A DNA stretch of 64,000 nt from Deltaproteobacteria bacterium (GTDB lineage: Bacteria; Myxococcota_A; UBA796; SXON01): assembly GCA_036676765.1 (NCBI GenBank), contig JAKFCH010000148.1, positions 11,141 through 75,140 of the forward strand, read 5' to 3'. Shown piece by piece: positions 1 through 64,000 of this stretch; position 1 is the first letter of the stretch; every line of letters starts with the position of its first letter. The notes under the pieces are model-generated. The model was not told the origin of the DNA. It was given only the letters and a program-made list of their open reading frames with translations, and did not search any database. The position numbers were made by a program, and so were the translations under genes.

Positions 1-2
1 TG

Positions 3-326
3 GCCGACCTGAACCGGCACTACGGGGACGACGCGAGCCTCCCGCCGGAGCGGGTCGCCACCCTCGACACGTTCCTCCGGGCCAACGCGGGCGACACCGT
101 CGGGATCCGCCGCACCGCGCGCATCTCCGCGTCGTCCACGCCCGATCGGATCACCACCCTCGACTGGTTCGTGAACGAGCACGACGAGCTCCCCCCGAGC
201 TTCGTCACCGGGAACCCCGAGGTGCGGTCCTTCGCGAATTGCGCGGCGTGCCACCCCTCGGCCGCGACCGGGCGGTTCTCGGAACACGACATCCGGATCC
301 CCGGGCGCCGGTGGTCAGATGACTGA
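3..326 (+). CDS. dihaem cytochrome c family protein, C-terminal part (5' end outside window)
   Basis: Frame 3 is open from the window edge to TGA at 324-326. The translation ...TLDWFVNEHDELPPSFVTGNPEVRSFANCAACHPSAATGRFSEHDIRIPGRRW has a CxxCH haem-c site (CAACH) in a DHC-family-like context, with strong GC3 bias. It is absent from the ORF track because it has no start in the window. Confidence 0.55.
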   Translation, partial: ADLNRHYGDDASLPPERVATLDTFLRANAGDTVGIRRTARISASSTPDRITTLDWFVNEHDELPPSFVTGNPEVRSFANCAACHPSAATGRFSEHDIRIPGRRWSDD

Positions 327-1622
327 CCGCACCGTGAACACCACGCGGCAGCCGTCGGCGGCCTCGATGCGGCAGTCCCCGCCGTGCCGGCGAGCGACCT
401 CGCGCGCGAGCGGGAGGCCGAGTCCGAGGCCCTCCCGGTCCCGACGTCGCGCCTCGCCGCCGCGATGCAGGCGGTCGAACACCGCCTCGCGCGTGTCGTC
501 GCTCACCCCCGGCCCCCCGTCCTCCACCGTGAACGTCCAGAGCGGGTCCGCGCGCCGCACCGTGAGCCGCACCGGGGTGCCGCCGGCGTGGACGGCGGCG
601 TTGCGGAGCAGGTTGGCGAGCGCGACCTCGACGAGCGCGCGGTGGACGGAGACCGGGCCGTCGGCGACCACCTCCACGGTGAGCGTCGAGCCGGCGCGGG
701 CGAGCGTCTCGGCCTCGCTGGCGGCCGCGGCCTGGACGAGCGCGGAGGCGGCGACGAGCTCCCGGGGCGGCGCGGTGTCGGCGTCCACCCGCGCGAGGGC
801 AACGAGCCCTTCGACCAGCGCCCGGAGCCGCTCGACCTCCTCGCGGGTCGAGAGCAGCACGCCCCGGTACTCCGCCGCGGACCGCTCGCGACGCAGCGCC
901 ACGTCGAGCTCGCCGAGCATCACCGTGACGGGCGTGCGGAGTTCGTGGGCGGCCTCGTCGGAGAACCGCAGCTGGGCGCGGTGCGCGGTGTCGAGGCGGT
1001 CGAGGATCGCGTTGATGGAGCGCAGGAAGTCGCTGACCTCCCGGGGCCCGGTCTCGGTGAGCCGGGCGCCCTGGGCGAGGTCGGTCACCCTGTCGGCCTC
1101 CCGGCGCGCGCGGTCGACCGGTCGGAACGCGCGCCGCACGAACAGGAGCTGGACGACGGCCGCGGCCGCCGCGGCGAGCGCGCCGACCCCCACGTACGCG
1201 GCGGCGAACGGCCCGGTGCTCTCGGCGAGCGTGACCCGCGGTCCCGACGCGGCCACGACGACGTGGTGGTCCTCGTCGTCCTCCTCCTCCTCCATCTCGG
1301 CGGCGAGGAGCACGACGCGGGAGCCTCCCTCGTCGAAGAACAGGGGTCGGTCGGCGTCGGCCGCCGCCCGCACGAGGGCGGCGGGCACCCGGGGGTCACC
1401 GGGGGTGGCGAGCCAGGCCTCCACGGGGGACGAGACGTGCTCGACCTCCCAGTCGGGCGCGCGGCCGGTGTACGCATGCGCCGCGGCGAGCAGCGCCTGG
1501 TCGAGCGCGTCGTGCGCGCGGGAGTGGAGGACGGCCGCGGTGCCGAGCCCCGTGAGCGTCAGGGCCGCCACGACGACTCCGGCCCCGGTCGCGGCCACCC
1601 GGACGGCGAGCGAGCCGCTCAC
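315..1622 (-). CDS. sensor histidine kinase (two TM segments, HAMP, HisKA, HATPase_c)
   Basis: C-terminal part of ORF 315..2093. It has an H-box (SDEAAHELRTPVT), an N-box (LLRNAAVHA) and G-boxes (DGGPGV, GLGLGLPLA). The likely GTG start at 1622 overlaps the regulator stop as GTGA. The N-terminus VSGSLAVRVAATGAGVVVAALTL is TM-like. Confidence 0.85.
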   Translation of the reverse strand: MSGSLAVRVAATGAGVVVAALTLTGLGTAAVLHSRAHDALDQALLAAAHAYTGRAPDWEVEHVSSPVEAWLATPGDPRVPAALVRAAADADRPLFFDEGGSRVVLLAAEMEEEEDDEDHHVVVAASGPRVTLAESTGPFAAAYVGVGALAAAAAAVVQLLFVRRAFRPVDRARREADRVTDLAQGARLTETGPREVSDFLRSINAILDRLDTAHRAQLRFSDEAAHELRTPVTVMLGELDVALRRERSAAEYRGVLLSTREEVERLRALVEGLVALARVDADTAPPRELVAASALVQAAAASEAETLARAGSTLTVEVVADGPVSVHRALVEVALANLLRNAAVHAGGTPVRLTVRRADPLWTFTVEDGGPGVSDDTREAVFDRLHRGGEARRRDREGLGLGLPLAREVARRHGGDCRIEAADGCRVVFTVRSVI

Positions 1623-2287
1623 CGCGTGTCGTCCAGCACGTACCCCACCCCCCGGACGGTGTGGATGAGCGGACGCGCTTGCCCACGGTCGATCTTGGCG
1701 CGGAGCGCGCCGATGGCCACGTCCACCACATTGGTCCCCGGATCGTGCGTGATGTCCCACACCTTCTCCAGGAGCCGCGTGCGGCTCATCACCCGCCCCC
1801 TCTGCTCCGCGAGCACCCGCACCAGCGCGAACTCCTTCGGGGTCAGCGCCAGCTCCTCCCCGCCGCGCCACGCCCGATGACCCGCCAGATCCAGCTCCAG
1901 ATCCCCCACCCTCAGGCGCTCCTCGGCGCCGCCCCGCCGCATCACGGCGGCGATCCGGGCGAGCAGCTCCTCGAAGGCGAAGGGCTTGACGAGGTAGTCG
2001 TCCGCCCCCTCCCGCAGGCCCGCCACGCGCTCCTCGAGCCGGTCCCGCGCCGTCAGACAGATCACCGCCACCCGCGCGTCCTTCCGTCGGCATTCCCGCA
2101 CCAGCGAGAGGCCGTCCCCGTCGGGGAGCATGCGGTCGACCAGGAGCAGGTCGGGCATGTCGTCCCGGAGCAGCGCCCGGGCCCCCTCCAGGTCGGGCGC
2201 GGAGAGCACGTGGTGGCCCTCCTCCTCCAGCCCGCGCCGAAGGAAGCCCGCGATCTTGACCTCGTCCTCGACCACCAGGATGCGCAT
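1619..2287 (-). CDS. OmpR/PhoB-family response regulator
   Basis: Real 222-aa part of ORF 1619..3535, starting MRILVVEDEVKIAGFLRRGLEEEGH. It has a receiver Asp (LLLVDRMLPDGDG), KPF, and a winged-helix C-terminus (LTPKEFALVRVLAEQRGRVMSR...IHTVRGVGYVL). Confidence 0.9.
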   Translation of the reverse strand: MRILVVEDEVKIAGFLRRGLEEEGHHVLSAPDLEGARALLRDDMPDLLLVDRMLPDGDGLSLVRECRRKDARVAVICLTARDRLEERVAGLREGADDYLVKPFAFEELLARIAAVMRRGGAEERLRVGDLELDLAGHRAWRGGEELALTPKEFALVRVLAEQRGRVMSRTRLLEKVWDITHDPGTNVVDVAIGALRAKIDRGQARPLIHTVRGVGYVLDDTR

Positions 2288-2345
2288 GCCGATCGAAACG
2301 TCACACGCCCGGGCGGGCGCGGCCCGTCGACCCTGGCCGTTCTCC

Positions 2346-2374
2346 TTGACGTGAAGCAAGTGCTTACTTACATC
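2346..2374 (+). promoter_or_regulatory. candidate sigma70-type promoter of the devBCA-like operon
   Basis: TTGACG (2346-2351), a 17-nt spacer, then TACATC (2369-2374), 25 nt upstream of the ATG at 2399. It sits in a locally AT-richer stretch of the divergent intergenic region. Pattern match only. Confidence 0.25.
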
Positions 2375-2398
2375 ACCGCCAGCACGAGAGCTCGATCG

Positions 2399-3526
2399 AT
2401 GGCCACGCCCCTCGCCCGGTACCTGCCCTATGTCCTCGTCCCCGTCGGCGTCGTGGCGGCCATCGCCGTCGCCCGCGCTTGGCCCGTCGAGGCGTCCGCC
2501 CAGCGGGTCGAGCGCGCGGACGTGGTCGCCGAGGTGCTCGGCGTGGGGGTGCTGGAGAGCGCGCGGGAGGTCCGGGTGTCCTTCGAGGCGTCGGGGCGGG
2601 TCCTCACGCTCCCGGTTGATGAAGGGGCGGTCGTGGCGGAAGGCGACGTGCTCGGCACCATCGACGCCTCCGACGCGGCCCGCGAGCTCGCGGTCGCCGC
2701 CGCCGCCGAGGAGGCCGCCGGCGCCGCGGTGAGCCGGGCCCGCGCGGAATTGGAGCGCGCCCAGGTGGCGTCCACCCGCGCGAGTGCGGAGCGTGGCCGC
2801 GCGGACACGCTCGTCGCGGCCGGCGTCATCCACGCGTCGGATCACGAGGCCGCGATCGAGCGCGACGCGGGCGCGATGGCCGAGCTGGGCGCGCGGGAGG
2901 CGGCGTTGATCCAGGCCGAGCGCAACCACGAGGTCGCGGCGAAGACGCGCGGCATCCGCGCCGCGCAGGTGGCCGACGGCAGGCTGCTGAGCCCGCTGTC
3001 CGGGCTCGTCGTCTCCCGGAGCGTGGAGGCGGGCCAGCTCGTCACGCCGGGCATGCCGGCGTTCACCATCGTGTCCACCGAGGCGATGCGGGTGAGCGCC
3101 TGGGTGGACGAGACGGCGCTGGGGCGGCTTGCCGTCGGTCAGCCGGCGCGGCTGGTGTTCCGCTCGGAGGGGGAGCGCAGCTTCACCGGGAGGGTCGAAC
3201 GCATCGGCCGCGAGGTCGACCGGCAGACGCACGAGCTCCTCGTGGACGTCGCCGTCGTGGAGCTCCCGGCCAACTTCGCGGTCGGCCAACGCGCCGACGC
3301 CTGGATCGAGGTCGGTCGGCGCGAGGACGTGACCAGCGTGCCGCGCGGGTGGTGTGACACCGAGTGCGCGGTGGTCGACGACGGGCGGGTGGCGTCCCGC
3401 GCGGTGAGCCTCGGCCTCACCGGTCGGGACCGGGTCGAGGTGCTGAGCGGCCTCGCGCCGGAGGACGTGGTCCTGGCGCCCGGGGCGCTCGTCGGTAGGC
3501 GGGTGCGCGCGGTGGAGGAGCGATGA
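2399..3526 (+). CDS. HlyD/DevB-type membrane fusion (periplasmic adaptor) protein
   Basis: Real part of ORF 1661..3526 from MATPLARYLPYVLVPVGVVAAIAV (TM anchor). It has lipoyl-like hairpins (GAVVAEGDVLGTID, SGLVVSRSVEAGQLVTPG), an Ala/Glu-rich coiled coil and a beta-barrel C-terminus. Confidence 0.85.
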   Translation: MATPLARYLPYVLVPVGVVAAIAVARAWPVEASAQRVERADVVAEVLGVGVLESAREVRVSFEASGRVLTLPVDEGAVVAEGDVLGTIDASDAARELAVAAAAEEAAGAAVSRARAELERAQVASTRASAERGRADTLVAAGVIHASDHEAAIERDAGAMAELGAREAALIQAERNHEVAAKTRGIRAAQVADGRLLSPLSGLVVSRSVEAGQLVTPGMPAFTIVSTEAMRVSAWVDETALGRLAVGQPARLVFRSEGERSFTGRVERIGREVDRQTHELLVDVAVVELPANFAVGQRADAWIEVGRREDVTSVPRGWCDTECAVVDDGRVASRAVSLGLTGRDRVEVLSGLAPEDVVLAPGALVGRRVRAVEER

Positions 3527-4647
3527 ACCTCGCATGGAAGGACATCCGCCGGCAGGGGCTGCGCTTCGTCCTGACCGGGCTCGGGCTCGGCATGCTCTTC
3601 GCGATCGTGCTCGCGATGGGGGGCATCTACCGGGGCATGGTCGCGGACGCGACGATGCTCATCGACGCGGTGGGGGCCGACCTCTGGGTCGTGCAGCGCG
3701 ACACCCGCGGCCCGTTCGCGGAGCGCTCCACCGTCCCGCGCACGTTGGAGGACCGGCTCCGCGTGGTGGACGGGGTCGCCACGGCCGAGACGTTCACCTA
3801 CGCCACCATCCAGCGCGGTGACCTCGCGGATCCCGTGCGCATCGGGCTCGTCGGCCTCTCGTGGCCGGCGAACCGGGGCCAGGACATCCCCCTCGTCTCC
3901 GGCCGCGCGCTCGGGGAGGCCCATCGCGAGATGATCGTGGACCGCTCGCTCGGGCTCGACGTGGGCGCGCGCCTCCCGCTCGGGGAGGAGGTCTACGAGG
4001 TGGTCGGCGTCACGACGGGGTTCGTGTCCTCGGGCGGAGACGCGCTCGCGTTCGTGACCGAGCGCGACGCCGACGCGATCCTCGGGTGGATGGCCCCCGA
4101 GTCCCGCCGCCTCGCGAACGGCGCCCGCGCCGAGGTGCTGCCGAGCGCCGTCGTCGTGAAGCTCCTGCCGGGCGTCCGGCCGGAGGACGTGCAGGCGCGC
4201 CTCGGCGACTGGTCCGACGTGACGGTGTGGACGGGCGCCGAGCAGGGCGACCTCCTCCTGCGCGGGGTCATCGACAAGGCCCGCAAGCAGATCGGGCTCT
4301 TCCGCGTGCTCCTGTCGGTGGTCTCCGCCATCATCGTCGGCTTGATCCTCTACAACATGACCGTCGCCAAGAGCCACGAGATCGCGCTCGTCAAGCTGCT
4401 CGGAGGCCGCACCCGCGTGATCGTCGGCATGATCCTCCAACAGGCCCTGCTGCTCGGGGCGATCGGCTACGCGATGGCCGTCGCAATCGGAAGCGTGGCG
4501 TTCGCGCACTTCCCGCGTCGCGTCGTCGTCACGCCGACAGAGCTCGGCGGCCTCGCGCTGCTCGTCGTCGTCATCAGCGTCCTGGCGAGCATCGCGGGGA
4601 TCGTGCGCGCGCTCCGCATCCCCCCAACCCTCGTCCTGGCGGGCTGA
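3523..4647 (+). CDS. ABC exporter permease, DevC/FtsX-like
   Basis: ORF 3523..4647. MNLAWKDIRRQGLRFVLTGLGLGMLFAIV, a large periplasmic loop, and C-terminal FtsX-type TM helices (LFRVLLSVVSAIIVGLILYNM...). ATGA overlap with the upstream adaptor gene. Confidence 0.85.
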   Translation: MNLAWKDIRRQGLRFVLTGLGLGMLFAIVLAMGGIYRGMVADATMLIDAVGADLWVVQRDTRGPFAERSTVPRTLEDRLRVVDGVATAETFTYATIQRGDLADPVRIGLVGLSWPANRGQDIPLVSGRALGEAHREMIVDRSLGLDVGARLPLGEEVYEVVGVTTGFVSSGGDALAFVTERDADAILGWMAPESRRLANGARAEVLPSAVVVKLLPGVRPEDVQARLGDWSDVTVWTGAEQGDLLLRGVIDKARKQIGLFRVLLSVVSAIIVGLILYNMTVAKSHEIALVKLLGGRTRVIVGMILQQALLLGAIGYAMAVAIGSVAFAHFPRRVVVTPTELGGLALLVVVISVLASIAGIVRALRIPPTLVLAG

Positions 4648-4648
4648 G

Positions 4649-5374
4649 ATGAGCGAAACCGTCATCCGCGCCGACACGCTCCGCAAGGTCTACGGGCAGG
4701 GCGAGACCGAGCTCGTGGCCCTCCGCGACGTGTCGATCGCCATCGCACGGGGCGAGGTCGCCGCGCTCCTGGGGCCGAGCGGCTCGGGCAAGTCGACGTT
4801 GCTCACCGCCCTGGGGCTGCTCAACCTCCCCGAGCGCGGGCGGATCTGGCTGGCCGACCGGCCCGTCGTCGCCGAGGGGGCCGCGCTGGTGGACCTGTCC
4901 GCGGTGCGGCGGTCCACCATCGGCTTCGTGTTCCAGAAGGCCAACCTGATCCCCTTCCTCACCGCGCGGGAGAACGTCCTCCTCGCGCTCCAGCTCAACG
5001 ATCGCGTCGGGCGAGCGGCGGACGCCCGTGCCCTCGAGCTCCTCGCGTACCTGGGCCTCGCCGACCGCGCCGACCACCACCCGGACCAGCTCTCGGGTGG
5101 CCAGCAGCAGCGCGTCGCCATCGCCCGTGCCCTCGCGAACCGGCCGCCGCTGATCCTCGCGGACGAGCCCACCGCCGCGCTCGACAGCCACCGCGGGCGC
5201 GACGTGATGGAGCTGTTCAAGCGGATCGCGCACGAGCAGGGCGCCGCGGTCGTCGTCGTGACGCACGATCATCGCACCCTCGACGTGTTCGACACGGTCC
5301 ACGAGATGGAGGATGGGGTGCTGACACGCCGCCCCGCCCCTGCCCTCGCCCACTCCCCGGAGGCCTCGCCATGA
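4649..5374 (+). CDS. ABC exporter ATP-binding protein, DevA-like
   Basis: Walker [10 protein letters not shown], signature [15 protein letters not shown], Walker [13 protein letters not shown], and a DevA-like tail [25 protein letters not shown]. Confidence 0.9.
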
Positions 5375-5946
5375 CCGCCCGCCAACCCACCGAGACACGA
5401 CGGCGACAGATCGCGGACGCGGCGCTGAAGGTCATCGCCGAGCAGGGCCTCGGGCGGTTCACCACCCAGGCGATCGCCGCCGAGGTCGGGATCACCGACG
5501 GCACCCTCTTCCGCCACTTCGCGAACAAGGAGGAGATCGTGCTCGCGGCCCTGGATCGGGTGGAGGAGCGGATCTTCGAGGGCTTCCCCCCCGAGGATCC
5601 GGATCCGCTCGTCCGGCTGGAGCGCTTCTTCCGGTTCCGCGCGGCGCTCGTCGGCGCGAACCCCGTGATCGCGCGCCTCGCGTTCTCGGAGGAGCTCCCC
5701 CACGCCGCCGGCGCGCGGGGAGCGGCACAGGTGAAACGTTGGAAGGACCGGTCGCTCGACTTCGTGGTCGCCTGCGTGGAGGAGGCCGCGGAGCAAGGCC
5801 GGATCCCCCAGGGGCTCCCGGCGCGCGAGATCGGCGTGATGATTCTCGGCAGCCTGATCGCGCTGGTGCGGTTCGGCGAGCTCGCGTCGGGCGCGGCCAC
5901 GGTGGACCGCGCCTGGTTTGTCATTCAGCGCCTCGTAGGGAGGTAA
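5371..5946 (+). CDS. TetR-family transcriptional regulator
   Basis: N-terminal HTH: RRRQIADAALKVIAEQGLGRFTTQAIAAEVGITDGTLFRHFANKEEIV. ATGA overlap with the ATPase gene. Confidence 0.85.
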   Translation: MTARQPTETRRRQIADAALKVIAEQGLGRFTTQAIAAEVGITDGTLFRHFANKEEIVLAALDRVEERIFEGFPPEDPDPLVRLERFFRFRAALVGANPVIARLAFSEELPHAAGARGAAQVKRWKDRSLDFVVACVEEAAEQGRIPQGLPAREIGVMILGSLIALVRFGELASGAATVDRAWFVIQRLVGR

Positions 5947-5949
5947 TTC

Positions 5950-6483
5950 ATGGGAGAAATAATGTCGTCCAGTCGGTACATCCTCGCTGCCCTCGTCCTC
6001 GCCGCGGTCTTCGGCGGGGGCATCGCCCTCGGGATCTTCCACGCCAACGAGGACGGCGCGGGCCCCTCGGGTGGTCACGCCTCGCACGCGCCCGCGGTCC
6101 ACGCCCATCCGGCGGCGTCCGAGCCCGCGGGCCCGCCGCCCGACAACCCCATCCGCGACGAGATGATCGCCTTGCAAGCGGCCTACGACACCCTCAACCG
6201 CGGCGTGATCCTCGGGGACGCGAGCGGTGTCGCCGAGGCGTTCCACCAGGTCCACGCCCGGAAGCAGGCCACCGCCGCCGCGATCGCCGCGGGGACGACG
6301 CGGCCGCCGAAGAACGCGGATCGGATCGAGGCGTTCGTGGCCCGCGACGAGGCGTTCCACGGGCTCCTCGAGACCACGGTGGAGGCGGCCGGGCGGGACG
6401 ACCTCGCGACGCTCCAGCGGATGACCACCGAGCTTCGGGACGGGTGCATCGGCTGTCACCAGGAGTTTCGCGGGGAGAAGTGA
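5950..6483 (+). CDS. membrane-anchored cytochrome c'-like (class II, C-terminal CxxCH) protein
   Basis: N-terminal TM (YILAALVLAAVFGGGIALGIF), a helical body, and a single haem-c motif CIGCH 9 residues from the C-terminus, which is the position typical of four-helix-bundle class II cytochromes c. It starts 4 nt after the TetR stop. Confidence 0.55.
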   Translation: MGEIMSSSRYILAALVLAAVFGGGIALGIFHANEDGAGPSGGHASHAPAVHAHPAASEPAGPPPDNPIRDEMIALQAAYDTLNRGVILGDASGVAEAFHQVHARKQATAAAIAAGTTRPPKNADRIEAFVARDEAFHGLLETTVEAAGRDDLATLQRMTTELRDGCIGCHQEFRGEK

Positions 6484-6501
6484 GGCGCCTCGGGGCCCCA
6501 C

Positions 6502-8289
6502 TCACTTCGCGGACACGATCGGGCCCGCGCTCACGACGGGGAGGGAATTCACCAGGTCGAGCGTGAGCTGCCGCTCCATCTGGCCGGCCAGCTCCTCGTC
6601 CAGGCACACGAGGGCGGCCTCGTGGTTCTTGTTGCCGGATTGCGCGTCCAGGTTGAAGCTGCCGACCACCACGGCGGTGCGGTCGAAGTACGCCTGCTTG
6701 GCGTGCATGTAGTTGAAGTACGTCCAGGCGCGGAGGTTGGTCGTCTGGATGTCCAACAGGTACTCGCGGTTCCCCTTGGCCCCAGATCGCGAGCTCCGCT
6801 GCTTCAGCTCCTCGTAGATCTTGGCGTTGTTGACGTGGCCCGTCGCGCGGGCCGCCTCCATGCTCGCGTGGAGCCACCGGTCGCTCTCCCCCTTCCCGCC
6901 GGCGAGGCCGTTCGAGATCACCTCCACCTCGACGCCCGCGGCCGCCCGCGCCCGCAGCGCCCGGACCAGCACGTCGAGCACCCCGGTCCCGTCGAGCTCG
7001 AAGCGGACCGTCGGGGAGCTGACGACGATCAGGTGGCGGGAGGCCTCGGTGTACCGGGTGAGCATCGTCGCGATGCTGGTTTCACCCGGCGTCTGGACCA
7101 CCACCCGGCAGGCGCCCCCCATGCGGGTGTCGGCTCCGCCGAGCCGACGCGCGTACTCCGACGCTCCCCGGAGCCCGGCGGCCGCCTCCTCCGCGACCCG
7201 AGCGTCGATCCACGGCTGGTAGAGCGGCCCGATGTCGCGGCGGGTCAGGTGGGCGTGCGAGTCCCAGAGGGCGATGTACGCCCGAGTGAGCTCGGTGACG
7301 GTGGGCCCTGACCGGACGAGCACGTCGTCGTCGCGATTGTGACCGGCGAACCCCGTGGACAGGTTCTGCACGTCCATCACGTTCTGCCCGCCGACGATCG
7401 CCTCGGTGCCGTCCTTGATCCAGAACTTGTTGTGCATGAAGCCCGCGAAGCCCTTGGAGGGGACCAGCTGGTCCGCGACCAGCAGCACGGGGATCCCCGC
7501 CCGACGCATGCGGCGCAGGCACCGGACGTTCAGCGTGTTCGCGTAGAGGCTCTCGAGGATGACCCGGACATCCACGCCCTCGGCGTGGCGGGCCACCAGC
7601 TCGTCGACGATGGCGGAGCCGCTGTCGTCGCACGTCAGCGCCATCACGGCGACGAACATGAATTCCTTGGCCTCCCGTGCCATGCGCACCTTCTCGACCC
7701 AGCCGTCCCCGTTCGCGAGCAGCTCCACGTCGTTGCCGAAGGTGAGCACGCTGTCGGTCTCCTCGTCGAGCTTCTCCTGGAACGTGGGGTCGAACCACGC
7801 GGCATCGGATCGGACGTGCGGTTCCGGCGTGAAGGCGCGGACATACGTGTCGAGGGGGAGGTCCAGGTCCTTGATCGGCGGATGGAACAGGGTGTTCCAG
7901 GCCTTCAGGTAGATGTAGGGCCGCTCGCCCAATTGGGTGGCCTCGTCGAAGCGGGTGCGTGCGTGGAAATCCCATGTGGCATCGAGGAGATCCTCTTTGC
8001 CACCGACGAGCGCGGGCACGTGCGTGGTGAACAGGTCCTGCACGGTTTCGTCGGGGACCTGCCCGATGACAGAGAAATCCTCGGTGAGGCTGGAATCGTC
8101 CGTGGCGGTCCGACGGAAGATGAGGTTCTCGATCGGGGGGCGCGACGGAGAGGGGCGAACGACGCCGTCCGTGGCGTCGGCGTAGTAGGCGTCGACCTCT
8201 GCGAGCGTGTAGAGGCGCTGCTCGCCGAACGCGGGCTCCTCGTAGCGATGGGGTCCGAAACATCCGCCGAGCAGCAGGAGGACGAGCAT
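6502..8289 (-). CDS. phospholipase D / cardiolipin-synthase-like lipoprotein (two HKD motifs)
   Basis: Lipobox MLVLLLLGGC. HKD motifs FMHNKFWIKDGTEAIVGGQN and YMHAKQAYFDRTAVVVGSFNLD. Confidence 0.85.
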   Translation of the reverse strand: MLVLLLLGGCFGPHRYEEPAFGEQRLYTLAEVDAYYADATDGVVRPSPSRPPIENLIFRRTATDDSSLTEDFSVIGQVPDETVQDLFTTHVPALVGGKEDLLDATWDFHARTRFDEATQLGERPYIYLKAWNTLFHPPIKDLDLPLDTYVRAFTPEPHVRSDAAWFDPTFQEKLDEETDSVLTFGNDVELLANGDGWVEKVRMAREAKEFMFVAVMALTCDDSGSAIVDELVARHAEGVDVRVILESLYANTLNVRCLRRMRRAGIPVLLVADQLVPSKGFAGFMHNKFWIKDGTEAIVGGQNVMDVQNLSTGFAGHNRDDDVLVRSGPTVTELTRAYIALWDSHAHLTRRDIGPLYQPWIDARVAEEAAAGLRGASEYARRLGGADTRMGGACRVVVQTPGETSIATMLTRYTEASRHLIVVSSPTVRFELDGTGVLDVLVRALRARAAAGVEVEVISNGLAGGKGESDRWLHASMEAARATGHVNNAKIYEELKQRSSRSGAKGNREYLLDIQTTNLRAWTYFNYMHAKQAYFDRTAVVVGSFNLDAQSGNKNHEAALVCLDEELAGQMERQLTLDLVNSLPVVSAGPIVSAK

Positions 8290-8406
8290 TGTTCTCGCGG
8301 GTTGGGTCTACCTTGCGGTAACGACCCTGCCTCGTCCGCAAGCCTCCGCGCGCTGCTGCTTGTCGAAACGCGACCGGGAACCAATCTTGGTGACGTTTCT
8401 ACACAG

Positions 8407-8430
8407 GGGCGCGCGGCCCGACCCGCGCCC
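8407..8430 (-). terminator. candidate hairpin just 3' of the MopE-repeat gene
   Basis: GGGCGCG (8407-8413) and CGCGCCC (8424-8430) form a 7-bp GC stem with a 10-nt loop abutting the stop codon at 8430-8432. No U-tract follows. Confidence 0.2.
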
Positions 8431-11400
8431 TATTCGGCGCAGAGGTCGATGATGCCATCGACGTAGGGGCACAACCGGATCACCCGGTGGTCGAGGTCGT
8501 TGTCGGAGCTGGTGAAGATCTCGTAGTACATCCGCTCCACGCCGGTGCCGAGCCCCCAGTCCCCGAGGTCCAGTTCGTCCATCGCGGCGGTCACGTCGGC
8601 CTCGTCGTTGCTGAGCGAGCCGGGCCCGCAGGTGTAGCCGACCAGGCCGTCGGTGGCGGCGATCGCGGCGTACTGGAAGAGCACGCGGCCGTCGTCGAAG
8701 AGGACCATGGAGAAGGTGTTCGTGGTCGACGCCACGAACTCCCGGACATCCCGCCAGTACACGCCCAGGGCGTCCGGGTATTGGATGTAGTAGATGTCGC
8801 CGCCGTAGCTCGACGCGGGATTGAGGTCGTCCCACATGCCGGCGATCGCGGTGTCGTTGTAGAAGTCGGACACCGACTCGGTGTAGTCGGTGTCGCTCGA
8901 CCCGAAGGTGATGCGCCCGTTGGACTGGACGTACAGCGTCGTCCGGTCCGTGCCGCAGTAGGGGAACGCGAAGCTCGTGAGCGTGACCGCGAGGCCCGTG
9001 TCGTCGGTCGCGGGCCCGGCCAGGATCGTGGTGGTGTCGTCCGAATCGACGGCGCCGTCGCAGTCGTCGTCGATGTCGTTGGACGTGTCCTCCCACGCGT
9101 AGGGGTGCACGGTGATGTCGGTGTCGTCACAGTCGCTGCCGTCGAGACGGTACCCGATCGGCGCCATGCACGCGGAGACGGTGGTCCCGAGCTCGTCCCC
9201 GAAGCCGTCATCGTCCTCGTCGGGGTAGTACGTCGTGTCCTCGAAGCCGTCGTCCAGGACGCCGTCGCAGTCGTTGTCGACGCCGTCGCAGAGCTCGTCC
9301 GCGCCTGGGTAGGTGGCGGGTTCGGCGTCGTCACAATCGGTCCCGTCGGCCGAGTAGCCGTCCCAGACCTCGCACGCCTCGACGGCGTCCTCGGGATCGC
9401 CGAAGTCGTCGCCATCCAGGTCGGTGTAGATGGTCGTCGTGCCGGTGACGTCCGTGTCGTCGTCGTCCGCCGCCCCGCTGCAGTCCTCGTCGGTGTCGAG
9501 GTCGTCGCACACCTCGACCATGCCTGGGTTGACGAGCGCGGCGCCGTCGTCGCAGTCGTCCGAGTCGAGCGTGTGCCCCGAGAGGAGGTCGCACGCGTAC
9601 CGGGACGCGGTCGGGTCCCCGTAGCCGTCCCGGTCGATGTCGGCGTACTGGAGGATTGTGCCCGTCACGCTGTCGTCCGCGTAGTCGACGCGGCCGTCGC
9701 AGTCCTCGTCGACGTCGGCGCTGTCGCAGGCCTCGGTCGCGGCGGGGTTCACCGTCCGTTCGGTGTCGTCGCAGTCGGTGGCGTCCGTGACCCGGCCGGA
9801 TGGCACCGAGCAGGACGTCGTGCCAGACGCGGGATCGCCGTACCCGTCCCCGTCGGCGTCGGTGTAGGAGGCGACGGCGTCGGCGGCGTCGTCCTCGTCG
9901 ACCTCCCCGTCGCAGTCGTCGTCGTCGGCGTTGCAGGTCTCGGTCTGGCCGGGGAACGCGCCGGGATCGACGTCGTCACAGTCCGTGCCGTCCGTGACGT
10001 ACCCGACCGGCTCCTCGCAGGCGTAGGTGGAGGTGCCCGGGTTGCCGAAGCCGTCCGCGTCGGCGTCGGCGTACCAGATCGGCGCGTCCACCGCGCTGTC
10101 CTCGTCGACCGTACCGTCACAGTCGTTGTCGACCGTGTCGCAAGTCTCGTCCGCGCCCGGGTACACCGCGGCGGCCTCGTCGTCGCAGTCGGTGGCATTG
10201 GAAACGAAGCCGACGGGCCTCGCGCACGCGGCGACCACGACGCCGGCATCCCCGAAGCCGTCGGCGTCGGCGTCGGCGTACCAGGTGCCGAGGTCCATGG
10301 CGTCGTCCTCGTCGATGGCGCCGTCGCAGTCGTCGTCCTCGCCGTCGCAGGTTTCGGGGGCGGAGGGGGAGGTGCTCGCGTCGAGGTCGTTGCAGTCGTC
10401 GGAGGAGGCCACGTAGTCGGCGGGGGCGACACAGCTCACCTGCGAGTAGCTGCTCGTGCCGTGACCGTCGGCGTCGGCGTCGAGGTACCAGGTGAGCGCG
10501 TCGGCGGCGTCGTCCTCGTCGACGGTGCCGTCGCAGTCGTTGTCGGCGTCGTCACACACCTCCGTGGCGTCGGGGCGGATGGCCGCGTCGGCGTCGTTGC
10601 ACTCCTCGCAGGCGGCGAACCCGTCCGCATCGCCGTCCGCGTAGGACACCGTGCCGTCACAGTTGTAGTCGGCGGGGTCCGCGCAGTCCTCGGCGGCGCC
10701 GGGGTTGTACGCCGCGTCCTCGTCGTCGCAGTCGGTCGCGTCGGCCACCCAGCCCTCGCTCGCCTCGCAAGCCAGGGCCGCGGTCGCGGCGTCGCCGTAG
10801 CTGTCCCCATCCGTGTCGGCGTAGAAGGTGCCGAGCACGTCCTCGTCGACCGCGCCGTCGCAGTCGTCGTCGACGCCGTCACACACCTCCGGCGCACCGG
10901 GGTACGTGGCCGCATCCGCCCCGTCACAATCGGTGGCATCGGCGACCCATCCCGCGGACGGCTCACAGGCGAGGGCCGTCGTGCCGGGATCGCCGAAGCC
11001 GTCGCCGTCGGCGTCGGCGTAGAAGACGCTCTCGACATCCTCGTCGACCGCGCCGTCGCAATCGTCGTCGATCACGTTGCAGGTCTCGACCGCGCTCGGG
11101 TTCACGACCGCGGAGCCGTCGTCGCACTCGGAGCAGGCGGCCCAGCCGTCCCCATCGGCGTCCGCGTAGCCGGAGGAGCCGTCGCAGTTGTAGTCGGCGG
11201 GGTCGTCGCAGTCCTCCTCGGGGGCGCCCGGGTAGTAGGCGGCCGAGGCATCGTCGCAGTCGGTCGCGTCCGCGACCGTGTTCGCGGGCTGGGCGCACGC
11301 GGTGGTCGGCACCCCCGGGTCTCCGTAGCCGTCGGCGTCGGCGTCGGTGTACCAGACGGCGTCGAGCCCGTCGTCGGGGGTCCCGTCGCAGTCCTGATCC

Positions 11401-11627
11401 ACGCCGTCGCACACCTCCTCAGCGCCCGGGTGGACGGCGGGGTTCGACTCGTCGCAGTCCTCGGCGTCGGAGTACCCGTCCGCGTCGGCGTCCACGACCT
11501 CCAGCCCGGTGTCGGTGTCGCCGTCGATGTCACTGTCTTGGGCGGTGTCGTCGACGCCGGTGTCGTCGACCTTCGCGCCGTCGCACGCCGTGACGAGGAG
11601 AACGGACAAGAGGAGGGACAGTCGCAT
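8430..11627 (-). CDS. secreted lipoprotein with about 13 MopE-type putative metal-binding Cys/Asp repeats and a NIDO-like C-terminal domain
   Basis: ORF 8430..11714. The likely start is MRLSLLLSVLLVTAC (lipobox) at 11627. There are 13 units of the pattern Y.DADGDGYGD...C....G.V.D.TDCDD....V.PGA.E.CDG.D.DCDG..DE, and a 201-aa non-repeat C-terminus. Confidence 0.85.
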   Translation of the reverse strand: MRLSLLLSVLLVTACDGAKVDDTGVDDTAQDSDIDGDTDTGLEVVDADADGYSDAEDCDESNPAVHPGAEEVCDGVDQDCDGTPDDGLDAVWYTDADADGYGDPGVPTTACAQPANTVADATDCDDASAAYYPGAPEEDCDDPADYNCDGSSGYADADGDGWAACSECDDGSAVVNPSAVETCNVIDDDCDGAVDEDVESVFYADADGDGFGDPGTTALACEPSAGWVADATDCDGADAATYPGAPEVCDGVDDDCDGAVDEDVLGTFYADTDGDSYGDAATAALACEASEGWVADATDCDDEDAAYNPGAAEDCADPADYNCDGTVSYADGDADGFAACEECNDADAAIRPDATEVCDDADNDCDGTVDEDDAADALTWYLDADADGHGTSSYSQVSCVAPADYVASSDDCNDLDASTSPSAPETCDGEDDDCDGAIDEDDAMDLGTWYADADADGFGDAGVVVAACARPVGFVSNATDCDDEAAAVYPGADETCDTVDNDCDGTVDEDSAVDAPIWYADADADGFGNPGTSTYACEEPVGYVTDGTDCDDVDPGAFPGQTETCNADDDDCDGEVDEDDAADAVASYTDADGDGYGDPASGTTSCSVPSGRVTDATDCDDTERTVNPAATEACDSADVDEDCDGRVDYADDSVTGTILQYADIDRDGYGDPTASRYACDLLSGHTLDSDDCDDGAALVNPGMVEVCDDLDTDEDCSGAADDDDTDVTGTTTIYTDLDGDDFGDPEDAVEACEVWDGYSADGTDCDDAEPATYPGADELCDGVDNDCDGVLDDGFEDTTYYPDEDDDGFGDELGTTVSACMAPIGYRLDGSDCDDTDITVHPYAWEDTSNDIDDDCDGAVDSDDTTTILAGPATDDTGLAVTLTSFAFPYCGTDRTTLYVQSNGRITFGSSDTDYTESVSDFYNDTAIAGMWDDLNPASSYGGDIYYIQYPDALGVYWRDVREFVASTTNTFSMVLFDDGRVLFQYAAIAATDGLVGYTCGPGSLSNDEADVTAAMDELDLGDWGLGTGVERMYYEIFTSSDNDLDHRVIRLCPYVDGIIDLCAE

Positions 11628-11749
11628 GGGGCTCCCCGACGAGGGCACCATACATGCCTTGCCACCCAAGGTCAACTCGGACCCTTGGCATCCGATGGTC
11701 CGGCGCCGTGCCACCTACCACGCGAAACCAAACCAGCCGTGCCAACGCC

Positions 11750-13390
11750 TCAGGGCGCCATGCGCTGGCCCTGGCAGTCCGGTGGATCATCCTCGATCGT
11801 GTCGATCAGGCGTTGGATGTCCACGGGCTTCACGAGGTGGGTGTCGAACCCGGCGTTGCGGCTCCGCGCGCGGTCGTTCGGCTGACCGTAGCCGGTGAGC
11901 GCGATGAGGCGGAACGGCGTCGAGCGCTCCGCACGCAGCTGGGTCGCGAGCTCGTAGCCGTCCATCACCGGGAGGCCGATGTCGAGGATGCCGATGTCCG
12001 GCGTGAACGTGCGGGCGAGGACGAGCGCCTCGACGGCGTCGGTCGCCGTCGCGACCTCGTGGCCCCTCGCACGCAGGACCTCCGCGATCAGCGCGCACGC
12101 GTCCTCGTTGTCGTCCACGACGAGGATGCGCCTGGCGTCGACCCCCGTCGGCACGTCGATCTCGGGGCGCGACGCGCTGTCGAAGGCGTCGGCGGCGCTC
12201 CCGAGCGGCAAGCGGACGGTGAAGGTGCTCCCGGCTCCTTCGCCGGAGCTGGACGCGTCGACCGTTCCGCCGTGGAGGCCCACCAACGTGCGAACGAGCG
12301 TGAGGCCGAGCCCCAGACCGCCGCGAGAGCGATCGACCGACTGGTTGCCCTGCACGAAGAGATCGAACACCCTCGGCAGGAGCTCGGGCGCGAGCCCCGC
12401 GCCGGTGTCGCGCACCTCGATGACGGCTTCGTCCGCTTCCTCACGGAGCTGGAGGGTGATCCGACCGCGGACATCCGTGTACTTCGCGGCGTTGGTCAGG
12501 AGGTTCGTCACGACCTGCACGAGCCTGGCTTCGTCACCGATGAACGGCAGGGGCGACGTGGGCTGGTGGACGGTCAGCTCGTGCATCCGCTGCTCGAGCA
12601 GGGGGCTGGCGGTCTCGATGGCCTTGGCGAGCACGTCACCCAGGTAGATGCGGTCACGCTTCAGCTCGAGTTTCCCGCGGGTGATGCGGGAGACATCGAG
12701 CAGATCGTCCACGAGGCGGATCATGTGATGGACCTGGCGCTCGATGATCCGCTGTTCCTTCGTCAACGCGCCGCCACTCCGCAGCGCCAGGAGCTGAAGG
12801 GCCGTGAGGATCGGCGCGAGCGGATTCCTGAGCTCGTGGCCCAGCATCGCGAGGAACGCATCCTTGGCGTGGTTCGCCTGCTCGGCGGCGAGCAAAGCGG
12901 CTCGCTCCTCCTCGCCCCGCTTCCGCTCGGTGAGATCGCGCGTCACCTTCGAGAAGCCGATCAGGTGATTCGTGTCGTCACGAACCGCGCTGATGACGAC
13001 GTTGGCCCAGAGGCGGGTACCGTCCTTTCGGATACGCCACCCTTCGTCCTCGAACCGCCCCTCGCGCTCGGCGACCTCCAGCTCGTACGCACACTTGCCC
13101 GCCCGGACCTCCTCCTCTGGGTAGAAGATCGAGAAGTGCCGCCCGAGGATGTCGGTCGCCCGATACCCCTTGATCCGCTCGGCGCCGATGTTCCAAGTGG
13201 TGACGTGCCCCTCGGGGTCCATCATGAAGATGGCGTAATCGCGGACGCTCTCCACCAGAAGTCGGAATAGCTCGCGGTTCTCCGACGCTACGCGCACCGG
13301 ATCTCCGAAGGCAGAGGCGGAAAGTGGAGTACTGCACAGGTCCGCCTCGGAGTCCGACCACTTCGATTTCACGGGCACCTCCCTGTCCAC
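11750..13390 (-). CDS. PAS-domain hybrid sensor histidine kinase with C-terminal receiver
   Basis: PAS (DYAIFMMDPEGHVTTWNIGAERIKGY...RKDGTRLWANV), H-box FLAMLGHELRNPLAP, HATPase (NLLTNAAKYT, DTGAGL, GGLGLGLTLV), receiver (ILVVDDNED...ILDIGLPVMDG...HLVKP). Confidence 0.9.
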   Translation of the reverse strand: MDREVPVKSKWSDSEADLCSTPLSASAFGDPVRVASENRELFRLLVESVRDYAIFMMDPEGHVTTWNIGAERIKGYRATDILGRHFSIFYPEEEVRAGKCAYELEVAEREGRFEDEGWRIRKDGTRLWANVVISAVRDDTNHLIGFSKVTRDLTERKRGEEERAALLAAEQANHAKDAFLAMLGHELRNPLAPILTALQLLALRSGGALTKEQRIIERQVHHMIRLVDDLLDVSRITRGKLELKRDRIYLGDVLAKAIETASPLLEQRMHELTVHQPTSPLPFIGDEARLVQVVTNLLTNAAKYTDVRGRITLQLREEADEAVIEVRDTGAGLAPELLPRVFDLFVQGNQSVDRSRGGLGLGLTLVRTLVGLHGGTVDASSSGEGAGSTFTVRLPLGSAADAFDSASRPEIDVPTGVDARRILVVDDNEDACALIAEVLRARGHEVATATDAVEALVLARTFTPDIGILDIGLPVMDGYELATQLRAERSTPFRLIALTGYGQPNDRARSRNAGFDTHLVKPVDIQRLIDTIEDDPPDCQGQRMAP

Positions 13391-13458
13391 ATAACAGGCC
13401 TGCTACCCGTGTAGCCGACCGGCCGATTGGGCCAACGACCCTGGCCGGCCGGCCCGCT

Positions 13459-13707
13459 TCAGGGCTTCCAGCCGAACCGGTCGGTGATGCCCCGATCGTT
13501 CTCGATCGCGGCCGGAGCGGGATCGTCGGTGCCGTCCGGGTCGTTGAGCGGCAGCAACACCGGGGGTGACCGGTCATCCTTCGGCTGCTGCGTCGAGTCG
13601 GTGTTCGGCTGCTGCTTCAGCTCGTCGTTCGGCTGCTGCCGCAACATACGATCCATCCGCTCGTGGCTGGTCAACGGGCGACTTGGGGCCTTGGGGGAGT
13701 TGGGCAT
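13459..13707 (-). CDS. small hypothetical protein with Q-Q-P-N/K repeats
   Basis: 82-aa ORF with GC3-rich codons and the repeated motif QQPNDELKQQPNTDSTQQPKDD. No family recognised. Confidence 0.3.
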   Translation of the reverse strand: MPNSPKAPSRPLTSHERMDRMLRQQPNDELKQQPNTDSTQQPKDDRSPPVLLPLNDPDGTDDPAPAAIENDRGITDRFGWKP

Positions 13708-13886
13708 CCTGCCTCCTGTCCTAGCAAGCTAAACGAGGCCGGCCGACGACGCCGGGTTCGTGATGCTCCCTCCTGTCGAGGCAATGCCACGAATGTAATC
13801 TTTTGCCAATCCTCCCAAGCCGGCACCCGGATGCGAATCCCCCCCGAGGAAATTGGCCCGCGCTCGTTGCTGCGCTTACGGCGCAG

Positions 13887-13901
13887 GCTTACATAGTAAG
13901 C
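13887..13901. promoter_or_regulatory. candidate operator palindrome upstream of the TetR gene
   Basis: GCTTAC-ATA-GTAAGC, a perfect 6-bp inverted repeat, with one more GCTTAC at 13874-13879. It lies about 10 nt upstream of a GGAGG Shine-Dalgarno-like site (13911-13915). Confidence 0.3.
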
Positions 13902-13959
13902 GACCACCGAGGAGGCCCACCTGTCGACGACCCCCGAGAACCCCGAGGCCCGGCTGCCC

Positions 13960-14634
13960 GTGACCCGTGAGCGGGTGCTCCGCGCCGCCGTCACGATGGC
14001 CGACGAACAAGGCATCGCCACGCTCACCATGCGGGCCCTCGGCGGGGCGCTGGGCGTCCAGGCGATGTCGCTCTACAACCACGTCTCGAACAAGGACGAC
14101 ATCCTCGACGGCATCGTCGACCTCGTGGTGAGCGAGATTCAGGTCCCGTCCGAGTCCGATCCGTGGAAGATCGCCATGCGCAAGCGGGCCGTCTCGTCCC
14201 ACGCGGTGCTGCTCCGCCACCCCTGGGCCTGCGCCCTGCTCATGTCCCGGGCCAACGTGGGCCCGGCGATGCTTCGCTACATCGACGCCACCATCGGGTG
14301 CCTCCATCGGGCGGGCTTCTCCCTCGCGATGGCCGACCACGCCTGGAACGCGCTGGACAGCTTCACCTACGGCTTCACCCTCCAGAAGCTCAATTTCCCC
14401 TTCGAAGCGGACGAGTACTCGAAGATCGCCGCCGCCTACCTGCCCTCCCTCTCGGCGAAGCAGTACCCCTCCATGCGAGCACTCACCGAGCTCGTCGCCT
14501 CCGGCGGCCACGACGGCCTTCACGACCTCGATTTCGGTCTCGAGCTCCTCCTCGACGGGCTCGAGCGGTTGCTGGCGAATGGCGAGGGCGCGCGGCGGCT
14601 CGACGAACCCGCCGTGCCGGGACCGCGCTGCTGA
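13960..14634 (+). CDS. TetR-family regulator (TetR_C tetracycline-repressor-like C-domain)
   Basis: LTRERVLRAAVTMADEQGIATLTMRALGGALGVQAMSLYNHVSNKDDIL. The track start is a GTG. A CTG at about 13921 behind a GGAGG site could be the true start, so the start is uncertain. Confidence 0.85.
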   Translation: MTRERVLRAAVTMADEQGIATLTMRALGGALGVQAMSLYNHVSNKDDILDGIVDLVVSEIQVPSESDPWKIAMRKRAVSSHAVLLRHPWACALLMSRANVGPAMLRYIDATIGCLHRAGFSLAMADHAWNALDSFTYGFTLQKLNFPFEADEYSKIAAAYLPSLSAKQYPSMRALTELVASGGHDGLHDLDFGLELLLDGLERLLANGEGARRLDEPAVPGPRC

Positions 14635-14703
14635 CCACGGCAATGTGATGGGATAGGCGGGATCCAAGCCAACTTGGTCGGGCGCGGGCATCGGCGCGCA
14701 CCC

Positions 14704-15060
14704 CTACCAGTTGGACATGGCGCCCAGGTTGACGATCTTCGTGAAGCCCTGCGCTCGGAGGGTGCTCGCGGCGGCCGCGCTCCGGGCGCCGCTGCGGCAG
14801 TAGAGCACCACGGGCGTGTCCTTGGCGCCGATCTCCGCGGCACGGCGCGCGATCTGGTCGACGGGGATGTTGAGCGCTCCATCGAGGTGCCCCCCGGAAA
14901 ACTCCCCCGGCGAACGCACGTCCACGATCCGGGCGCCCGCCGCGACGAGCGCGTGGGCCTCCTTGCTGGCGCCGGCGCCCACGATGCGGCTGTAGACGAA
15001 GAACGCCACCACGGCGGCGGCGAGAACCCAGAACATCCAGCTCGACATCGAGAACCTCAC
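14704..15060 (-). CDS. membrane-anchored single-domain rhodanese (sulfurtransferase)
   Basis: N-terminal TM (WMFWVLAAAVVAFFVY), a rhodanese fold (IVDVRSPGEFSGGHLDGALNIP) and the active-site loop YCRSGARS. Confidence 0.85.
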   Translation of the reverse strand: MRFSMSSWMFWVLAAAVVAFFVYSRIVGAGASKEAHALVAAGARIVDVRSPGEFSGGHLDGALNIPVDQIARRAAEIGAKDTPVVLYCRSGARSAAAASTLRAQGFTKIVNLGAMSNW

Positions 15061-15073
15061 GCGAATGCGAACC

Positions 15074-15397
15074 TCATGGGGTCGCGGTTTGGAATTGGTG
15101 CTTCAGCAGGAGGACGAGCGGCCGGACCGCTGGATGGCGGACGCTGTACACCCGCTGGCGGCCCTCGACGACGCTCGTGACGATGCCTGCGCGACGCAGG
15201 ATGCCCAGATGCCGGCTGACGAAGGCCTGCGGGAGCCCGAGGCAATCCGTCATCGGGCCGACGCAGCAATCGCCGTCGAGCAACCCGCAGACGATGCGGA
15301 GGCGCACCGGATGGGCGAGCGCGTCGAAGAAGCTCGCCGCCGCGCCCAGGGCGTCGTCGTCGAGCGCGGTGAAGCCATCAGATTTCATATACCGCAT
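15074..15397 (-). CDS. ArsR/SmtB-family transcriptional regulator
   Basis: Real 107-aa part of ORF 15074..15658, from MRYMKSDGF. HTH FFDALAHPVRLRIVCGLLDGDCCVGPMTDCLGLPQAFVSRHLGILRRAGIV. It ends 14 nt before the rhodanese start, so an operon is likely. Confidence 0.85.
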   Translation of the reverse strand: MRYMKSDGFTALDDDALGAAASFFDALAHPVRLRIVCGLLDGDCCVGPMTDCLGLPQAFVSRHLGILRRAGIVTSVVEGRQRVYSVRHPAVRPLVLLLKHQFQTATP

Positions 15398-15492
15398 ATA
15401 ACATGTTTCGAACACGGAGCGCGGCCGGCTGCGCGTCGGGCCGGCGCCGGCGGAGGCAAACGCCAATGAAGTTGTCCGCCCCTCTTGCGAGC

Positions 15493-15518
15493 TATACGCT
15501 GTAAGCTTACAACGTATA
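15493..15518. promoter_or_regulatory. 26-nt near-perfect palindrome (candidate operator) between arsR and the SDR gene
   Basis: TATACG-c-TGTAAGCTTACA-a-CGTATA. The 12-bp core at 15500-15511 is a perfect palindrome and the 6-bp outer arms are also complementary. The context is locally AT-rich in a high-GC genome. Confidence 0.4.
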
Positions 15519-15650
15519 CGCACCCGCCCCGAGGCTCTCATGGAATCTTCCCTCTCCCGACGCCCCACCCCCCGCCAAGCCGAAAACGTCGGCCTTCTCC
15601 CGGTCGCGCGCCCCTGGCTGGCGCCCCTCCGGCGCGGATCGTTGTACTCG

Positions 15651-16580
15651 ATGCTCAAGCGCTACGGCCCGACCGGCTTCGGGTACGGCTCGTCGGCCGA
15701 GGAGGTCACCGCCGGCCTGGATCTCTCCGGCAAGACGATCCTCGTCACGGGCGTGACCTCCGGTCTCGGCCAGGAGACGGCGCGTGTGCTCTCGCTGCGC
15801 GGCGCGCGGATCATCGGGCTCGCGAGGACCGCGGCGAAGGCCCGCGAGGCCATGAGCGCGATGCCGAATGCGGTGGCCGTCGCCTGTGACCTCTCCGACC
15901 TCGCGACGGTGAGGGCCGCCGTCGCCACCGTGCGCGCGCAGGGTCTGAAGTTGGACGCGATGATCTGCAACGCCGGCGTCATGGCGATGCCGACGCTCGA
16001 GCAGCGGCACGGCTACGAGCTCCAGTTCTTCACCAACCACGTGGGCCACTTCGCGCTGGTCACCGGGCTGATCGACACCCTCGCGGACGACGGACGCGTC
16101 GTGATGCTGAGCAGCTCCGCGCACTCGGACGTAGCGCCCGACGGCATCGAGTTCGACAACCTGTCCGGCGAGCTCCGCTACGACCGCCGCAACTACGGGC
16201 AGTCGAAGCTCGCGAACCTGCTGTTCGCGAAGGAGCTGGCGAGGCGCTTCGCGGGCACGAAGCGGACGGCGAACGCCGTGCACCCCGGCGTGATCCCGAC
16301 CAACCTGGGCCGGTACATGGCGGGCTGGCTGCAGGTCGTGGTGGGGATCGGTTTCCAGATCATGGGGCCGCTGTTCTTGAAGACCGTGCCACAGGGCGCC
16401 GCGACGCAGTGCTACGTCGCCGTCCACCCCGACGCCGCCGGCCAGAACGGCGCGTACTTCGCGGACTCCAACCTCGCCGTGCCCAGCGCGCACGCCCAGG
16501 ACGCGCAGCTCGCCGCGAAGCTGTGGGAGGAGACCGAGAGGATCGTGGCCTCGCTCACTCCGGCGGTTCCGGTCGCCTGA
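15651..16580 (+). CDS. short-chain dehydrogenase/reductase (SDR) family oxidoreductase
   Basis: Real part of ORF 15540..16580, from MLKRYGPTGFG. Cofactor motif ILVTGVTSGLGQE, NAG (ICNAGV), catalytic Y..K (YGQSKLAN). Confidence 0.85.
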   Translation: MLKRYGPTGFGYGSSAEEVTAGLDLSGKTILVTGVTSGLGQETARVLSLRGARIIGLARTAAKAREAMSAMPNAVAVACDLSDLATVRAAVATVRAQGLKLDAMICNAGVMAMPTLEQRHGYELQFFTNHVGHFALVTGLIDTLADDGRVVMLSSSAHSDVAPDGIEFDNLSGELRYDRRNYGQSKLANLLFAKELARRFAGTKRTANAVHPGVIPTNLGRYMAGWLQVVVGIGFQIMGPLFLKTVPQGAATQCYVAVHPDAAGQNGAYFADSNLAVPSAHAQDAQLAAKLWEETERIVASLTPAVPVA

Positions 16581-16628
16581 TCCTGCCCGAGACCTTGCGA
16601 CGCAGCGGCCGAGATCAACGCGCAGGCG

Positions 16629-16934
16629 TCAGGTGTCCTGCGCGACGAGGAAGGTGCCACCGCCGATGCCGACATAGTCGAGCGCGGGGTTCACCACCCA
16701 CTGCGACGAGACCGCGCCCCAGGCACCCCCCACCTCGGCGACCAGCGCGGTCGCGAAGAGGGTGACACCGCACATCCCGACGAAGTGCCCGACGCGCGAG
16801 AGGGCGGTGGTATGCAGCACGTCGAACAGGAAGACCTGGAGATCGAAGCTCACGAAGGTGAGCTGGGTGAACGGCGCCACGAGGACGGCACGCATCGCGC
16901 GGGAGAGCCGCCTCGTCGCTGCCGAGGTTTGCAC
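16629..16934 (-). CDS. hypothetical small membrane protein
   Basis: 101-aa ORF with GC3-rich codons and two hydrophobic segments (FVGMCGVTLFATALVAEVGGAW). No family assignable by eye. Confidence 0.4.
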   Translation of the reverse strand: MQTSAATRRLSRAMRAVLVAPFTQLTFVSFDLQVFLFDVLHTTALSRVGHFVGMCGVTLFATALVAEVGGAWGAVSSQWVVNPALDYVGIGGGTFLVAQDT

Positions 16935-16962
16935 CTATGGTCTACCCGGGGCGACGCCGCGC

Positions 16963-17745
16963 ATGCCCATCCGCACCCTCGACGACATCCCTGCCGGGCT
17001 CCTCCTCCTCGGGCTCACGATCCTGCTCCTGGGCGTGAGCGAGCTCGGCCGGTGGCTCGGGCGCCGCTCGCGGGCCGTGGGGGATTCCAAGGAGCACACC
17101 AACGTGCTGCTCGGTGCGCTGCTCGCCCTGCTCGGGTTGATGCTCGCCTTCAGCTTCGGCATCGTCGAGGCCCGGTACCAGGCCCGAAAGCAGCTCGTCC
17201 TGCAGGAGGCCAACGCGATCGGCACCACCTGGCTGCGCGCCGGCCTCGTGAGCGGGCCGGACGGGGCGCGCCTCCAGGCGCTCCTCCGCCGGTACGTGGC
17301 GTCGCGAACGCCCATCTCGGGCGAGCATTACTCCGAGGCGCTGGAGCGCTCGGAGGAGCTCCACGCGGAGATGTGGACCACCGCCACCCGCATCGCGCAC
17401 GAGGACACGCGGTCCGTCACCTGGCTCATCATCAGCTCCCTCAACGAGGTCATCGACCTGCACGAGGAGCGCGTTGCCACCTCCCTCTACTACCGGCTGC
17501 CGAGGCCCATCCTGTGGACGATGGTGCTGGTCGCGGCCCTGTCGCTCCTCGTCCAGGGCTTCAGCTCCGGCCTGGGCGGGTTCCGGTCACTCGTGCCGAC
17601 GCTGGCGCTCATCGTCGCCATCGCGGTGGTGATGTGGCTCATCCTCGAGCTCGACGAGCCCTGGCAGCGCCTCGCGGAGATCAACCAGCAGGCGCTGGTC
17701 GACGTGCAGGAGACGATGTCCCGCGGGGCGCCGAGCTCGCCGTGA
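16963..17745 (+). CDS. DUF4239-like integral membrane protein
   Basis: Real part of ORF 16762..17745, from MPIRTLDDIPAGLLLLGLTILLLG. It has several TM helices and the stretch ARYQARKQLVLQEANAIGTTWLRA, typical of that family as I remember it. Confidence 0.65.
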   Translation: MPIRTLDDIPAGLLLLGLTILLLGVSELGRWLGRRSRAVGDSKEHTNVLLGALLALLGLMLAFSFGIVEARYQARKQLVLQEANAIGTTWLRAGLVSGPDGARLQALLRRYVASRTPISGEHYSEALERSEELHAEMWTTATRIAHEDTRSVTWLIISSLNEVIDLHEERVATSLYYRLPRPILWTMVLVAALSLLVQGFSSGLGGFRSLVPTLALIVAIAVVMWLILELDEPWQRLAEINQQALVDVQETMSRGAPSSP

Positions 17746-18162
17746 CGCCGCTCGGGTGAGGCGCACTGGGGGGGGCATCCGCGGGGAATTGCGTCGCGCG
17801 AGGAGGACGTGGAGGACCACTGCCCGGACTTCGAGGGCGTTGCCGCCAAGGCGTGCGCGGACAACCTCGCGGAGCTCACTTGTGACGACATGCTGATGGG
17901 CACGACTCCCGAGGAGTGTGAGACCGAAGCGGCGTGCGGCTCGTAGGCACCCACCGACGAGACCGGGCGGCCGCGCCTGCGACCTCCGAGGTCGACGGGG
18001 GCGCGTCGCGATCGGTGGCGTTCTACGCGAAGGTGGACATCACGCTCGCGCCTCCCGGGAAGGCATCGCCTCCGCCGAGAGAGTGACACCTTGCGCGCAA
18101 TGAGGGTCGGAGCGGGATTTTTCGGCCCAACCGGGGCCCCGTCCAACATTGGCAGTTAGACC

Positions 18163-18960
18163 GTGCGCCCCCACGCCGGAGGCCACATGGCCGGATCGCT
18201 CGCAGCCGTTCTCCTCGCCTTCTCCGCCACCGGCGGCCTCGGCCTCTGGTCCGTCGACAGCAGCGGTGCGCTGTCCCTCGGCTCCTCCGAGGCCGCCGAC
18301 TCGCCCGCCCGTTCCATCGTCTTCGACGTTGGGGACGGCGTCGCCATCATGGGTGGCGCCGGTCCGACCTATTGCGGCAAGGTCGTCGGCTGCACCCCGG
18401 GCGACGCGACGATCGCGCTGCCCGCGGGCCTGTCCGGCGGCGGGCTGGTCGTCCTCGGCGGGCAGGACCTCGGCTTCACCGACGTGTCCGGACTCGGCAT
18501 CGAGATCCTCGACGCGGTGCGGGCGAGCGCCGGCGGCGCGGACTTCGATCTCGTCCCGGGCCTGGAGACCGGCATGGTCTGCGGTGTCGTGGACGAAGCG
18601 CCCCAGGACGACCTCGTCGGGGACCTCCCGAACGATGAGCTCACCGGCGGCCCCTACGCCGTCGACTCCCCGCGGGATCACGCGTCGGGTCTGCCCACCG
18701 GCCTGCGCGTCTCCGACGAGGGCGAGGGTGCGGGTGCGTTGCCCTTCGTCTACGGCGTGCATCTCCAGCCCATCGGCAGCAGCGCCGGCGCGGACAGCGC
18801 GGACACCTGGGCCGTGTGTGCCGCCTGGAGCGAAGGTCGGCTCGCCTCCTACGCGGTGGTTGCCCTCCGTAACGGCGACAGCCTCGCCGACCGCCCGAGC
18901 CGGGTCACCGGCGTGGTGACTCATGGGTTCATGGACGATTCGGACGAGTCGTTCCAGTAG
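18163..18960 (+). CDS. hypothetical secreted protein
   Basis: This is the only frame here with normal amino-acid composition. It has a signal-like N-terminus (MAGSLAAVLLAFSATGG; possible start at ATG 18187). It lies directly upstream of the kinase pair. Confidence 0.5.
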   Translation: MRPHAGGHMAGSLAAVLLAFSATGGLGLWSVDSSGALSLGSSEAADSPARSIVFDVGDGVAIMGGAGPTYCGKVVGCTPGDATIALPAGLSGGGLVVLGGQDLGFTDVSGLGIEILDAVRASAGGADFDLVPGLETGMVCGVVDEAPQDDLVGDLPNDELTGGPYAVDSPRDHASGLPTGLRVSDEGEGAGALPFVYGVHLQPIGSSAGADSADTWAVCAAWSEGRLASYAVVALRNGDSLADRPSRVTGVVTHGFMDDSDESFQ

Positions 18961-19009
18961 GCGAGCGCGCCAGCGCCATTCCCACCGTCGCCCTCGAGAA
19001 AGTCGCCGC

Positions 19010-21433
19010 GTGAACCGCTCCTCCGCCCCCCCGCCGAGCACTGGCCCCACGCGCGCCGACGCGGCCACGGTGAGCGACACGTTCGCGGAGATTCCCGGGG
19101 CGACCGCGCCCGACAGCCTCCCCGTGCTCACCCCCCGATACGTGGATCTCGGCGTGCTCGGCACCGGAGGGATGGCCATCGTCCACCGCGTGCGGGACCG
19201 GCTCCTCGACCGGCGCGTGGCGATGAAGGTGCTCGCGGCACGCCTCGCGGCGGATCCGACCATGCGCGCACGGTTCCTGCAGGAGGCGAGGCTCCTCGCC
19301 GCGCTTCGCCACCCGGGCATCGTGCCCGTCCACGACCTCGGGGAGCTGCCGGACGGGCGGCCGTACTTCACGATGGACGAGGTGCGCGGCCGGTCGCTCG
19401 GCGAGGTGCTGGCCGAGGGGACCGTGTCGTTGCCCTTCCGGATCGGCGTGCTGACCCGCGTGTGCGCCTGCGTGGCCTATGCGCACACGATGGGCGTCCT
19501 CCACCGCGACCTGAAGCCCGGCAACGTGATGCTCGGCGACGAGGGCGAGGTGCGCGTGGTGGACTGGGGGATCGCGCGGACGGGCGGAGCGGAGCCCGCG
19601 ATCGGGGGGGAACGCGCGTGGGGGTTCCCCCCGGATGCCCCGCAACACACCCGCGTCGGCGCGATCAACGGCACACCCGCATACATGGCGCCCGAGCAGG
19701 CCGCCGGCGACACGGCCGCCGTGGGGCCCCACACCGACGTCTACGCGCTCGGCGCGGTTCTCTACACGCTGCTCGCCGGGCGGCCACCGTTCCGGGGCGG
19801 GGATTCCCGGGAGGTGCTCGAGGGCTCACCACCCCCTGTCGGCGACGTGGCAGGTGCGCCCCTCCCCATCGAGCTCGTGACGCTGTGCGAGCAGGCAATG
19901 GCGCGCGCGCCCGCGGATCGGCAGACGGCCGCGGCGCTCGGCGAGGCCCTCGGCGCGTGGCTCGCGGGCGAGCAGCGCGTGGCGCATGCCTTGGCGGCGT
20001 TGGAGGTGGCCGCCGCGCACGTGGCGGAGGCGGAGGTCGCCCGCGCGGAGGCCGACCAGGCGCGGCTCGACTGGATGGCACGGGACGCCGTCCTCCCGCT
20101 CCACGCGGACGAGGTCGCGCTGGCCGCGCACTGGCAGGCCGACAACGACGCGAAGGTCCTCGACGTGCGCGCGACACTGCACGAGGAGGAGGTCATGCGC
20201 GCGCTCCGGGGGGCGCCGGCCGAGGCGCCGGACCTCCCCGACGCCCGCGAGCGGCTGGCCGATCGGCTCCTGGCCACGCTCCGCCGCGCCGAGGACCACC
20301 ACGACGCCGATGCATCCCGTGCGATCGCGGAGGAGCTCCGCGAGCAGGTGGCGCTCCTCCCGCCGACGTGGCCCGCGCGCGCCCGGATCGAGGCCGGGCT
20401 CGAGGGGGACGGGACGATCACGCTCGCGACGGATCCACCGGGCGCCGAGGTTCGGCTCGCGCGGTACGAGGCGCAGGACCGGCGGATGGTGGAGGTGCCC
20501 GCGGGGACGCTCGGCGTGACGCCCCTGCGGGAGGTGCCGCTCGGCATGGGGAGCTGTGTGCTGACCGTGGTCGCCCCCGGGTGCGCGGAGGTGCGGCTCC
20601 CCGTGGTCGTGCGACGCGGCGAGCGTTGGGCGCGCGTCGCCCCCGGCGCGACCGATCCGCGGACGTTGCGCCTTCCCCGGCTCGGCGAGCTCGGCCCCGA
20701 CGACTGCTACGTGCCGGCGGGCTGGTTCGTGCGGAGGCGGCCCGAGGGGCCCGCGTGGCCGGCCCTCCGGCAGTGGACCGAGTCGTTCGTGATCCGGCGC
20801 TTCCCGGTCACCCACCGCGAGTACCTGGTGTTCCTCGACGACCTCTGGGCCACCGGGCGGCGCGACGAGGCGCTGGAGCATGCCCCCGGCACGCCCACCG
20901 GCCCGAGTCGGGGCTGCGTCGTGGAGGGAGGGCGTTTCGTCCTCCAGCCCGACGAGCACGGCCACTGCTGGGAGGTGGACGGAGCGGCGTTCCTCCTCAC
21001 GCCCGTCCAGGGGGTCGCGTATGCGTCCTGGCTCGCGGCGCGTACCGGGACGCCCTGGCGGCTCCCCACCGAGGCCGAGTGGATCCACGCGGCGCGGGGC
21101 GCGGACGGCCGCCGCTACCCGATGGGCGACCACCTGGATCCCGCGTGGGCGCACGTGAAGGGCACCTACGCCGGCGCCGAGAGCCTAGGGCGGGTCGGCT
21201 CGTTCCGGTCCGACGCGTCTCCGTACGGCGTGCGGGACCTCGCCGGCGGGGTGCTGGACTTCGCGGTGGATCCCGCCGGCCCGACCTACACCTACCGGGG
21301 CGGGGCCTACTCGCTCCTGCCCTTCGCGGGTCGGCTGGACGGTCCACGCCGCGAGGTGCCGATCTCCCGCACGCGAGCCTGGCACTCGCGCAACTGGCAC
21401 CACGGCTTCCGCATCGCCCGGAGCGCGCCGTGA
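19010..21433 (+). CDS. Ser/Thr protein kinase fused to a PEGA-like and FGE-sulfatase (SUMF1/EgtB/PvdO) domain
   Basis: ORF 18923..21433; GTG 19010 is the likelier start. Kinase motifs: GTGGMAIVHRV, VAMKVL, HRDLKPGNVML, VVDWGIAR, GTPAYMAPEQ. The C-terminus has CYVPAGWF...RRFPVTHREYLVFL...WRLPTEAEWIHAARG...GFRIARS. Confidence 0.85.
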   Translation: MNRSSAPPPSTGPTRADAATVSDTFAEIPGATAPDSLPVLTPRYVDLGVLGTGGMAIVHRVRDRLLDRRVAMKVLAARLAADPTMRARFLQEARLLAALRHPGIVPVHDLGELPDGRPYFTMDEVRGRSLGEVLAEGTVSLPFRIGVLTRVCACVAYAHTMGVLHRDLKPGNVMLGDEGEVRVVDWGIARTGGAEPAIGGERAWGFPPDAPQHTRVGAINGTPAYMAPEQAAGDTAAVGPHTDVYALGAVLYTLLAGRPPFRGGDSREVLEGSPPPVGDVAGAPLPIELVTLCEQAMARAPADRQTAAALGEALGAWLAGEQRVAHALAALEVAAAHVAEAEVARAEADQARLDWMARDAVLPLHADEVALAAHWQADNDAKVLDVRATLHEEEVMRALRGAPAEAPDLPDARERLADRLLATLRRAEDHHDADASRAIAEELREQVALLPPTWPARARIEAGLEGDGTITLATDPPGAEVRLARYEAQDRRMVEVPAGTLGVTPLREVPLGMGSCVLTVVAPGCAEVRLPVVVRRGERWARVAPGATDPRTLRLPRLGELGPDDCYVPAGWFVRRRPEGPAWPALRQWTESFVIRRFPVTHREYLVFLDDLWATGRRDEALEHAPGTPTGPSRGCVVEGGRFVLQPDEHGHCWEVDGAAFLLTPVQGVAYASWLAARTGTPWRLPTEAEWIHAARGADGRRYPMGDHLDPAWAHVKGTYAGAESLGRVGSFRSDASPYGVRDLAGGVLDFAVDPAGPTYTYRGGAYSLLPFAGRLDGPRREVPISRTRAWHSRNWHHGFRIARSAP

Positions 21434-23514
21434 GGCCCGCGCCGGACGCCGGATGGCGCGCGCTGTTGCCGAGCCTCCCGCTCGTCGGCGCCCCCGGGGA
21501 CGCCGATCGGTGGGAAGCCGAGCGCCCGGTGCTGGGCGGACGCGTGGCGGTCGAGGTGGCGGGCGCGCACCTGGAGGCTTGGCTCGCGGAGACGCGGGCC
21601 CTGGCGGGGCTCCAGCACCCGGCGATCCCGCCGCTGCACGAGGTGGGCGTGCTCCCCGACGGGCGGGTCGCGCGGATCCGCGCCGTGGTGACCGGCGTTC
21701 CCGGAGCCGAGGCGGTCCTCGGGTGCGGAGAGCGGCCCCGCGCCGACACGCTGATCCGCGCCGCCGAAGCCCTCGCCCACGCCCACGCCCGCGGCGTGGC
21801 CCACGGCCGGTTCGGAGAGGACGCGCTCCGGCTCGGCGAGAGCGGACAGGTCTGGATCGTGGGGTGGGGCGCGCCGGGGGGCCGCGCCGGTGACGACGTC
21901 GCGGCCCTCCTCTCGCTGGTCGACGCGTGGCTCGGGCCCGCCGCGCTCGGCGAGGCCGACGTACGCGCCACGCTGGGGACGGCCGCGTCGATCGTGGCGC
22001 GCCTGCAGGCCTGGCTGGAGGGCGCGGACCGTCGCGGGCGCGCGCTGGCGTCGGTCGCGCGCGCGGAAGGCCTGCTCGTCGCCTCAGCCGCCGCCGTCCA
22101 CGAGCACGCGCCGGAAGAGCGTGCTGCCCGAGTCGCCGTCGCCGCGGCGCCGACCCACTTGCCGGAGGTCACCCGGCACGCGGCGTGGGCGCTCGAGGAC
22201 ATGGCCGAGCAACTCCGGCGCGCGGCCGTCGACCACGTCGAGGCGGCCCGCCGGGCGCTCCACGGCGCGCTCGAGCAGGACCCGGCGCTGCCCGAGGCCC
22301 ACGCGGCGATGGCACGCTCGTGGACCGAGTCCGCCGCCGTCGCGGAGCGGGAGGGCGCCCGCGCGGCCCAAGCGCGCGCCGAGCTCGCCCTCCACGACCA
22401 CCTCGGGAGGCTGCCGCGCACTCACCCCCTCCGCGCCCACGACGATCGATTCCTCCGCGGCACGGGCGCCGTCACCCTGGTCACCGATCCGCCCGGCGCG
22501 CTCGTCACGGTCGAGCGCTACGAGGAGGTCGACCACCGGCTCGTGCTCTGCCCCGCCGGATCGCTCGGCCGCACGCCGCTGCACGCGGTCGACCTCGCGC
22601 CGGGCAGCTACCGCCTCCGCCTCGAGGCGCCGGGCCGGGCCCCCGCGCTCTACCCCGTCCACATCGGGCGGCAGACGCACTGGGACGGCGTCCCGCCGGG
22701 CGACACGACACCCTTCCCCGTCCGCCTCCCGCGCCCTCACGAGCTCGACCGGGACGACTGCTACGTCCCGGCCGGCTGGTTCGCGGCCGGGTCGTCGAGC
22801 GTCCACGGCAGCGTCTGGCCCCGCCGCTTGTGGTGCGACGGCTTCGTGATCCGCCGCTTCCCGGTGACCGCCGCCGAGCTCCTCGCCTGGCTCGACGAGC
22901 TCGTCGGCGCCGCGGACGAGGAACGCGCGCTCGCGTTCGCCCCCCGGTTGCGGGACGGCGGCCTCTTCTATGCGCGCGGCGAGGACGGGCGCTTCCTCCC
23001 CGCGCTTCCGCCAACCGAGGCGGAGTGGCCCGCGGCCTATGTCTCCCGCGCGATCGCCGTCGCCTACGCGGACGCGCTCCGCGCCGAGGGCCGCCCGTGG
23101 CGCCTCCCCATGGACCTCGAGTGGGAGAAGGCCGCCCGCGGCGTGGACGGGCGCGCGTACCCGTGGGGTCGACGGCGGACGGCGCGCTGGGCCAACCTCA
23201 TGGTGCCCGGCGGGCCCGAGCACCCGGCGCCCGTCGACAGCTTCCCGCTGGACGAGAGCGCCTACGGCGTGCGCGGCGTCTCCGGCAACGCGTTCGACTG
23301 GGTCGCCGACGCCTACGAGCCGCTCGGTCCCGAGCTGCCGGACAACCGCGTCGAGGTCGCCTTGCCCACGCCCGTCCTCCCCTCCGCCGCCTTCGCCGTC
23401 TGCCGAGGCAACAGCTTCACGGGGATGGAGCCCCACCTCGCCACCCGCGCCCATTGCCTCGTCTCGATGACCCGCTACGACATCGGCTTCCGCGTCGCGC
23501 GGTCCCTGGGTTGA
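21430..23514 (+). CDS. pseudokinase paralog fused to a PEGA-like and FGE-sulfatase domain
   Basis: Real 694-aa part of ORF 19462..23514. The GTG start at 21430 overlaps the upstream stop as GTGA. The architecture matches the upstream gene, but catalytic motifs are lost (RVAVEVA for VAxK, VAHGRFGED for HRDLKxxN, IVGWGAP for DFG). The FGE domain is retained (CYVPAGWF, WRLPMDLEWEKAARG, GFRVARS). Confidence 0.8.
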   Translation: MRPAPDAGWRALLPSLPLVGAPGDADRWEAERPVLGGRVAVEVAGAHLEAWLAETRALAGLQHPAIPPLHEVGVLPDGRVARIRAVVTGVPGAEAVLGCGERPRADTLIRAAEALAHAHARGVAHGRFGEDALRLGESGQVWIVGWGAPGGRAGDDVAALLSLVDAWLGPAALGEADVRATLGTAASIVARLQAWLEGADRRGRALASVARAEGLLVASAAAVHEHAPEERAARVAVAAAPTHLPEVTRHAAWALEDMAEQLRRAAVDHVEAARRALHGALEQDPALPEAHAAMARSWTESAAVAEREGARAAQARAELALHDHLGRLPRTHPLRAHDDRFLRGTGAVTLVTDPPGALVTVERYEEVDHRLVLCPAGSLGRTPLHAVDLAPGSYRLRLEAPGRAPALYPVHIGRQTHWDGVPPGDTTPFPVRLPRPHELDRDDCYVPAGWFAAGSSSVHGSVWPRRLWCDGFVIRRFPVTAAELLAWLDELVGAADEERALAFAPRLRDGGLFYARGEDGRFLPALPPTEAEWPAAYVSRAIAVAYADALRAEGRPWRLPMDLEWEKAARGVDGRAYPWGRRRTARWANLMVPGGPEHPAPVDSFPLDESAYGVRGVSGNAFDWVADAYEPLGPELPDNRVEVALPTPVLPSAAFAVCRGNSFTGMEPHLATRAHCLVSMTRYDIGFRVARSLG

Positions 23515-23519
23515 CGCGT

Positions 23520-23538
23520 GGCGACCCTGGTGGTCGCC
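23520..23538. terminator. candidate bidirectional hairpin between convergent stop codons
   Basis: GGCGACC-ctggt-GGTCGCC, a 7-bp perfect stem that fills the 24-nt gap between the TGA at 23512-14 (+) and the stop at 23539-41 (-). No U-tract. Confidence 0.3.
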
Positions 23539-23579
23539 TCACCCGACGTCCGGCTTCCACGAAGCCGAGGCTGAAAGCG
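23528..23579. repeat. copy D (partial) of the recurrent about-70-nt element; overlaps the 3' end of the B12-binding gene
   Basis: Shares CCCGACGTCCGGCTTCCACGAAGCCGAGGCTGAAAGCG with the copies at 26237, 32141 and 32944. Confidence 0.6.
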
Positions 23580-24333
23580 AGAGGGTGTGGATGTCGGCGA
23601 CCAGCTCGGCGCCGGGGATGGCATCGACGAGGCCCAGCTTGACGGCGTAGCCGCCGATCAGGATCCTCGGGCGCAGCTCGGGAGGGAGTTCGCGGACGGC
23701 CGCCACGATCTCCTCCACGGAGGGGCGCTGCTCCGCGAGCGCCATCGACACGAGCACGAGACCGGGGCGCCGCTCCCGGATCGCGGCGACGACATCGCTC
23801 GGCGTAGGTGGGGGATCGAGGATGCGGACCTCGACACCCTGACCGAGGAGCCAGGACGCGAGCGTGCGCAAGGCCAGCGTATGGAAGTTGCCGGGCGCGT
23901 TGAGGAGCAGAGCGGAGACGGACGGCGCGTGGTGCTCCTCGCTCCGCACCCGGGCCTCGAGCAGCGTGAAGGCCTGCGCGCAGAAGGAGGTGAAGCGGTG
24001 CTCCTCCGCTACCGTGATCACCCCGCGCTTCCAGTCCTCGCCGATGTGGTAGAGCAGCGGCGCGAGCAGCCCCAACAACACGTCCACCGGGCGCATGCCC
24101 GCCCGCAGGGCGTCCTCCACGATGCGGGCGGCAGCGGGGAGATCCTCCCGACGGCCCGCCCGCAGGAGCTGCTCCTGGATCTGCTGCAGCTCACGGGCGT
24201 ACACGAGCTTCGATGGCGAGCCCTCGACCTCGGCCACCGCGCAGGTCTCGCAGATGCCGTGCGTGATCGCGTAGTCGTCGAAGGGGGCACGCTCGCCCTG
24301 GAAGCGCTGACAGTAGGCGCACCACTTCAGCAT
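23539..24333 (-). CDS. B12-binding-domain protein (Cys4 zinc ribbon + B12-binding_2 helical cap + Rossmann B12-binding domain)
   Basis: Real 264-aa part of ORF 23539..24378, from MLKWCAYCQRF...HGICETC (CxxC...CxxC). Cap motif IGEDWKRGVITVAEEHRFTSF. Rossmann domain with a His-containing variant NFHTLA of the DxHxxG motif. The start overlaps the upstream stop (ATGCTGA). Confidence 0.75.
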   Translation of the reverse strand: MLKWCAYCQRFQGERAPFDDYAITHGICETCAVAEVEGSPSKLVYARELQQIQEQLLRAGRREDLPAAARIVEDALRAGMRPVDVLLGLLAPLLYHIGEDWKRGVITVAEEHRFTSFCAQAFTLLEARVRSEEHHAPSVSALLLNAPGNFHTLALRTLASWLLGQGVEVRILDPPPTPSDVVAAIRERRPGLVLVSMALAEQRPSVEEIVAAVRELPPELRPRILIGGYAVKLGLVDAIPGAELVADIHTLSLSASASWKPDVG

Positions 24334-25592
24334 CCGGCGTCGAGCGACGCGCGCAGACGCCGCACCTCCGAGATCCATTCCGGCGAGAAGCGGTCGGGGT
24401 CCTCGAACCAGTCCCGGGTCGCACCGAGCGCCCCTTCGATCCCAGCGCGTTCGTCGACCCAGGCGGAGGTGATGAGCCGCGCGGCGCCGTCCACCGTGAA
24501 GCCCCTACAGGCCTTCAGGCGCGGCTCGAACGCGTCGATCCGGGCCGACAGGCACCCCTCCCCTCCGAGGCGTTCACGCTCGTCCCGCAGGCCCGCGAGG
24601 AACGGGGAGAGCCGGGCGCCACGCGACGCACCGTCGTCCAACTCTCCTCGAAGCTGACGGACAATCTCGTACAGGTGCTCTTCGAGCACAATCGTGGGCA
24701 GCCCCCGGGGCACGAGCACGGTGCGCAGCCACGAGAGGCTCTTCGTGGCCACCTCCTCCGACGCTTGCGTCAGCGCGACCAGCCAGCAACTGTCACTGGT
24801 GGTGAACCGGCGCCCACGCTCTCCGAAGCGGTGGGCGAGATAGGGCGTGCGCGCCCAAACCTGGGCGCCTGCGCGCAAGGCCAGCCCAATCTCGCGCGGG
24901 TCCTGCGGCATCGCGTGGCGGCCCGCCTCCGGGTTGAGCCCCGCTACGTGGTGCTTCAGATCCCTCTCCGCGTACGGATGCAACGCCGCGCACATGTCCG
25001 AGAACCAATCGAAGCAGGCGACGGCCCCGCGCACGACGGCGCTCACCTCGTCGGTGCCGGCCGGCAGCGCGTCCAACGCCGCCGTGAAGCGCTCCCAACG
25101 CGCGCCGATCCGCGCGCCGCTCCCGCCGAAGGACAGGAGCGTCCCGTGCGGGACGCCCAGGCACCGCGCATAGTCGCGCGCGAGCACGGCCCCTCCGAGC
25201 CTGGAGCCCTCGAGCACGTAGAGGACGCCGACGAGGGCGAAGGCGTCGTCGGCCGGCTCCCGGAGCGCGTTCGCGAATGCGAGGGCGCGCTCGACCGCAG
25301 GGACCACGCTCGGTTGCCGCGCCGCGTCGAGTCGCTCCAAATCCGCGAGGAGGAGCGGTAGCCGCGGCGACACCTCCGCTGCGAGGCTCCGGACCTCGGG
25401 GATCGACGCCTCCGTGAGGGCACGCTCGTGCCCCGCGTGCACAATCGCGAGCCCGCGCAGGAAGCTCAGAGCGGCGAGCGGGGGCAGCGTGCCGGCGCGG
25501 AGCGCCGCGACGTACGGCGATCCTTCCAGGCGCGCGTGGTGGGCGCCGGTCTCCGCTCGAAGCGTCGCGTGAAGCGCGGGGAACGGCGTCAT
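24327..25592 (-). CDS. haem-oxygenase-like domain fused to an about 220-aa uncharacterised C-terminal domain
   Basis: N-terminal LHATLRAETGAHHARLE and VGVLYVLEGSRLGGAVL resemble the biliverdin-producing haem oxygenase family. I do not recognise residues from about 200 to 421. Confidence 0.65.
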   Translation of the reverse strand: MTPFPALHATLRAETGAHHARLEGSPYVAALRAGTLPPLAALSFLRGLAIVHAGHERALTEASIPEVRSLAAEVSPRLPLLLADLERLDAARQPSVVPAVERALAFANALREPADDAFALVGVLYVLEGSRLGGAVLARDYARCLGVPHGTLLSFGGSGARIGARWERFTAALDALPAGTDEVSAVVRGAVACFDWFSDMCAALHPYAERDLKHHVAGLNPEAGRHAMPQDPREIGLALRAGAQVWARTPYLAHRFGERGRRFTTSDSCWLVALTQASEEVATKSLSWLRTVLVPRGLPTIVLEEHLYEIVRQLRGELDDGASRGARLSPFLAGLRDERERLGGEGCLSARIDAFEPRLKACRGFTVDGAARLITSAWVDERAGIEGALGATRDWFEDPDRFSPEWISEVRRLRASLDAGC

Positions 25593-25602
25593 CCTCCCGT
25601 CC

Positions 25603-25998
25603 TCAAATCATCACGTCGCGCAGGCTCGCGATCTGCTCGCGCAGATCGTCGACCCCGAAGGGCTTCTGGAGGAAGAGCACCCGGCCGAGGGAGAAGACGC
25701 TCGGATCCACCTGACTTCGCGAGTACCCCGTACAGAGGATCACCCTCACGTCCGATCCCCCGGCACGCAGGCGCCGCACCACCTGCACGCCGTCCATCCC
25801 CGGCATCCGCAGGTCGAGGAGCACGAAGGCGAAGGCTCGCGCCGCGCGCTCCACCATACCGAGCGCGGCGGTCCCGTCCGTCGCCTCCTCGACCTTGTAT
25901 CCCAGGCCTTCCAGCAGTTTCCGGGCCGAGAACACGCTCCACTCGTCGTCATCGACGACGAGAACCACTTCCTGCGCGTGCTCGTTCTCGACCATCAT
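25603..25998 (-). CDS. single-domain response regulator (receiver only)
   Basis: Real 131-aa part of ORF 25603..26091. VVLVVDDDEWS, phospho-acceptor context FVLLDLRMPGMDG, and LQKPF. It ends 10 nt before the next gene. Confidence 0.85.
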   Translation of the reverse strand: MMVENEHAQEVVLVVDDDEWSVFSARKLLEGLGYKVEEATDGTAALGMVERAARAFAFVLLDLRMPGMDGVQVVRRLRAGGSDVRVILCTGYSRSQVDPSVFSLGRVLFLQKPFGVDDLREQIASLRDVMI

Positions 25999-26236
25999 CG
26001 ACCGTGTTCCACCAGACGGCACTCGTTCGAGCCGACCGACAAGTTCGTCCCGCATCGACGCTGGGCAAGCGGCACGGGGCTGTCGGGACAAAGCGTGAGT
26101 CGCGTGCGCGACGATGTCTATGCGTGGAGCACGCGTGGGTTGCGGTTGTCTGAGATGCGCACGGTCGTGGCGAGCGCCTGGCTGGTGAGCGCTCGGCGGA
26201 GCGCCTACTCACAATGCTCCCAACCACTCCTTCACT

Positions 26237-26307
26237 GGGGACCATGGGACCAACCGATTGACACGCCCGACATTCGCACGCCACGAAGCCGAGGCTGAAC
26301 GCGTCAG
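26237..26307. repeat. copy A of the recurrent about-70-nt element
   Basis: GGGGACCATGGGACCAACCGATTGACACGCCCGACATTCGCACGCCACGAAGCCGAGGCTGAACGCGTCAG. It aligns end to end with 32944-33014 and, over its first 67 nt, with 32141-32207. Confidence 0.6.
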
Positions 26308-26729
26308 TCTACTCGCGCGCCGCACAGGTCCACGGCGAGCGCTTCCTTGCCGTTGGGGAGCACGTTGAACATGCGAAAGCTGAAGTGATCCGGGTCGTAC
26401 CAGTCGAGGACGATGCGCCAGCCCCAGTCCGGCGATCCGTCGCCCGCCGGGTAGGTGCCGAACAACAGCACCGTGCTGCCTTGGACGTGGCCGTGCAGCA
26501 GCAGCCCGCTGGCCGCGTGGAACGTGTCGGTGAAGTCGCCGCGGCACGAGGGGCCGGGTCCGTTGAGCACGAGCTCGCCCTCCTTCTGCGCGCCATCGTG
26601 GGCCCATCGCACGGACACTCGGTCGGCGGCGACGACGAGCACTCCGTCGGAGACGTGGGCGGGTGTCCCCGGCATGAACCAGAGGCGGTTGGAACCGGCG
26701 AAGCGACCGTGGTGCGAGGAAGGGATCAT
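26304..26729 (-). CDS. hypothetical protein (probable beta-rich small domain)
   Basis: 141-aa ORF with normal composition and GC3 bias. No family assigned by eye. A 36-nt piece near its 3' end (26323-26358) is duplicated at 32728-32763. Confidence 0.55.
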   Translation of the reverse strand: MIPSSHHGRFAGSNRLWFMPGTPAHVSDGVLVVAADRVSVRWAHDGAQKEGELVLNGPGPSCRGDFTDTFHAASGLLLHGHVQGSTVLLFGTYPAGDGSPDWGWRIVLDWYDPDHFSFRMFNVLPNGKEALAVDLCGARVD

Positions 26730-26839
26730 GCGTCGATTCTACATGAAACCTCGATGCACGCAAGGCGCCTTCGCGCGATTCCGACTGCTTGCAGCCCGGC
26801 GAAAGAACGGGCATACAGGCGGTCCACAGGAAGACTACC

Positions 26840-29671
26840 ATGCGCCTCACGCTGCTGCTCACGCTCCTGCTCGTCGCCTGTACGGGCGAAGGCGAAAAGC
26901 CGACCGACTCCGGAGACGACGCGGGCACCGATGCCGATGCCGACGGCTTCACGGCGGTCGATGGCGATTGCGACGACAATGACTCCACCCGGTCGCCCGG
27001 GGCGGTCGAGGAGTGCGACGGAATAGACAACAACTGCGACAATGCAGTCGACGAGGGTGTCACCAACACGTACTTCGCGGACGCGGACGGCGACGGCTAC
27101 GGCGACCCCGCGGTGACCGAGCCCGCGTGCACGGCCTCCACCGGGTACGTCGCGACCGGTGACGACTGCGACGACACCGACGCCTCGAGCTTCCCCGGCG
27201 CCTTCGAGACCTGCGACGACGCCGACAACGACTGCGACGGCACGATCGACGAGGACGTGATCCCGACGTGGTACGCCGACGCCGACGCCGACGGCTACGG
27301 TGACGCCGCCGTCGCGCAGGACATCTGCCTCGCCCCCGGCGGCTACGTCGCCGATGCCACCGACTGCGACGACGCCGACGCCGACGTCAACCCGGGCGCC
27401 GCCGAGGCCGACTGCACCGATCCGAACGACTACAATTGCGACGGTTCCGTCGGATATGCCGATGTGGACGGCGACGGTCGCGCGGCCTGCGACGACTGCG
27501 ACGACGCTGTCGCCACGACCTACGAAGGCGCGTCGGAGGCCTGCAACGGCGTCGATGACGACTGCGACTCGGTGGTGGACGAAGACGTGACCACGACCTT
27601 CTACGCAGACGCCGACGCCGACGGCGCGGGCAACCTCGCCTTGCCCGTCGAGGCGTGCGACCTTCCTTCCGGCTACGCCGCGAGCGCCGACGACTGCGAC
27701 GACGCGCTCGCCGATGTGAACCCGAGCGCCCCCGAGATCTGCAACGGCGGCCTCGACGACGACTGCGACGGCTTCGCGGACGACGACGACGCAGGCGTCG
27801 ACCTCTCCACCGGCGAGACTTGGTACAGAGACGGCGACGGCGACGCCCACGGAGACCCCGCCGCGGCGCTCGACGCCTGCCTCGCTCCCGCCGATTACGT
27901 GGCGGATTCTTCGGACTGTGACGACGGGGCCGCCGCCGTGAACCCGGCCGCGACCGAAACCTGCAACAGCGGGGTGGACGACGACTGCGACGGTTCGGCG
28001 GATGACGCCGACACCACGGTGGCCGACACCACGACGTGGTTCTATGACCTCGACAGCGACGGTTTCGGCGACCCCGCCAGGACGGTCGACACCTGCGAGG
28101 CACCTGTCAGCTACGTCGGGACCGCGACCGACTGCGACGACGCGACCTTCGACGTCAATCCCGCCGCGACCGAGACCTGCAACAGCGGCGTGGACGACGA
28201 CTGTGACGGCCTCGCCGACGATGACGACGCCAGCACCGACCTGACCACGGGGGAGACCTGGTACTACGACAACGACGGTGACTCCTCGGGCGATGCCGCG
28301 GTGACCATGGACGCCTGCGTGGCCCCGACCTCCTACGTCGGGTCCGGTGACGACTGCAATGACGATGACGCGGCGATTGGTCCGACCGGCGTCGAAGTCT
28401 GCAACAGCGGCGTGGACGACGATTGTGACGGCCTCTCCGACGACGACGACCCCACCGTGGACCTCGCGACCGCCACCAGCTGGTTCGCCGACGGCGACCG
28501 CGACGGCGATGGCGATGCCGCGACCACCACCCGCACCTGCGTGTCGCCCGCTGGCCACGTCACGACGTCGTCGGACTGCAACGACGCCGACGCCGGTGTG
28601 TACACGGGCGCCACCGAGATCTGCAACGAGGGCGTCGACGACGACTGCGACGGCTTCGCCGACGACGACGACACATCCGTGGACACTTCGACCGGGTCGA
28701 CCTGGTACGCCGACGCCGACACGGACGGCTACGGCGACGCCGGCACCTCAGCGCAGACCTGCGAGGCCGGCTCGGGCTACCTCGCGGACGCCACCGACTG
28801 CGACGATCGCGACGCCGAGGCCCACCCGGGTGCCTCCGAAACCTGGTACGACGGGCAGGATCAGGACTGCGACGGCGCGTCCGACTACGACCAGGATGGC
28901 GACGGTGACGACGCGATTGGCTACGGCGGGATCGACGAGGACGACACGAACCCGGACTGCGCGGAGGACTGCTCCGACGGCTCGACCCAGGCGCGCGCCG
29001 GGGCTTCCTGCGAGGACCTGCTCGTGACCTTCCCGGACAGCGGGGACGGCACCTACTGGATCGATCCCGACTTCGACGGGGACACGTCCGACGCGTTCGA
29101 GGTCGAGTGCGACATGGAGAACGGCGGCTGGTCCCGCTGCTTCGCCTTGACCAACACCACCGCCGAGGACCTGATCGGAAACACCTGGTTCGACGACTGC
29201 GTCGATTGGACGGGCGATTGGACCGAAGACGAGGTCCGCGTCGTCCTGACCGACACCTCCGGCACGGTCCTCTACGATCACAACGGGGTGCGGCCGACGA
29301 CCTGGAGCCGTACGCAGCTCACGTCGACGGTCACCCCCTTCAGTCAATACCACGAGGACAACCACCTTTCGCTCGTCACGCTGGACAACGGCGACAAGCT
29401 GATGATCACCGGGAACAACAGCTACAACAGCGGCTGCGGCGGGTCGTTCGGCAACGGCTACGGCATCGTCGTGTACCCCAGCTCCCCGGACTACTACTCC
29501 AACCCGAAGATGCTGGTCATGTCGCACCAGCAGACCCTGACCTACACGAGCGTGCGGCTGTTCGCGGGCTGGACGGCGTCCAACGAGATCAGCGGGACGG
29601 GGGGCTCGTCGTTCAACACTTGCAGCTCTACACCGAGCCAGCTCGGAACGTTCGAGTTCTACCTGCGGTAG
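26840..29671 (+). CDS. secreted lipoprotein with about 10 MopE-type Cys/Asp repeats and a fibrinogen-C / collagen C-propeptide-like C-terminal domain
   Basis: ORF 26789..29671. The likely start is MRLTLLLTLLLVAC (lipobox) at 26840. It has 10 repeat units of the same pattern as the 8430..11627 gene, plus a 237-aa C-terminal domain. Confidence 0.85.
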   Translation: MRLTLLLTLLLVACTGEGEKPTDSGDDAGTDADADGFTAVDGDCDDNDSTRSPGAVEECDGIDNNCDNAVDEGVTNTYFADADGDGYGDPAVTEPACTASTGYVATGDDCDDTDASSFPGAFETCDDADNDCDGTIDEDVIPTWYADADADGYGDAAVAQDICLAPGGYVADATDCDDADADVNPGAAEADCTDPNDYNCDGSVGYADVDGDGRAACDDCDDAVATTYEGASEACNGVDDDCDSVVDEDVTTTFYADADADGAGNLALPVEACDLPSGYAASADDCDDALADVNPSAPEICNGGLDDDCDGFADDDDAGVDLSTGETWYRDGDGDAHGDPAAALDACLAPADYVADSSDCDDGAAAVNPAATETCNSGVDDDCDGSADDADTTVADTTTWFYDLDSDGFGDPARTVDTCEAPVSYVGTATDCDDATFDVNPAATETCNSGVDDDCDGLADDDDASTDLTTGETWYYDNDGDSSGDAAVTMDACVAPTSYVGSGDDCNDDDAAIGPTGVEVCNSGVDDDCDGLSDDDDPTVDLATATSWFADGDRDGDGDAATTTRTCVSPAGHVTTSSDCNDADAGVYTGATEICNEGVDDDCDGFADDDDTSVDTSTGSTWYADADTDGYGDAGTSAQTCEAGSGYLADATDCDDRDAEAHPGASETWYDGQDQDCDGASDYDQDGDGDDAIGYGGIDEDDTNPDCAEDCSDGSTQARAGASCEDLLVTFPDSGDGTYWIDPDFDGDTSDAFEVECDMENGGWSRCFALTNTTAEDLIGNTWFDDCVDWTGDWTEDEVRVVLTDTSGTVLYDHNGVRPTTWSRTQLTSTVTPFSQYHEDNHLSLVTLDNGDKLMITGNNSYNSGCGGSFGNGYGIVVYPSSPDYYSNPKMLVMSHQQTLTYTSVRLFAGWTASNEISGTGGSSFNTCSSTPSQLGTFEFYLR

Positions 29672-29723
29672 CCCGCGGGGTGCCCCGTGTGACCCGGGAT
29701 CCTGTCGTACTATCGGGTACCCT

Positions 29724-31283
29724 TTGCCCCTCGACGAAGGCCGCGACGTGACCATGCTCGACCCCGACGCATACACCCTCGCCGTCCGCCGCCTTCGTGG
29801 TGCGGCAAACCCGACGGTCCCTGCCGCGCTCGCCGCCCGGATCGTACCGGAGGCGACCCGCCGGGGGGACCTCGGGACTTCGATGCTCGCTTCCTTGATC
29901 GCCGGGGAGAATGTCGCGGAGCGCCTCACGACGTTGCCCGCCGCGGACCTGACCAACGTCGTCGGCGCATTCGCAGGGCTCGGCCCCCTGGACTCCGTCT
30001 GGCATGTCCTGTTCGGGCTCGCGGAGCGACGGGACGACGCCGTCCCCGCGATCGACGCAGCCCTGGCATCGTGGCCGGACCACGCGCGACCATTCCCGCG
30101 CACGTGGTGGGCGGCGCGGCTGGAAGGCCGTTTCCGTGACTGCCACCGGCTCGCGCGGAGGATCTGCCTGGAGGAGTCGCCGATTGGGAGCGACGACGTC
30201 CCCAGGCTCGCACGCGCGTTCGCCGGGGTGCCCGACGTCGACGTGTCGGGCAGCGAGGTCTCGACCGGGACCCTGGTCGCGCTGGTGGGGTCGGGCGCGC
30301 TCCGCGAGGCGCGTCGCCTGTCGCTCGCGCGGTGTGGACTGGCGCACGCCCGCGCCCTGTTCCTGCCGGGCCTCGACGCGCTGGAGACGCTCGAGCTCAC
30401 GAGCAACCCGCTCGGCGCCCGCGGGGCGGCACGGCTGCTCCGCGCGTTCCCGCCGCGCCTCCGGACCCTGGGCCTCCAGGCCTGCCGTATCGACCTGCCC
30501 GAACTCGTCGCCGAGCTCCGCGGAGAGGCTCCCGCGGTCGGTTGGCGGTCCATCGACCTCGACCTGTCGCGGGCCGAGCGCGTGAACGAGGGGCTCATCG
30601 CCTGGGCGGCGGAGCCGTCGATCGCGATCGCGAGCGGCCTCGACCTGTTCCACGTCGACATCTTCCCTGACGCGATCGAGGCGCTCGCGCGGTCGCCGTG
30701 GGTGGGCCTGCGTCGGTTCTGCCTCAACCAGGCGACGCTCGGTACCGAGGGCGTGCGGGCGCTGATCCGGGCGCCGTGGGCGAGCGGCCTGCAGGATGTC
30801 GACGCCTTCCAGCAGCACGCCGGGGACGCGATCGCCGACGACCTGCTCGCGTGGGACGCCCGTCACCTGCGGTCGCTCGCGATGATGCACAACGATCTCG
30901 GCCCGGGTGTCGCGTCGGCGCTCGCGCGCATGGATCTGTCCGGACTGCAGCGGCTGGAGCTGTCCCACAACCGCACCCTCGACGACGCCTCGCTCGCGGC
31001 GATCGTCTCGAACCCGAGCCTCGTGCGCCTGCGCACGCTGCTCGCGACCGGGACCGGCGCCGGGCCGCGGACCCTCGCGGCGATCGCGCGCGGGCGGCAC
31101 CTTCGGAGCCTGGCGGACGTTCACCTGGGCGGCGACGTGGGCGAGGACGTCGACGTCCTCGCGGAGGCGACGGCGCCCTTGCGCCGCGTGACCCTCGGCG
31201 GCCTGTCGGACTCCGGGCTGGCATGGCTCGCGGGCCTGCTGCCGGACGTGCTCCCGGGCAATGGGTTCTTTCGGTCCTGGTGA
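29724..31283 (+). CDS. leucine-rich repeat protein (ribonuclease-inhibitor-like LRRs)
   Basis: Repeated L..L.L..N.LG..GA..L units (LETLELTSNPLGARGAARLL, LRTLGLQACRI, LQRLELSHNRTLDDASLAAIV, LRTLLATGTGAGPRTLAAIA). An alternative start is MLDPDAY, about 30 nt downstream. Confidence 0.7.
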   Translation: MPLDEGRDVTMLDPDAYTLAVRRLRGAANPTVPAALAARIVPEATRRGDLGTSMLASLIAGENVAERLTTLPAADLTNVVGAFAGLGPLDSVWHVLFGLAERRDDAVPAIDAALASWPDHARPFPRTWWAARLEGRFRDCHRLARRICLEESPIGSDDVPRLARAFAGVPDVDVSGSEVSTGTLVALVGSGALREARRLSLARCGLAHARALFLPGLDALETLELTSNPLGARGAARLLRAFPPRLRTLGLQACRIDLPELVAELRGEAPAVGWRSIDLDLSRAERVNEGLIAWAAEPSIAIASGLDLFHVDIFPDAIEALARSPWVGLRRFCLNQATLGTEGVRALIRAPWASGLQDVDAFQQHAGDAIADDLLAWDARHLRSLAMMHNDLGPGVASALARMDLSGLQRLELSHNRTLDDASLAAIVSNPSLVRLRTLLATGTGAGPRTLAAIARGRHLRSLADVHLGGDVGEDVDVLAEATAPLRRVTLGGLSDSGLAWLAGLLPDVLPGNGFFRSW

Positions 31284-31410
31284 CAGGGGCAACCTCCCAA
31301 GGGTAGTCGAGGATGCCACGTCGAGCACCTGGGTACACAGTGCTACCAAGCACCCGAAGGCCCGCCAAAGGGGTCAGGCTTGACAATCCGGGGGTGGGTC
31401 GGTTGCGGGT

Positions 31411-31842
31411 TCATGCCTCGATCGCGCGCAGGTAGCCTCGCGCCGCATAGCCGAGAAGTGCGCGATCCCGAGTGACGAGAATGGCACTCTCGTGACGCGC
31501 GGTCGCTGCGATGATTCGATCCGAGGGATCACCGTGAAGGTCGCCCGGGAGACGAGTGCTGGCGACGGCGATCTCGGGGGAGAGCGGAAGGATGCGGAGG
31601 CCCGCGCGCCTGGTGGACTCGGCCACCCACTCGAGACAGTCCATCTGGAGCTGCATGCGCCCCTTGGATTCCAGCATGGCCACCTCCCAGACCGATATGG
31701 CGGAGATGGCGAGCGCCGACTCGGCGGAAGCACGGCGAATGCCGTCGAGAGCGCCCTCGAGGAGGCGCTCCGGACCACCGTTCACCAGCCAGATCCAGAC
31801 GTGCGTGTCGAGCACATGGAGGTCTACTGATCCGCTTCCCAC
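31411..31842 (-). CDS. vapC: PIN-domain toxin (VapC family)
   Basis: VLDTHVWIW...ISVWEVAML...DPSDRIIAATARHESAILVTRD carries the conserved PIN acidic residues. The GTG start overlaps the antitoxin 3' end by 19 nt. Confidence 0.8.
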   Translation of the reverse strand: MGSGSVDLHVLDTHVWIWLVNGGPERLLEGALDGIRRASAESALAISAISVWEVAMLESKGRMQLQMDCLEWVAESTRRAGLRILPLSPEIAVASTRLPGDLHGDPSDRIIAATARHESAILVTRDRALLGYAARGYLRAIEA

Positions 31843-32072
31843 TGCTCCTCCAGGGGCGCGACGATGTCCCCGACCACCGTGACGGTCCCCCGCATGCAGC
31901 CGAACACGTCTCGCGCGCCGGCCTCGGCGATGGGTACGAGCTTCGCGACCGGTCGACCGCGCTTGGTGATGACCACCTCACGACCGGTCTCCTCGACCTC
32001 GTCCATCAACTGAAGGCAGCGTGCCTTGAACTCGCCGGCGGGGATCTCCATGATGCACCTCACCATGGTCAT
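31824..32072 (-). CDS. Phd/YefM-type antitoxin
   Basis: 82 aa. IPAGEFKARCLQLMDEVEETGREVVITKRGRPVAKLVP is the classic Phd/YefM N-terminal fold signature. It lies immediately upstream of the PIN gene. Confidence 0.8.
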   Translation of the reverse strand: MTMVRCIMEIPAGEFKARCLQLMDEVEETGREVVITKRGRPVAKLVPIAEAGARDVFGCMRGTVTVVGDIVAPLEEQWEADQ

Positions 32073-32140
32073 ATAGCCATGGTCATCAGGCCGTCAAGTC
32101 ACCTGGCCCGACGGGCGGAGTCGTCCTCCGTCGGGTGCTC

Positions 32141-32207
32141 GGGGACAATGGGACGTGGTGGTCGCCTCACCCGACGTCCGGCTTCCACGAAGCCGAGGCT
32201 GAAGGCG
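32141..32207. repeat. copy C of the recurrent about-70-nt element
   Basis: GGGGACAATGGGACGTGGTGGTCGCCTCACCCGACGTCCGGCTTCCACGAAGCCGAGGCTGAAGGCG. It shares both termini with copies A and B and its core with copy D. Confidence 0.6.
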
Positions 32208-32775
32208 CGAGGGTGTGGATGTCGGCGACCAACTCGGCGCCGGGGATGGCATCGACGAGGCCCAGCTTGACAGCGTAGCCGCAGATCAGGATCCTCGGGC
32301 GCAGCTCGGGAGAGAGCTCGCGGACGGCCGCCACGATCTCCTCCACGGAGGGACGCTGCTCGGCGAGCGCCATCGACACGAGCACGAGACCGGGGCGCCC
32401 CTCCCGAATCGCGGCGACGACAACGTTCGGCGTAGGTGGGGGATCGAGGATGCGGACCTCGACACCCTGACCGAGGAGCCATGACGCGAGTGTGCGCAAG
32501 GCCAGCGTATGGAAGTTGCCGGGCGCGTTGAGGAGCAGAGCGGAGGCTGACGGCGCGGGGCGCTCCTCGCTTCGCACCCGGGCCTCGAGCAGCGTGAACG
32601 CCTGCGCGCAGAAGGAAGTGAAGCGGTGCTCCTCTGCGACGGTGATCACCCCGCGCTTCCAGTCCTCGCCGATGTGGTAGAGCAGCGGCGCGAGCAGCCC
32701 CAACAACACGTCCACCGGGCGCATGCCCACAGGTCCACGGCGAGCGCTTCCTTGCCGTTGGGGTGCCGTGCGCAT
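32167..32775 (-). pseudogene. N-terminally truncated, chimeric paralog of the B12-binding-domain gene
   Basis: 32156-32728 matches 23528-24100 with a constant offset of 8628, no indels, and about 95% identity by eye. The zinc ribbon and first helix are missing. The 5' end is fused to 36 nt from near the 3' end of the 26304..26729 gene. An internal Met (start at 32724, MRPVDVLLGLL...) could still give a B12-domain-only protein. Confidence 0.55.
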
Positions 32776-32821
32776 CCAAGCCTTAGTTCCGAGCGCCCGA
32801 GGTTCAACCCCTTGACTACGG

Positions 32822-32930
32822 GAAGCTCGACGACTCCGTACTCGGCTGCAGCCACGACGACGTGCTCGCCACGTCGACTACCGCATCAAGGATGCGGTGG
32901 TGCCGTTTCACCACCCGACCCCGACGGCCC
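32822..32930 (+). pseudogene. miniature internal-deletion relic of a large serine recombinase gene
   Basis: 32822-32870 matches about 40660-40708 (GAAGCTCGACGACTCCGT.CTCGGCT.CA.CCACGACGACGTGCTCGC). 32869-32930 matches about 41091-41152 (CACGT.GACTACCGCATCAAGGATGCGG.GGTGCCGTTTCACCA). The two blocks are joined directly at a short CGCC microhomology. Confidence 0.55.
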
Positions 32931-32943
32931 GCCTCGGGGTCAT

Positions 32944-33014
32944 GGGGACAATGGGTCCAGGCGATCGACTCCACGGACGTTCGTGCGCCCCGAAGCCGAG
33001 CCTGAAGGCGTCAG
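32944..33014. repeat. copy B of the recurrent about-70-nt element
   Basis: GGGGACAATGGGTCCAGGCGATCGACTCCACGGACGTTCGTGCGCCCCGAAGCCGAGCCTGAAGGCGTCAG. It is collinear with copy A at roughly 75% identity. Confidence 0.6.
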
Positions 33015-33179
33015 ATCGCGTCCTCCGGGTCGGGTTCCCGGTCCGGAATCACGGCCCCTTGTCAGCCAGGCGCGCGGGCGCTGGGCGCGGCTCCGCCCCC
33101 CTGCCCCGCTACGCGCTCGCACCTGGAGGCGCGCCTCCAGGCGGCCCAGGCGCACCTTCGCGCCGGGCGCTTCCGCACG

Positions 33180-34430
33180 GTGGCCGAGGTCGCGGCCGCA
33201 GTCGGCCTCTCCCGCCGCCGGGGCGCGACGTCGGTTTCGGAACCCGACGCCCTGTCCGCGACGGGCGCGCAACGCGAGCCTCGTTGTGACGAGCGCAACA
33301 ACGATTGTGACGGCTCCGTGGACGAGGGCTTGGACGCCGACGGGGACGGGCTCCTGTCGTGCGCCGGCGACTGTGAAGATGCGGATCCGTCCGTCAACCC
33401 GGACGCGACCGAGGTGTGTGGGGACGGCCTCGACAACGATTGCAGCGGCGACGCGCCCGGGTGCGGGTGGTCCGGGACCAACACCACCGCCGACGCGAGC
33501 CTCACGCTCACCGGTCGACATCAACACCTGGCTGGGCAGCGCGGTGTCCCTCGCGGGCGACATCGACGGCGACGGGCGCGACGACCTCCTCGTCGGGGCG
33601 CACCAGGTGGGCTCGTCGTTCACGTCGCCGCCCGGCGCACTGTACGTGTTCCACGGGCCGATCGGGGCCGAGACCGTCGCGACCGCCGATGCCACGATCA
33701 TCGGCGACGTGACCGCGGGCGGGTTCGGGGGCGCCGTGGCGATCATCGGGGACACCAACTTCGACGGCAAGGACGACGTGCTCGTGGGAGCCTCGAAACG
33801 CCCCGACGGCACGTCCACCTACGTCGGCGTCGCATACCTGTTCCGTGGCGATCTCTCGAACACCACGGTCGACACCGCCTACGCGACCGTGACCTGCTCG
33901 GACGCGCTCGCGCAGTGCGGCCGTGACGTTGCCGCGGCGGGTGACATCGACGGAGACGGGGCCGCCGACGCGCTCGTGAGCGCGCCGGGGCGCGTCGGCG
34001 TGTTCCTTGGCGCCTCCTTCGCCGGGACCCTGCCGCTCACGGACGCCGATGTCCTCGTGACGTCGGAGGAGCCCCATGACGCGTTCGGCACGGCGATCGA
34101 CGGACTCGGCGACATCGACGGGGAGGGCCTCGGCGACTGGGTCGCGACGGCGCACCTCGGCGCCGAGGAGTACGGCGCGGCCTACGTGTTCCTCGGGGGC
34201 GGCCCCGCCGCGCTCGCCACGTCGGACGCCGACGCGATCATCGTGGGGGAGAACGCCGAGAGCCACTTCGGTTGCGACGCCGACGCCCTCGGCGACACGA
34301 ACGGAGACGGCTAAGGCGACTTCGTCGTGGGCGCCCACGATAAACGCGACGGCGGGATGCAGGCAGGCGCCGTCTACGTGTTCCTCGGCCTCCCGACGGT
34401 GAGCACCGCCGCCGAGGCGGACGCCGACCT
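33180..34430 (+). pseudogene. FG-GAP (integrin-alpha-like) repeat protein gene, disrupted
   Basis: A MopE-like motif (CDERNNDCDGSVDEG...CGDGLDNDCSG) lies in the frame of ORF 33180. The reading shifts near 33510 into the frame of ORF 32626, which carries FG-GAP repeats (GSAVSLAGDIDGDGRDDLLVGA, GGAVAIIGDTNFDGKDDVLVGA, AAGDIDGDGAADALVSA, GLGDIDGEGLGDWVA). An in-frame TAA at 34312-14 interrupts GDTNGDG*GDFVVGAHD. There is no signal peptide and the 3' end is cut at about 34430. Confidence 0.65.
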
Positions 34431-34540
34431 CACCGCGCCGCGGCCACCGCCTCGAGGCGGGCGGTGACGATGCGCGCCTTCAGGTCCTCGAGGAGGGAGG
34501 GGTAGGTAGTCGGGAGCGGGCTCGTCAAACGGTCAGCCAT
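34430..34540 (-). pseudogene. 5'-terminal fragment of a DUF1016/YhcG-type (PDDEXK nuclease) gene
   Basis: The 36-codon ORF MADRLTSPLPTTYPSLLEDLKARIVTARLEAVAAAR resembles the characteristic N-terminus of YhcG-family proteins (Y..LL.dlK.rI..A...A). It stops where the FG-GAP relic ends. Confidence 0.4.
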
Positions 34541-34943
34541 CTTCGCCGTCCATCCCGGGGACCGACGCGACGCGCGCGTCCCGATGGCGACGTCCCGAGA
34601 GGATTGACGCCCTGCACCCGGCCTTGTCGCGCCCTCGGTGATGACGGCCAGCAGCGTGGCGAGCGTACTTTTCCGAACCCCGGCTTGTTCCCGTTGATCG
34701 CAAGGAACGAGCGGCACCACGACGCGGAGCACAGCACGACGGCGGTGCCCGCTTGACGCCGGGCGGGATGCGTGCGACAGCACTCCGCAGGTGCAGCTCC
34801 CGCACCACGGAATTCTACACCCCGACCCCTTAGGGCCCACACGTGGTGACCGCGCCGGAGAGCTTTCTGTCGATGTCGTTCGGTTTCGATCACAAAGGGA
34901 ACGTGCCCACGGCGGCGGCCGACGCGGGGGCTCGCTCACGGCG

Positions 34944-35828
34944 ATGGAGCGTATGAGCCACCTGCTCCACCCCTTGCAGCGATACCAACTTCAGATCGAG
35001 CACGCGCTGGGTGAAGCGGTGCTGCAGCTTGGTGAGGAATCGCCTCTCCGCGCGGCGTGTGAGTACTCGCTGCTCGTCGGCGGCAAGCGTCTTCGTCCTG
35101 CCGTTGTCCTGATGGTGGCGGATGCGCTGGGCGCCCGCCACAGCGTCATCAAGGCCGCGCTGGCAACCGAGTTCCTCCACACCGCGTCCCTCATTGCCGA
35201 CGATCTGCCCAGCATGGACAACGCGGAGTTGCGGCGTGACGCACTCACGCTGCACCGCAAGTACGGTGAGGATGTGGCACTGCTGGCCACCTACGCGCTC
35301 ATCGCGGCTGGTTACGGGTACATCGCCGAGAATGCGCTGGAGTTGAAGCAACTTGAGCCCGCGGGCGAATGGGATCACGTGTGCGTGCTGGCCATCGCGA
35401 ACGCCACGCGCAATACCGGCATCCACGGAACGACCGGTGGACAGTACCTGGACCTGCATCCGCCGGCGGTGCTGGAGGACGCGCTCGCCAGGCTGATTCA
35501 CCTGAAGACCACCACGCTGTTCGAGGTCTCGTTCGTGCTCGGTTGGCTCTTTGGCGGTGGGAACCGCGACCAGCTCCCCTCGGTGGCCGAGCTGTCGCGC
35601 AACTTCGGACTTGCCTACCAGATTGCCGACGACCTGGACGACCTCGAAGAGGACAGGCAATTGGGGCGCGGCGTGAACTACGCGCTGCAGTTTGGTGAGA
35701 CGCAGGCCCGCGTTCAGCTGAGTGCCGCGTTGGACGCGTGCGAGCAGCTGGCCCATACCCTTGGCCTGCGCGGCGCCGCTCTGTTCGAGATCACCTCCGC
35801 CCTGCGTCAGACGGCCGCGCTGGCGTGA
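34944..35828 (+). CDS. short-chain (E)-polyprenyl diphosphate synthase (FPP/GGPP synthase class)
   Basis: Real part of ORF 34791..35828. Motifs: GGKRLRP, first Asp-rich motif LIADDLPSMDNAELRRD, second Asp-rich motif AYQIADDLDD. The start is ATG 34944 or 34953. Confidence 0.85.
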   Translation: MERMSHLLHPLQRYQLQIEHALGEAVLQLGEESPLRAACEYSLLVGGKRLRPAVVLMVADALGARHSVIKAALATEFLHTASLIADDLPSMDNAELRRDALTLHRKYGEDVALLATYALIAAGYGYIAENALELKQLEPAGEWDHVCVLAIANATRNTGIHGTTGGQYLDLHPPAVLEDALARLIHLKTTTLFEVSFVLGWLFGGGNRDQLPSVAELSRNFGLAYQIADDLDDLEEDRQLGRGVNYALQFGETQARVQLSAALDACEQLAHTLGLRGAALFEITSALRQTAALA

Positions 35829-36916
35829 GCGCACCGGCGACGCTCGGACGCAGTGCGGTGGGCCGCGCGCTTTGCAGCTTCCGGTTGCTGGCCGGGCAAC
35901 GCGACGCCGGCGGCGTGCTGCTCCTGATCGCCGTGTGCGGCGTCGCGGCGCTGAACGCCGCGCTGATGTGGCTGGAAGACCGCCTCGTGCCAGGGCTGAC
36001 GACGCAGCCGCTGGACCGTGTCATCTTCATCCTGGGCCACCATCGCAGCGGAACCACCAACCTCCACAAGGCGCTGCGGCCGCACCCCAGCCTGCGGTGC
36101 GGCACCCTGTATGACGCGTTGTTCCCGTCGCTCTACCTGAAGCGACTGTTCCGGACGCGGCCGGCGCGCTGGGTCTCTCACTCGCTCAATCGCAATGCCG
36201 CCGCCCGTTATGACAGCGCGAACCACCCGGTGGGTCTGGACGAGGAGCTCGAGGAGCACTTGTGGCTCCTGCACCGCCTGCGCTCCGAGGCGTTCCTGCT
36301 GATGTTTCCGTCGCTGTTGCTGGCGGAGCCCGGCCTGATGCCTGACGCCGTGGACATCACCGACGACGACCTGCGCTTCGTGGCACGCTGCCTGCGGCGC
36401 GTCCTTCACGACGAGAAGGATCCCACGACGACCTACGTTGCGCGTCCGCTGCTCTTCACCATGCACGTGGAGGCGCTGCTGCGGCAGTTTCCCGCGGCGC
36501 GGGTGGTGCTCTGCGTGCGTGAGCCCGCGGCGGCCATCTGTTCACAGGGAGCCATGAGTCAGGCGCAGCTGCGGTGCGCCGTCGATGACCCGCGGCTGGT
36601 GGCCTGGGCGGAGGGCTTCTACCAGGCGGCGTCCACGCGCCAGTATGCGGCGATGCTTCACCTGATCGAGGACCCCGCGCACACCGGCCGCGTCGTGATG
36701 GTCCGCTTCGACGACCTCCAGCGCGACACACCCGGCGTGCTGCGCCGGCTGCTCGCCGCGCTGCACCTTCCCGAGATGGAGCTGCCCGCCGTGCGCGCCG
36801 AGCGCCACGCCGGCGCGGCGCCGCTGGAGCTCATCGCGCGCGAGCGCATCGAAGCAGACCTGGGTGAAACCTACCGGCGGCTCCTGGAGCGCATGCCTGG
36901 GACCATCCATGGTTAG
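35825..36916 (+). CDS. membrane-anchored sulfotransferase-family protein
   Basis: Real part of ORF 35738..36916. The GTG start at 35825 overlaps the upstream stop as GTGA. It has a TM segment (GVLLLIAVCGVAALNAALMWL), a PAPS 5'-phosphosulfate loop ILGHHRSGTTNLHKAL and a 3'-phosphate-type motif VVLCVREPAAAICS. Confidence 0.7.
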   Translation: MSAPATLGRSAVGRALCSFRLLAGQRDAGGVLLLIAVCGVAALNAALMWLEDRLVPGLTTQPLDRVIFILGHHRSGTTNLHKALRPHPSLRCGTLYDALFPSLYLKRLFRTRPARWVSHSLNRNAAARYDSANHPVGLDEELEEHLWLLHRLRSEAFLLMFPSLLLAEPGLMPDAVDITDDDLRFVARCLRRVLHDEKDPTTTYVARPLLFTMHVEALLRQFPAARVVLCVREPAAAICSQGAMSQAQLRCAVDDPRLVAWAEGFYQAASTRQYAAMLHLIEDPAHTGRVVMVRFDDLQRDTPGVLRRLLAALHLPEMELPAVRAERHAGAAPLELIARERIEADLGETYRRLLERMPGTIHG

Positions 36917-38330
36917 CGGACGCGCGACGATGGGCGACTGGCTTCGCCTGTTCCGCCCGCGCAACCTTCCCAACTTTCTCGTCGTCGTCTTGGGCGCGCT
37001 GGCCGTCAGTGACAGCGCGCCGCCGATCGAGGCGCTGGCGTTCGAGTTCCTCTGGTTTGGTCTGTGCCTCTACGGCGGAATCTACATCCTCAACGAGGTG
37101 CTCGAGGCGGATGTCGATCGGCTGCATCCCGTCAAGCGCAGCCGCCCAGTGCCCTCCGGCAGGATTCGGGCGTGGCAGGCGCTGGTGCTGGTCGGCGTCC
37201 TCTGGACCATCGCCTTCGCAGCAGCCGAGCCCGCGCAGCGCGCGCTGTATCTGGGGTTCATCGCGGTCAACGTGGTGTACACGCTATTCGTGAAGCGGCA
37301 TGGGTTTCGGAACCTCATTGCCGTGACCAGCGCGCTGCGCGTCTCGCTGGGATTCGTGGTGGCGGGGAAGGGGGCCTTGTATGAGCCGGGGCTCATGGTG
37401 CTCGCCACGGTCTACATGGCGTCGGTGCAGCAGGTGAAGTTCGGTGTCGAGGGGACCCGCGGCAGCCGCCACACCGGGGCCAAGCTGCTCGTCTTCGCGG
37501 CGCTGATGGTACCGGTCTCCATCTGGTGCATGCCGCGCTATCCCGTCATGGTGGCGTGGACCTGGCTGGCAATGGTCGTCTGGGTGTTCCTCCCGTGGCA
37601 GTTTCCGCCGGCCGCCCGCTGGCTCATCGGCGCCGACGTGCCCACGCCGGACACCACGCGGGCGGGGCTTCCCGCCATGATCGTCTTCGACATCGACGGG
37701 ACGCTCTGCGACAGCATGCCCGCCATCCTGGACGCCGTGAACGACGCGGCGCCGGCCATGGGATTTTCGCGCATCACGCAGGAGCGGTACCGCGAGATGC
37801 GGACCATGACCGTCCGGCAGATCCAGAAGGACCTGGGGTTGAGCGGTTGGCAGCTGGCCAGACTCGGCCGCCATACCCGCCGCTTTCTCTACGAGCGGAA
37901 GGACAGCCTCGCGCCGGTCGCCGGCGTGGCTGCGCAGCTGCGGGTGTTGCGCCAGAGCGGCTATCGCCTCGCCATCGTCTCGTCGAACCAGCAGAAGAAC
38001 GTGCGGGCATTCGTGCGTGCGCATGACATCGACTTTTTCGACGAGATCAACACGCACTGCGGGTTGGGCACCGGCCTGTGGCGTAAGCGCGAGCAACTGC
38101 GTGATCTGATGGACAACTGGCAGCACCAGGTGGGCCGGTTTGTCTATGTCTGCGACGAGATCCGCGACGTCGAAGCGGCGCGCGCGGTCCGGATGCCAGT
38201 CATTGCCGTCAGTTGGGGAGCGAACACGGCCGCGGTCCTTGCCGCCGCCGGCCCGACGACGCTCATCGACTCGCCGGCGCAGCTGGTCGACGCTGTGCGG
38301 AGTGCGGTCTCGATGGGTGAATCTGCATGA
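36909..38330 (+). CDS. UbiA-superfamily prenyltransferase fused to a HAD-superfamily phosphatase
   Basis: ORF 36864..38330. ATG 36909 overlaps the upstream stop by 8 nt. The N-terminal about 260 aa is polytopic with LNEVLEADVDRLHPVKRSRPVPSGRI. The C-terminal HAD has motifs IVFDIDGTLCDS, LAIVSSNQ and VYVCDEIRDVEAA. Confidence 0.8.
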   Translation: MVSGRATMGDWLRLFRPRNLPNFLVVVLGALAVSDSAPPIEALAFEFLWFGLCLYGGIYILNEVLEADVDRLHPVKRSRPVPSGRIRAWQALVLVGVLWTIAFAAAEPAQRALYLGFIAVNVVYTLFVKRHGFRNLIAVTSALRVSLGFVVAGKGALYEPGLMVLATVYMASVQQVKFGVEGTRGSRHTGAKLLVFAALMVPVSIWCMPRYPVMVAWTWLAMVVWVFLPWQFPPAARWLIGADVPTPDTTRAGLPAMIVFDIDGTLCDSMPAILDAVNDAAPAMGFSRITQERYREMRTMTVRQIQKDLGLSGWQLARLGRHTRRFLYERKDSLAPVAGVAAQLRVLRQSGYRLAIVSSNQQKNVRAFVRAHDIDFFDEINTHCGLGTGLWRKREQLRDLMDNWQHQVGRFVYVCDEIRDVEAARAVRMPVIAVSWGANTAAVLAAAGPTTLIDSPAQLVDAVRSAVSMGESA

Positions 38331-39268
38331 CGGATGCACTGGAGCTGGAAGCCGCGGCCTGCCTCCTCTGCGGCGCCAGCGATGACGAGACCGTGGCGAT
38401 CAGTCCGGTACAACAGCACACCACGCGGGACGTGTTCCGCTTTGTCCGGTGCCGCGCCTGTGCGCTTGTGCGGCTCCACCCGCGCGTCCGCGCCGAGCGC
38501 GTAGGCGTCTACTATGACGCCACCTATCTGCCGCACCGCGGCGCGGCGGCCTGGGGCCGTTACGCGCCTATCGTCGAGCGGGCGTTGGGGCGGACGGATC
38601 GCGCCCGGGTCAAACGTGTGCTCGCCACCAAGCGACTCACGTCAGTCTCGCGGGTGCTCGACGTCGGCTGCGGACGTCCGACCTTTCTTCGCGCGTTGCG
38701 CGACGCCACCGGCGCCCACGCCGTGGGCATCGATTTCGTTGACGAGGCATGGCGCGGCGACCCTGCACGCTGGAGCGGGCTCGAGCTTCACGAGGGAACA
38801 TTGGAAAACGCGCCGCTCACACCCGGGTTCGACGCGATGACGCTGTGGCACGCGCTGGAGCACGATTACCAGCCGCTGGCGACGCTGCGCCGGTTGCGCG
38901 CGCTGGCGGCTCCGGACGCCGTGCTGGTGATCGAAGTCCCGAACTACGACTCGCTCTGGAGGATATGGCACGGCGCGCAATGGGCAGGTTTTCATACGCC
39001 GCGCCATACGGTGGCGTTCACCCCGGCGACGCTGCGCCACCTGGTGGAGAAGGCGGGCTGGCGTGTCGAGCAGCAGCTCCGCTACGGCACGCTCGACCCG
39101 TACATCTCGTGGTGGCTTGGCCGTCAGGAGCTCAACGGGCTCGGCGTGCGCGGCGACCTCTCCGGCCGGTTCTTCAGCTTCGTGCTCGGCAAGGCGCTGT
39201 CGCTTCCGCTGACCGTGTTTCAGCGGTGGGTGAGCATGGGCGCGCAGACGCTGATCGCGCGCGCATGA
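38327..39268 (+). CDS. class I SAM-dependent methyltransferase with an N-terminal CxxC...CxxC ribbon
   Basis: ATGA overlap with the upstream gene. CLLCGASDD...FVRCRACALV, SAM motif I VLDVGCGRPTF, post-I and motif II FDAMTLWHALEH. Confidence 0.8.
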   Translation: MTDALELEAAACLLCGASDDETVAISPVQQHTTRDVFRFVRCRACALVRLHPRVRAERVGVYYDATYLPHRGAAAWGRYAPIVERALGRTDRARVKRVLATKRLTSVSRVLDVGCGRPTFLRALRDATGAHAVGIDFVDEAWRGDPARWSGLELHEGTLENAPLTPGFDAMTLWHALEHDYQPLATLRRLRALAAPDAVLVIEVPNYDSLWRIWHGAQWAGFHTPRHTVAFTPATLRHLVEKAGWRVEQQLRYGTLDPYISWWLGRQELNGLGVRGDLSGRFFSFVLGKALSLPLTVFQRWVSMGAQTLIARA

Positions 39269-40416
39269 AAACACACTGTGACGTACTCATCGTCGGCGCG
39301 GGTCCGGCAGGCACCACTTGCGCGGAGACGCTGGCGCGCAGTGGTGCGTCGGTGGTCGTGCTCGACAGGAAGCGGGCGGGCTGGCACAAGCCGTGTGGCG
39401 GCGGCATCCCGGAGAAGACGTTTCGAAAATTCGATCTGCCGCTGTCGCTCGGGTTCGCCACGCCGTGCGTCCGGGTCGTCGATCGCGCGGGTCACGAAGT
39501 GCGCACGACGGTCCGCTATCGTGACGTCCACCGCAATGTCTTCGACGAGCATCTGGCGGACAGAGCCCGGAGCGAGGGTGCCGAGGTGCTGTTCGACACG
39601 CCCGTCGTCGGCGTCGAGCGGACGACGTCGGGCTTCCGCGCGCAAACGTCCGCCGGCACCTGCGATGCGAAGTACCTCGTGGCGGCGGACGGCTGCATGT
39701 CCACGATCCGGAAACGGCTCTTCCCCGAGCAGTTGCGCAAGGAGATGCTCGCGGTGGCCGTCGAGTATTGGTATCGCGTTCCGCACGGTACCAACTCGCT
39801 CGACTTCTTCGTCGAGCCCGCCATCCTCGACACCGGCTACGCCTACGTGTTTCCCAAGGACCCGGAGACGCTGGTCGTCGGCATTGCCGGTGTGGGGGTG
39901 AGCAAGCCGCGGGCGGTGCTGGACCGGCTGCTCGCGCTGCCGCGCTACCAGGCGCTCATTGGCAGCGCGCCTGTCCATCAAGTGCACGGCGCAGGGATTC
40001 CGTATCGGCATCTCTCGCGCATTCGTGACGGCCGTCTGCTGCTGGTGGGCGACGCGGCCGGGTTGAACACCCCGATCATCTTCGCGGGGATTCCCGTGGC
40101 GATGTCGTCAGGACGGCTGGCGGGCGAGCTGCTCGCTGAGGCGCTGGCCTCTGGCACCGAGACGCCGCTCGACCGCTACACGCCCGACGAAATCGGTCGG
40201 ATCAGCTCCGGCTTCACGGGGTGTCACGCCTACTACGACCACCTGATCGCCCAGCGTCGTCCCCCGGCGTTTCACCAGCTGGCCCGGCACTTCCTGTCCC
40301 GGCCGCACAAGCTGCCGCAAGCCTACGTGCTCTGGCGATCGCTCAACCGGCTCGTCGAGGGTCTGAACCTCGAGCGAATTGCGGCCACTCACCGCCGTGA
40401 GCAAGACCAGGGTTAG
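39265..40416 (+). CDS. geranylgeranyl reductase family FAD-dependent oxidoreductase
   Basis: Real part of ORF 38749..40416, with ATGA overlap with the upstream gene. DVLIVGAGPAGTTCAETLARSG (GxGxxG), KPCGGGIP, LVAADGCMS, LLLVGDAAGLNTP. Confidence 0.85.
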   Translation: MKTHCDVLIVGAGPAGTTCAETLARSGASVVVLDRKRAGWHKPCGGGIPEKTFRKFDLPLSLGFATPCVRVVDRAGHEVRTTVRYRDVHRNVFDEHLADRARSEGAEVLFDTPVVGVERTTSGFRAQTSAGTCDAKYLVAADGCMSTIRKRLFPEQLRKEMLAVAVEYWYRVPHGTNSLDFFVEPAILDTGYAYVFPKDPETLVVGIAGVGVSKPRAVLDRLLALPRYQALIGSAPVHQVHGAGIPYRHLSRIRDGRLLLVGDAAGLNTPIIFAGIPVAMSSGRLAGELLAEALASGTETPLDRYTPDEIGRISSGFTGCHAYYDHLIAQRRPPAFHQLARHFLSRPHKLPQAYVLWRSLNRLVEGLNLERIAATHRREQDQG

Positions 40417-40479
40417 ACATTGGGATCATCCTCACCCTCTCTCCCCGCCTCGCCCGGCCGTCAGGCGCGGCGGGTGGCG

Positions 40480-41159
40480 GGTGGCGGGGTCCCGGTCCGA
40501 GCGCGACGTGCTCACCCCGTGGCTCCGGTGCGGCTCGTGTGGCGGCCGCGTCCAGATCACGGCTGGAGGTCGCGCCAGCGGGGGCATCTTCCACTACTAC
40601 GTCTGCGCCTCCCGTCAGGAGAACAAGGCCCATTGCTCCGGGCTGAACGTCCGGTTGGAGAAGCTCGACGACTCCGTGCTCGGCTACATCCACGACGACG
40701 TGCTCGCGCCCGACAACGTCCGCGACCTCGTGTCCCGCTGGGCGGCCGCCCTGTCCGACCAGCCCGACGAGGTCCAGGTCGAGCGCGCCCGCCTCTCCTC
40801 CGACATTGACCAGCTGGACCAGCGTATCCGCAAGGTCGGGCTCCAGGTCGTCGATGGCGTGCTCGCCACGGAGGACACCAAGGCCCTGAACGCGCGGCTC
40901 ATCGACCGCCGCGACGCGGCGAAGCTGCGCCTCGCTTCGCTCCCCCAACGCCAGCCGACGCCCCCGGCCCATCGACGCCGACACGTTCCGCGGCGAGATC
41001 CTGACCGCGTGGGGCAACCGCCCTCTCGACGATCGCCGGGCCGCCCTCGACCGGATCATCGAGAGGATCACCCTGTCAGAGGGCGGCGCCCACGTGGACT
41101 ACCGCATCAAGGATGCGGAGGTGCCGTTTCACCAGCCTGACCCCTCAGGCCCCCCATAA
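40480..41159 (+). pseudogene. large serine recombinase gene relic (zinc-ribbon + coiled-coil C-terminal part only, frameshifted)
   Basis: ORF 40379..41140 reads LRCGSCGGRVQITAGGRASGGIFHYYVCASRQENKAHCSGLNVRLEKLDDSVLGYI...DQLDQRIRKV, a recombinase zinc beta-ribbon and coiled coil. The resolvase catalytic domain is absent. After about 40960 the sensible reading (PIDADTFRGEILTAWGNRPLDDRRAALDRIIERITLSEGGAHVDYRIKDAEVPFHQ) continues in another frame to TAA at 41157-59. Confidence 0.65.
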
Positions 41160-42976
41160 GCCCCAACATCCCCCCGCGACCCATCCGCATCCACCCGATC
41201 CGGATCCCCCGCGTTGATCGCCGGGCTCGAGGACTGGAGGTGGAAGTCGCCGGCGTCGGCGTCGACGAACAGGGGGTCCTCGACGAAGTTGCCGTTCCGC
41301 CCGGTTGGATCGCTCATGCCGATGAAGTCCGCGCCGTCGTTGGCCCAGGCGTCCGAGTAGCGCCAGTCCGTGGAGACCGAGCTGGCCACGGCGCTGCCGA
41401 GGTTGGCGGACAGGATGCTGTCGGACACGTGCGCGGAACCCGTGCCGCGCAGCGCCATGGCCGCGCCCTCGCCGGCGTGGTTGGCGTGGAGCACGACGTT
41501 GGTGATGCTCACCTCGGACAGGTCGAGGTACAGGCCGCCGCCCGCGCCGTCCGCCACGTTTCCGGCGAAGATGCCGTTCTCCAACGTCAGGGTGCCCATC
41601 TGGGCGCAAACGCCGCCGCCGCGGGGCGCCTGGTTGCCGGTCATCACGAGACGGGAGGTCTCGAGGTGGAACAACTTGCCATCGAAGGCGATGCCGCCGC
41701 CGCAGTCCCCGGACACGTTGTCCTCGAACACGGAGTCGTGCAGCTCCAGGTTCCAGTACGGCATGTTCATGTGCACGCCGCCGCCCTTGCTACCGGCCTG
41801 GTTCCGGCGGAACACGTTGCCCGTGGAATAGCTGACGTCGTCGTCGATCTCGAGCGCGCCGCCCCAGCCGTCGGCCTGGTTGTCCTCGTAGATGTTGTTC
41901 CGGAGCTCGCAGGCGTTGTGTGAGACCTTCATGGCCCCGCCGTCCCCGCCCGAGGCCACGTTCGATTGGAAGACGTTGTCCTCCACGAGCGCGCCGCCGT
42001 ACAACATGCGGAGACCGCCCGCGTCGTCGACCGCGACGTTGTCGTGGATGTGGTTGCGGAGGACGGCCCCCGTGCTCGCCTCGGTGAACCCGCCGGCGCC
42101 GTCCGTTCCGCAGGTGTTCTCGTAGACCTCGTTGTCGCTGATCTCGCCCGAGTGGAGATAGCCGGCGAAACCGCCGCCGGTCCAACGCGCGTCGTTGCCG
42201 AACACGGTGTTGCCGGTGAACGTGTAGTTCCCGTCGAACCACACGCCGCCGCCGACGTGGCCGAAGTTGTTCTCGAACACCGAGTTCCGGGTGACACCCG
42301 AGGCGCCGGTGACATAGAAACCACCCCCGTCCGCGCCGTCGTTGGACGCAAACCGGCTCTCGTCCACGTCGAGGCTGCCCCCCTCGAAGTACCCGCCGCC
42401 GCCGTCACCGCCGCTGACATTGTCGACCAGCTCGACGCGGAGCATCGACAACGTGCAGTTGCTCGACGCGATGCCAGCCCCGTGTGAGGCCCGCCCGTCG
42501 GTGATGCGCACGTCCACGAGGGACAGGGTCGCGTCCTGGCACCACATGCCGCCGCCGTAGTCGGCCTGCCCGCGCACGATGGTCAGCCCCTCCACCGTCA
42601 CCACCGATCGCGTGCTCGTCGAGACCACCTCGAGCCCGCGCGCGTCCCCCCCGGCGTCGAGGACGGCACCGTCGACGGCGTGCAGGGTCAGCGTGCGCCC
42701 GTCGATCACCACGGTCTCGGCGTACGCATCGCCCCGGATCTCGATGATCGCGTCGTCCGGCGCGGCGTCGACCGCCTCTTGGATCGTCACGTGGTCGGCC
42801 GATCCGTCCGCGGACACGGTGACGACGACGGGCTCCACGGGGACATCGCTGTCGGGAGGGCTGCCGGAGTCGTCGTCATCCGGCCCGCCGCCGCCACCGC
42901 CGCCGAAGAGGCCCTCTCCGCCCGGACCGCCGACACACCCCGCCAAAAGCACGATCCAAAGCCCCATGTCACGCAT
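41129..42976 (-). CDS. right-handed parallel beta-helix repeat lipoprotein (pectin-lyase-fold)
   Basis: Lipobox MGLWIVLLAGC, a Gly/Asp linker, then many degenerate units of G.GGG....s....v..s.F..N.a. The end DPLFVDADAGDFHLQSSSPAINAGD is typical of beta-helix repeat proteins. Confidence 0.8.
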   Translation of the reverse strand: MRDMGLWIVLLAGCVGGPGGEGLFGGGGGGGPDDDDSGSPPDSDVPVEPVVVTVSADGSADHVTIQEAVDAAPDDAIIEIRGDAYAETVVIDGRTLTLHAVDGAVLDAGGDARGLEVVSTSTRSVVTVEGLTIVRGQADYGGGMWCQDATLSLVDVRITDGRASHGAGIASSNCTLSMLRVELVDNVSGGDGGGGYFEGGSLDVDESRFASNDGADGGGFYVTGASGVTRNSVFENNFGHVGGGVWFDGNYTFTGNTVFGNDARWTGGGFAGYLHSGEISDNEVYENTCGTDGAGGFTEASTGAVLRNHIHDNVAVDDAGGLRMLYGGALVEDNVFQSNVASGGDGGAMKVSHNACELRNNIYEDNQADGWGGALEIDDDVSYSTGNVFRRNQAGSKGGGVHMNMPYWNLELHDSVFEDNVSGDCGGGIAFDGKLFHLETSRLVMTGNQAPRGGGVCAQMGTLTLENGIFAGNVADGAGGGLYLDLSEVSITNVVLHANHAGEGAAMALRGTGSAHVSDSILSANLGSAVASSVSTDWRYSDAWANDGADFIGMSDPTGRNGNFVEDPLFVDADAGDFHLQSSSPAINAGDPDRVDADGSRGDVGAYGGPEGSGW

Positions 42977-43058
42977 TGTCTTGCTCCCACCCAGGCACGA
43001 ACATAGGCACGAGCCCGGCCGTGGGGAGGGTGGTGGGGCGGCGTCCCGCCCCCGCCGT

Positions 43059-46000
43059 CTATCCGCCGTTCTCCGCCCGGATCCGCCCCAACTCCTCGGC
43101 GACCACCCCGGCGGTCCAGGCCAGCTGGGCCTCGGAGTGCAGGGAGGAGAGGAAGAAGCGCAGGCGCGAGGCGTTGTCCGCCACCGCCGGGTACAGGATT
43201 GGCTGGACGTTGACGCCGCGCTTCATCAGCGCGTCCGACAAGAGAAGCGCGTGGAAGCTGTTCCCCACGATGACCGGGCACACGCCGCTCTCGCCGGCGG
43301 AGGGTCCGGTGTCCAGGTTGTGCTTCTGACACTCGGCATAGAAGAAGCGGGCGTTGGCCTGCAGCTTCTTCACGTTCTCCGGCTCGCGCTCCATGAGCTC
43401 GAGCGAGGCGATGGCGGCCATCGTGTTCGCGGGGGAGAGGCCCGCCGAGTAGATGAAGCCGGGGGCGGTGTACTTCAGGAGCTGCACGAGCACGCGGCTG
43501 CCAGCAATATAGCCACCGCAGCTCGACAGGGACTTGGAGAGGGTCCCCATCCAGATGTCGATGTCGGTGCCGGGCACGCCGAAGTGCTCGGAGACGCCGT
43601 AGCCGCGCTCCCCGACGACGCCGAAGGAGTGGGCCTCGTCGACCATGAGGAAACACTTGTGGCGCTTCTTCAACGCCACGTAGGCGGGGAGATCGCAGAT
43701 GTCCCCATCCATGGAGTACACACCCTCGACCACGATCAGCGCCTTCTCGAAGTTGGGCCGGAGCTGCTCCAACAAGCGGGCCAACGCCGCGGTGTCCCCG
43801 TGGGGGAAAGGCCGCCGCGTGGCGCCCGAGAGCTTCATGCCCTGGAACACCGAGTCGTGGATGAGCTCGTCGTGGAGGATGAGGTCCTTCGGCCCGAACA
43901 GGTGACCGACCGTCGTGACGTTGGTGGCATGGCCCGCGGTGAACACCACGCTCTCCTCGACGCCGAGGGCCGCGGCGATGCGCTGCTCCAACTCGAGGTG
44001 GATGGGGCGCTCGCCCGACGCCACGCGGCTCGCGCTCACGCTGGTGCCGTACTTGCGCACGGCCTCGGTGACCCGCTGCTCGACGTAGGGGTGCCCCGAG
44101 AACCCGAGGTAGTTGTACCCGGAGAAGTGGACGCGCTCCTTGCCGGCGATCTCCACCACGTCCCGCGCGGTGCCCTCGAGCACCTTGAAGTACGGGTTGT
44201 CGATGCCGAGCATCAACGCCGCCTGGAGGCGCTGGTCGAGGTCGATCCACGCGGGGAACCGCGCGAAGTCGGTGAACTCGGGTGACACGGCCAACTCACC
44301 GGGGAGCGCGCGCAGCTCGCCCTCGACGCCCTCGCCGACGGCCACGACCTCGCCGTTCGCGCGACGCAACACGACGGTGCCCGTGAACCGGTCGCCGGTG
44401 TTGGCCTCGAACGTGACGGCCACGTCGAGCACCTCGTCCGCCGTCACGTGACGTTGGGTCCACGCGCGCACCTTGACCGGGAAGCCGGCGCGCTGCCGCT
44501 TCTCGAACGCCCAGAGGCCGCAGAGCTGGAGCGCGGAGTCGATGGCGAGCGGCGAGAAGGTCCAACCGTCCTGGCCCCACGCCACGGACGAGCCGACGCG
44601 AACCTTGCCGGTGACGTGCTGATCGCCGAGGACCCCCACCGACACGATGCCCTGGAGCAGCGGCCCGTGGAACGTGTGGTTGCTGTAGAAGTCGGCCAGC
44701 GCGGTCTTGGCGGCGGCGCCGCCGGTCGGCAGGTCGGGCACCATCGACGGTTCGATTTCGAGGCCCTTCCCAACCTCCGCGGCCACGGCGCTACCGACGC
44801 GGCCCTCCCAAGCCAGCTTGGATCCGACCAGCACCCGGAACCGCTCGCCGTCGAGGCGGAGCCGCGCGACCAGCGGCTTCTCGACCACGACACCGTCGAA
44901 CAGGGTGAGGTCGTGTACCGTCGGGCCGGCGCCCACCGCCGCGCCGAGCCGGATGGCCCATTCGAGCACCATCGCCATCGGCACGGTCGGGCGGCCCATG
45001 AGCGCGTGGTCGCGCAGCCAGGGCATCTCGGGAGAGAGGGCCTCGGTCACTTCGAGCGAGCGCCGCACCGCCGGGAGATCGAGGCCGAGCACGACCTCGC
45101 CGGGGATGCCGAGCGCCTGAACGAAGGCGCGGGCGCCCTGCGCGGTGTCGACGAACACGACGCCGTCCTCGCGCATGGCGACGCGCATCGGGAGCGGCAC
45201 GGTGCCGACCATCGTGGAGTCGGCCCACGGGCCCCACACCTGCACCTGCGCGTGGATGTCGCGCGCCGCGAGCCCGGGGAGCAGCCCGACGAGCCCGTCG
45301 TTGGCGGCGGCGTACTCGGTCTGGAACGCGTTGCCGAAGAACGCCGCGTAGCTGCCGATCGCGCTCACCCACCGCACACCGGGGCAGGCGTCCACGAGGC
45401 GGAGGAGGCCGTTGACCTTGATGTCCCAGGCGGCGGTCCCGTCGACCTTGCCGACGGGGCCGTCCGCGAGCACACCCGCGGCGTGCACGATGCCGTCGAT
45501 GCCGTCGAGGGTGGGCACGATGCCCCGGAGGTCGGCGCGCACGTAGCGGGCGGACGCGCCGAGGTTCGCCAGGGCGTCCCCCGGGTCCTGCCGCGAGCCG
45601 AGGAGCACGACCTCCGCGCCCGCGTCGATCAGCGCGCGCGCGAGCACCTGGCCGAGCCAGCCGGTGCCGCCGCTCACGAGGATGCGTTGCCCGGCGACGT
45701 TCATCGGCGCGGGGGCGTCGTGCGGGGCGAGCCCGACGACGAAGCGCGCACCGCCCTCGTAGTGCACCACCGCGTCGCGTTCGGCCGCGGCGAGCTCCGC
45801 CACGGCGTCGGCTTCGGTGCCGTACACGAGCACGACCTTGTGGTCGGCCCACTCGCGGGAGAGGGCGCGGACGAAGCCCAGGACGCCATGTTCGTGGGGC
45901 GCCGCAAGGAGGCCCGCCATCGGGATCACCACCGCGACATCGCCCGGGGTGAGCGCGCGGAGCGCGGCGAGGCTCGGCTTCACGAGCACGCGCCCGCTCG

Positions 46001-49000
46001 TCGCGCGGGCGTGGCCGGAGAGCGGCGCGGCGCGGAGCACGGGCCGGTAGAGCGCGAGCTCCCGGTCGGGCAACGTGAGCGCGACGCTGCTCGCCTCGGC
46101 GCCCTCGACGTGGCGCACCAGGTCCGCCACCGTCGGCGAGGTCGCGAACAGCGACCGCGGGATGCCCGTGAAGCCCGGTACGGCCTCACCGAGCTTCGTC
46201 GAGAGCTCCGCGAGCATGAGCGAGTCGAAGCCGAGATCGTCGAGCAGGCGCTGCTCCACGCGCAGGGCATCGAGCGGGAACGCCGACACCTTCGACACCA
46301 CGCGCAGCACGCGGGCCTCGATGTCCTCCCCGTCGACGCCGCCCCCCTCGAAGGAGACGGGCTCCGAGCGCTCGGGGGGGGCGTTGCGGGGGGGCTCGCC
46401 CCCCTGCCCCAAGATCCCGGAGGTTCCGTACGCGAAGTCGGCGTTCGAGCGGCCGGTGTCCTGGACCGCCCAGTACTGCTGGGTGGTGAACGGCGTCGGC
46501 GGTAGCGACGCGAGGCCCTCGCCGAAGCCGGTGAGGTCGACGCGGTGGCCCGCGGCGGCGAGGCGGGCGAGCAGACGGAGGAGCCCGAGCCCGTCCGTGT
46601 CGCTCTCGCTCGCGACGGAGAGGATCTCGGCGTCCGGCACGACCCCGCGCGCGAACGCGGTGAGGGTGGCGCCGCTGCCGAGCTGCACGAAGATGCGCGC
46701 GCCGGCGTCCCAGCACTGCTGCAGGCCGCGCACGTACTCCACCGGGGAGGTGGCGTGGCGCGCGAAGATGGCCCGCACCTCCGCCGCGGAGGTCGGGGGC
46801 GTGGCGTGGATGCACGACGCCATCGGGGCGGTCGGCGCGGTGAACGCAACCTCGGCGAGCCCGCGTTCGACATCGTCCTGGACGGACTCGAGCATCGGCG
46901 AGTGGAACGCGTGCGAGACCGGGATGCGACGCGCCTTGAGCCCGGCGGCGGCCAGCGCGACCAGCGCGCGCTCCACCTCGGCCGTGGGCCCGGAGATCAC
47001 GTTCTGGCGTGGGTGGTTGCGGTTGGCGATCACCACCGTGGGCGGCAGGTGCGGGGCGACGGCGTCGGCCTCGGCCATCACCGCGGCCATGGCGCCGTGG
47101 TCCCCGGGCATGGCCGACATGGCCTTGCCGCGGCTCGCGACGAAGCGCAGGGCCTCCCGCGCGGGGGCCCCGCCGGCAAGCGCCGCGGCGGTGAACTCGC
47201 CGAGCGAGTGGCCGAGCACGATCGCGGGGGTGATGCCGTAGCGGGCGAGCACGGCGGCCACGGCGACGCCGATCGCGAACATCGCCGGCTGGGCGATCTG
47301 CGTGTCGGTGAGGGCCTCCTCGGTCGCGTCGGGCGCCCAGATGTACTCAGTGAGCGGACGCGCGGTGAGGTCGAGGACGTCGCGCTCGCAGGCGGCCATC
47401 GCCTCGGCGAACGGCGGGAGGTGCAGCCAGTCGCGCAGCATGCCGACCTTCTGCATGCCCTGCCCGGGCGCGAGGAAGGCCACCGGCACGGGCTTACCCG
47501 CATCCCCGAGGACGATGTCGCGGTGGAGGGCGCCGCGGGTCGAGGGGTCCTTCGAGAGCGCGTCCGCGGCCGTCTGGAGGCGCTCGGCGAGCTCGGTCAC
47601 GGTGCGGGCAACGATCGCGACGCGCACGGCGCGGCGCTTGCGGCCGAGGTTCAGCGTGTGGGCGATCGCGGCGAGATCGCCGGCGTCGTCGAGGGTGGCG
47701 GCCAGCTCGGCGCAGTGCCGGGCGAGCAGCGCGCCGTCGTCCGCGCTGGTCACGACGAGCACGCCGGGGAGGGCGTGCAGGGGCTCGGGGATCCGCGCGC
47801 CCACGAAGATCCGCCCCGGGCGCCCGCTTCCGCGCGCCGGCGCCTCTTCGAGCACGACATGGCCGTTGGTGCCGCCGAACCCGAAGGACGACACGGTGGC
47901 GCGGCGCGGGGTCACGCTCCGCCACGGCGCGGCCACGGTCGGGACGGTGAACGTGCCGTCGTCGAGCTGGTGGAGGGGGTGGGGCGCCGACCAGTTCGCG
48001 AGCGGGGGGATGGTCTTGTGGTGGATCGCGAGCACGGCCTTGATCAGGCCGGCGACCCCCGCGGCCGACATCGTGTGGCCGATGTTCCCCTTCGCCGAGC
48101 CGAGGGGCACCGGGGCACGGCCGGACGCGCCGTCGCGACGGTCACCGATCATGGTGCGCAGCGCGCCGAGCTCGGTCTTGTCCCCGACGGTGGTGCCGGT
48201 GCCGTGCGCCTCGACGTACCCGATCTGATCGGCGGTCACGCCGGCGTCCGCCCACGCCTGCGCGATGACGGCCTCCTGGCCCTCGGCGCGGGGGCTCATC
48301 GGGCCGTCGCCCCGGCCGTCGTTGTTGCAGCCGCTGCCCCGGATGACCGCGTACACGCGATCGTGGTCGCGGACGGCGTCCTCCAGGCGCTTGAGCATCA
48401 CCATGCCCACGCCCTCGCCCTGCACGAACCCGTCGGCGTCGGCGTCGAAGGGGCGGCACACGCCCTTGGCGCTGATGGCGCCGATGCGCGAGAACGCGAT
48501 GAGGTTCTCGGGCGAGAGGTTGAGGTAGACGCCGCCGGCCACCGCGGCGTCGATCTGGCCGTCGCGGAGGTAGGTCACGGCGTCGTGGATCGCCACGAGC
48601 GCGGAGGCGCACGCCGCGTCGACGGTGAAGGCGGGGCCGCCCAGATCGAGCTCCTGCGCCACCACCGCCGCCGACATGTTGCCGAGCGCGCCCGCCGCGG
48701 TGAACGCGCGGGTCTGGACCACGCGGTTGACGGCCGAGGCCATCAACCGGGCCTCCTCGGCGCTCGCGGCACCCTGGCCGAGATCGCCCGAGGCCATCAT
48801 CGCCGCGGCCACGCGCGTGCTCATCAGCGAGCGGTACTCGGTGCACGAGAGCCCGAGGAACGTGCCGACGCGACGGCGGTCGAGGCCGCGGCCGAGCGTG
48901 CCCGGCCCGCTCGCGCGGTCGATGGCGGGCGCGTAGCCGGCGTCCTGGAGGGCGTGCCACGCGGCCTCGAGCGTGAGGCGCTGCTGCGGGTCCATCACCT

Positions 49001-49265
49001 CGACGCGGCGCGGCGGGATGCCGTACTCCAGCGCGGCGAAGCTGCGCACGTCGTCCACGAACGCGCCGTGGGGCGCGTAGTAGCGGTCGGTGGCGCGCTG
49101 CACGTCACTGAAGAAGGCGGCGTGGCTCCACCGGTCGGCGGGCGGCGGCCCGAAGGCGTTGCGCCCCTCCCGGATCAGCCGCCAGTAACGGGAGACGTTG
49201 GGGGCGCCGGGAAAACGGCATGCCATCCCGACGATCGCGATCGGGCCACCGGACGTGCGGGACAT
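43059..49265 (-). CDS. type I polyketide synthase, KS-AT-ACP-KR-DH order, fused to a C-terminal alpha-oxoamine synthase (AONS/SPT-like PLP enzyme)
   Basis: KS: VGMACRFPG, DAACASALVA, EAHGTGT, GNIGH. AT: GHSLGE, HAFHS (malonyl type). ACP: LGFDSLM. KR: SGGTGWLG, YAAAN. Hot-dog DH: LRDHALMGRPTVP. AOS: SGYNYLGF, VEGVYSMDGD, MVDEAHSFG, GTLSKSL (PLP Lys). Confidence 0.9.
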   Translation of the reverse strand: MSRTSGGPIAIVGMACRFPGAPNVSRYWRLIREGRNAFGPPPADRWSHAAFFSDVQRATDRYYAPHGAFVDDVRSFAALEYGIPPRRVEVMDPQQRLTLEAAWHALQDAGYAPAIDRASGPGTLGRGLDRRRVGTFLGLSCTEYRSLMSTRVAAAMMASGDLGQGAASAEEARLMASAVNRVVQTRAFTAAGALGNMSAAVVAQELDLGGPAFTVDAACASALVAIHDAVTYLRDGQIDAAVAGGVYLNLSPENLIAFSRIGAISAKGVCRPFDADADGFVQGEGVGMVMLKRLEDAVRDHDRVYAVIRGSGCNNDGRGDGPMSPRAEGQEAVIAQAWADAGVTADQIGYVEAHGTGTTVGDKTELGALRTMIGDRRDGASGRAPVPLGSAKGNIGHTMSAAGVAGLIKAVLAIHHKTIPPLANWSAPHPLHQLDDGTFTVPTVAAPWRSVTPRRATVSSFGFGGTNGHVVLEEAPARGSGRPGRIFVGARIPEPLHALPGVLVVTSADDGALLARHCAELAATLDDAGDLAAIAHTLNLGRKRRAVRVAIVARTVTELAERLQTAADALSKDPSTRGALHRDIVLGDAGKPVPVAFLAPGQGMQKVGMLRDWLHLPPFAEAMAACERDVLDLTARPLTEYIWAPDATEEALTDTQIAQPAMFAIGVAVAAVLARYGITPAIVLGHSLGEFTAAALAGGAPAREALRFVASRGKAMSAMPGDHGAMAAVMAEADAVAPHLPPTVVIANRNHPRQNVISGPTAEVERALVALAAAGLKARRIPVSHAFHSPMLESVQDDVERGLAEVAFTAPTAPMASCIHATPPTSAAEVRAIFARHATSPVEYVRGLQQCWDAGARIFVQLGSGATLTAFARGVVPDAEILSVASESDTDGLGLLRLLARLAAAGHRVDLTGFGEGLASLPPTPFTTQQYWAVQDTGRSNADFAYGTSGILGQGGEPPRNAPPERSEPVSFEGGGVDGEDIEARVLRVVSKVSAFPLDALRVEQRLLDDLGFDSLMLAELSTKLGEAVPGFTGIPRSLFATSPTVADLVRHVEGAEASSVALTLPDRELALYRPVLRAAPLSGHARATSGRVLVKPSLAALRALTPGDVAVVIPMAGLLAAPHEHGVLGFVRALSREWADHKVVLVYGTEADAVAELAAAERDAVVHYEGGARFVVGLAPHDAPAPMNVAGQRILVSGGTGWLGQVLARALIDAGAEVVLLGSRQDPGDALANLGASARYVRADLRGIVPTLDGIDGIVHAAGVLADGPVGKVDGTAAWDIKVNGLLRLVDACPGVRWVSAIGSYAAFFGNAFQTEYAAANDGLVGLLPGLAARDIHAQVQVWGPWADSTMVGTVPLPMRVAMREDGVVFVDTAQGARAFVQALGIPGEVVLGLDLPAVRRSLEVTEALSPEMPWLRDHALMGRPTVPMAMVLEWAIRLGAAVGAGPTVHDLTLFDGVVVEKPLVARLRLDGERFRVLVGSKLAWEGRVGSAVAAEVGKGLEIEPSMVPDLPTGGAAAKTALADFYSNHTFHGPLLQGIVSVGVLGDQHVTGKVRVGSSVAWGQDGWTFSPLAIDSALQLCGLWAFEKRQRAGFPVKVRAWTQRHVTADEVLDVAVTFEANTGDRFTGTVVLRRANGEVVAVGEGVEGELRALPGELAVSPEFTDFARFPAWIDLDQRLQAALMLGIDNPYFKVLEGTARDVVEIAGKERVHFSGYNYLGFSGHPYVEQRVTEAVRKYGTSVSASRVASGERPIHLELEQRIAAALGVEESVVFTAGHATNVTTVGHLFGPKDLILHDELIHDSVFQGMKLSGATRRPFPHGDTAALARLLEQLRPNFEKALIVVEGVYSMDGDICDLPAYVALKKRHKCFLMVDEAHSFGVVGERGYGVSEHFGVPGTDIDIWMGTLSKSLSSCGGYIAGSRVLVQLLKYTAPGFIYSAGLSPANTMAAIASLELMEREPENVKKLQANARFFYAECQKHNLDTGPSAGESGVCPVIVGNSFHALLLSDALMKRGVNVQPILYPAVADNASRLRFFLSSLHSEAQLAWTAGVVAEELGRIRAENGG

Positions 49266-49282
49266 CAGCGCTCCAGACGGGC

Positions 49283-49522
49283 CTACGCCCGATTCTTCTC
49301 GATCAACGCCATGAGGTCACCGAACGTGTTGATGCGGACCATCACCTCGTCGGAGAACTGGACGTCGAGCTTCTCTTCGAGGAATCCGACCATCTCCATC
49401 GTGGCGACGGAGTCGAGGCCGAGATCGCGGATCTCGGTCTCGGGCTTGATGGTGGCCAGCTTCGAGGCCTTGCTGGTGTCCACCGCGGTGATCGCGGCCT
49501 TGATGAGTTCCAACGCTTCCAT
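49283..49522 (-). CDS. stand-alone acyl carrier protein
   Basis: 79 aa with the phosphopantetheine site LGLDSVATMEMV. It sits 17-18 nt from both neighbours. Confidence 0.85.
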   Translation of the reverse strand: MEALELIKAAITAVDTSKASKLATIKPETEIRDLGLDSVATMEMVGFLEEKLDVQFSDEVMVRINTFGDLMALIEKNRA

Positions 49523-49540
49523 GTTTGGATTCCTAGGGGG

Positions 49541-51382
49541 TCAGGAGGGTCGATTGAAGACCTTGCTCGCGGCGTGGGTAGCACGTCCGAGCAGGGAACG
49601 GGCGAGGTGACGCGCCACCGTGAGCTTCTCGCCCGTGGCGCCGAGCGTCCGTACGCCCTCTCCGCCGAGCTCGCCCGCGAGGTACTGCTCGCGCGTCTTC
49701 CGGCGTTGGAGCTTGCCGGACGAGGTCTTCGGCAGCTGGCCGGCCCCGAGCAGCACCACGTCCGACACCCGGAGGGAGAGCTGGTCGGCCACGGCGGACT
49801 TGATCGCCTCGGCGAGGCCCGGCGGCGGCTCGGCCCGGGTCTCGGCGACGACGACGAGCTCCTCGCTCTCCTTGCCGGGGCGGGAGAACGCCACGACGTT
49901 GCCCTTCCGCACGCCGTCGATCTCGGCGACGGACCACTCGATGGTCTGCGGGTGGTGGTTGCGGCCGTTGAGGATGATGAGGTCCTTGCTCCGGCCGGTG
50001 ATGAACACGTTGCCGTCGTGGACGAAGCCGAGATCTCCGGTGCGGAGCCAGATGGTGTCGTCCGGCGCGGCGTCCGCGTCCACCGACGGGATGGCCCGGA
50101 ACACCTCGCCCGTGGCGTCGGCGTTCTTCCAGTAGCCCTCCGTGAGCGACGGGCCGGCGAACACGAGCTCGCCCTCCCGGTCCTCGCCGAGGAGCACGCC
50201 GTCGGCATCGATGACGCCGATGCGGTGGTTGGAGAACGGCTTGCCGCAGCCGACGAAGGAGAGCGCGAGCGCGTCGTCGCTCGCGGGGGCGGCCACCCGG
50301 CCCTCGCCGCGGAAGGTCTCGGCGTCGAGGAGCAGCACCGGAAGCTCGGACCCGACTGGCGCGAAGGACATCGCGAGCGTCGCCTCGGCCATGCCGTACG
50401 CCGGCATCGGGACGCCCGGCTTCAGGCCGCACCCGGCGAAGCGCTCGACGAACTCCAACATCACGTTCGCGTTGATGGGCTCGGCGCCGCAGCCGATGAG
50501 GCGCACGCGGGAGAGGTCCCAGGTGGCGAGCTCCTTCTCGGAGGCGCGCTTCGTCGCGAGCGCGAACGCGAAGTTCGGCCCGAACGAGAGCGTGCCCTTG
50601 TACTCGTGCAGCGTCTGGAGCCAGATGTTGGGGCGCTTCACGAACGAGAGCGTCGGGATGAACACGACGTCCGTGCCCTTCATGAGCGGCGTAATGACGA
50701 AGCCGATGAGCCCCATGTCGTGGTAGAGCGGCAGCCAGCTCACCGCCACGTCGCTGCCGAGCTCGAGGCCCATCCCCTCCGTCGCGATCGCCCAGCAGTT
50801 CGCCACCAGGGACTTGTGGGTGACCATCACGCCCTTGGGCGCGGAGGTCGATCCACTCGTGAACTGGAGGAAGGCGAGATCGTCGGCGGTGATCTCGGGG
50901 AGCACGCCGTCCCCGCGCTTGCCGGCGTCGATGGACTCGACCACCACGAGGTCACGCAGCGAGGACACGCGGGGGACGACCTGCCACAAAATAGACGACA
51001 GCGCCTTGTCCGTCACGATGAGCTTGGCGCCGGCCACCTCGAGGATGGACACCGCGCTGTCGGCGTAGGCGTCGAGCTTGCCGAACGAGAGCGGCGGGAA
51101 CATCGGCACCGGCACCACCCCCGCGAGCAGGGCGCCGAGGAAGGTGATGACGAAGTCCTGGGGCTGCGAGAGCACCATGGCCACGCGGTCGCCGCGGGTC
51201 AGGCCCTGCCCGAGGAGCGCGTGGGCGCGGACCTCGGCCGCGCGGTACAGCGCCGCGTAGGAGAAGAAGGTGGGCTTGCTCGCGTTGTCGAGGAAGGTGT
51301 AACCGTGCTTTTCGATTCCGCGGATGCGACGGAGCGCCTCGACGACGGTAGCGGGCGCGTGGGACAGATCGACGGTCGACAC
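49541..51382 (-). CDS. fatty acyl-AMP ligase (FAAL, FadD32-like adenylating enzyme)
   Basis: LQFTSGSTSAPKGVMVTHKSLVAN, WLPLYHDMGLI, GYGMAE-type core (AYGMAEATL), RTGDLGF, and the FAAL-typical N-terminus (GYTFLDN...FFSYAAL). GTG start with a GGAGGG site 6 nt upstream. Confidence 0.85.
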   Translation of the reverse strand: MSTVDLSHAPATVVEALRRIRGIEKHGYTFLDNASKPTFFSYAALYRAAEVRAHALLGQGLTRGDRVAMVLSQPQDFVITFLGALLAGVVPVPMFPPLSFGKLDAYADSAVSILEVAGAKLIVTDKALSSILWQVVPRVSSLRDLVVVESIDAGKRGDGVLPEITADDLAFLQFTSGSTSAPKGVMVTHKSLVANCWAIATEGMGLELGSDVAVSWLPLYHDMGLIGFVITPLMKGTDVVFIPTLSFVKRPNIWLQTLHEYKGTLSFGPNFAFALATKRASEKELATWDLSRVRLIGCGAEPINANVMLEFVERFAGCGLKPGVPMPAYGMAEATLAMSFAPVGSELPVLLLDAETFRGEGRVAAPASDDALALSFVGCGKPFSNHRIGVIDADGVLLGEDREGELVFAGPSLTEGYWKNADATGEVFRAIPSVDADAAPDDTIWLRTGDLGFVHDGNVFITGRSKDLIILNGRNHHPQTIEWSVAEIDGVRKGNVVAFSRPGKESEELVVVAETRAEPPPGLAEAIKSAVADQLSLRVSDVVLLGAGQLPKTSSGKLQRRKTREQYLAGELGGEGVRTLGATGEKLTVARHLARSLLGRATHAASKVFNRPS

Positions 51383-51518
51383 TGGGACCCTCCGAGGGCC
51401 GCACCTCTAGCACAGGCCGTCGGATTGGGCCAAGTGCCCGTTCCGAGAAAGACAATCAACTCACGGGTCAGTTTGGGCTGCTCAGGGAGGTTGACCGACG
51501 GGTCGATTTGGATCCAAC

Positions 51519-52844
51519 TCACGGAGCCGTGGGGTGTACGCCCGCTTCGGCTCGCGCGCCGGCGCCACGCCGGAAGCTCCAGGTGAGGGCCGGGGGCGTG
51601 AGCAGCGTGGTGAGGATGACCATGATCACCACCGCGGTGAACGTGCCGTCGTCGATGATGCGCTCGCCCGCCACGGTGAGCCCGAGGCCGATGTTCGCGA
51701 AGATGAGGCCCACCTCGCCGCGCGGGATCATGCCGATGCCGACCGGCAGCCGGCGGATGGACTTGTCGAACACCCCCAGCATGCACACCTGCTTGCCGAT
51801 GACCGCGGCCACCGTGAGCGCGAGGGCGAGGCCGAGCACCTCGACGTGGGCGAACGTCGCGAGGTCCACGCGGAAGCCCATGACGACGAAGAACACCGGC
51901 GCGAGGAACTGCGAGACCGGCCGGACGAGCTCCTCGAGCTCGTGCTCCCCCTTGGCCACGAACGGCTTGTAGTGCACGCCCTCGAGGATGAGCCCGGCGG
52001 CGAACGCGCCGACGATGGGGGCGAGGCCGAACACGCCGGCGAGCCAGGACAGGGCGAAGCAGAAGGCGAGGCTCACCCCGAGGAGCACGCCGCTTCCCTG
52101 CATCCGGCTGGCGAACCGGTACAGCGCCGGGGTCAGGAGCACGCCGAGGCCGACGGAGCCGCCGAGGAACAGGACCGCCTTGCCGACGATGATCGCGATG
52201 GGGCCGAGCTCCGCGGCCTGCCCCTGGTCGGCGGCGGCGATGATCCCGCTCACCGCCGCGAGGGCGACGAGGCCGAGGACGTCGTCGATCACCGCGGCGC
52301 CGAGGATGACCCGCGCCTCCTTGCTCTGGCTCTGCCCGATGTCGCGGAGCACGCGCGCGGTGATGCCGACGCTCGTGGCGGTGAGCGTCGCGCCCAGGAA
52401 CATGTGCACGTAGAACGAGTGCTCCGGCAACAGGACGGCGCCGACGCCGAAGCCGAGCACGAACGGCGCGACGACGCCGAGCACGGCGACCACCGCGGCG
52501 GACAGCCCCACCCGCGCCATCTGCTGGATGGTCGACTCCAGACCGACCTCGAACAGCAGCACGATGACGCCGAGGTTGGCGAGGGCGTCCACGATCGGGT
52601 CGGTGCCGACGAAGTCGAAGACGCGGACGCCGAAGAGGTCGAGGTTCCCGACGAGCACGCCGCCGACGAGCTCGCCGAGCACGGCGGGCTGGCCGAGGCG
52701 CTGGGCGAGGTCGGCGCCGAACTTGGCGGCGAGGAGGATGATCGTGAGGGCGAGGAGGGTGGGCCCGAGGGAGTCGTGCCCCTCGCTCGCGTGCGCGACC
52801 ATCGGGAGCGCGCAGAGGAACAGGGGAATCAATCGAGCGCGCAC
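51519..52844 (-). CDS. cation:proton antiporter (CPA2 / Kef-type Na+/H+ exchanger family)
   Basis: Polytopic. LLAAKFGADLAQRLGQPAVLGELVGGVLVG, FEVGLE, and GMIPRGEVGLIFA near the C-terminus. I take GTG 52844 as the start. The ORF stays open to 53051 through the tandem repeat (see finding). Confidence 0.8.
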   Translation of the reverse strand: MRARLIPLFLCALPMVAHASEGHDSLGPTLLALTIILLAAKFGADLAQRLGQPAVLGELVGGVLVGNLDLFGVRVFDFVGTDPIVDALANLGVIVLLFEVGLESTIQQMARVGLSAAVVAVLGVVAPFVLGFGVGAVLLPEHSFYVHMFLGATLTATSVGITARVLRDIGQSQSKEARVILGAAVIDDVLGLVALAAVSGIIAAADQGQAAELGPIAIIVGKAVLFLGGSVGLGVLLTPALYRFASRMQGSGVLLGVSLAFCFALSWLAGVFGLAPIVGAFAAGLILEGVHYKPFVAKGEHELEELVRPVSQFLAPVFFVVMGFRVDLATFAHVEVLGLALALTVAAVIGKQVCMLGVFDKSIRRLPVGIGMIPRGEVGLIFANIGLGLTVAGERIIDDGTFTAVVIMVILTTLLTPPALTWSFRRGAGARAEAGVHPTAP

Positions 52845-52883
52845 CAGACCTCCGGGCGCGGGGTTTAACGTGGGGGTGGGGGC

Positions 52884-53033
52884 GACGTCCGTCCGTCGGG
52901 GATGGCGCGCTACCCGGGGCGGACGGACGTCGGGGACGTCCGTCCGCCGAGGATGGCGCGCTACCCGGGGCGGACGGACGTCTGGGACGTCCGTCCGGCG
53001 AGGATGGCGCCCTACCCGGGGCGGACGGACGTC
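52884..53033. repeat. three tandem 51-nt units, each a 12-bp perfect inverted repeat around a 24-nt loop
   Basis: Arms are GACGTCCGTCCG and CGGACGGACGTC, at 52884-95/52920-31, 52935-46/52971-82 and 52986-97/53022-33. Loops are NCGRGGATGGCGCSCTACCCGGGG. Spacers are GGG and TGG. Confidence 0.85.
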
Positions 53034-53268
53034 CTGCGCCCCGCAACCCACCGCTCCACCGCGCCGTTCACGCCATCCCGCGCCAGGCGCCCGGAACGCG
53101 GCCGCGTCCTCGCGGCCGGTCCCGACCGCGCCCCCCCGCGCTCGACCCGACGACGCTGCCGAGGCGCGGGCGGACCGAGCCCGAACGGGCGAGCGTGGAG
53201 GGGGCCGACGGCGGCGGAGCCGCCGGGGCGCCCGGATCTCGCGAGGGCCCCCGCGTTAGCTCCCTGGG

Positions 53269-53688
53269 ATGAACCCCTGGCCCGGCCTGCCCCTCACCGT
53301 CATGTCGTCGCACATCGACATGTTCGGCCACGTCAACCACACCCGGTACCTCGAGTTCATGGAGTGGGCGCGGTTCGCGTGGGCCGCGGACCTCGGCGTG
53401 CCGCTCCCCGAGCTGGTCCGCGACGAGGGCATCGGCCCCGCGATCATCCGCGCCCAGGTCGCCTTCCGTCGCGAGTGCCGCCTCGGCGACGAGCTGCTCG
53501 TCACCGTCCGCCCGCTGTCCGCCCGCCGCGGCATCGGCCGCCTCCACCAGGACATCCACGACACCCGCACGAACGAGCGCGTGTGCGACGCCGAGATGAC
53601 GTTCGTGATGCTCGATCTCACGACGCGGCGCGCGGTGCCGCTGCCCGCGTTCTTCCTCGACCAGCTCCCCCAGAAGCTCGCGGAGTAG
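53269..53688 (+). CDS. hot-dog fold acyl-CoA thioesterase (4HBT/YbgC-like)
   Basis: VMSSHIDMFGHVNHTRYLEFMEWARFAW is the catalytic Asp and HVN context typical of the family. 139 aa. Confidence 0.85.
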   Translation: MNPWPGLPLTVMSSHIDMFGHVNHTRYLEFMEWARFAWAADLGVPLPELVRDEGIGPAIIRAQVAFRRECRLGDELLVTVRPLSARRGIGRLHQDIHDTRTNERVCDAEMTFVMLDLTTRRAVPLPAFFLDQLPQKLAE

Positions 53689-53690
53689 GG

Positions 53691-54566
53691 ATGCTCCGCC
53701 GCCCGCCCCCCGCCGCGCTCGCCCCTTACGTCCGGTGCCTCTGGTACGCCGACGGCACGGGCGCGGTGGACGGCGCGCTGGGCGAGGCGGGCGAAGCTGC
53801 GTCCCGACGCGAGCGCGCGCTCCCGACCGGCGCGACGGACCTCGTCGTCCGCCTCTCCGACGCGCCCATCCACGTCTACGAAAGCCTCGACGACCGCGTC
53901 GGCGCCTCGTTCGGCTCAGCGGTCCTGGCGGGCGCGCGCTCCCGCTACCACGTGCGCGACACGACGTTTCCTTCCCGCGCCGTCGGCGTCCACTTCCGCC
54001 CCGGGGGCGCCGCCGCGCTGCTCGGCATCCCCGCGCATCTGCTCGCCGGGCGCCACACCGCCCTCGCCGACCTCTGGGGCGCCCGCGCCGCCGCCCTGCG
54101 CGACGCGCTCCTCGACGCCCCCACTCCCGACGCCGCCCTCGACCGCCTTGAGGCCGCGCTCCCCGGCCCCGCGCGCCCGCTCCACCCCGCCGTCGTGCAC
54201 GCCCTCGCGCGCCTCGCCCGCGGCGGCGTCGCCATCGCCACCGTCCGCGACGAGACCGGCTACAGCGACCGCCGGTTCATCGAGCTCTTCCACCGTGCCG
54301 TGGGTCTCACGCCGAAGGTGTACGCCCGGATCCGGCGGTTCCAGGCCGTCCTCGCGCGTGTCGCGACCGGGCTACCGACGGGTTGGGCCGACATCGCGCT
54401 CGGCGGCGGCTACTACGACCAGCCCCACCTCAACCGCGAGTTCCAGGCCTTCGCCGGGATCTCGCCGGGCGAGTATCGACCGGTCGGGCCCGACCGTCCC
54501 AACCACGTGCCGATCTTCGCCGCGAGGTCAGTTCCGTCCAAGCGCCCTCGGCGCGGCGCCGGCTAA
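53691..54566 (+). CDS. AraC-family transcriptional regulator
   Basis: Real part of ORF 52902..54566, from MLRRPPPAALAPYVRCLWY. C-terminal HTH: VRDETGYSDRRFIELFHRAVGLTPKVYARIRRFQ...GYYDQPHLNREFQAFAGISPGEY. Confidence 0.8.
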   Translation: MLRRPPPAALAPYVRCLWYADGTGAVDGALGEAGEAASRRERALPTGATDLVVRLSDAPIHVYESLDDRVGASFGSAVLAGARSRYHVRDTTFPSRAVGVHFRPGGAAALLGIPAHLLAGRHTALADLWGARAAALRDALLDAPTPDAALDRLEAALPGPARPLHPAVVHALARLARGGVAIATVRDETGYSDRRFIELFHRAVGLTPKVYARIRRFQAVLARVATGLPTGWADIALGGGYYDQPHLNREFQAFAGISPGEYRPVGPDRPNHVPIFAARSVPSKRPRRGAG

Positions 54567-54590
54567 ACCAGGGACACCCACGAGGTTCCC

Positions 54591-55049
54591 GTGTCCGTCC
54601 ACGAGCTGTTCCCCCAACTCCGCGTCCACGCCGCAGCCGAGGCGATCGCCTTCTACGAGCGTGCGTTCGGCGCGGTCGAGCTGTACCGCCTCGTCGAACC
54701 CGCGCACGACGGCCTCCCCGAGCGCGTCGGCCACGCCGAGCTCTTGTTCGGCGCGTTCACGATCATGCTCTCCGACGAGTACCCCGAGTACGGCATCCGC
54801 GGGCCGAGGAGCATCGGCGGCGCCTCGTCCGGCCTGCACCTCCACGTCGACGACGCCGACGCCGCCCTCCAGCGCGCCGTCGAGGCCGGCGCCACGCTCG
54901 TGCGCCCTGCCGCCGACCAGTTCTACGGCGAGCGCTCGGGCACGGTGCGCGACCCCTTCGGCCACGAGTGGTCGATCGGGCACGCGATCGAGAAGGTCAC
55001 GCCCGAGGAGATGCAGCGGCGGTATTCGGCGATGTTCGCGGGGGAGTGA
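54591..55049 (+). CDS. VOC (glyoxalase/bleomycin-resistance, PhnB-like) family protein
   Basis: AIAFYERAFGAVE...VGHAELLFGAFTIMLSDEYPE...GERSGTVRDPFGHEWSI. GTG start. Confidence 0.85.
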   Translation: MSVHELFPQLRVHAAAEAIAFYERAFGAVELYRLVEPAHDGLPERVGHAELLFGAFTIMLSDEYPEYGIRGPRSIGGASSGLHLHVDDADAALQRAVEAGATLVRPAADQFYGERSGTVRDPFGHEWSIGHAIEKVTPEEMQRRYSAMFAGE

Positions 55050-55122
55050 GACATTGGCGTTCGCTCGCGTGGTAGACAGGCCGGCACGGTCGCGGCCCTC
55101 CTCCCGCGCCGCCGGAGCTTTC

Positions 55123-55605
55123 GTGCGTTTCCCGTTGCCGGCCTTCCTCGTGCTCGCGCTGTCTCTGTCCACACCTGCCGCGGCCGGCACCGACTGGAAG
55201 GCGATGATCGGCGCCGAAAGCGTCGCCATCGCCGATGGAAAGATGCGGATCGAGGAATACCAGCTCTGCAAGGTGAACGTACCGGGCGCCGCCAAGACCT
55301 CGATGCAGATCCGCAGCTACACCGAGGCGCCCCTGAACGCCGGGATCTCCCGGGACTTCGTCGTGTCCTTCTCCGCCATTACGCAGACGGTGATGGTGAT
55401 GACCTTCGGCGCGGCGGCGGCAACTGGCACCGATATCGAACCGCTGAAAGCGCTCAGTTGTGACGCCATCACCGCACCCATCGGCAAGGTCGACCTGGAG
55501 GTGAACCTCTACATGACGGGCGAGGGTTTCCAGCTGGAGGTTGTCGCCGACGGTCAGTCGAACCGTCAGTCGAGCCGCTGGGAAGACACCTTCGACGGGA
55601 AGTAG
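55123..55605 (+). CDS. hypothetical secreted protein
   Basis: Tail of ORF 54148..55605. GTG 55123 gives a signal peptide (M)RFPLPAFLVLALSLSTPAAAG. Composition is normal and no family was recognised. Confidence 0.5.
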   Translation: MRFPLPAFLVLALSLSTPAAAGTDWKAMIGAESVAIADGKMRIEEYQLCKVNVPGAAKTSMQIRSYTEAPLNAGISRDFVVSFSAITQTVMVMTFGAAAATGTDIEPLKALSCDAITAPIGKVDLEVNLYMTGEGFQLEVVADGQSNRQSSRWEDTFDGK

Positions 55606-55714
55606 TGCCTCTCGTTCCGCGTCCGCGTCGCCCCGACGTGGGGGAGTGCCCGGGTGTAGGACGGACGACGCTCGTTGGGGTGTGCGCCGCGCCATCGGAC
55701 CACGCAAAGTCACC

Positions 55715-55876
55715 CCGAACGCCGCACCCGCCGCACCATGTGGGTGTGAACGCCGCAGGCGGGCCGCCGGACGCATCCGGGACCGTCGTTTCGGCCCCGT
55801 TTCGGCTCCGTTCGGGCGCCAATCGGCCCCCCGTGCGGCGTTCGACCCCTCACTGCGCGAGACATGCGGCGTTCGG
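55715..55876. repeat. dyad-symmetric intergenic element: four copies of GAACGCCGCA (2 forward, 2 reverse) around three tandem 11-mers
   Basis: Outer arms CCGAACGCCGCA (55715-26) and TGCGGCGTTCGG (55865-76). Inner arms GAACGCCGCA (55748-57) and TGCGGCGTTC (55834-43). Both pairs share the centre at about 55795.5. The tandem units are CGTTTCGGCCC, CGTTTCGGCTC and CGTTCGGGCGC at 55787-55819. Confidence 0.6.
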
Positions 55877-55934
55877 ACAGGCACTGCGTGAAACCCGCGG
55901 CCTTCACCGCCTCTCGGGCTCCCCTCCTGGCGCC

Positions 55935-56627
55935 CTATCCCCGCCGCCGCGCATACAGAACCGCCTCCGCCTGCCGCTCCCGCGCGAGCGCCCCGTCGGA
56001 CTCGTCGGCGTCGATGAGCGCCTTTGCCATCGCGACGGCCACCGGATCGCGCTCCGCGACCTCCCGCGCCCACGCGAGCGCCTCCGCGCGCGGATCCGCG
56101 GCGATGCGGTGCACGATCCCCCAGGCGAGCGCGGCCTCCGCGTCGAGCACCCGCCCCGCGAGGATGACCTCCTTCGCGCGGGAGGGCCCCGCGAGGCGGG
56201 TCAGGCGCGTGGTCCCGCCTGCCGACGGGAGGATCCCCAGGCGGGTCTCCGGCAGCGAGAACCGCGCCGCCGGCCCCGCCACGCGCAGATCGCACGCGAG
56301 CGCGAGCTCGAACCCGCCCGCCACGGCCGCCCCCTGGATCGCCGCGATCGTCACCACCGGCAGCCGGGCGATCGCCGTGAACACCCGCTGCGACCGCAGC
56401 TCGAGCGCGTCGAGCGGAGAGGCCTCCTTCATCGCGTCGAGATCGGCCCCCCCGCAGAACGCGCGATCGCCGGTCGAGGCCACCACGAGCACCCGGTGGG
56501 TCGCCGCCAGGGACTCCGCCGCGACCAGCAGCGCGTCGAGGTGGGCGCGGTCGTAGGCGTGGGCGCGGTCGGGTCGATCGAGCCACAGCAGGCCCACGAC
56601 GCCCTGGCTGTCTGTGCGGATCGGCAT
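55935..56627 (-). CDS. enoyl-CoA hydratase/isomerase (crotonase) family protein
   Basis: AFCGGADLDAM, GAAVAGGFELALACDLRVA, ETRLGILPSAGGTTRL. Confidence 0.85.
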   Translation of the reverse strand: MPIRTDSQGVVGLLWLDRPDRAHAYDRAHLDALLVAAESLAATHRVLVVASTGDRAFCGGADLDAMKEASPLDALELRSQRVFTAIARLPVVTIAAIQGAAVAGGFELALACDLRVAGPAARFSLPETRLGILPSAGGTTRLTRLAGPSRAKEVILAGRVLDAEAALAWGIVHRIAADPRAEALAWAREVAERDPVAVAMAKALIDADESDGALARERQAEAVLYARRRG

Positions 56628-56649
56628 CTCGTCGAATAACCTCTCCTCG

Positions 56650-57384
56650 ATGATGTTCCGCGTGGTCTGGGACCAGATCGAGGAGTGCCCCTACCGCCCC
56701 GAACAGCTGGCGCGGCTCCCGCTGCGCCTGCCTTCCCGCATGATGACGCCCGACGAGCTCGACACCCGCCTCGCCCTGGGCGAACGTCGCTCCGGGCGCA
56801 TGGTCTACCGCACCCAGTGCCCCGCCTGCACCGCGTGCGAACCGCTGCGCGTGCCGGTCGCCCGCTTCCGGCCGACCACCTCGCAGCGCCGCGCGTGGCG
56901 CCGCAACGAGGGCGTCGTCCACGTCGAGGTCGGCCCCCCCGAGCTCTCCGAGGAGCGCCTCGCGCTGTACAACCGCCACAAGCTGGAGCGCGGCCTCTCG
57001 CGGACCGAGGAGCCGCTCGGCCCCATCGGCTACCGCGCCTGGCTCGTCGACACGTGCGTGGAGAGCCGCGAGTTCCGCTACTTCGTCGGCACGAAGCTCA
57101 TCGGCGTGAGCATCGTCGACGTGGGGCGCACCAGCGCGTCGAGCGTCTACCACTACTTCGATCCCGACGAGTCCCGCCGCTCGCTCGGCGTCTACTCGGT
57201 CCTCCGCGAGATCGCGTGGTGCGCCGAGGCCGGGCTCGAGTGGTACTACCTCGGTCTGTACGTCGAGGACTGCGTCCACCTCGCCTACAAGGCCGCGTAC
57301 AACCCCCACCAGCGTCGCATCGATGGGGTGTGGACCGACATCGACCCGCCAGCCCCCGGGGTCTCGGCCATGGAAGGGCCGTAG
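56650..57384 (+). CDS. bpt: arginyl/leucyl-tRNA--protein transferase family (ATE/Bpt, N-end-rule aminoacyl transferase)
   Basis: Real part of ORF 56614..57384, from MMFRVVW. CPYRPEQ, YRTQCPACTACEPLRVPVARFRPTTSQRRAWRRN, LYNRHKLERG, SSVYHYFDPDESRRSLGVYSVLREIAW, YYLGLYV. These are ATE_N and ATE_C signatures. Confidence 0.8.
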   Translation: MMFRVVWDQIEECPYRPEQLARLPLRLPSRMMTPDELDTRLALGERRSGRMVYRTQCPACTACEPLRVPVARFRPTTSQRRAWRRNEGVVHVEVGPPELSEERLALYNRHKLERGLSRTEEPLGPIGYRAWLVDTCVESREFRYFVGTKLIGVSIVDVGRTSASSVYHYFDPDESRRSLGVYSVLREIAWCAEAGLEWYYLGLYVEDCVHLAYKAAYNPHQRRIDGVWTDIDPPAPGVSAMEGP

Positions 57385-57425
57385 CGCGCCGCGCGGACGC
57401 CCCCCATCGCGCTAAGCTCCCGCCC

Positions 57426-58928
57426 GTGAACCCCCGCCTGCGCACCTTCCTCGTCTGGGCCGCCCTCTTCGCCGTGCTCCTCGCGATCGTGGCGCTCCGC
57501 GCGGCGGACGACGTCCTCGTCGAGCGCGACTACGGCGTGTTCGTCGCCGACCTGCTCGCGCACCAGGTCGATGCCGTGGAGAGCGACGGCTACGACCTCG
57601 TCGTCCACCCCCTCGACGGCACCCCCTACGTCGTCGAGGGGGCCGCCACCGAGGAGGTCATCGACTGGATCGAGGAGCAGGGCCTCCCCGTCGGCTACCG
57701 CGAGTCCGAGTCGAGCAACCTCCTGCCCATCGTGCTGCTGCTCGCCATCGTGGTCGGCGCGCTCTACTTCCTGCGCCGCTACCAGCAGCAGCGGGGCACC
57801 GCCGGACAGAACACCATCTTCGACATGCGGAAGTCCAACGCCCGCAAGCTGGCGCCGGGTGTAGAGAAGACCCGCTTCGCCGACGTGGGCGGTCACGCCG
57901 AGGCGAAGGAGGTCCTCGCCGACGTGGTCGACTTCCTCAAGGATCCGTTGCGGTGGACCTCGGCGGGCGTCCAACTGCCGCGCGGCGTGCTCCTCGAGGG
58001 GCCCCCCGGCGGCGGAAAGACCCTCCTCGCGCGCGCGGTCGCGGGCGAGGCCGGCGTGCCGGTGTTCGTCATCTCCGCGAGCGAGTTCGTCGAGATGTTC
58101 GTGGGCGTGGGCGCCGCGCGGATCCGCGATCTCTTCGACACCGCGAAGAAGGCCGCGCCCGCGGTGATCTTCATCGACGAGATCGACGCCGTCGGGCGCC
58201 GGCGCGGGTCGGGGCTCGGCAGCTCGCACGACGAGCGCGAGCAGACGCTCAACCAGCTCCTCGTCTGCATGGACGGTTTCGAGCCCACCACCCGGCTCGT
58301 CGTCATCGGCGCCACCAACCGCTCCGACGTGCTCGACCGCGCCTTGTTGCGGCCCGGCCGCTTCGGCCTCCGGCTCGTCCTCGGCCCGCCCGACCTCGAC
58401 GCGCGCGCCGCCATCCTCGCCATCCACTGCCGGGGCAAGCGGCTCACGCCGGGCCTCGACCTACGCGCCGTCGCCGCGCGCACCCCCGGGGTGTCCGGGG
58501 CCCTCCTCGAGCACCTCTGCAACGAGGCGGGCCTGCGGGCCGTGCGGAGGAGCCGGAAGGACGCCTCCGAGACCGTCATCACCCTCGACGACTTCGGGGT
58601 CGCCCTCGCGGCCGTCGCGAAGACCGAGCGCACGTTCGACGCGCTCGACGCCCTGTTCGTCGAGTCCACCAGCCAGTTCAGCCAACCCACGGGAGACGTG
58701 TTCGCGCGCCTCACCCTCACCGACGCCTCCGTCATCGAGGGGCGCATCGTGTGGGCGGACGCCGGCTACGTGAAGATCGAGCCCCTCGCCGCCATCGACG
58801 GCATCGCACCCCCGCCGCGCCTCGTCCCGAAGGCCCGGATCTCCGCCGCCGAGGCCCTCGCCGGCACGAGCGTCGCGACCGAGATCCGCCCCGACGCGTG
58901 GGCGGCCAACCGCACGGGAACCGCGTGA
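57426..58928 (+). CDS. FtsH-like membrane AAA+ ATPase lacking the M41 protease domain
   Basis: Real part of ORF 56685..58928, with a GTG start at 57426. It has two TM segments flanking a periplasmic-type domain, Walker A GPPGGGKT, pore loop FVEMFVGVGAARIRDLF, Walker B VIFIDEIDA and SRH TNRSDVLDRALLRPGRF. There is no HExxH after the AAA lid. Instead there is an about 120-aa unrelated C-terminus. Confidence 0.85.
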   Translation: MNPRLRTFLVWAALFAVLLAIVALRAADDVLVERDYGVFVADLLAHQVDAVESDGYDLVVHPLDGTPYVVEGAATEEVIDWIEEQGLPVGYRESESSNLLPIVLLLAIVVGALYFLRRYQQQRGTAGQNTIFDMRKSNARKLAPGVEKTRFADVGGHAEAKEVLADVVDFLKDPLRWTSAGVQLPRGVLLEGPPGGGKTLLARAVAGEAGVPVFVISASEFVEMFVGVGAARIRDLFDTAKKAAPAVIFIDEIDAVGRRRGSGLGSSHDEREQTLNQLLVCMDGFEPTTRLVVIGATNRSDVLDRALLRPGRFGLRLVLGPPDLDARAAILAIHCRGKRLTPGLDLRAVAARTPGVSGALLEHLCNEAGLRAVRRSRKDASETVITLDDFGVALAAVAKTERTFDALDALFVESTSQFSQPTGDVFARLTLTDASVIEGRIVWADAGYVKIEPLAAIDGIAPPPRLVPKARISAAEALAGTSVATEIRPDAWAANRTGTA

Positions 58929-59587
58929 TGGACGCGTTCCTCGACTGGCTCGCCCCCTGGCTCGGCGAGCGCCTCGTGTTCTGGATCCCGTTCGTGTTGT
59001 CGTTGGCGGTGCACGAGTACGCCCACGCGCGCGCCGCCTCCTGGTTCGGCGACAACACCGCCGAGGCCCAGGGCCGGCTCACCCTCGATCCCTTCGCGCA
59101 CATCGATCCCATCGGCACCCTGGCGCTCCCGCTGATCGGCGTGCCGATCGGGTGGGCCCGGCCCGTGCCGGTCAACCCGGCGAACTTCCGCGTCGGCGGC
59201 GACGGTCGCCTCGCCATGTTGTTCACCGCCGCCGCCGGACCGCTCTCCAACGTCGTCATCGCGCTCGCGTGCGCCGCGGTCATCGCCGTCCTCGGCGCGA
59301 TCGCACCGGCGCTCGTCGGCGGCGCGTTCGGGCAGGTGCTCGCGTCGACGGTGGTGCTCAACGTCGCGCTCGCGCTGTTCAACCTGCTCCCCATCCCGCC
59401 GCTCGACGGCAGCCGCGTCGTGGACTGGTTGTGCCCCGACTGGCTCCGCCCGCTCTGGACCGCGCTCTACGCGCGCGCCGGCATCGGCATCGCGCTCGTG
59501 CTCATCGTCCCGATGCTGCTCGGCCTCGATCTCGGCGGCTGGGCGCTTGCGTTGGGTCAGGGGCTGATCGGTTTCGTCACGCCGTAG
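58928..59587 (+). CDS. M50 (site-2 protease) family membrane metalloprotease
   Basis: Real part of ORF 57953..59587. The ATG overlaps the upstream TGA (TGATG). Motifs: HEYAHARAA (HExxH) and FNLLPIPPLDGSRV (NxxPxxxLDG). Polytopic. Confidence 0.8.
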   Translation: MDAFLDWLAPWLGERLVFWIPFVLSLAVHEYAHARAASWFGDNTAEAQGRLTLDPFAHIDPIGTLALPLIGVPIGWARPVPVNPANFRVGGDGRLAMLFTAAAGPLSNVVIALACAAVIAVLGAIAPALVGGAFGQVLASTVVLNVALALFNLLPIPPLDGSRVVDWLCPDWLRPLWTALYARAGIGIALVLIVPMLLGLDLGGWALALGQGLIGFVTP

Positions 59588-59600
59588 GGAGCCCCCCCTC

Positions 59601-60245
59601 TCAGTTCTCCCCCTCCCCCTTCTTCTCCGCCCGCGCCTCGCGCAGGTCCGCCGCGGCCTTCCGCAGGCTGTTCGCCACGGCGTCGAGCTTGGCGACGGTG
59701 TCCTCGCTCGCGAGCAGGGCGCGGAGCTGGTCGGGCAGCGCCTCCACCGAAGCCACCCCGTCGGGGAGCAGGCCCTCCTGCTTGAGCGCCTCCGCCACGT
59801 CCTTCATCCGCTCCGCCGCCACCTCGGGCGCGTGCACGGACTCCTGCGCGGTGGTGAGGATGCCGGTGAACGTGGCCTTGATCGCCGCCCCGAGCGCGGC
59901 GGGATCGTCCCGGAGCTGGTCGCGCCCGAGCTTCAGGCTCTCGGCCACCCGGGCCTCGCGCGCCGCCACGGCCTCGGGATCGAGCTTCGGCGCGGTCGAC
60001 AGCGCCTTGGCCGCGCTCATCGCCACGGTGCGCACCTTGTCCGCGAAGCCTCCGAGCACCGCCTGCGCGAGCTTCATCGCTTCGGCCTCGGGCACCTCGT
60101 AGACATCGAGGGCGACCGGATCGGCCTCCAGCTTCTTCCCGGTGAGCGAGCGGACGATGAAGTCCCCGCCTGGAAGCTTGGCATCGTCCGGCACGTGGAA
60201 GAAGCGCTTGCGGTCCTCGCTCGCGTAGAGCGTGTGGCTTGCCAT
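59601..60245 (-). CDS. hypothetical protein (Ala/Glu-rich helical C-terminal half)
   Basis: 214-aa ORF with normal composition and GC3 bias. No family recognised. Confidence 0.55.
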   Translation of the reverse strand: MASHTLYASEDRKRFFHVPDDAKLPGGDFIVRSLTGKKLEADPVALDVYEVPEAEAMKLAQAVLGGFADKVRTVAMSAAKALSTAPKLDPEAVAAREARVAESLKLGRDQLRDDPAALGAAIKATFTGILTTAQESVHAPEVAAERMKDVAEALKQEGLLPDGVASVEALPDQLRALLASEDTVAKLDAVANSLRKAAADLREARAEKKGEGEN

Positions 60246-60283
60246 GCAGACTCTCCCGCACCGATGATAACCTCGACGGCATC

Positions 60284-60616
60284 ATGGATCGCCCGCCCTG
60301 CGCCGGCCTGTGGATGACCCCGATGGTCTCCGTCGACGGTGACCTCACGACCTGCTGCCTCGACGAGCACCTCGTCAACCGCCTCGGCAACGTGCGTGAG
60401 ACCCCCCTCGCCGAGCTGTGGAGCGCGCCGCGCATCCAGGCGTGGCGGCTCGCGCACGCCGAGGGGCGCTTCCACGAGAGCGGGCCGTACTGCATGACGT
60501 GCAACTGGAAGAGCGCCGGGGCGATGCCCCGGGAGGCCCTGGTCGCCTGGCTCGACGAGACCGGCGCCAAGAGCCCCCTCGCTCGTCGCCGCGCCGGCAC
60601 CCCGAGGAGCGCATGA
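60284..60616 (+). CDS. stand-alone SPASM/twitch-like Cys-rich domain protein
   Basis: MDRPPCAGLWMTPMVSVDGDLTTCCLDEHLVNRLGNVRETPLAELWSAP...GPYCMTCNW resembles the C-terminal auxiliary Fe-S (SPASM) domain of radical SAM enzymes, but no radical SAM core precedes it. ATGA overlap with the ABC ATPase gene. Confidence 0.5.
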   Translation: MDRPPCAGLWMTPMVSVDGDLTTCCLDEHLVNRLGNVRETPLAELWSAPRIQAWRLAHAEGRFHESGPYCMTCNWKSAGAMPREALVAWLDETGAKSPLARRRAGTPRSA

Positions 60617-61575
60617 GCTTCGCCATCCGCACGGAGAAGCTCTCGAAGGTCTACCGATCCGGGTTCTGGCGCATCCCCTACACGGGCCTCGCGGACCTCG
60701 ATCTCGAGGTGCCGGACGGCACGAGCTTCGGCTTCATCGGGCCGAACGGCGCCGGCAAGACCACCACGATCAAGACCCTGATGTCGCTCCAGAAGGCGAC
60801 CGGCGGCCGCGCGTGGATCCACGGCATCGAGGTGCCGAACCCCGAGTCGCGGCGTCGCGTCGGGTTCCTGCCCGAGCGCCCCTACTTCTACGAGCACCTG
60901 ACCGCGCGCGAGTTCCTCGACTTCTACGGTCGCCTCTGCGAAGTGCCCGCGGCCGAGCGCAAGCGCCGCATCGACGCGCTGCTCGAGCGGGTCGACCTCG
61001 CCCGCTTCCGCGACGTGCCGCTCGGCAAGTTCTCGAAGGGCATGCTCCAGCGCGCGGGCCTCGCCCAGGCCCTCGTCTCCGAGCCCGACCTGCTCGTGCT
61101 CGACGAGCCCATGAGCGGCCTCGATCCGCTCGGGCGCGTGCTCGTGCGCGACATCATCCTGGAGGAGCGCCAGCTCGGCCGGACCGTGTTCTTCTCGAGC
61201 CACATCATCGCCGACGTCGAGGCCCTCTGCGATCGCGTCGCCATCGTGGTGGGCGGCAGGCTCCGCGGCCAGGGCACGGTGTCCGAGCTGCTCGGGCACA
61301 CCGTCGCCCACGTCGACTGCACGTTCGTGGACGTGGCGCTGCCCGAGGCCGCCGTCGCCCTGGTCTCCGAGCCGCCGCTCGTCGCCGCGCCCGGTCGGAC
61401 CCTGGCGCGGAGGCTCGATCCCGGCGAGGTCGACCGGTGGATCGACGCCGCGCGGCGCGTGGGCGGCACGGTCACGAGCATCGTGCCGGCGCAGCGCAAC
61501 CTCGAGCAGGTGCTCCTCGACGAGGTGGAGCGGGCGAAGCCGGTCAACTCCAAGCGGCTCGGGGTGCTGGCGTGA
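60613..61575 (+). CDS. ABC transporter ATP-binding protein (ABC-2 type)
   Basis: Walker A GPNGAGKTT, signature FSKGMLQRAGLAQAL, Walker B LLVLDEPMSGLD. Confidence 0.9.
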   Translation: MSFAIRTEKLSKVYRSGFWRIPYTGLADLDLEVPDGTSFGFIGPNGAGKTTTIKTLMSLQKATGGRAWIHGIEVPNPESRRRVGFLPERPYFYEHLTAREFLDFYGRLCEVPAAERKRRIDALLERVDLARFRDVPLGKFSKGMLQRAGLAQALVSEPDLLVLDEPMSGLDPLGRVLVRDIILEERQLGRTVFFSSHIIADVEALCDRVAIVVGGRLRGQGTVSELLGHTVAHVDCTFVDVALPEAAVALVSEPPLVAAPGRTLARRLDPGEVDRWIDAARRVGGTVTSIVPAQRNLEQVLLDEVERAKPVNSKRLGVLA

Positions 61576-62339
61576 ACCAGATCTTCGCCGTCGCCACCAA
61601 CACCTTCCGCGAGGCCGTGCGCGACAAGGTGCTCCACAGCATCCTGTTCTTCGCGGTGCTGCTCCTCCTCGTCTCGCTCGGCATGCGCGAGATCACCATC
61701 GGGGACCAGGCGAAGGTCGTCCGCGGCGTCGCCCTCGGCGGCATCTCGCTCATGGGCGGCATCATCGCGATCTTCCTCGGGGTGGGCCTCGTGTGGAAGG
61801 AGATCGAGAAGAAGACCATCTACACCCTCGCGAGCAAGCCGCTCGCCCGGTGGCGGCTCCTCCTCGGCAAGTACGTCGGCCTCTGGTTCACGCTCGCGGC
61901 GGAGGTCGGCATCCTCACCGTGCTCTACACCGCGATCGTCGGGTCGCAGCAGGGCTTGCCGTCGGTCGACGTCTACGTCGCCGTCGGGATGCTGATGATG
62001 GAGCTCACGCTCTTGTGCGCGTGGGCCACGCTGTTCTCGACCTTCGCCGCGCCCACCACCGCGTCGGCGTACTCGCTGTGCATCTACCTCATCGGCCACT
62101 TCACCGACGATCTCCGCATCTTCGGCGAACGCTCCGAGGATCCGACGTTCAAGGCCCTGTGCGCCGGCCTGTACCGGGTGCTCCCGAACCTCGAGGTCTT
62201 CAACATCCGGGCCGAGGCGGTGCACGGCATCGCGGTGCCCGCGTCGGAGATCGGGTGGGCGCTCGCCTACGGCAGCGGCTACACCGCCGTCGTGCTCGGG
62301 ATCGCCATGCTCGTGTTCGAGAAGCGCGACTTCAAGTGA
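61572..62339 (+). CDS. ABC-2 family transporter permease
   Basis: Real part of ORF 60813..62339, with a GTG start in a GTGA overlap. Six hydrophobic segments. NQIFAVATNTFREAVRDKVLHSILFF is typical of the NosY/YhaP-like ABC-2 permease N-terminus. Confidence 0.8.
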   Translation: MNQIFAVATNTFREAVRDKVLHSILFFAVLLLLVSLGMREITIGDQAKVVRGVALGGISLMGGIIAIFLGVGLVWKEIEKKTIYTLASKPLARWRLLLGKYVGLWFTLAAEVGILTVLYTAIVGSQQGLPSVDVYVAVGMLMMELTLLCAWATLFSTFAAPTTASAYSLCIYLIGHFTDDLRIFGERSEDPTFKALCAGLYRVLPNLEVFNIRAEAVHGIAVPASEIGWALAYGSGYTAVVLGIAMLVFEKRDFK

Positions 62340-62364
62340 TCGGCCCCTCCACGAGGGCGCCCGC

Positions 62365-63465
62365 GTGACCATCCGCATGGCCGACCTCGCCGCGCGCCAT
62401 CAGCGGGTGGCGGCCGACGTCGAGGCGCGCGTGCTCGCCGTGCTCCGGTCGGGGCGGTACGTCGGCGGGCCGGTGGTCACCGAGGCCGAGCGTCGTCTCG
62501 CTTCCCTGTTCGGGTACGCCCACGGCGTCGGCGTCAACAGCGGCACCGACGCGCTGATCTACGCGCTCATGGCGATGGGCATCCAGCCGGGCGACGAGGT
62601 CATCGTCCCCGCCGTCACCTTCTTCGCCACCGCCGAGGCCGTCGGGCGCATCGGCGCCGTGCCCATCGTGGCCGACGTGCGCGCCGACCTCCCCGTGCTC
62701 GACCCCGCCACGCTCCCGCTCACGACGCGCACCCGCGCCGTCATCGCGGTCCACCTCTTCGGCGAGCCCTGCCCGCTCCCGACGCTCGTCGCCCCCGGAG
62801 GCCGCGTCGTCCCGGTCCTCGACGACGTCGCCCAGGCCGTCGGCGCCTCGCCCCCCGCGCGCACGGGTAGCGTCGGGGCCGCCAGCTTCTACCCGACCAA
62901 GACCCTCGGGGCCGCGGGCGATGCCGGGATCGTCCTCGCCGACGATCCCGCCGTCGCCGACGCCGCCCGCAAGCTCGCCTCCCACGGCATGCCGGCGCCG
63001 TACGTCCACGACCGCGTCCACGGCCACTTCGGCGCCAACAGCCGCCTCGACGCGGTGCAGGCCGCCGTGCTCCTCGGCCACATCGACGATCTCGACGCCC
63101 GCCTCGCGCGCCGTCGCGCCATCGCCGCCGCCTACGACGCGGGACTCCCCGAGGCCGTGCGCCCCCTCCCCCGCGCCGCCGGCCACCCCGTGCACCACTA
63201 CGTCGTGCGCACCACCGGTCGCGACGCGCTCGCCACCGCGCTCGCCGCCGCCGAGATCGAGACCGCCGTGTACTACCGGCGCCCGCTGTCCGAGGAGCCC
63301 GCCCTCGCCCACCACGCCCACGCCGGCGTGACCGCGACGCTCACGCCGAACGCCGCCCGATATTGCGCCGAGGCCCTGGCCTTGCCCGTCCACGAAGGCC
63401 TGACCGATTCTGACGTGGACCGGGTGCTCGACACGATACGCCGTGCCACGATGAACGCCACATGA
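62365..63465 (+). CDS. DegT/DnrJ/EryC1/StrS-family PLP-dependent sugar aminotransferase
   Basis: VNSGTDALIYALMAMGIQPGDEVIVPAVTFFAT and the PLP-Lys context SFYPTKTLGAAGDAG. Confidence 0.85.
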   Translation: MTIRMADLAARHQRVAADVEARVLAVLRSGRYVGGPVVTEAERRLASLFGYAHGVGVNSGTDALIYALMAMGIQPGDEVIVPAVTFFATAEAVGRIGAVPIVADVRADLPVLDPATLPLTTRTRAVIAVHLFGEPCPLPTLVAPGGRVVPVLDDVAQAVGASPPARTGSVGAASFYPTKTLGAAGDAGIVLADDPAVADAARKLASHGMPAPYVHDRVHGHFGANSRLDAVQAAVLLGHIDDLDARLARRRAIAAAYDAGLPEAVRPLPRAAGHPVHHYVVRTTGRDALATALAAAEIETAVYYRRPLSEEPALAHHAHAGVTATLTPNAARYCAEALALPVHEGLTDSDVDRVLDTIRRATMNAT

Positions 63466-64000
63466 CCCCCGAGACGGCCTACTGGATCTTCGCCGCCTTC
63501 GCCGGCGTCTTCGGGCTGCTCTTCGGCTCGTTCCTCAACGTCTGCGTCGCGCGCATGCCGGAGGATCGCTCGGTCGTGTGGCCGGGATCGGCCTGCCCGA
63601 CGTGCGGCACCGCCATCAAGCCCTACGACAACGTCCCGGTGCTCGCCTGGATGTGGCTCCGCGGCAGGTGTCGCGCCTGCAAGGAGCCCATCTCCGCGCT
63701 CTACCCCGTGGTCGAGGCCCTGTTCGGCGTGCTCGCGGTCCTGCTCTTCCGCCGCGTCGTGCCCGACCTCGCCGACCTCGACGCCGCGCACCTCGTGGCG
63801 CTCGCCTGGTACGGTTGGTTGCTGTTCGCGCTCGTGGCGCTCACGTTCATCGACCTGCGCCACTACATCATCCCCGACGAGTTCAGCATCTACTCGGTGC
63901 CCGTCGGCGTCGCGGGCGCGGGGCTGCTCGGCTGGCTTGGTTACACCGGCTCCCCCACGTGGCAGGGCTCGGTGGTCGGCGCGATGGTCGGCGGCGGCTT
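63462..64000 (+). CDS. pilD: type IV prepilin peptidase (A24 family), 3' end outside window
   Basis: ATGA overlap with the upstream gene. LLFGSFLNVCVARMP, zinc-ribbon CPTCGTAIKPYDNVPVLAWMWLRGRCRAC, and the first catalytic Asp context FIDLRHYIIPDE. Confidence 0.85.
   Translation, partial: MTPETAYWIFAAFAGVFGLLFGSFLNVCVARMPEDRSVVWPGSACPTCGTAIKPYDNVPVLAWMWLRGRCRACKEPISALYPVVEALFGVLAVLLFRRVVPDLADLDAAHLVALAWYGWLLFALVALTFIDLRHYIIPDEFSIYSVPVGVAGAGLLGWLGYTGSPTWQGSVVGAMVGGG

Follow-up and report, generated by a model that had tools for sequence, protein, structure and literature searches.

Three neighbouring genes in the window (the whole 64,000-nucleotide stretch of DNA that was analysed) are predicted to form an assembly line for an unsaturated sphingoid base, in which a fatty acid would undergo one malonyl extension, ketoreduction, dehydration and condensation with serine; we consider the chances of this reading to be about even. 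It builds on observed gene order, domain identity, conserved catalytic residues, operon conservation and the clade membership of the terminal PLP-dependent alpha-oxoamine synthase (AOS). As the first-pass annotation had stated, the genes are co-directional and closely spaced (gaps of 18 and 17 nt), and the ORF listing and translations bear this out. All lie on the minus strand and encode a fatty acyl-AMP ligase (FAAL; 49541–51382, 613 aa, GTG start), a stand-alone ACP (49283–49522, 79 aa) and a megasynthase with the order KS-AT-ACP-KR-DH-AOS (43059–49265, 2068 aa). Their GC3 values of 0.95–0.96, in surrounding DNA of about 70% GC, fit real genes. A beta-helix lipoprotein ORF (41129–42976; lipobox LLAGC, weak NosD/pectin-lyase matches in Pfam) does follow 82 nt 3′ of the synthase gene, as had been noted, but this gene is kept only in three close relatives and is outside the system.

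The 613 aa protein is identified by its sequence matches as a FAAL, predicted to activate a fatty acid and load it onto a carrier protein. Pfam detects AMP-binding (4.5e-64) and a C-terminal AMP-dom_DIP2-like domain, and NCBIfam's top match is PRK09192, a fatty acyl-AMP ligase model, at 472 bits and thus under its cutoff of 600. FAALs account for all of the closest PDB relatives (3pbk, 294 bits; FadD32, 277; 3kxw, 262), whereas the acyl-CoA synthetase FadD13 scores 87 bits. The 79 aa ACP matches PP-binding (1.3e-09) and carries the DS motif LGLDSV.

In the megasynthase all Pfam domains scored above their gathering thresholds and, together with an AlphaFold2 model and Foldseek searches, they uphold the domain order originally assigned. 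The KS (47994–49244, minus strand, aa 8–424; ketoacyl-synt 4e-73, Ketoacyl-synt_C 1e-38) has the catalytic triad Cys219/His354/His397, indicating a condensing enzyme. An insertion of about 40 aa on the N-terminal side of the active-site Cys is also found in a Streptomyces KS-AT-ACP-AOS protein. The AT (46650–47477, minus strand, aa 597–872; Acyl_transf_1 1.1e-41) is of the malonyl type, with the motifs GHSLGE, Arg712 and HAFH (in SHAFHS). The internal ACP (46107–46313, minus strand, aa 985–1053; PP-binding 7.2e-07) contains LGFDSL with Ser1015, which does not vary among 16 aligned homologues. All catalytic residues of the synthase are intact and invariant across these homologues (46–80% identity), as are the sequences SHAFHS, YAAAN, HALMGRPTVP, DSALQ and GTLSKSL, which correspond to motifs named in the first-pass annotation.

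The full-length architecture recurs in more than 120 protein clusters, far beyond chance. At 53 related full-length loci, the FAAL gene is co-directional with the synthase gene and no more than 3 kb upstream of it in all but four (49/53), and the ACP gene sits between the two in 48. This arrangement persists across 41–86% identity and is also found in a 6.87-Mb Myxococcota MAG; the carriers of the full architecture found are all uncultured MAGs of the Myxococcota or Bradymonadia type. In deeper subclades a CFA-synthase-like methyltransferase gene lies between those for the FAAL and the ACP, an acyl-ACP-desaturase-like gene lies between the ACP and synthase genes, and genes for a DesA-like desaturase, a HetI-like PPTase and an SDR occur in or beside the operon; one related locus has the co-directional operon SDR-FAAL-CMAS-ACP-synthase. 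These lipid-tailoring genes point to a fatty-acid-derived lipid, and the operon-linked SDR is likely to be the 3-keto reductase.

In the proposed pathway, a cellular fatty acid would be adenylated by the FAAL and moved onto the 79 aa ACP. The acyl chain would then pass to the synthase KS while the AT charges the internal ACP with malonate; a single decarboxylative condensation would give a 3-ketoacyl-ACP. The KR, B-type by motif, would produce a 3-hydroxyacyl-ACP and the DH an (E)-2-enoyl-ACP, whose double bond would be retained because there is no ER. Finally, a PLP-dependent decarboxylative Claisen condensation with L-serine, catalysed by the AOS, would free the chain as a 2-amino-1-hydroxy-3-keto-4-ene long-chain base of the 3-ketosphingosine type. 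Reduction by an unlinked SDR would follow, with N-acylation probably encoded elsewhere in the genome. Against this reading, the 64-kb window contains no ceramide synthase or CerR gene and no SDR gene for the 3-keto step; its SDR at 15540–16580 belongs to a different subfamily from the operon-linked SDR of relatives. That extension happens once, that serine is the amino acid used, that the double bond is E-4 and what becomes of the product are points that we infer. Pks13/FadD32 and the olefin synthase Ols offer precedents for extending a FAAL-loaded fatty acid by a single round; no characterised AOS is known to us to take an alpha,beta-unsaturated thioester. The sphingosine-type reading first put forward is thus supported by the domains, the AOS clade and the catalytic residues, with the product itself a prediction from sequence.

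KS-AT-ACP-KR-DH is also the domain order of the iterative PUFA and enediyne synthases, which makes more than one extension round conceivable. Several cycles on a fatty-acyl or short starter would build a conjugated polyenoyl chain, which the AOS would free as a polyunsaturated amino-ketone. The synthase shares with PfaA, HglE and PKSE the placement of the ACP before the reductive domains and has no ER; PfaA (TIGR02813) is its second-best whole-protein NCBIfam match, at 541 bits against a cutoff of 1010. A HetI-type PPTase is linked at some related loci, and in the window's clade a divergently oriented hotdog 4HBT thioesterase gene lies upstream of the trio; enediyne PKSs employ a thioesterase of this type. 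The related SgaA also works iteratively (PMC12134224). On the other hand, about 92% of loci retain a dedicated FAAL and ACP, consistent with a pre-formed long starter. The nearest solved structures to the KS-AT are non-iterative cis-AT modular PKSs (e.g. CurL, 439 bits), with no enediyne PKS among the best 60 PDB matches to this region. Unlike PfaA, HglE and PKSE, the synthase carries one internal ACP rather than a tandem array, is without PfaB/C/D-type partners and ends in an AOS instead of a PPTase or the chain end; genes for CLF, FabA-type DH or ER partners are likewise absent. We therefore regard the iterative route as unlikely, and since the KS-AT is nearest to cis-AT modular PKSs and the ACP is single, the earlier description 'PfaA-like' holds for domain order and not beyond it.

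The AOS domain (43062–44228, minus strand, about aa 1680–2068; Aminotran_1_2 9.5e-44 at 1712–2048) has Lys1911 (in GTLSKS), His1803, Asp1876 and His1879, together with YNYLG and SASR motifs. In comparisons that included a plasmid tblastn search, it is 52% identical to PfSgaB (390 bits), 55.6% to an SgaB-like protein on a Pseudomonas plasmid and 46.6% to an RkpG-like protein on S. meliloti pSymB. Identity to the BioF, Kbl, HemA, Thermus AOS, Bacteroidota SPT and plant LCB2a references is only 29–37%. In an NJ tree without bootstrap values, with few references and no Rhodobacteria-type Spt, it falls inside a clade of SgaB, RkpG and PKS-fused domains; LCB2a adjoins this clade, Bacteroidota SPTs lie one node farther, and BioF, Kbl and HemA are outside. 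Almost all of the nearest 150 AOS representatives are C-terminal domains of multidomain proteins. PfSgaB from P. fluorescens, a serine palmitoyltransferase whose L-serine specificity is biochemically demonstrated, is fed by a PKS and joins acyl-thioesters to L-Ser almost exclusively over Ala and Gly (PMC12134224). We infer that the AOS is an SgaB-type serine palmitoyltransferase, its serine preference being extrapolated from PfSgaB.

The first-pass annotation had left the amino acid as Ser, Ala or Gly. Use of Ala, Gly or another amino acid by the same assembly line, yielding a lipid of the 1-deoxy or another amino-ketone type, or a signalling molecule, seems to us improbable, although AOS specificity is unreadable from sequence. 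In NCBIfam the BioF model outscores the SPT models (336 bits, cutoff 426, versus 290, all below cutoffs), the broad-specificity Thermus AOS is marginally the top PDB match (228.6 bits versus 224.9 for S. multivorum SPT), and aquatic metalipidomes are rich in 1-deoxyceramides (PMC11334938). What favours serine is the near-exclusive specificity of the nearest characterised enzyme, PfSgaB, the YNYLG and S-A/S-SR pocket motifs that the AOS has in common with PfSgaB and with plant LCB2a, an SPT subunit, and a clade that adjoins SPTs rather than BioF or Kbl.

Between the internal ACP and the AOS, the KR-DH region is barely detectable against the PDB by sequence (top match 39 bits). The KR (45084–46043, minus strand, about aa 1075–1394 with structural and catalytic parts; Pfam KR 1.4e-17 at 1195–1349) has GGTGWLG, Lys1283, Ser1305, Tyr1318 and Asn1322 (YAAAN), and 'LAD' at the LDD position suggests a B-type enzyme. 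The DH (44325–45050, minus strand, aa 1406–1647; PKS_DH_N 3.7e-08, PS-DH 2.3e-10) has His1420 in HALMGRPTVP (HxxxGxxxxP), a GYxYGPxF-like FHGP and Asp1576/Gln1580 (DxxxQ) in DSALQ. An AlphaFold2 model of residues 1075–1665 (pLDDT 84.4, pTM 0.78) places this divergent region within the PKS KR and DH folds: Foldseek matches the KR part, its structural subdomain included, to PKS ketoreductases such as PlmKR1 and TylKR1, and the DH part to the PKS double-hotdog DHs MlnB (TM 0.76), GphF, CurK and PpsC (target TM 0.67–0.76).

It is conceivable that these domains act non-canonically, the DH being an isomerase or silent, or the KR reducing the released amino-ketone, to leave a saturated, beta-hydroxy or 3-hydroxy base. 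The sequence divergence of the region would allow this, GphF DH1, among the best fold matches, is an isomerising DH, and the homologous Streptomyces KS-AT-ACP-AOS protein has no KR-DH. Moreover, the window's operon has no 3-keto reductase gene of its own close by. However, the KR K-S-Y-N and the DH His and Asp/Gln are intact and invariant over 46–80% identity, and the separate operon-linked SDR in many relatives suggests a role for the internal KR other than 3-keto-amine reduction. We rate this alternative as less likely still than a change of amino acid.

A reading as a biotin-type AONS, or as a chance fusion with no link to lipids, is effectively refuted. Some source databases tag homologues as '8-amino-7-oxononanoate synthase' and TIGR00858 is the top AOS-type NCBIfam match, but the domain scores under the BioF cutoff, is 30–34% identical to BioF of E. 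coli and Azospirillum and lies in the SgaB clade. There are no bio genes in the window or related loci, and fusion and operon are conserved in 55 loci.

Among known systems, the proposed one-round logic resembles that of FadD32/Pks13 (mycolic acids) and Ols/CurM, in which a FAAL loads a long fatty acid on an ACP and one KS condensation is followed by unusual off-loading, by a thioesterase or by a sulfotransferase and thioesterase; here off-loading would instead be PLP-dependent Claisen condensation with an amino acid. In SxtA (saxitoxin), Fum8 (fumonisin), SphA (sphingofungin), PigH/RedN and CqsA, PLP-dependent decarboxylative condensation ends a carrier-protein pathway, as predicted here, but none follows a KR-DH pair or is predicted to use a 2-enoyl substrate. 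Of these, the PDB comparison covered CqsA and SphA, to which the AOS has low similarity (79 and 93 bits) against 225 for S. multivorum SPT. Two uncharacterised fusions from cultured bacteria have an AOS of the same clade (52–54% identity). That of Streptomyces anthocyanicus (KS-AT-ACP-AOS, 1607 aa, beside an MMPL transporter) also shares the KS insertion, AT and ACP (39% identity over the first 948 aa) but is without KR-DH; that of Planktothrix agardhii plasmid p3 (KS-AT-DH-ER-KR-ACP-AOS, 2532 aa, with FAAL and GT39 genes) has, unlike the window synthase, the canonical fully reducing order including an ER.

The canonical bacterial entry to sphingolipids, in Caulobacter and other Rhodobacteria, combines Spt, a dedicated AcpR and the acyl-ACP synthetase AasR, followed by bCerS and CerR (PMC9386255). 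As is predicted for the window, an adenylating enzyme loads a small dedicated ACP that feeds a serine-condensing AOS. Canonical Spt, however, is stand-alone and uses saturated acyl-ACP or acyl-CoA directly, with no KS-AT-KR-DH step; it belongs to other AOS clades, as judged from the Bacteroidota SPTs in the tree (33–36% identity to the window AOS), and its neighbours bCerS and CerR are absent from the window.

Closest is SgaAB of P. fluorescens MYb115, which makes PKS-derived sphinganines (Peters et al., 2025, PMC12134224) and has older genetic equivalents in the capsule loci of Sinorhizobium (RkpA/RkpG) and Burkholderia (WcbR). There too a type I PKS passes acyl-ACP to an AOS of the common clade, as is predicted for the window AOS, and the product is a serine-derived long-chain base. 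SgaA-type PKSs, in contrast, have the order KS-AT-DH-ER-KR-ACP (about 2500 aa), are iterative and are separate from the AOS. SgaA builds the entire saturated C24–C28 chain de novo, whereas in the trio the FAAL and ACP would supply a ready-made fatty acid. SgaAB-type clusters also contain an SDR gene, and those of rhizobia, Pseudomonas plasmids and Microbulbifer include capsule genes. The KS-AT-ACP-KR-DH order, the missing ER, the fused AOS and the FAAL-supplied chain together predict an unsaturated base rather than the saturated one of SgaAB.

The literature yielded no paper that assigns a product to the fused, ER-less, FAAL-primed architecture or characterises such a fused enzyme. PKS-derived sphingoid bases are already established by SgaAB; what is new is this architecture, from which an unsaturated base is predicted. 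If the prediction is correct, a sphingosine-like backbone would be made without an oxygen-dependent desaturase.

The three genes lie on the minus strand of the window, which has a GC content of about 70%, in the order FAAL (49541-51382, 613 aa), ACP (49283-49522, 79 aa) and synthase (43059-49265, 2068 aa), each with a GC3 of 0.95-0.96. The first-pass annotation had described them as co-directional and 17-18 nt apart, and the ORF listing bears this out: the ACP gene lies 18 nt downstream of the FAAL gene and the synthase gene follows after a further 17 nt. Pfam and NCBIfam models match gene 1 to AMP-binding enzymes, in particular to fatty acyl-AMP ligases, and recognise an ACP in gene 2. In the synthase they place KS (aa 8-424), AT (aa 597-872), ACP (aa 985-1053), KR (aa 1195-1349), DH (aa 1406-1647) and a C-terminal class I/II aminotransferase-fold domain of the alpha-oxoamine synthase family (aa 1712-2048), in agreement with the domain order proposed previously. 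The motifs quoted in support of that order are all present, namely GHSLGE and HAFH (AT), LGFDSL (ACP), GGTGWLG and YAAAN (KR), HALMGRPTVP and DSALQ (DH) and GTLSKS (AOS). The top PDB matches to gene 1 were all FAALs (E. coli FAAL, 294 bits; FadD32, 277; Legionella FAAL, 262), whereas fatty-acyl-CoA synthetases scored 87-91 bits (FadD13, 87); its score against NCBIfam PRK09192 was 472 bits, under the cutoff of 600. Since its sequence is nearer to FAALs than to acyl-CoA synthetases and a carrier-protein gene adjoins it, we assign gene 1 as a FAAL.

The arrangement KS-AT-ACP-KR-DH had been likened to PfaA and HglE. The likeness to these synthases and to the enediyne PKSEs holds for the domain order but does not extend to partners, tandem ACPs or family-level similarity. 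The window synthase has one ACP instead of a tandem array and ends in an AOS rather than a PPTase. PfaA-type partner subunits (CLF, FabA-type DH, ER) were absent from the window and from the related loci examined, and the PfaA model TIGR02813 matched the KS-AT region only, at 541 bits against a cutoff of 1010. On account of the domain order an enediyne/PUFA-type KS-AT was considered, and was rejected on sequence, the best PDB matches to the KS-AT being modular cis-AT PKSs (CurL, 439 bits). These results also bear on the possibility that the synthase extends its substrate iteratively to a polyene. Although PfaA and PKSE synthases with this domain order are iterative, the nearness of the KS-AT to modular enzymes, the solitary ACP and the conservation of a dedicated fatty-acid loader make such a product unlikely.

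We then turned to the AOS domain, which fell below every curated NCBIfam cutoff, reaching 336 of 426 bits for BioF (TIGR00858), 267 of 460 for KBL and 290 of 640, 256 of 500 and 186 of 670 for the SPT models. In the PDB it matched the broad-specificity Thermus AOS (228.6 bits), Sphingobacterium SPT (224.9) and Arabidopsis LCB2a (220.8), followed by KBL (173-190), Sphingomonas SPT (about 163), AONS (118-162) and CqsA (79). The best tblastn matches in plasmid and megareplicon records, at 47-56% identity, were all next to or inside type I PKS genes. PfSgaB, the L-serine-specific SPT of Pseudomonas fluorescens MYb115, whose sequence was taken from the supplement of PMC12134224, is 52% identical to the window AOS over 378 residues (390 bits) and has in common with it the pocket motifs YNYLG and YGTSVSASR, as well as GHATNVT and DIWMGTLSK-L-SCGGYIAG. 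Neighbour-joining analysis of 27 AOS sequences placed the window AOS and its family inside a clade of SgaB, RkpG and PKS-fused domains; LCB2a adjoined this clade, Bacteroidota SPTs were one node further out, and Kbl, Thermus AOS, BioF and HemA lay outside. Identities were 47-78% within the clade compared with 29-37% beyond it (BioF, at 30-34% to the window AOS, Kbl, HemA, Thermus AOS, Bacteroidota SPT and LCB2a). In a HMMER search of 1.84 billion representatives, nearly all of the best 150 AOS relatives (48-70% identity) were C-terminal in multidomain proteins of 430-3980 aa, and several of those examined end likewise in KR-DH-AOS. Placement in the SgaB clade, together with this position in multidomain proteins, points to a carrier-protein-fed, SPT-type off-loading domain and not a biotin enzyme. 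Purified SgaB condenses acyl-CoAs with L-serine and is virtually inactive with alanine or glycine (PMC12134224). We consider it improbable that the window AOS, with the same pocket motifs, condenses an amino acid other than serine.

By direct sequence search of the PDB the KR-DH segment gave only weak SDR matches (best 39 bits), and its structure was predicted instead. Residues 1075-1665 were modelled from a 10-sequence alignment (pLDDT 84.4, pTM 0.78). In Foldseek comparisons the first ~330-360 residues corresponded to complete PKS ketoreductases including the structural subdomain (PlmKR1, TylKR1 and amphotericin KRs), and the last ~270 to PKS double-hotdog dehydratases (MlnB, target TM 0.76; GphF DH1, CurK and PpsC). 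The KR has a complete catalytic tetrad, with 'LAD' at the LDD position, a B-type signature that normally precedes a trans double bond; the DH has its His/Asp-Gln dyad, and the synthase contains no ER. Across 16 aligned homologues (46-80% identity to the window synthase) the catalytic residues are invariant in the KS (Cys219, His354, His397), AT (Ser687, Arg712, His785), internal ACP (Ser1015), KR (Lys1283, Ser1305, Tyr1318, Asn1322), DH (His1420, Gly1424, Pro1429, Asp1576, Gln1580) and AOS (His1803, Asp1876, His1879, Lys1911), indicating that all six activities are under selection. The expectation that the KR and DH active sites would be intact was thus upheld, and we think it quite unlikely that either domain is used non-canonically.

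Full-length relatives of the synthase, of 2000-2150 aa and identical Pfam composition, form more than 120 clusters at 90% identity. A scan of one genome per GTDB species gave at least 80 loci, at least 55 of them with the full-length fusion among the matches listed; among the matches listed, every fusion carrier is a MAG, with the label Myxococcota, 'Deltaproteobacteria', Bradymonadia or unresolved bacteria. Some fusion-bearing, family-typical contigs (L003, L015-L017, L023 and L031) carry titles such as 'Klebsiella pneumoniae', 'Bifidobacterium breve' or 'uncultured Enterobacteriaceae' and are evidently mislabelled MAG records. Among the matches listed, 53 fusion loci had enough upstream DNA; a FAAL gene lies on the same strand within 3 kb upstream in 49 of these, and an ACP gene between FAAL and synthase in 48. 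A closed Myxococcota MAG of 6.87 Mb has the trio too. When the neighbouring ORFs of the related loci listed were clustered all against all, no further core genes emerged.

Deeper subclades add accessory genes to this core. A CFA-synthase-like methyltransferase is found between FAAL and ACP, and an acyl-ACP-desaturase-like gene just upstream of the synthase, with any called ACP gene preceding it; one or other occurs in L029, L034, L036, L037, L052 and L093, and in L039, L046, L048, L071 and L080. In part of these loci a DesA-like membrane desaturase, an SDR and a PanE-like reductase are near the operon, and deeper subclades also have a HetI-like phosphopantetheinyl transferase inside or beside it. 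An SDR of the PRK06181 type is linked to the operon in about a dozen deeper-branching relatives, and in L093 an SDR, FAAL, CMAS, ACP and synthase form one co-directional operon. This lipid-tailoring context argues that the product is a lipid derived from a fatty acid, that its chain is edited on the carrier and that a separate reductase step takes place; it also suggests that in the deeper subclades tailoring of the carrier-bound chain precedes extension.

No 3-ketosphinganine-reductase-type SDR (SgaC/RkpH) was found adjoining the window operon. The SDR at 15540-16580 first clustered with the operon-linked SDRs, but belongs to subfamily PRK06196 rather than PRK06181 and so gives no evidence for a linked reductase. 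The gene for a beta-helix lipoprotein (41129-42976, minus strand; lipobox LLAGC, a Gly/Asp-rich linker and weak NosD/pectin-lyase matches) does lie downstream of the synthase on the same strand, as had been pointed out, at a distance of 82 nt, but its membership of the operon was rejected, as was that of the Na+/H+ exchanger at 51519-53051: homologues of each occur in only 3 of 81 related loci among the matches listed, and cluster with the operon only in the closest relatives of the window. At the corresponding downstream position, 13 loci of other subclades have a gene for a secreted protein of ~380 aa that is unrelated to the lipoprotein and has no Pfam match. Divergent from the operon and upstream of it is a YbgC-like 4HBT hotdog thioesterase (53269-53688, plus strand), with homologues in 11 related loci by tblastn among the matches listed; gene maps place them upstream of the operon in the 62-86% identity clade of the window. 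The enzyme may have an editing role, or the position of its gene may reflect no more than conserved synteny. Three overlapping co-directional genes (35738-39268, plus strand) encode a sulfotransferase, a UbiA-prenyltransferase/HAD-hydrolase fusion and a SAM methyltransferase; counterparts are absent near the synthase in the related loci listed, and the three may constitute a small operon of their own for the modification of a lipid or metabolite. The window also encodes a fusion of Ser/Thr protein kinase and FGE-sulfatase (formylglycine-generating-enzyme-like) domains (18923-21433, plus strand), and genes for FGE-like proteins and kinases, each standing alone, turn up repeatedly close to the synthase in several related loci. 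Two secreted proteins of very large size (8430-11714, minus strand; 26789-29671, plus strand) consist of 9-11 MopE-type putative metal-binding repeats, the second with a weak fibrillar-collagen C-terminal domain match besides. No bio genes were found in the window or the related loci; with the BioF cutoff missed and the domain outside the BioF branch, identification of the AOS as BioF was rejected and a biotin-type role is scarcely conceivable. Biotin AONS was the main challenge to the first-pass interpretation, which survives all the tests run.

Among known systems, the SgaAB cluster of P. fluorescens MYb115, which makes C24-C28 sphinganines and phosphoglycerol sphingolipids (PMC12134224, 2025), and RkpA/RkpG resemble the window trio in two respects: the window AOS falls in the SgaB clade, and a type I PKS with competent active sites is present in the same polypeptide. 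However, SgaA-type enzymes are fully reducing, iterative KS-AT-DH-ER-KR-ACP synthases separate from the AOS. In its predicted working principle the trio matches SgaAB, as a pathway in which a PKS feeds an SPT. Because the window synthase lacks an ER, has another domain order, carries a fused AOS and is primed by FAAL and ACP, the trio is a variant of SgaAB and not an orthologous cluster. Among the best tblastn matches, SgaAB-type clusters are also present on a Pseudomonas plasmid (a 2497-aa KS-AT-DH-ER-KR-ACP PKS, then AOS, SDR and capsule genes), on S. meliloti pSymB (an RkpA/RkpG-type PKS, AOS, SDR and capsule genes) and on a Microbulbifer plasmid with the same layout as pSymB. In these three loci (L084, L088 and L089) the SgaAB/RkpAG-type PKS-AOS-SDR genes lie within capsular-polysaccharide loci, and a PKS-made sphingoid lipid would fit as a lipid anchor for the capsule. 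In the canonical ceramide pathway (Spt-bCerS-CerR), Spt is a stand-alone enzyme, whereas the window AOS is part of a fusion and does not group with the Bacteroidota SPTs; the window genes that were scanned include nothing resembling bCerS or CerR. An ACP and a FAAL, both conserved in related loci, are the candidate counterparts of AcpR and AasR, and the trio may be seen as an analogue of the module of AcpR, AasR and Spt of the Caulobacter type (PMC9386255).

Among proteins of cultured organisms, the nearest with the scaffold of the window synthase is a 1607-aa KS-AT-ACP-AOS of Streptomyces anthocyanicus, which is without KR-DH. It shares with the window synthase an insertion of ~40 residues in the N-terminal domain of the KS, between the DPQQR motif and the active-site Cys (aa ~115-185 of the window synthase; window 48400-48900, minus strand), that is also present in P0126 and missing from SgaA-type and Planktothrix KS domains; it might be where the free-standing acyl-ACP docks. 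Plasmid p3 of Planktothrix agardhii NIVA-CYA126/8 (L085) encodes a 2532-aa KS-AT-DH-ER-KR-ACP-AOS fusion with an AOS of the same clade; in its vicinity are genes for a FAAL, for an alpha/beta hydrolase and for two glycosyltransferases of family GT39, and the group may be a glycosylated amino-lipid cluster. In the literature searched we found no publication giving KS-AT-ACP-KR-DH-AOS proteins a product or function. Literature searches on AOS/AONS domains in PKSs returned just unrelated 'AOS' and saxitoxin papers, and those focused on Myxococcota returned nothing on this fusion. The trio is a variant of the PKS-fed SPT pathway type established in 2025 and not a new category.

The chemistry beyond domain identity is what we infer from the encoded proteins. 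The FAAL would put a cellular fatty acid on the small ACP, and the KS, which is of the condensing kind, would lengthen the chain once using malonyl-ACP, formed with the malonyl-type AT and the one internal ACP. In the absence of an ER, the KR and DH would yield an (E)-2-enoyl-ACP, which the AOS would condense with L-serine, with loss of CO2, to release a 2-amino-1-hydroxy-3-keto-4-ene base. A Cn fatty acid would then give a Cn+4 base, so that C14 leads to a d18:1-type skeleton and the iso-C15 acid, a fatty acid typical of myxobacteria, to an iso-C19 base. The 3-keto group would be reduced by an SDR, whose gene is linked in many relatives and not in the window, and enzymes encoded elsewhere would carry out N-acylation. 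For the sequence of one round of extension, KR-DH processing and serine condensation to a 3-keto-4-ene base, we put the chances at about even.

Eukaryotes introduce the 4,5-trans double bond of sphingosine at a late stage, when an oxygen-dependent desaturase acts on dihydroceramide; to our knowledge, characterised bacterial pathways make saturated bases. We tentatively raise the possibility that a single FAAL-primed megasynthase uses polyketide chemistry, with KR and DH and no ER, to set the delta-4 trans double bond of the sphingosine type ahead of serine condensation, which would be a route to sphingosine-type bases that needs neither oxygen nor a desaturase. If so, the double bond would be built before amino-acid attachment, in a parallel to the anaerobic formation of unsaturated fatty acids by FabA and by PUFA synthases. 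The interest of the system lies in this predicted desaturase-free double bond, its wide spread in uncultured Myxococcota and its modular accessory genes. If the synthase works as predicted, the trio would serve as a compact set of three genes for making sphingosine analogues out of supplied fatty acids, and as a genetic marker for the unsaturated sphingoid bases of environmental lipidomes. It would also take PKS-made sphingolipids, a concept dating from 2025, beyond host-associated proteobacteria to the abundant, uncultured Myxococcota of fresh and marine waters. As part of the same tentative proposal, it may be the main sphingolipid entry for a large uncultured aquatic Myxococcota/Bradymonadia clade, with subclades further desaturating or cyclopropanating the ACP-bound chain.

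Follow-up and report, generated by a model that had tools for sequence, protein, structure and literature searches.

An FtsH-derived AAA+ ATPase without M41 peptidase and a small M50 (site-2-protease family) metalloprotease are encoded by neighboring genes in the window (the whole 64,000-nucleotide stretch of DNA that was analysed), and these two genes form a conserved and probably translationally coupled two-gene module. As judged from sequence comparison, it is evenly balanced whether the pair would act as an ATP-dependent membrane proteolysis or extraction module of a previously undescribed kind. The bpt gene directly upstream is a mere neighbor by local coincidence and lies outside the conserved module. 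The features of the region are as follows.

56650..57384, plus strand: bpt/ATE-family aminoacyl-tRNA-protein transferase, 244 aa (PF04376, PF04377, NF002346)
57426..58928, plus strand: FtsH-derived membrane AAA+ ATPase, 500 aa, GTG start, without M41 (PF00004, AAA_lid_3, partial TIGR01241)
57432..57794, plus strand: FtsH-type N-terminal anchor of the ATPase (AlphaFold2 helices, alignment with the FtsH N-terminus)
57873..58571, plus strand: AAA module (motif conservation in a 28-sequence family alignment, AlphaFold2)
58635..58865, plus strand: predicted C-terminal Sm/Hfq-like domain, residues ~404-480 (AlphaFold2, Foldseek, profile matches)
58866..58925, plus strand: conserved, probably disordered C-terminal tail (family alignment, pLDDT)
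58928..59587, plus strand: small polytopic M50 (site-2-protease family) metalloprotease, 219 aa (PF02163)

The bpt reading frame extends from an ATG at position 56650 to a TAG at 57382-57384, the AAA frame from a GTG at 57426 to a TGA at 58926-58928, and the M50 frame from an ATG at 58928 to a TAG at 59585-59587. The three frames are co-directional, with a gap of 41 nt (57385-57425) between bpt and the AAA gene and an overlap of the AAA stop codon with the M50 start codon (TGATG); this is the layout described in the first-pass annotation, and all of it was recovered when the sequence was read.

Pfam searches of the AAA protein returned PF00004 (E = 2e-41) and AAA_lid_3. The FtsH family model TIGR01241 (FtsH_fam) matched with 412.6 bits, which is below its FtsH equivalog cutoff of 600, and covered only model positions 107-392 of 598. 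The PRK10733 match was confined to positions 6-380 of 644, the alignment starting at residue 9 of the AAA protein, and residues 7-381 were aligned to 4-381 in the comparison with E. coli FtsH (7vhp). The likeness to FtsH (MEROPS M41) thus begins at the N-terminal membrane anchor, takes in the AAA lid and ends there; it includes the transmembrane-periplasmic-transmembrane anchor, the AAA module, the FVG pore loop and the second region of homology (SRH). The anchor is predicted to consist of TM1 (residues 3-26), a small periplasmic alpha/beta domain (residues ~30-95) and TM2 (residues 99-123); the AlphaFold2 model has helices at 3-26 and 99-123 with strands and helices in between, and relatives of the protein gave faint matches to PF06480 (FtsH_ext). 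The AAA module (pLDDT mostly 84-94) carries a Walker A motif GPPGGGKT (residues 192-199, nt 57999-58022), a pore-1 loop MFVG (residues 224-227, nt 58095-58106), the Walker B residues D251/E252, the sensor-1 residue N298 and the SRH arginines R309/R312. These motif residues were invariant or nearly so in the 28-sequence family alignment, R309 and R312 being invariant. The combined matches show the protein, at the level of sequence and predicted structure, to be a descendant of FtsH that keeps the two-helix anchor, the periplasmic domain, a catalytically complete motor and an intact aromatic pore loop, in agreement with the FtsH N-terminal topology and AAA module proposed for it earlier.

The M41 zinc-protease half distinguishes FtsH from the AAA protein, which instead ends in a Sm/Hfq-like domain and a conserved tail; the domain sits in the M41 position within the last ~115 residues. 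No match to PF01434 (M41) was found in the AAA protein using Pfam, even when the C-terminal region was searched at E <= 10, and the TIGR01241 and PRK10733 matches lack the M41 half. AlphaFold2 predicted a helix (residues 406-413) followed by five strands (pLDDT mostly 74-94), which corresponds to the helix and five-stranded bent beta-sheet of Hfq and bacterial Sm proteins (3hfn, 6gwk; PF17209, PF21979), and the best Foldseek matches in the PDB were almost all Hfq/Sm proteins (target-normalised TM-score 0.6-0.7, E ~0.02-0.1). A family profile of the domain matched two Hfq structures, the cyanobacterial 3hfn (E = 0.0036) and 6gwk (E = 0.047). The Pfam model Hfq_1 (PF21979) scored 12.5-23.3 bits (cutoff 27), with 23.3 bits reached in relatives, and PF21979 is among the precomputed annotations of some family members. 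Structure prediction and profile matches together indicate that the M41 peptidase has been swapped for a Sm/Hfq-like domain, the scores against Hfq being modest (Foldseek E ~0.02, Pfam sub-threshold). A degenerate M41 remnant was rejected, since the region had no Pfam or NCBIfam coverage and is predicted to fold as one helix and five strands. The first-pass annotation was correct in stating that the protease domain had been replaced; what it described as an unrelated 120-aa domain is indeed not M41, and "unrelated" is here refined to Sm/Hfq-like, within a C-terminal region of ~115 residues. The domain is almost confined to the FtsH-like AAA architecture and is always C-terminal in the full-length proteins of 484-538 aa; its profile also picks up tandem Hfq/LSM-repeat proteins.

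Hfq forms hexameric rings, which would match the hexamer of an AAA protein. It is a free RNA chaperone, whereas the domain described here is fused to an ATPase. The resemblance to Hfq/Sm proteins could point to an RNA-linked function, in which the domain binds RNA, the protein acts as an RNA chaperone or remodeller tethered to the membrane, and its link to M50 is secondary. The Sm1 Gly, Sm1 Asp and Sm2 Lys are conserved in the domain, the last as the invariant K469 that aligns with K56 of the Hfq Sm2 motif, but the positions aligned in the profile alignments with the proximal RNA-pocket residues F42, Y55 and H57 of Hfq are not conserved. The motor moreover has the protein-translocating pore loop of FtsH and its conserved partner is a protease. 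The best match in the PDB belongs to the cyanobacterial Hfq proteins, for which poor RNA binding has been reported. We consider an RNA-linked function very improbable.

The tail that follows the domain has the consensus D-x-W-A-x-R-x3-L-A-COOH and reads DAWAANRTGTA in the window. Within the family alignment D490 and A493 were conserved to 90% or more, and most members had the terminal Ala; residues 492-500 had pLDDT values below 50 in the AlphaFold2 model, and the tail is probably disordered. It is reminiscent of HbYX-type docking tails.

The product of the second gene of the pair matched PF02163 with 45.5 bits (cutoff 27.2) and showed a weak match to the site-2 protease MjS2P (3b4r). It has in common with the site-2 proteases RseP, SpoIVFB and MjS2P the HExxH and NxxPxxxLDG motifs, present here as HEYAH (nt 59012-59026) and NLLPIPPLDG (nt 59381-59410), and the residues H29, E30, H33, N152 and D160 were invariant in 23 homologues. 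These matches show the protein to be a predicted M50 intramembrane zinc protease with an intact active site, as the two motifs and the polytopic character had already indicated in the first-pass annotation. Neither a PDZ nor a CBS domain of its own was detected using Pfam. Relatives with ~50% identity were also found without an AAA gene, e.g., after lnt in Minicystis rosea and in one further locus (L027), and the protease is therefore not generally dependent on an AAA partner. Given these stand-alone homologues, a separate clade of M50 proteins reserved for the AAA partner was not supported.

The family of FtsH-like AAA proteins with a Sm/Hfq-like domain comprised 121 representatives after clustering at 50% identity, and more than 100 clusters of 484-538 aa were 45-77% identical to the AAA protein over ~100% of its length. 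Loci with members of the family were located in metagenome-assembled genomes (MAGs) of Myxococcota, Planctomycetota, Acidobacteria and Spirochaetales; a MAG with the label Schlesneria paludicola (L016) is among the carriers of the AAA-M50 pair. Nineteen genome loci were found using the pattern of the C-terminal domain only (10-sequence subset), a search that was blind to M50; in 17 of these the M50 gene followed immediately downstream on the same strand, and 18 had it as a neighbor. Together with the loci obtained by context look-ups, 27 distinct loci were available; M50 was adjacent in 26 of them and directly downstream on the same strand in 25, while one locus (L008) had no M50 gene within 5 kb and another (L022) had it in divergent orientation. 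The distance between the AAA and M50 genes varied from -4 to ~115 nt, with overlapping stop and start codons in several pairs. The adjacency is not a chance event, because it recurs in all but one of the distinct related loci, and the conservation of this part of the gene order in other genomes, which the first-pass annotation had named as a check, was accordingly found to be strong. Pairwise distances among the AAA proteins and among the M50 proteins were correlated (r = 0.59), a value reached in 0 of 2000 Mantel permutations.

The adjacency could also reflect a shared need for expression only, with both proteins serving membrane-protein homeostasis but acting independently and sharing neither a substrate path nor a complex. 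The occurrence of ~50% identical M50 relatives that work elsewhere without an AAA gene is consistent with this explanation, as are the moderate strength of the distance correlation and the lack of a fusion protein covering both parts among the best 120 matches of a joint query with the C-terminal domain and M50. An apparently long M50 reading frame in one locus (L021) was rejected as a fusion; its length is an artefact, the open frame lying across a minus-strand ORF whose own translation is long and coherent. Co-expression without joint action is nevertheless quite improbable in our view, given that the adjacency was retained in nearly all loci and across several phyla while every other neighbor turned over, and that stop and start codons frequently overlap. 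Such conservation is usually tied to a functional link or a complex.

The turnover of the other neighbors was evident from an all-against-all BLAST of the flanking ORFs, which gave only AAA, antisense shadow ORFs of AAA, and M50, and hence no third conserved component. An enoyl-CoA hydratase gene recurred in the flanks of 4 of 25 loci, a frequency compatible with chance because the family is so common, and the genes flanking the pair were otherwise heterogeneous housekeeping genes. The same comparison showed no recurrent gene for a sigma factor, an anti-sigma factor or any other candidate substrate beside the pair. This bears on the alternative of an ATP-gated regulated intramembrane proteolysis, according to which M50 would be a signalling site-2 protease (acting, e.g., on an anti-sigma factor) and the AAA protein its gatekeeper or adaptor, removing an inhibitor or an obstructing domain or sensing the energy state of the cell, and not a general quality-control extractor. 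The conserved pairing fits gated signalling equally well, and an M50 protease without its own PDZ or CBS domain is in line with it. Site-2 proteases normally need a substrate-priming step, and SpoIVFB senses ATP through a CBS domain. In light of the missing substrate gene and the heterogeneous, housekeeping flanks, however, we regard gated signalling as unlikely.

The bpt protein itself was identified with confidence (PF04376 at E = 1.9e-16, PF04377 at E = 1e-31, and NF002346 with 274.5 bits against a cutoff of 170), and its assignment to the ATE/Bpt family of transferases stands. The first-pass annotation had proposed that N-degrons made by Bpt route substrates to an AAA-M50 machine. The bpt gene is located 41 nt upstream of the AAA gene on the same strand, with no terminator-like site found between the two in the window, and the three genes may therefore be co-transcribed here. 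However, bpt was not detected by tblastn (E <= 1e-3) in any of the 26 other AAA-bearing loci, i.e., it was present in 1 of 27, the window only, and was absent even beside the AAA relatives with 75-77% identity (L024, L028, and L029). The N-degron link is therefore not supported. A ClpS-like N-degron reader domain was likewise not detectable in the AAA protein using Pfam and NCBIfam, and Bpt products are known to be read by ClpS and ClpAP. The three-part model is largely refuted by synteny and hardly credible; of the earlier interpretation, the FtsH-derived, M41-less AAA protein and its adjacency to M50 were upheld and the contribution of bpt was not, and the tempting association with the N-degron pathway, for which there was no support, can be dropped. 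A defence system was also considered for the region and rejected, as PADLOC (models of known anti-phage defence systems) gave only generic AAA-domain matches for the AAA protein (IetA, TRIP13) and none for M50 or bpt.

For the pair as an ATP-dependent proteolysis or extraction module the following mode of action is proposed. The Hfq-like domains would assemble as a hexameric collar beneath the AAA ring and take over the ring-holding role of M41 in FtsH, and the AAA motor and M50 would share membrane-protein substrates. M50 would make its cut at the cytoplasmic face, inside a transmembrane segment or close to it, and the AAA ring, tethered to the membrane, would grip the exposed end, so that the fragment could be pulled from the bilayer or unfolded. 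In an alternative order the motor would first unfold a bulky domain, whereupon the transmembrane segment could enter M50. The net result would be an FtsH split in two, with an intramembrane protease as the cutting subunit. Substrates exit the AAA pore of FtsH on its membrane-distal side, whereas the M50 active site lies in the membrane; direct feeding through the AAA pore into M50 is therefore unlikely.

The proposed action resembles in its logic the RseP-then-ClpXP step and the RHBDL4-p97 pair. In the RseA pathway (PMC12203970), the fragment that the site-2 protease releases is passed on to an AAA+ machine. The module described here differs in that M50 is a minimal core of ~219 aa without PDZ/CBS and that the AAA partner carries a membrane anchor, shares an operon with M50 and is devoid of its own peptidase. 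In ER-associated degradation, according to bioRxiv 10.1101/848754 / PMC9437926, an intramembrane protease (RHBDL4) is teamed with a classical-clade AAA+ ATPase (p97/VCP) that pulls cleaved membrane-protein fragments from the bilayer. That system is eukaryotic, RHBDL4 is a serine rhomboid and not a zinc M50 protease, and there is no homology beyond the AAA fold; furthermore, p97 is soluble and recruited via a binding motif and ubiquitin, unlike the AAA protein. ClpXP, HslUV and PAN/Mpa-20S are similar to the pair in having ATPase and peptidase on different polypeptide chains, frequently with both genes in a single operon. Their peptidases are soluble, self-compartmentalised barrels that are stacked coaxially on the ATPase, whereas M50 is a membrane-embedded monomer or small oligomer for which coaxial stacking is therefore not expected. 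The re-use of FtsH-derived AAA proteins as motors without proteolysis is known from the chloroplast FtsHi/Ycf2 motor; FtsHi has kept a degenerate M41 and has another partner and cellular setting, while in the AAA protein M41 was replaced. No description of the AAA-M50 pair was found in searches of the literature on FtsH, S2P/M50, AAA+ unfoldases and Hfq/Sm/LSm. The FtsH-containing MoxR-vWA conflict systems (PMC7159879) were rejected as a match, as they are built differently, having two AAA domains and lacking M50.

A more far-reaching version, which we put forward tentatively and hold to be possible rather than probable, is that the pair represents a new class of energy-dependent intramembrane protease. 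An FtsH-type hexamer, kept together by an Hfq-like ring where FtsH has its M41 ring, would physically bind M50 protomers at the membrane, possibly via the conserved tail, and would link ATP hydrolysis both to site-2-type cleavage and to the dislocation of membrane proteins. Domain replacement in FtsH would then have given rise to a bacterial analogue of rhomboid-p97 ERAD. The prevailing view is that M50/S2P proteases work without ATP and that FtsH combines ATPase and protease in one self-contained unit. If the proposal is true, the pair would be the first case in bacteria of an AAA+ machine reserved for an intramembrane protease, and a Sm/Hfq ring domain would be able to stand in for the protease ring of an AAA+ hexamer. 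The pair offers a testable system for how cleaved transmembrane fragments leave bacterial membranes. The AAA family occurs mainly in Myxococcota and Planctomycetota, in which membrane proteostasis is poorly studied.

Three co-directional genes were read from the open reading frames in the window, in a region with a G+C content of about 72%; the 41-nt gap between the bpt stop codon and the GTG of the AAA gene, and the TGATG in which the AAA stop codon overlaps the ATG of the M50 gene, lie where the first-pass annotation had placed them.

56650-57384, plus strand: bpt, ATE-family aminoacyl-tRNA-protein transferase gene
57426-58928, plus strand: AAA gene, 500 aa (GTG at 57426, TGA at 58926-58928)
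58928-59587, plus strand: M50 gene, 219 aa (ATG at 58928)
51519-52823, minus strand: Na+/H+ exchanger gene, an unrelated neighbour

No terminator-like sites were found between the first three genes, and bpt may be co-transcribed with the AAA-M50 pair in the window.

The AAA protein matched PF00004 and AAA_lid_3 in Pfam. Its top NCBIfam model was FtsH_fam (412.6 bits), a score below the cutoff of 600 because the match covers only model positions 107-392 of 598. The alignment to E. coli FtsH spans residues 7-381 and hence includes the membrane anchor, bearing out the FtsH-type anchor and AAA module first read from the sequence. In the AlphaFold2 model (mean pLDDT 81.6) helices at 3-26 and 99-123 enclose a small alpha/beta domain, and the AAA fold comes after them. 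Related proteins fill more than 100 clusters at 90% identity; they share 45-77% identity with the AAA protein across about 100% of its length, and all lack M41. Walker A, Walker B, sensor 1, the MFVG pore loop and the two SRH arginines do not vary across the family alignment, so that the motor, by analogy with the established AAA+ mechanism, should be an ATP-hydrolysing polypeptide translocase like FtsH. The protein is clearly derived from FtsH, yet it falls outside FtsH proper because M41, the defining domain of FtsH, was absent when tested. No NCBIfam model names the family, and PADLOC gave no specific match.

In the last ~115 residues no M41 signal was detected at any threshold in Pfam or NCBIfam, in agreement with the earlier proposal that another domain had replaced the peptidase. 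Full-length and domain-only models alike show one helix followed by five strands, which is the Sm topology. Foldseek searches against the PDB returned almost exclusively Hfq/Sm structures as top matches, with modest but consistent scores (target-normalised TM-score 0.6-0.7, E about 0.02-0.1). A 24-member family profile matched the PDB sequences of cyanobacterial Hfq (3hfn, E=0.0036) and Caulobacter Hfq (6gwk, E=0.047), and Pfam Hfq_1 (PF21979) reached at most a sub-threshold 23.3 bits in relatives (cutoff 27). From these models and matches we assign the domain to the Sm/Hfq fold. Residues of the domain that are invariant in the family include a Gly and an Asp of the Sm1 type and a Lys that lines up with Hfq K56, and the positions aligned with the proximal RNA-pocket residues of Hfq are not conserved; an RNA-linked role of the domain is considered very improbable. 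The family ends in a tail (consensus D-x-W-A-x-R-x3-L-A-COOH; in the AAA protein residues 481-500, window 58866-58925) that is conserved in the alignment of 28 sequences and predicted to be disordered; it might serve for docking, like the tails of proteasomal ATPases, or act as a degron resembling an ssrA-type C-terminus.

The domain profile was also searched against 1.84 billion cluster representatives, giving 121 proteins at E<=1e-3, of which 96 pass E<=1e-10. All full-length matches have 484-538 aa with the domain at the C-terminus, and the short matches look like gene fragments. The rest are a small number of tandem Sm/Hfq/LSM-repeat proteins, which themselves exceed the Pfam Hfq and LSM thresholds. 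Among them, P0352 (727 aa), P0355 (420 aa) and P0323 (531 aa) carry three to five tandem Sm/Hfq/LSM-like domains, two of the three also with C-terminal HEAT repeats; to our knowledge, covalent tandems of bacterial Sm domains are unusual.

The M50 protein scored 45.5 bits on PF02163 (cutoff 27.2). HExxH and NxxPxxPLDG, present here and invariant in its homologues, uphold the original family call; the partner of the AAA protein is, judged by its sequence, a bona fide M50. A long loop behind the first hydrophobic helix (GDxTAxxxGRLTLxPxxHIDPxGT) is invariant as well. Relatives about 50% identical were also found without an AAA gene, so that this M50 type can work alone, and the AAA protein looks like an add-on to it. 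In two separate records (L027, and L030 from Minicystis rosea CP016211, 297606-306250) a stand-alone M50 gene directly follows lnt, itself after a GMC oxidoreductase gene, which makes the lnt-linked site a second conserved context and may hint at a role in lipoprotein or signal-peptide processing; another such relative has a context other than lnt. That the M50 protein is a signalling site-2 protease gated by ATP is unlikely in our assessment. Among the best 120 matches to a joined query of the Sm domain and M50, no naturally fused protein appeared.

For synteny, one genome per GTDB species was scanned with the pattern [VLK]WADAxF[LI]K[ILV], taken from the C-terminal domain only, and the 19 resulting loci were thus selected without regard to M50. 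Their labels were Myxococcota/'delta proteobacterium' MAGs, Planctomycetota (Pirellulales, Thermoguttaceae, Planctomycetaceae, Schlesneria), Acidobacteria and Spirochaetales, with one further scan locus on a 1.8-kb contig binned to Alcaligenaceae. By tblastn 17 of the 19 have an M50 gene immediately downstream in the same orientation; at locus L022 it adjoins the AAA gene divergently, and at L008 none occurs within 5 kb. Context look-up of eight further family members gave AAA then M50 in all eight, the stop and start codons frequently overlapping. Over all loci the M50 gene is co-directional in 25/27 and adjacent in 26/27, with gaps of -4 to about 115 nt. Pairwise distances of the two proteins are correlated (r=0.59; 0 of 2000 Mantel permutations as high). 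Mere co-expression of the two genes appears a little less probable still than the ATP-gated protease. An all-against-all comparison of flanking ORFs revealed no third recurrent gene family. An enoyl-CoA hydratase gene occurs near the pair in 4/25 loci (window 55935-56627, minus strand; L009, L010, L025) at varying positions and orientations, probably by chance since the family is so common. On a freshwater metagenome contig (L026, 320-2004) a DarT-Macro pair (DarTG-type toxin-antitoxin) lies ~1 kb upstream of AAA-M50; it was not seen in the other loci.

The bpt product contains ATE_N and ATE_C (Pfam) and scored 274.5 bits on NF002346 (cutoff 170), so its family had been correctly named. Of the three-gene synteny proposed with it, the AAA-M50 adjacency held, but bpt was found in none of the 26 other AAA loci (tblastn, E<=1e-3). 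Even in the three closest relatives (AAA proteins 75-77% identical) the upstream genes encode an M3-like peptidase or unknown proteins. The suggested N-degron link through bpt is therefore not supported, and a model in which Bpt feeds substrates to AAA-M50 is the least probable of the readings considered.

A peptidase-less FtsH-type membrane motor, with an Sm/Hfq-like domain in the peptidase position, is encoded in a tight and widely conserved gene pair with an intact M50. We consider it an even call that the Sm-like domains form a collar and that the AAA motor shares substrates with M50, coupling extraction or unfolding to cleavage. In place of the M41 ring, a hexameric collar of Sm-like domains would form a platform holding the AAA hexamer together, which fits since Hfq is a hexamer. 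The pore exit of FtsH faces away from the membrane, so direct threading into M50 is unlikely. More plausibly, a transmembrane segment would be clipped by M50 on the cytoplasmic side, after which the tethered motor would grip the new end and extract or unfold the fragment, a sequence like RseP-then-ClpXP and RHBDL4 with p97; alternatively, the motor might first unfold a blocking domain. The pair differs from the FtsH ternary systems of PMC7159879, and the open-access text, in which absence is not proof, gave no description of an AAA-M50 pair or an Sm-domain FtsH relative. The replacement of M41 by an Sm/Hfq-like domain in FtsH appears to be new, as would be an intramembrane protease that works with a separate ATPase in the manner of two-component AAA+ proteases. 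The conserved pair with its Hfq-like replacement is surprising and testable; mechanism and physical coupling are what we infer from it.

The remaining neighbours in the window are unrelated (Na+/H+ exchanger, thioesterase, AraC regulator, glyoxalase, enoyl-CoA hydratase, ABC transporter, DegT aminotransferase). The enoyl-CoA hydratase gene and bpt are divergent with predicted starts only 22 nt apart (56627-56650), implying promoters within coding sequences or one mis-assigned start codon. A 214-aa ORF (59601-60245, minus strand) is convergent with the M50 gene, 13 nt separating the stop codons; it had no match in Pfam, NCBIfam or PADLOC and did not recur in related loci. A tandem repeat with a 51-bp unit (2.9 copies, 94% matches; 52884-53033) lies at the 5' end of the Na+/H+ exchanger gene or immediately upstream of it, and one frame of the repeat encodes a repeated Arg/Pro-rich peptide.
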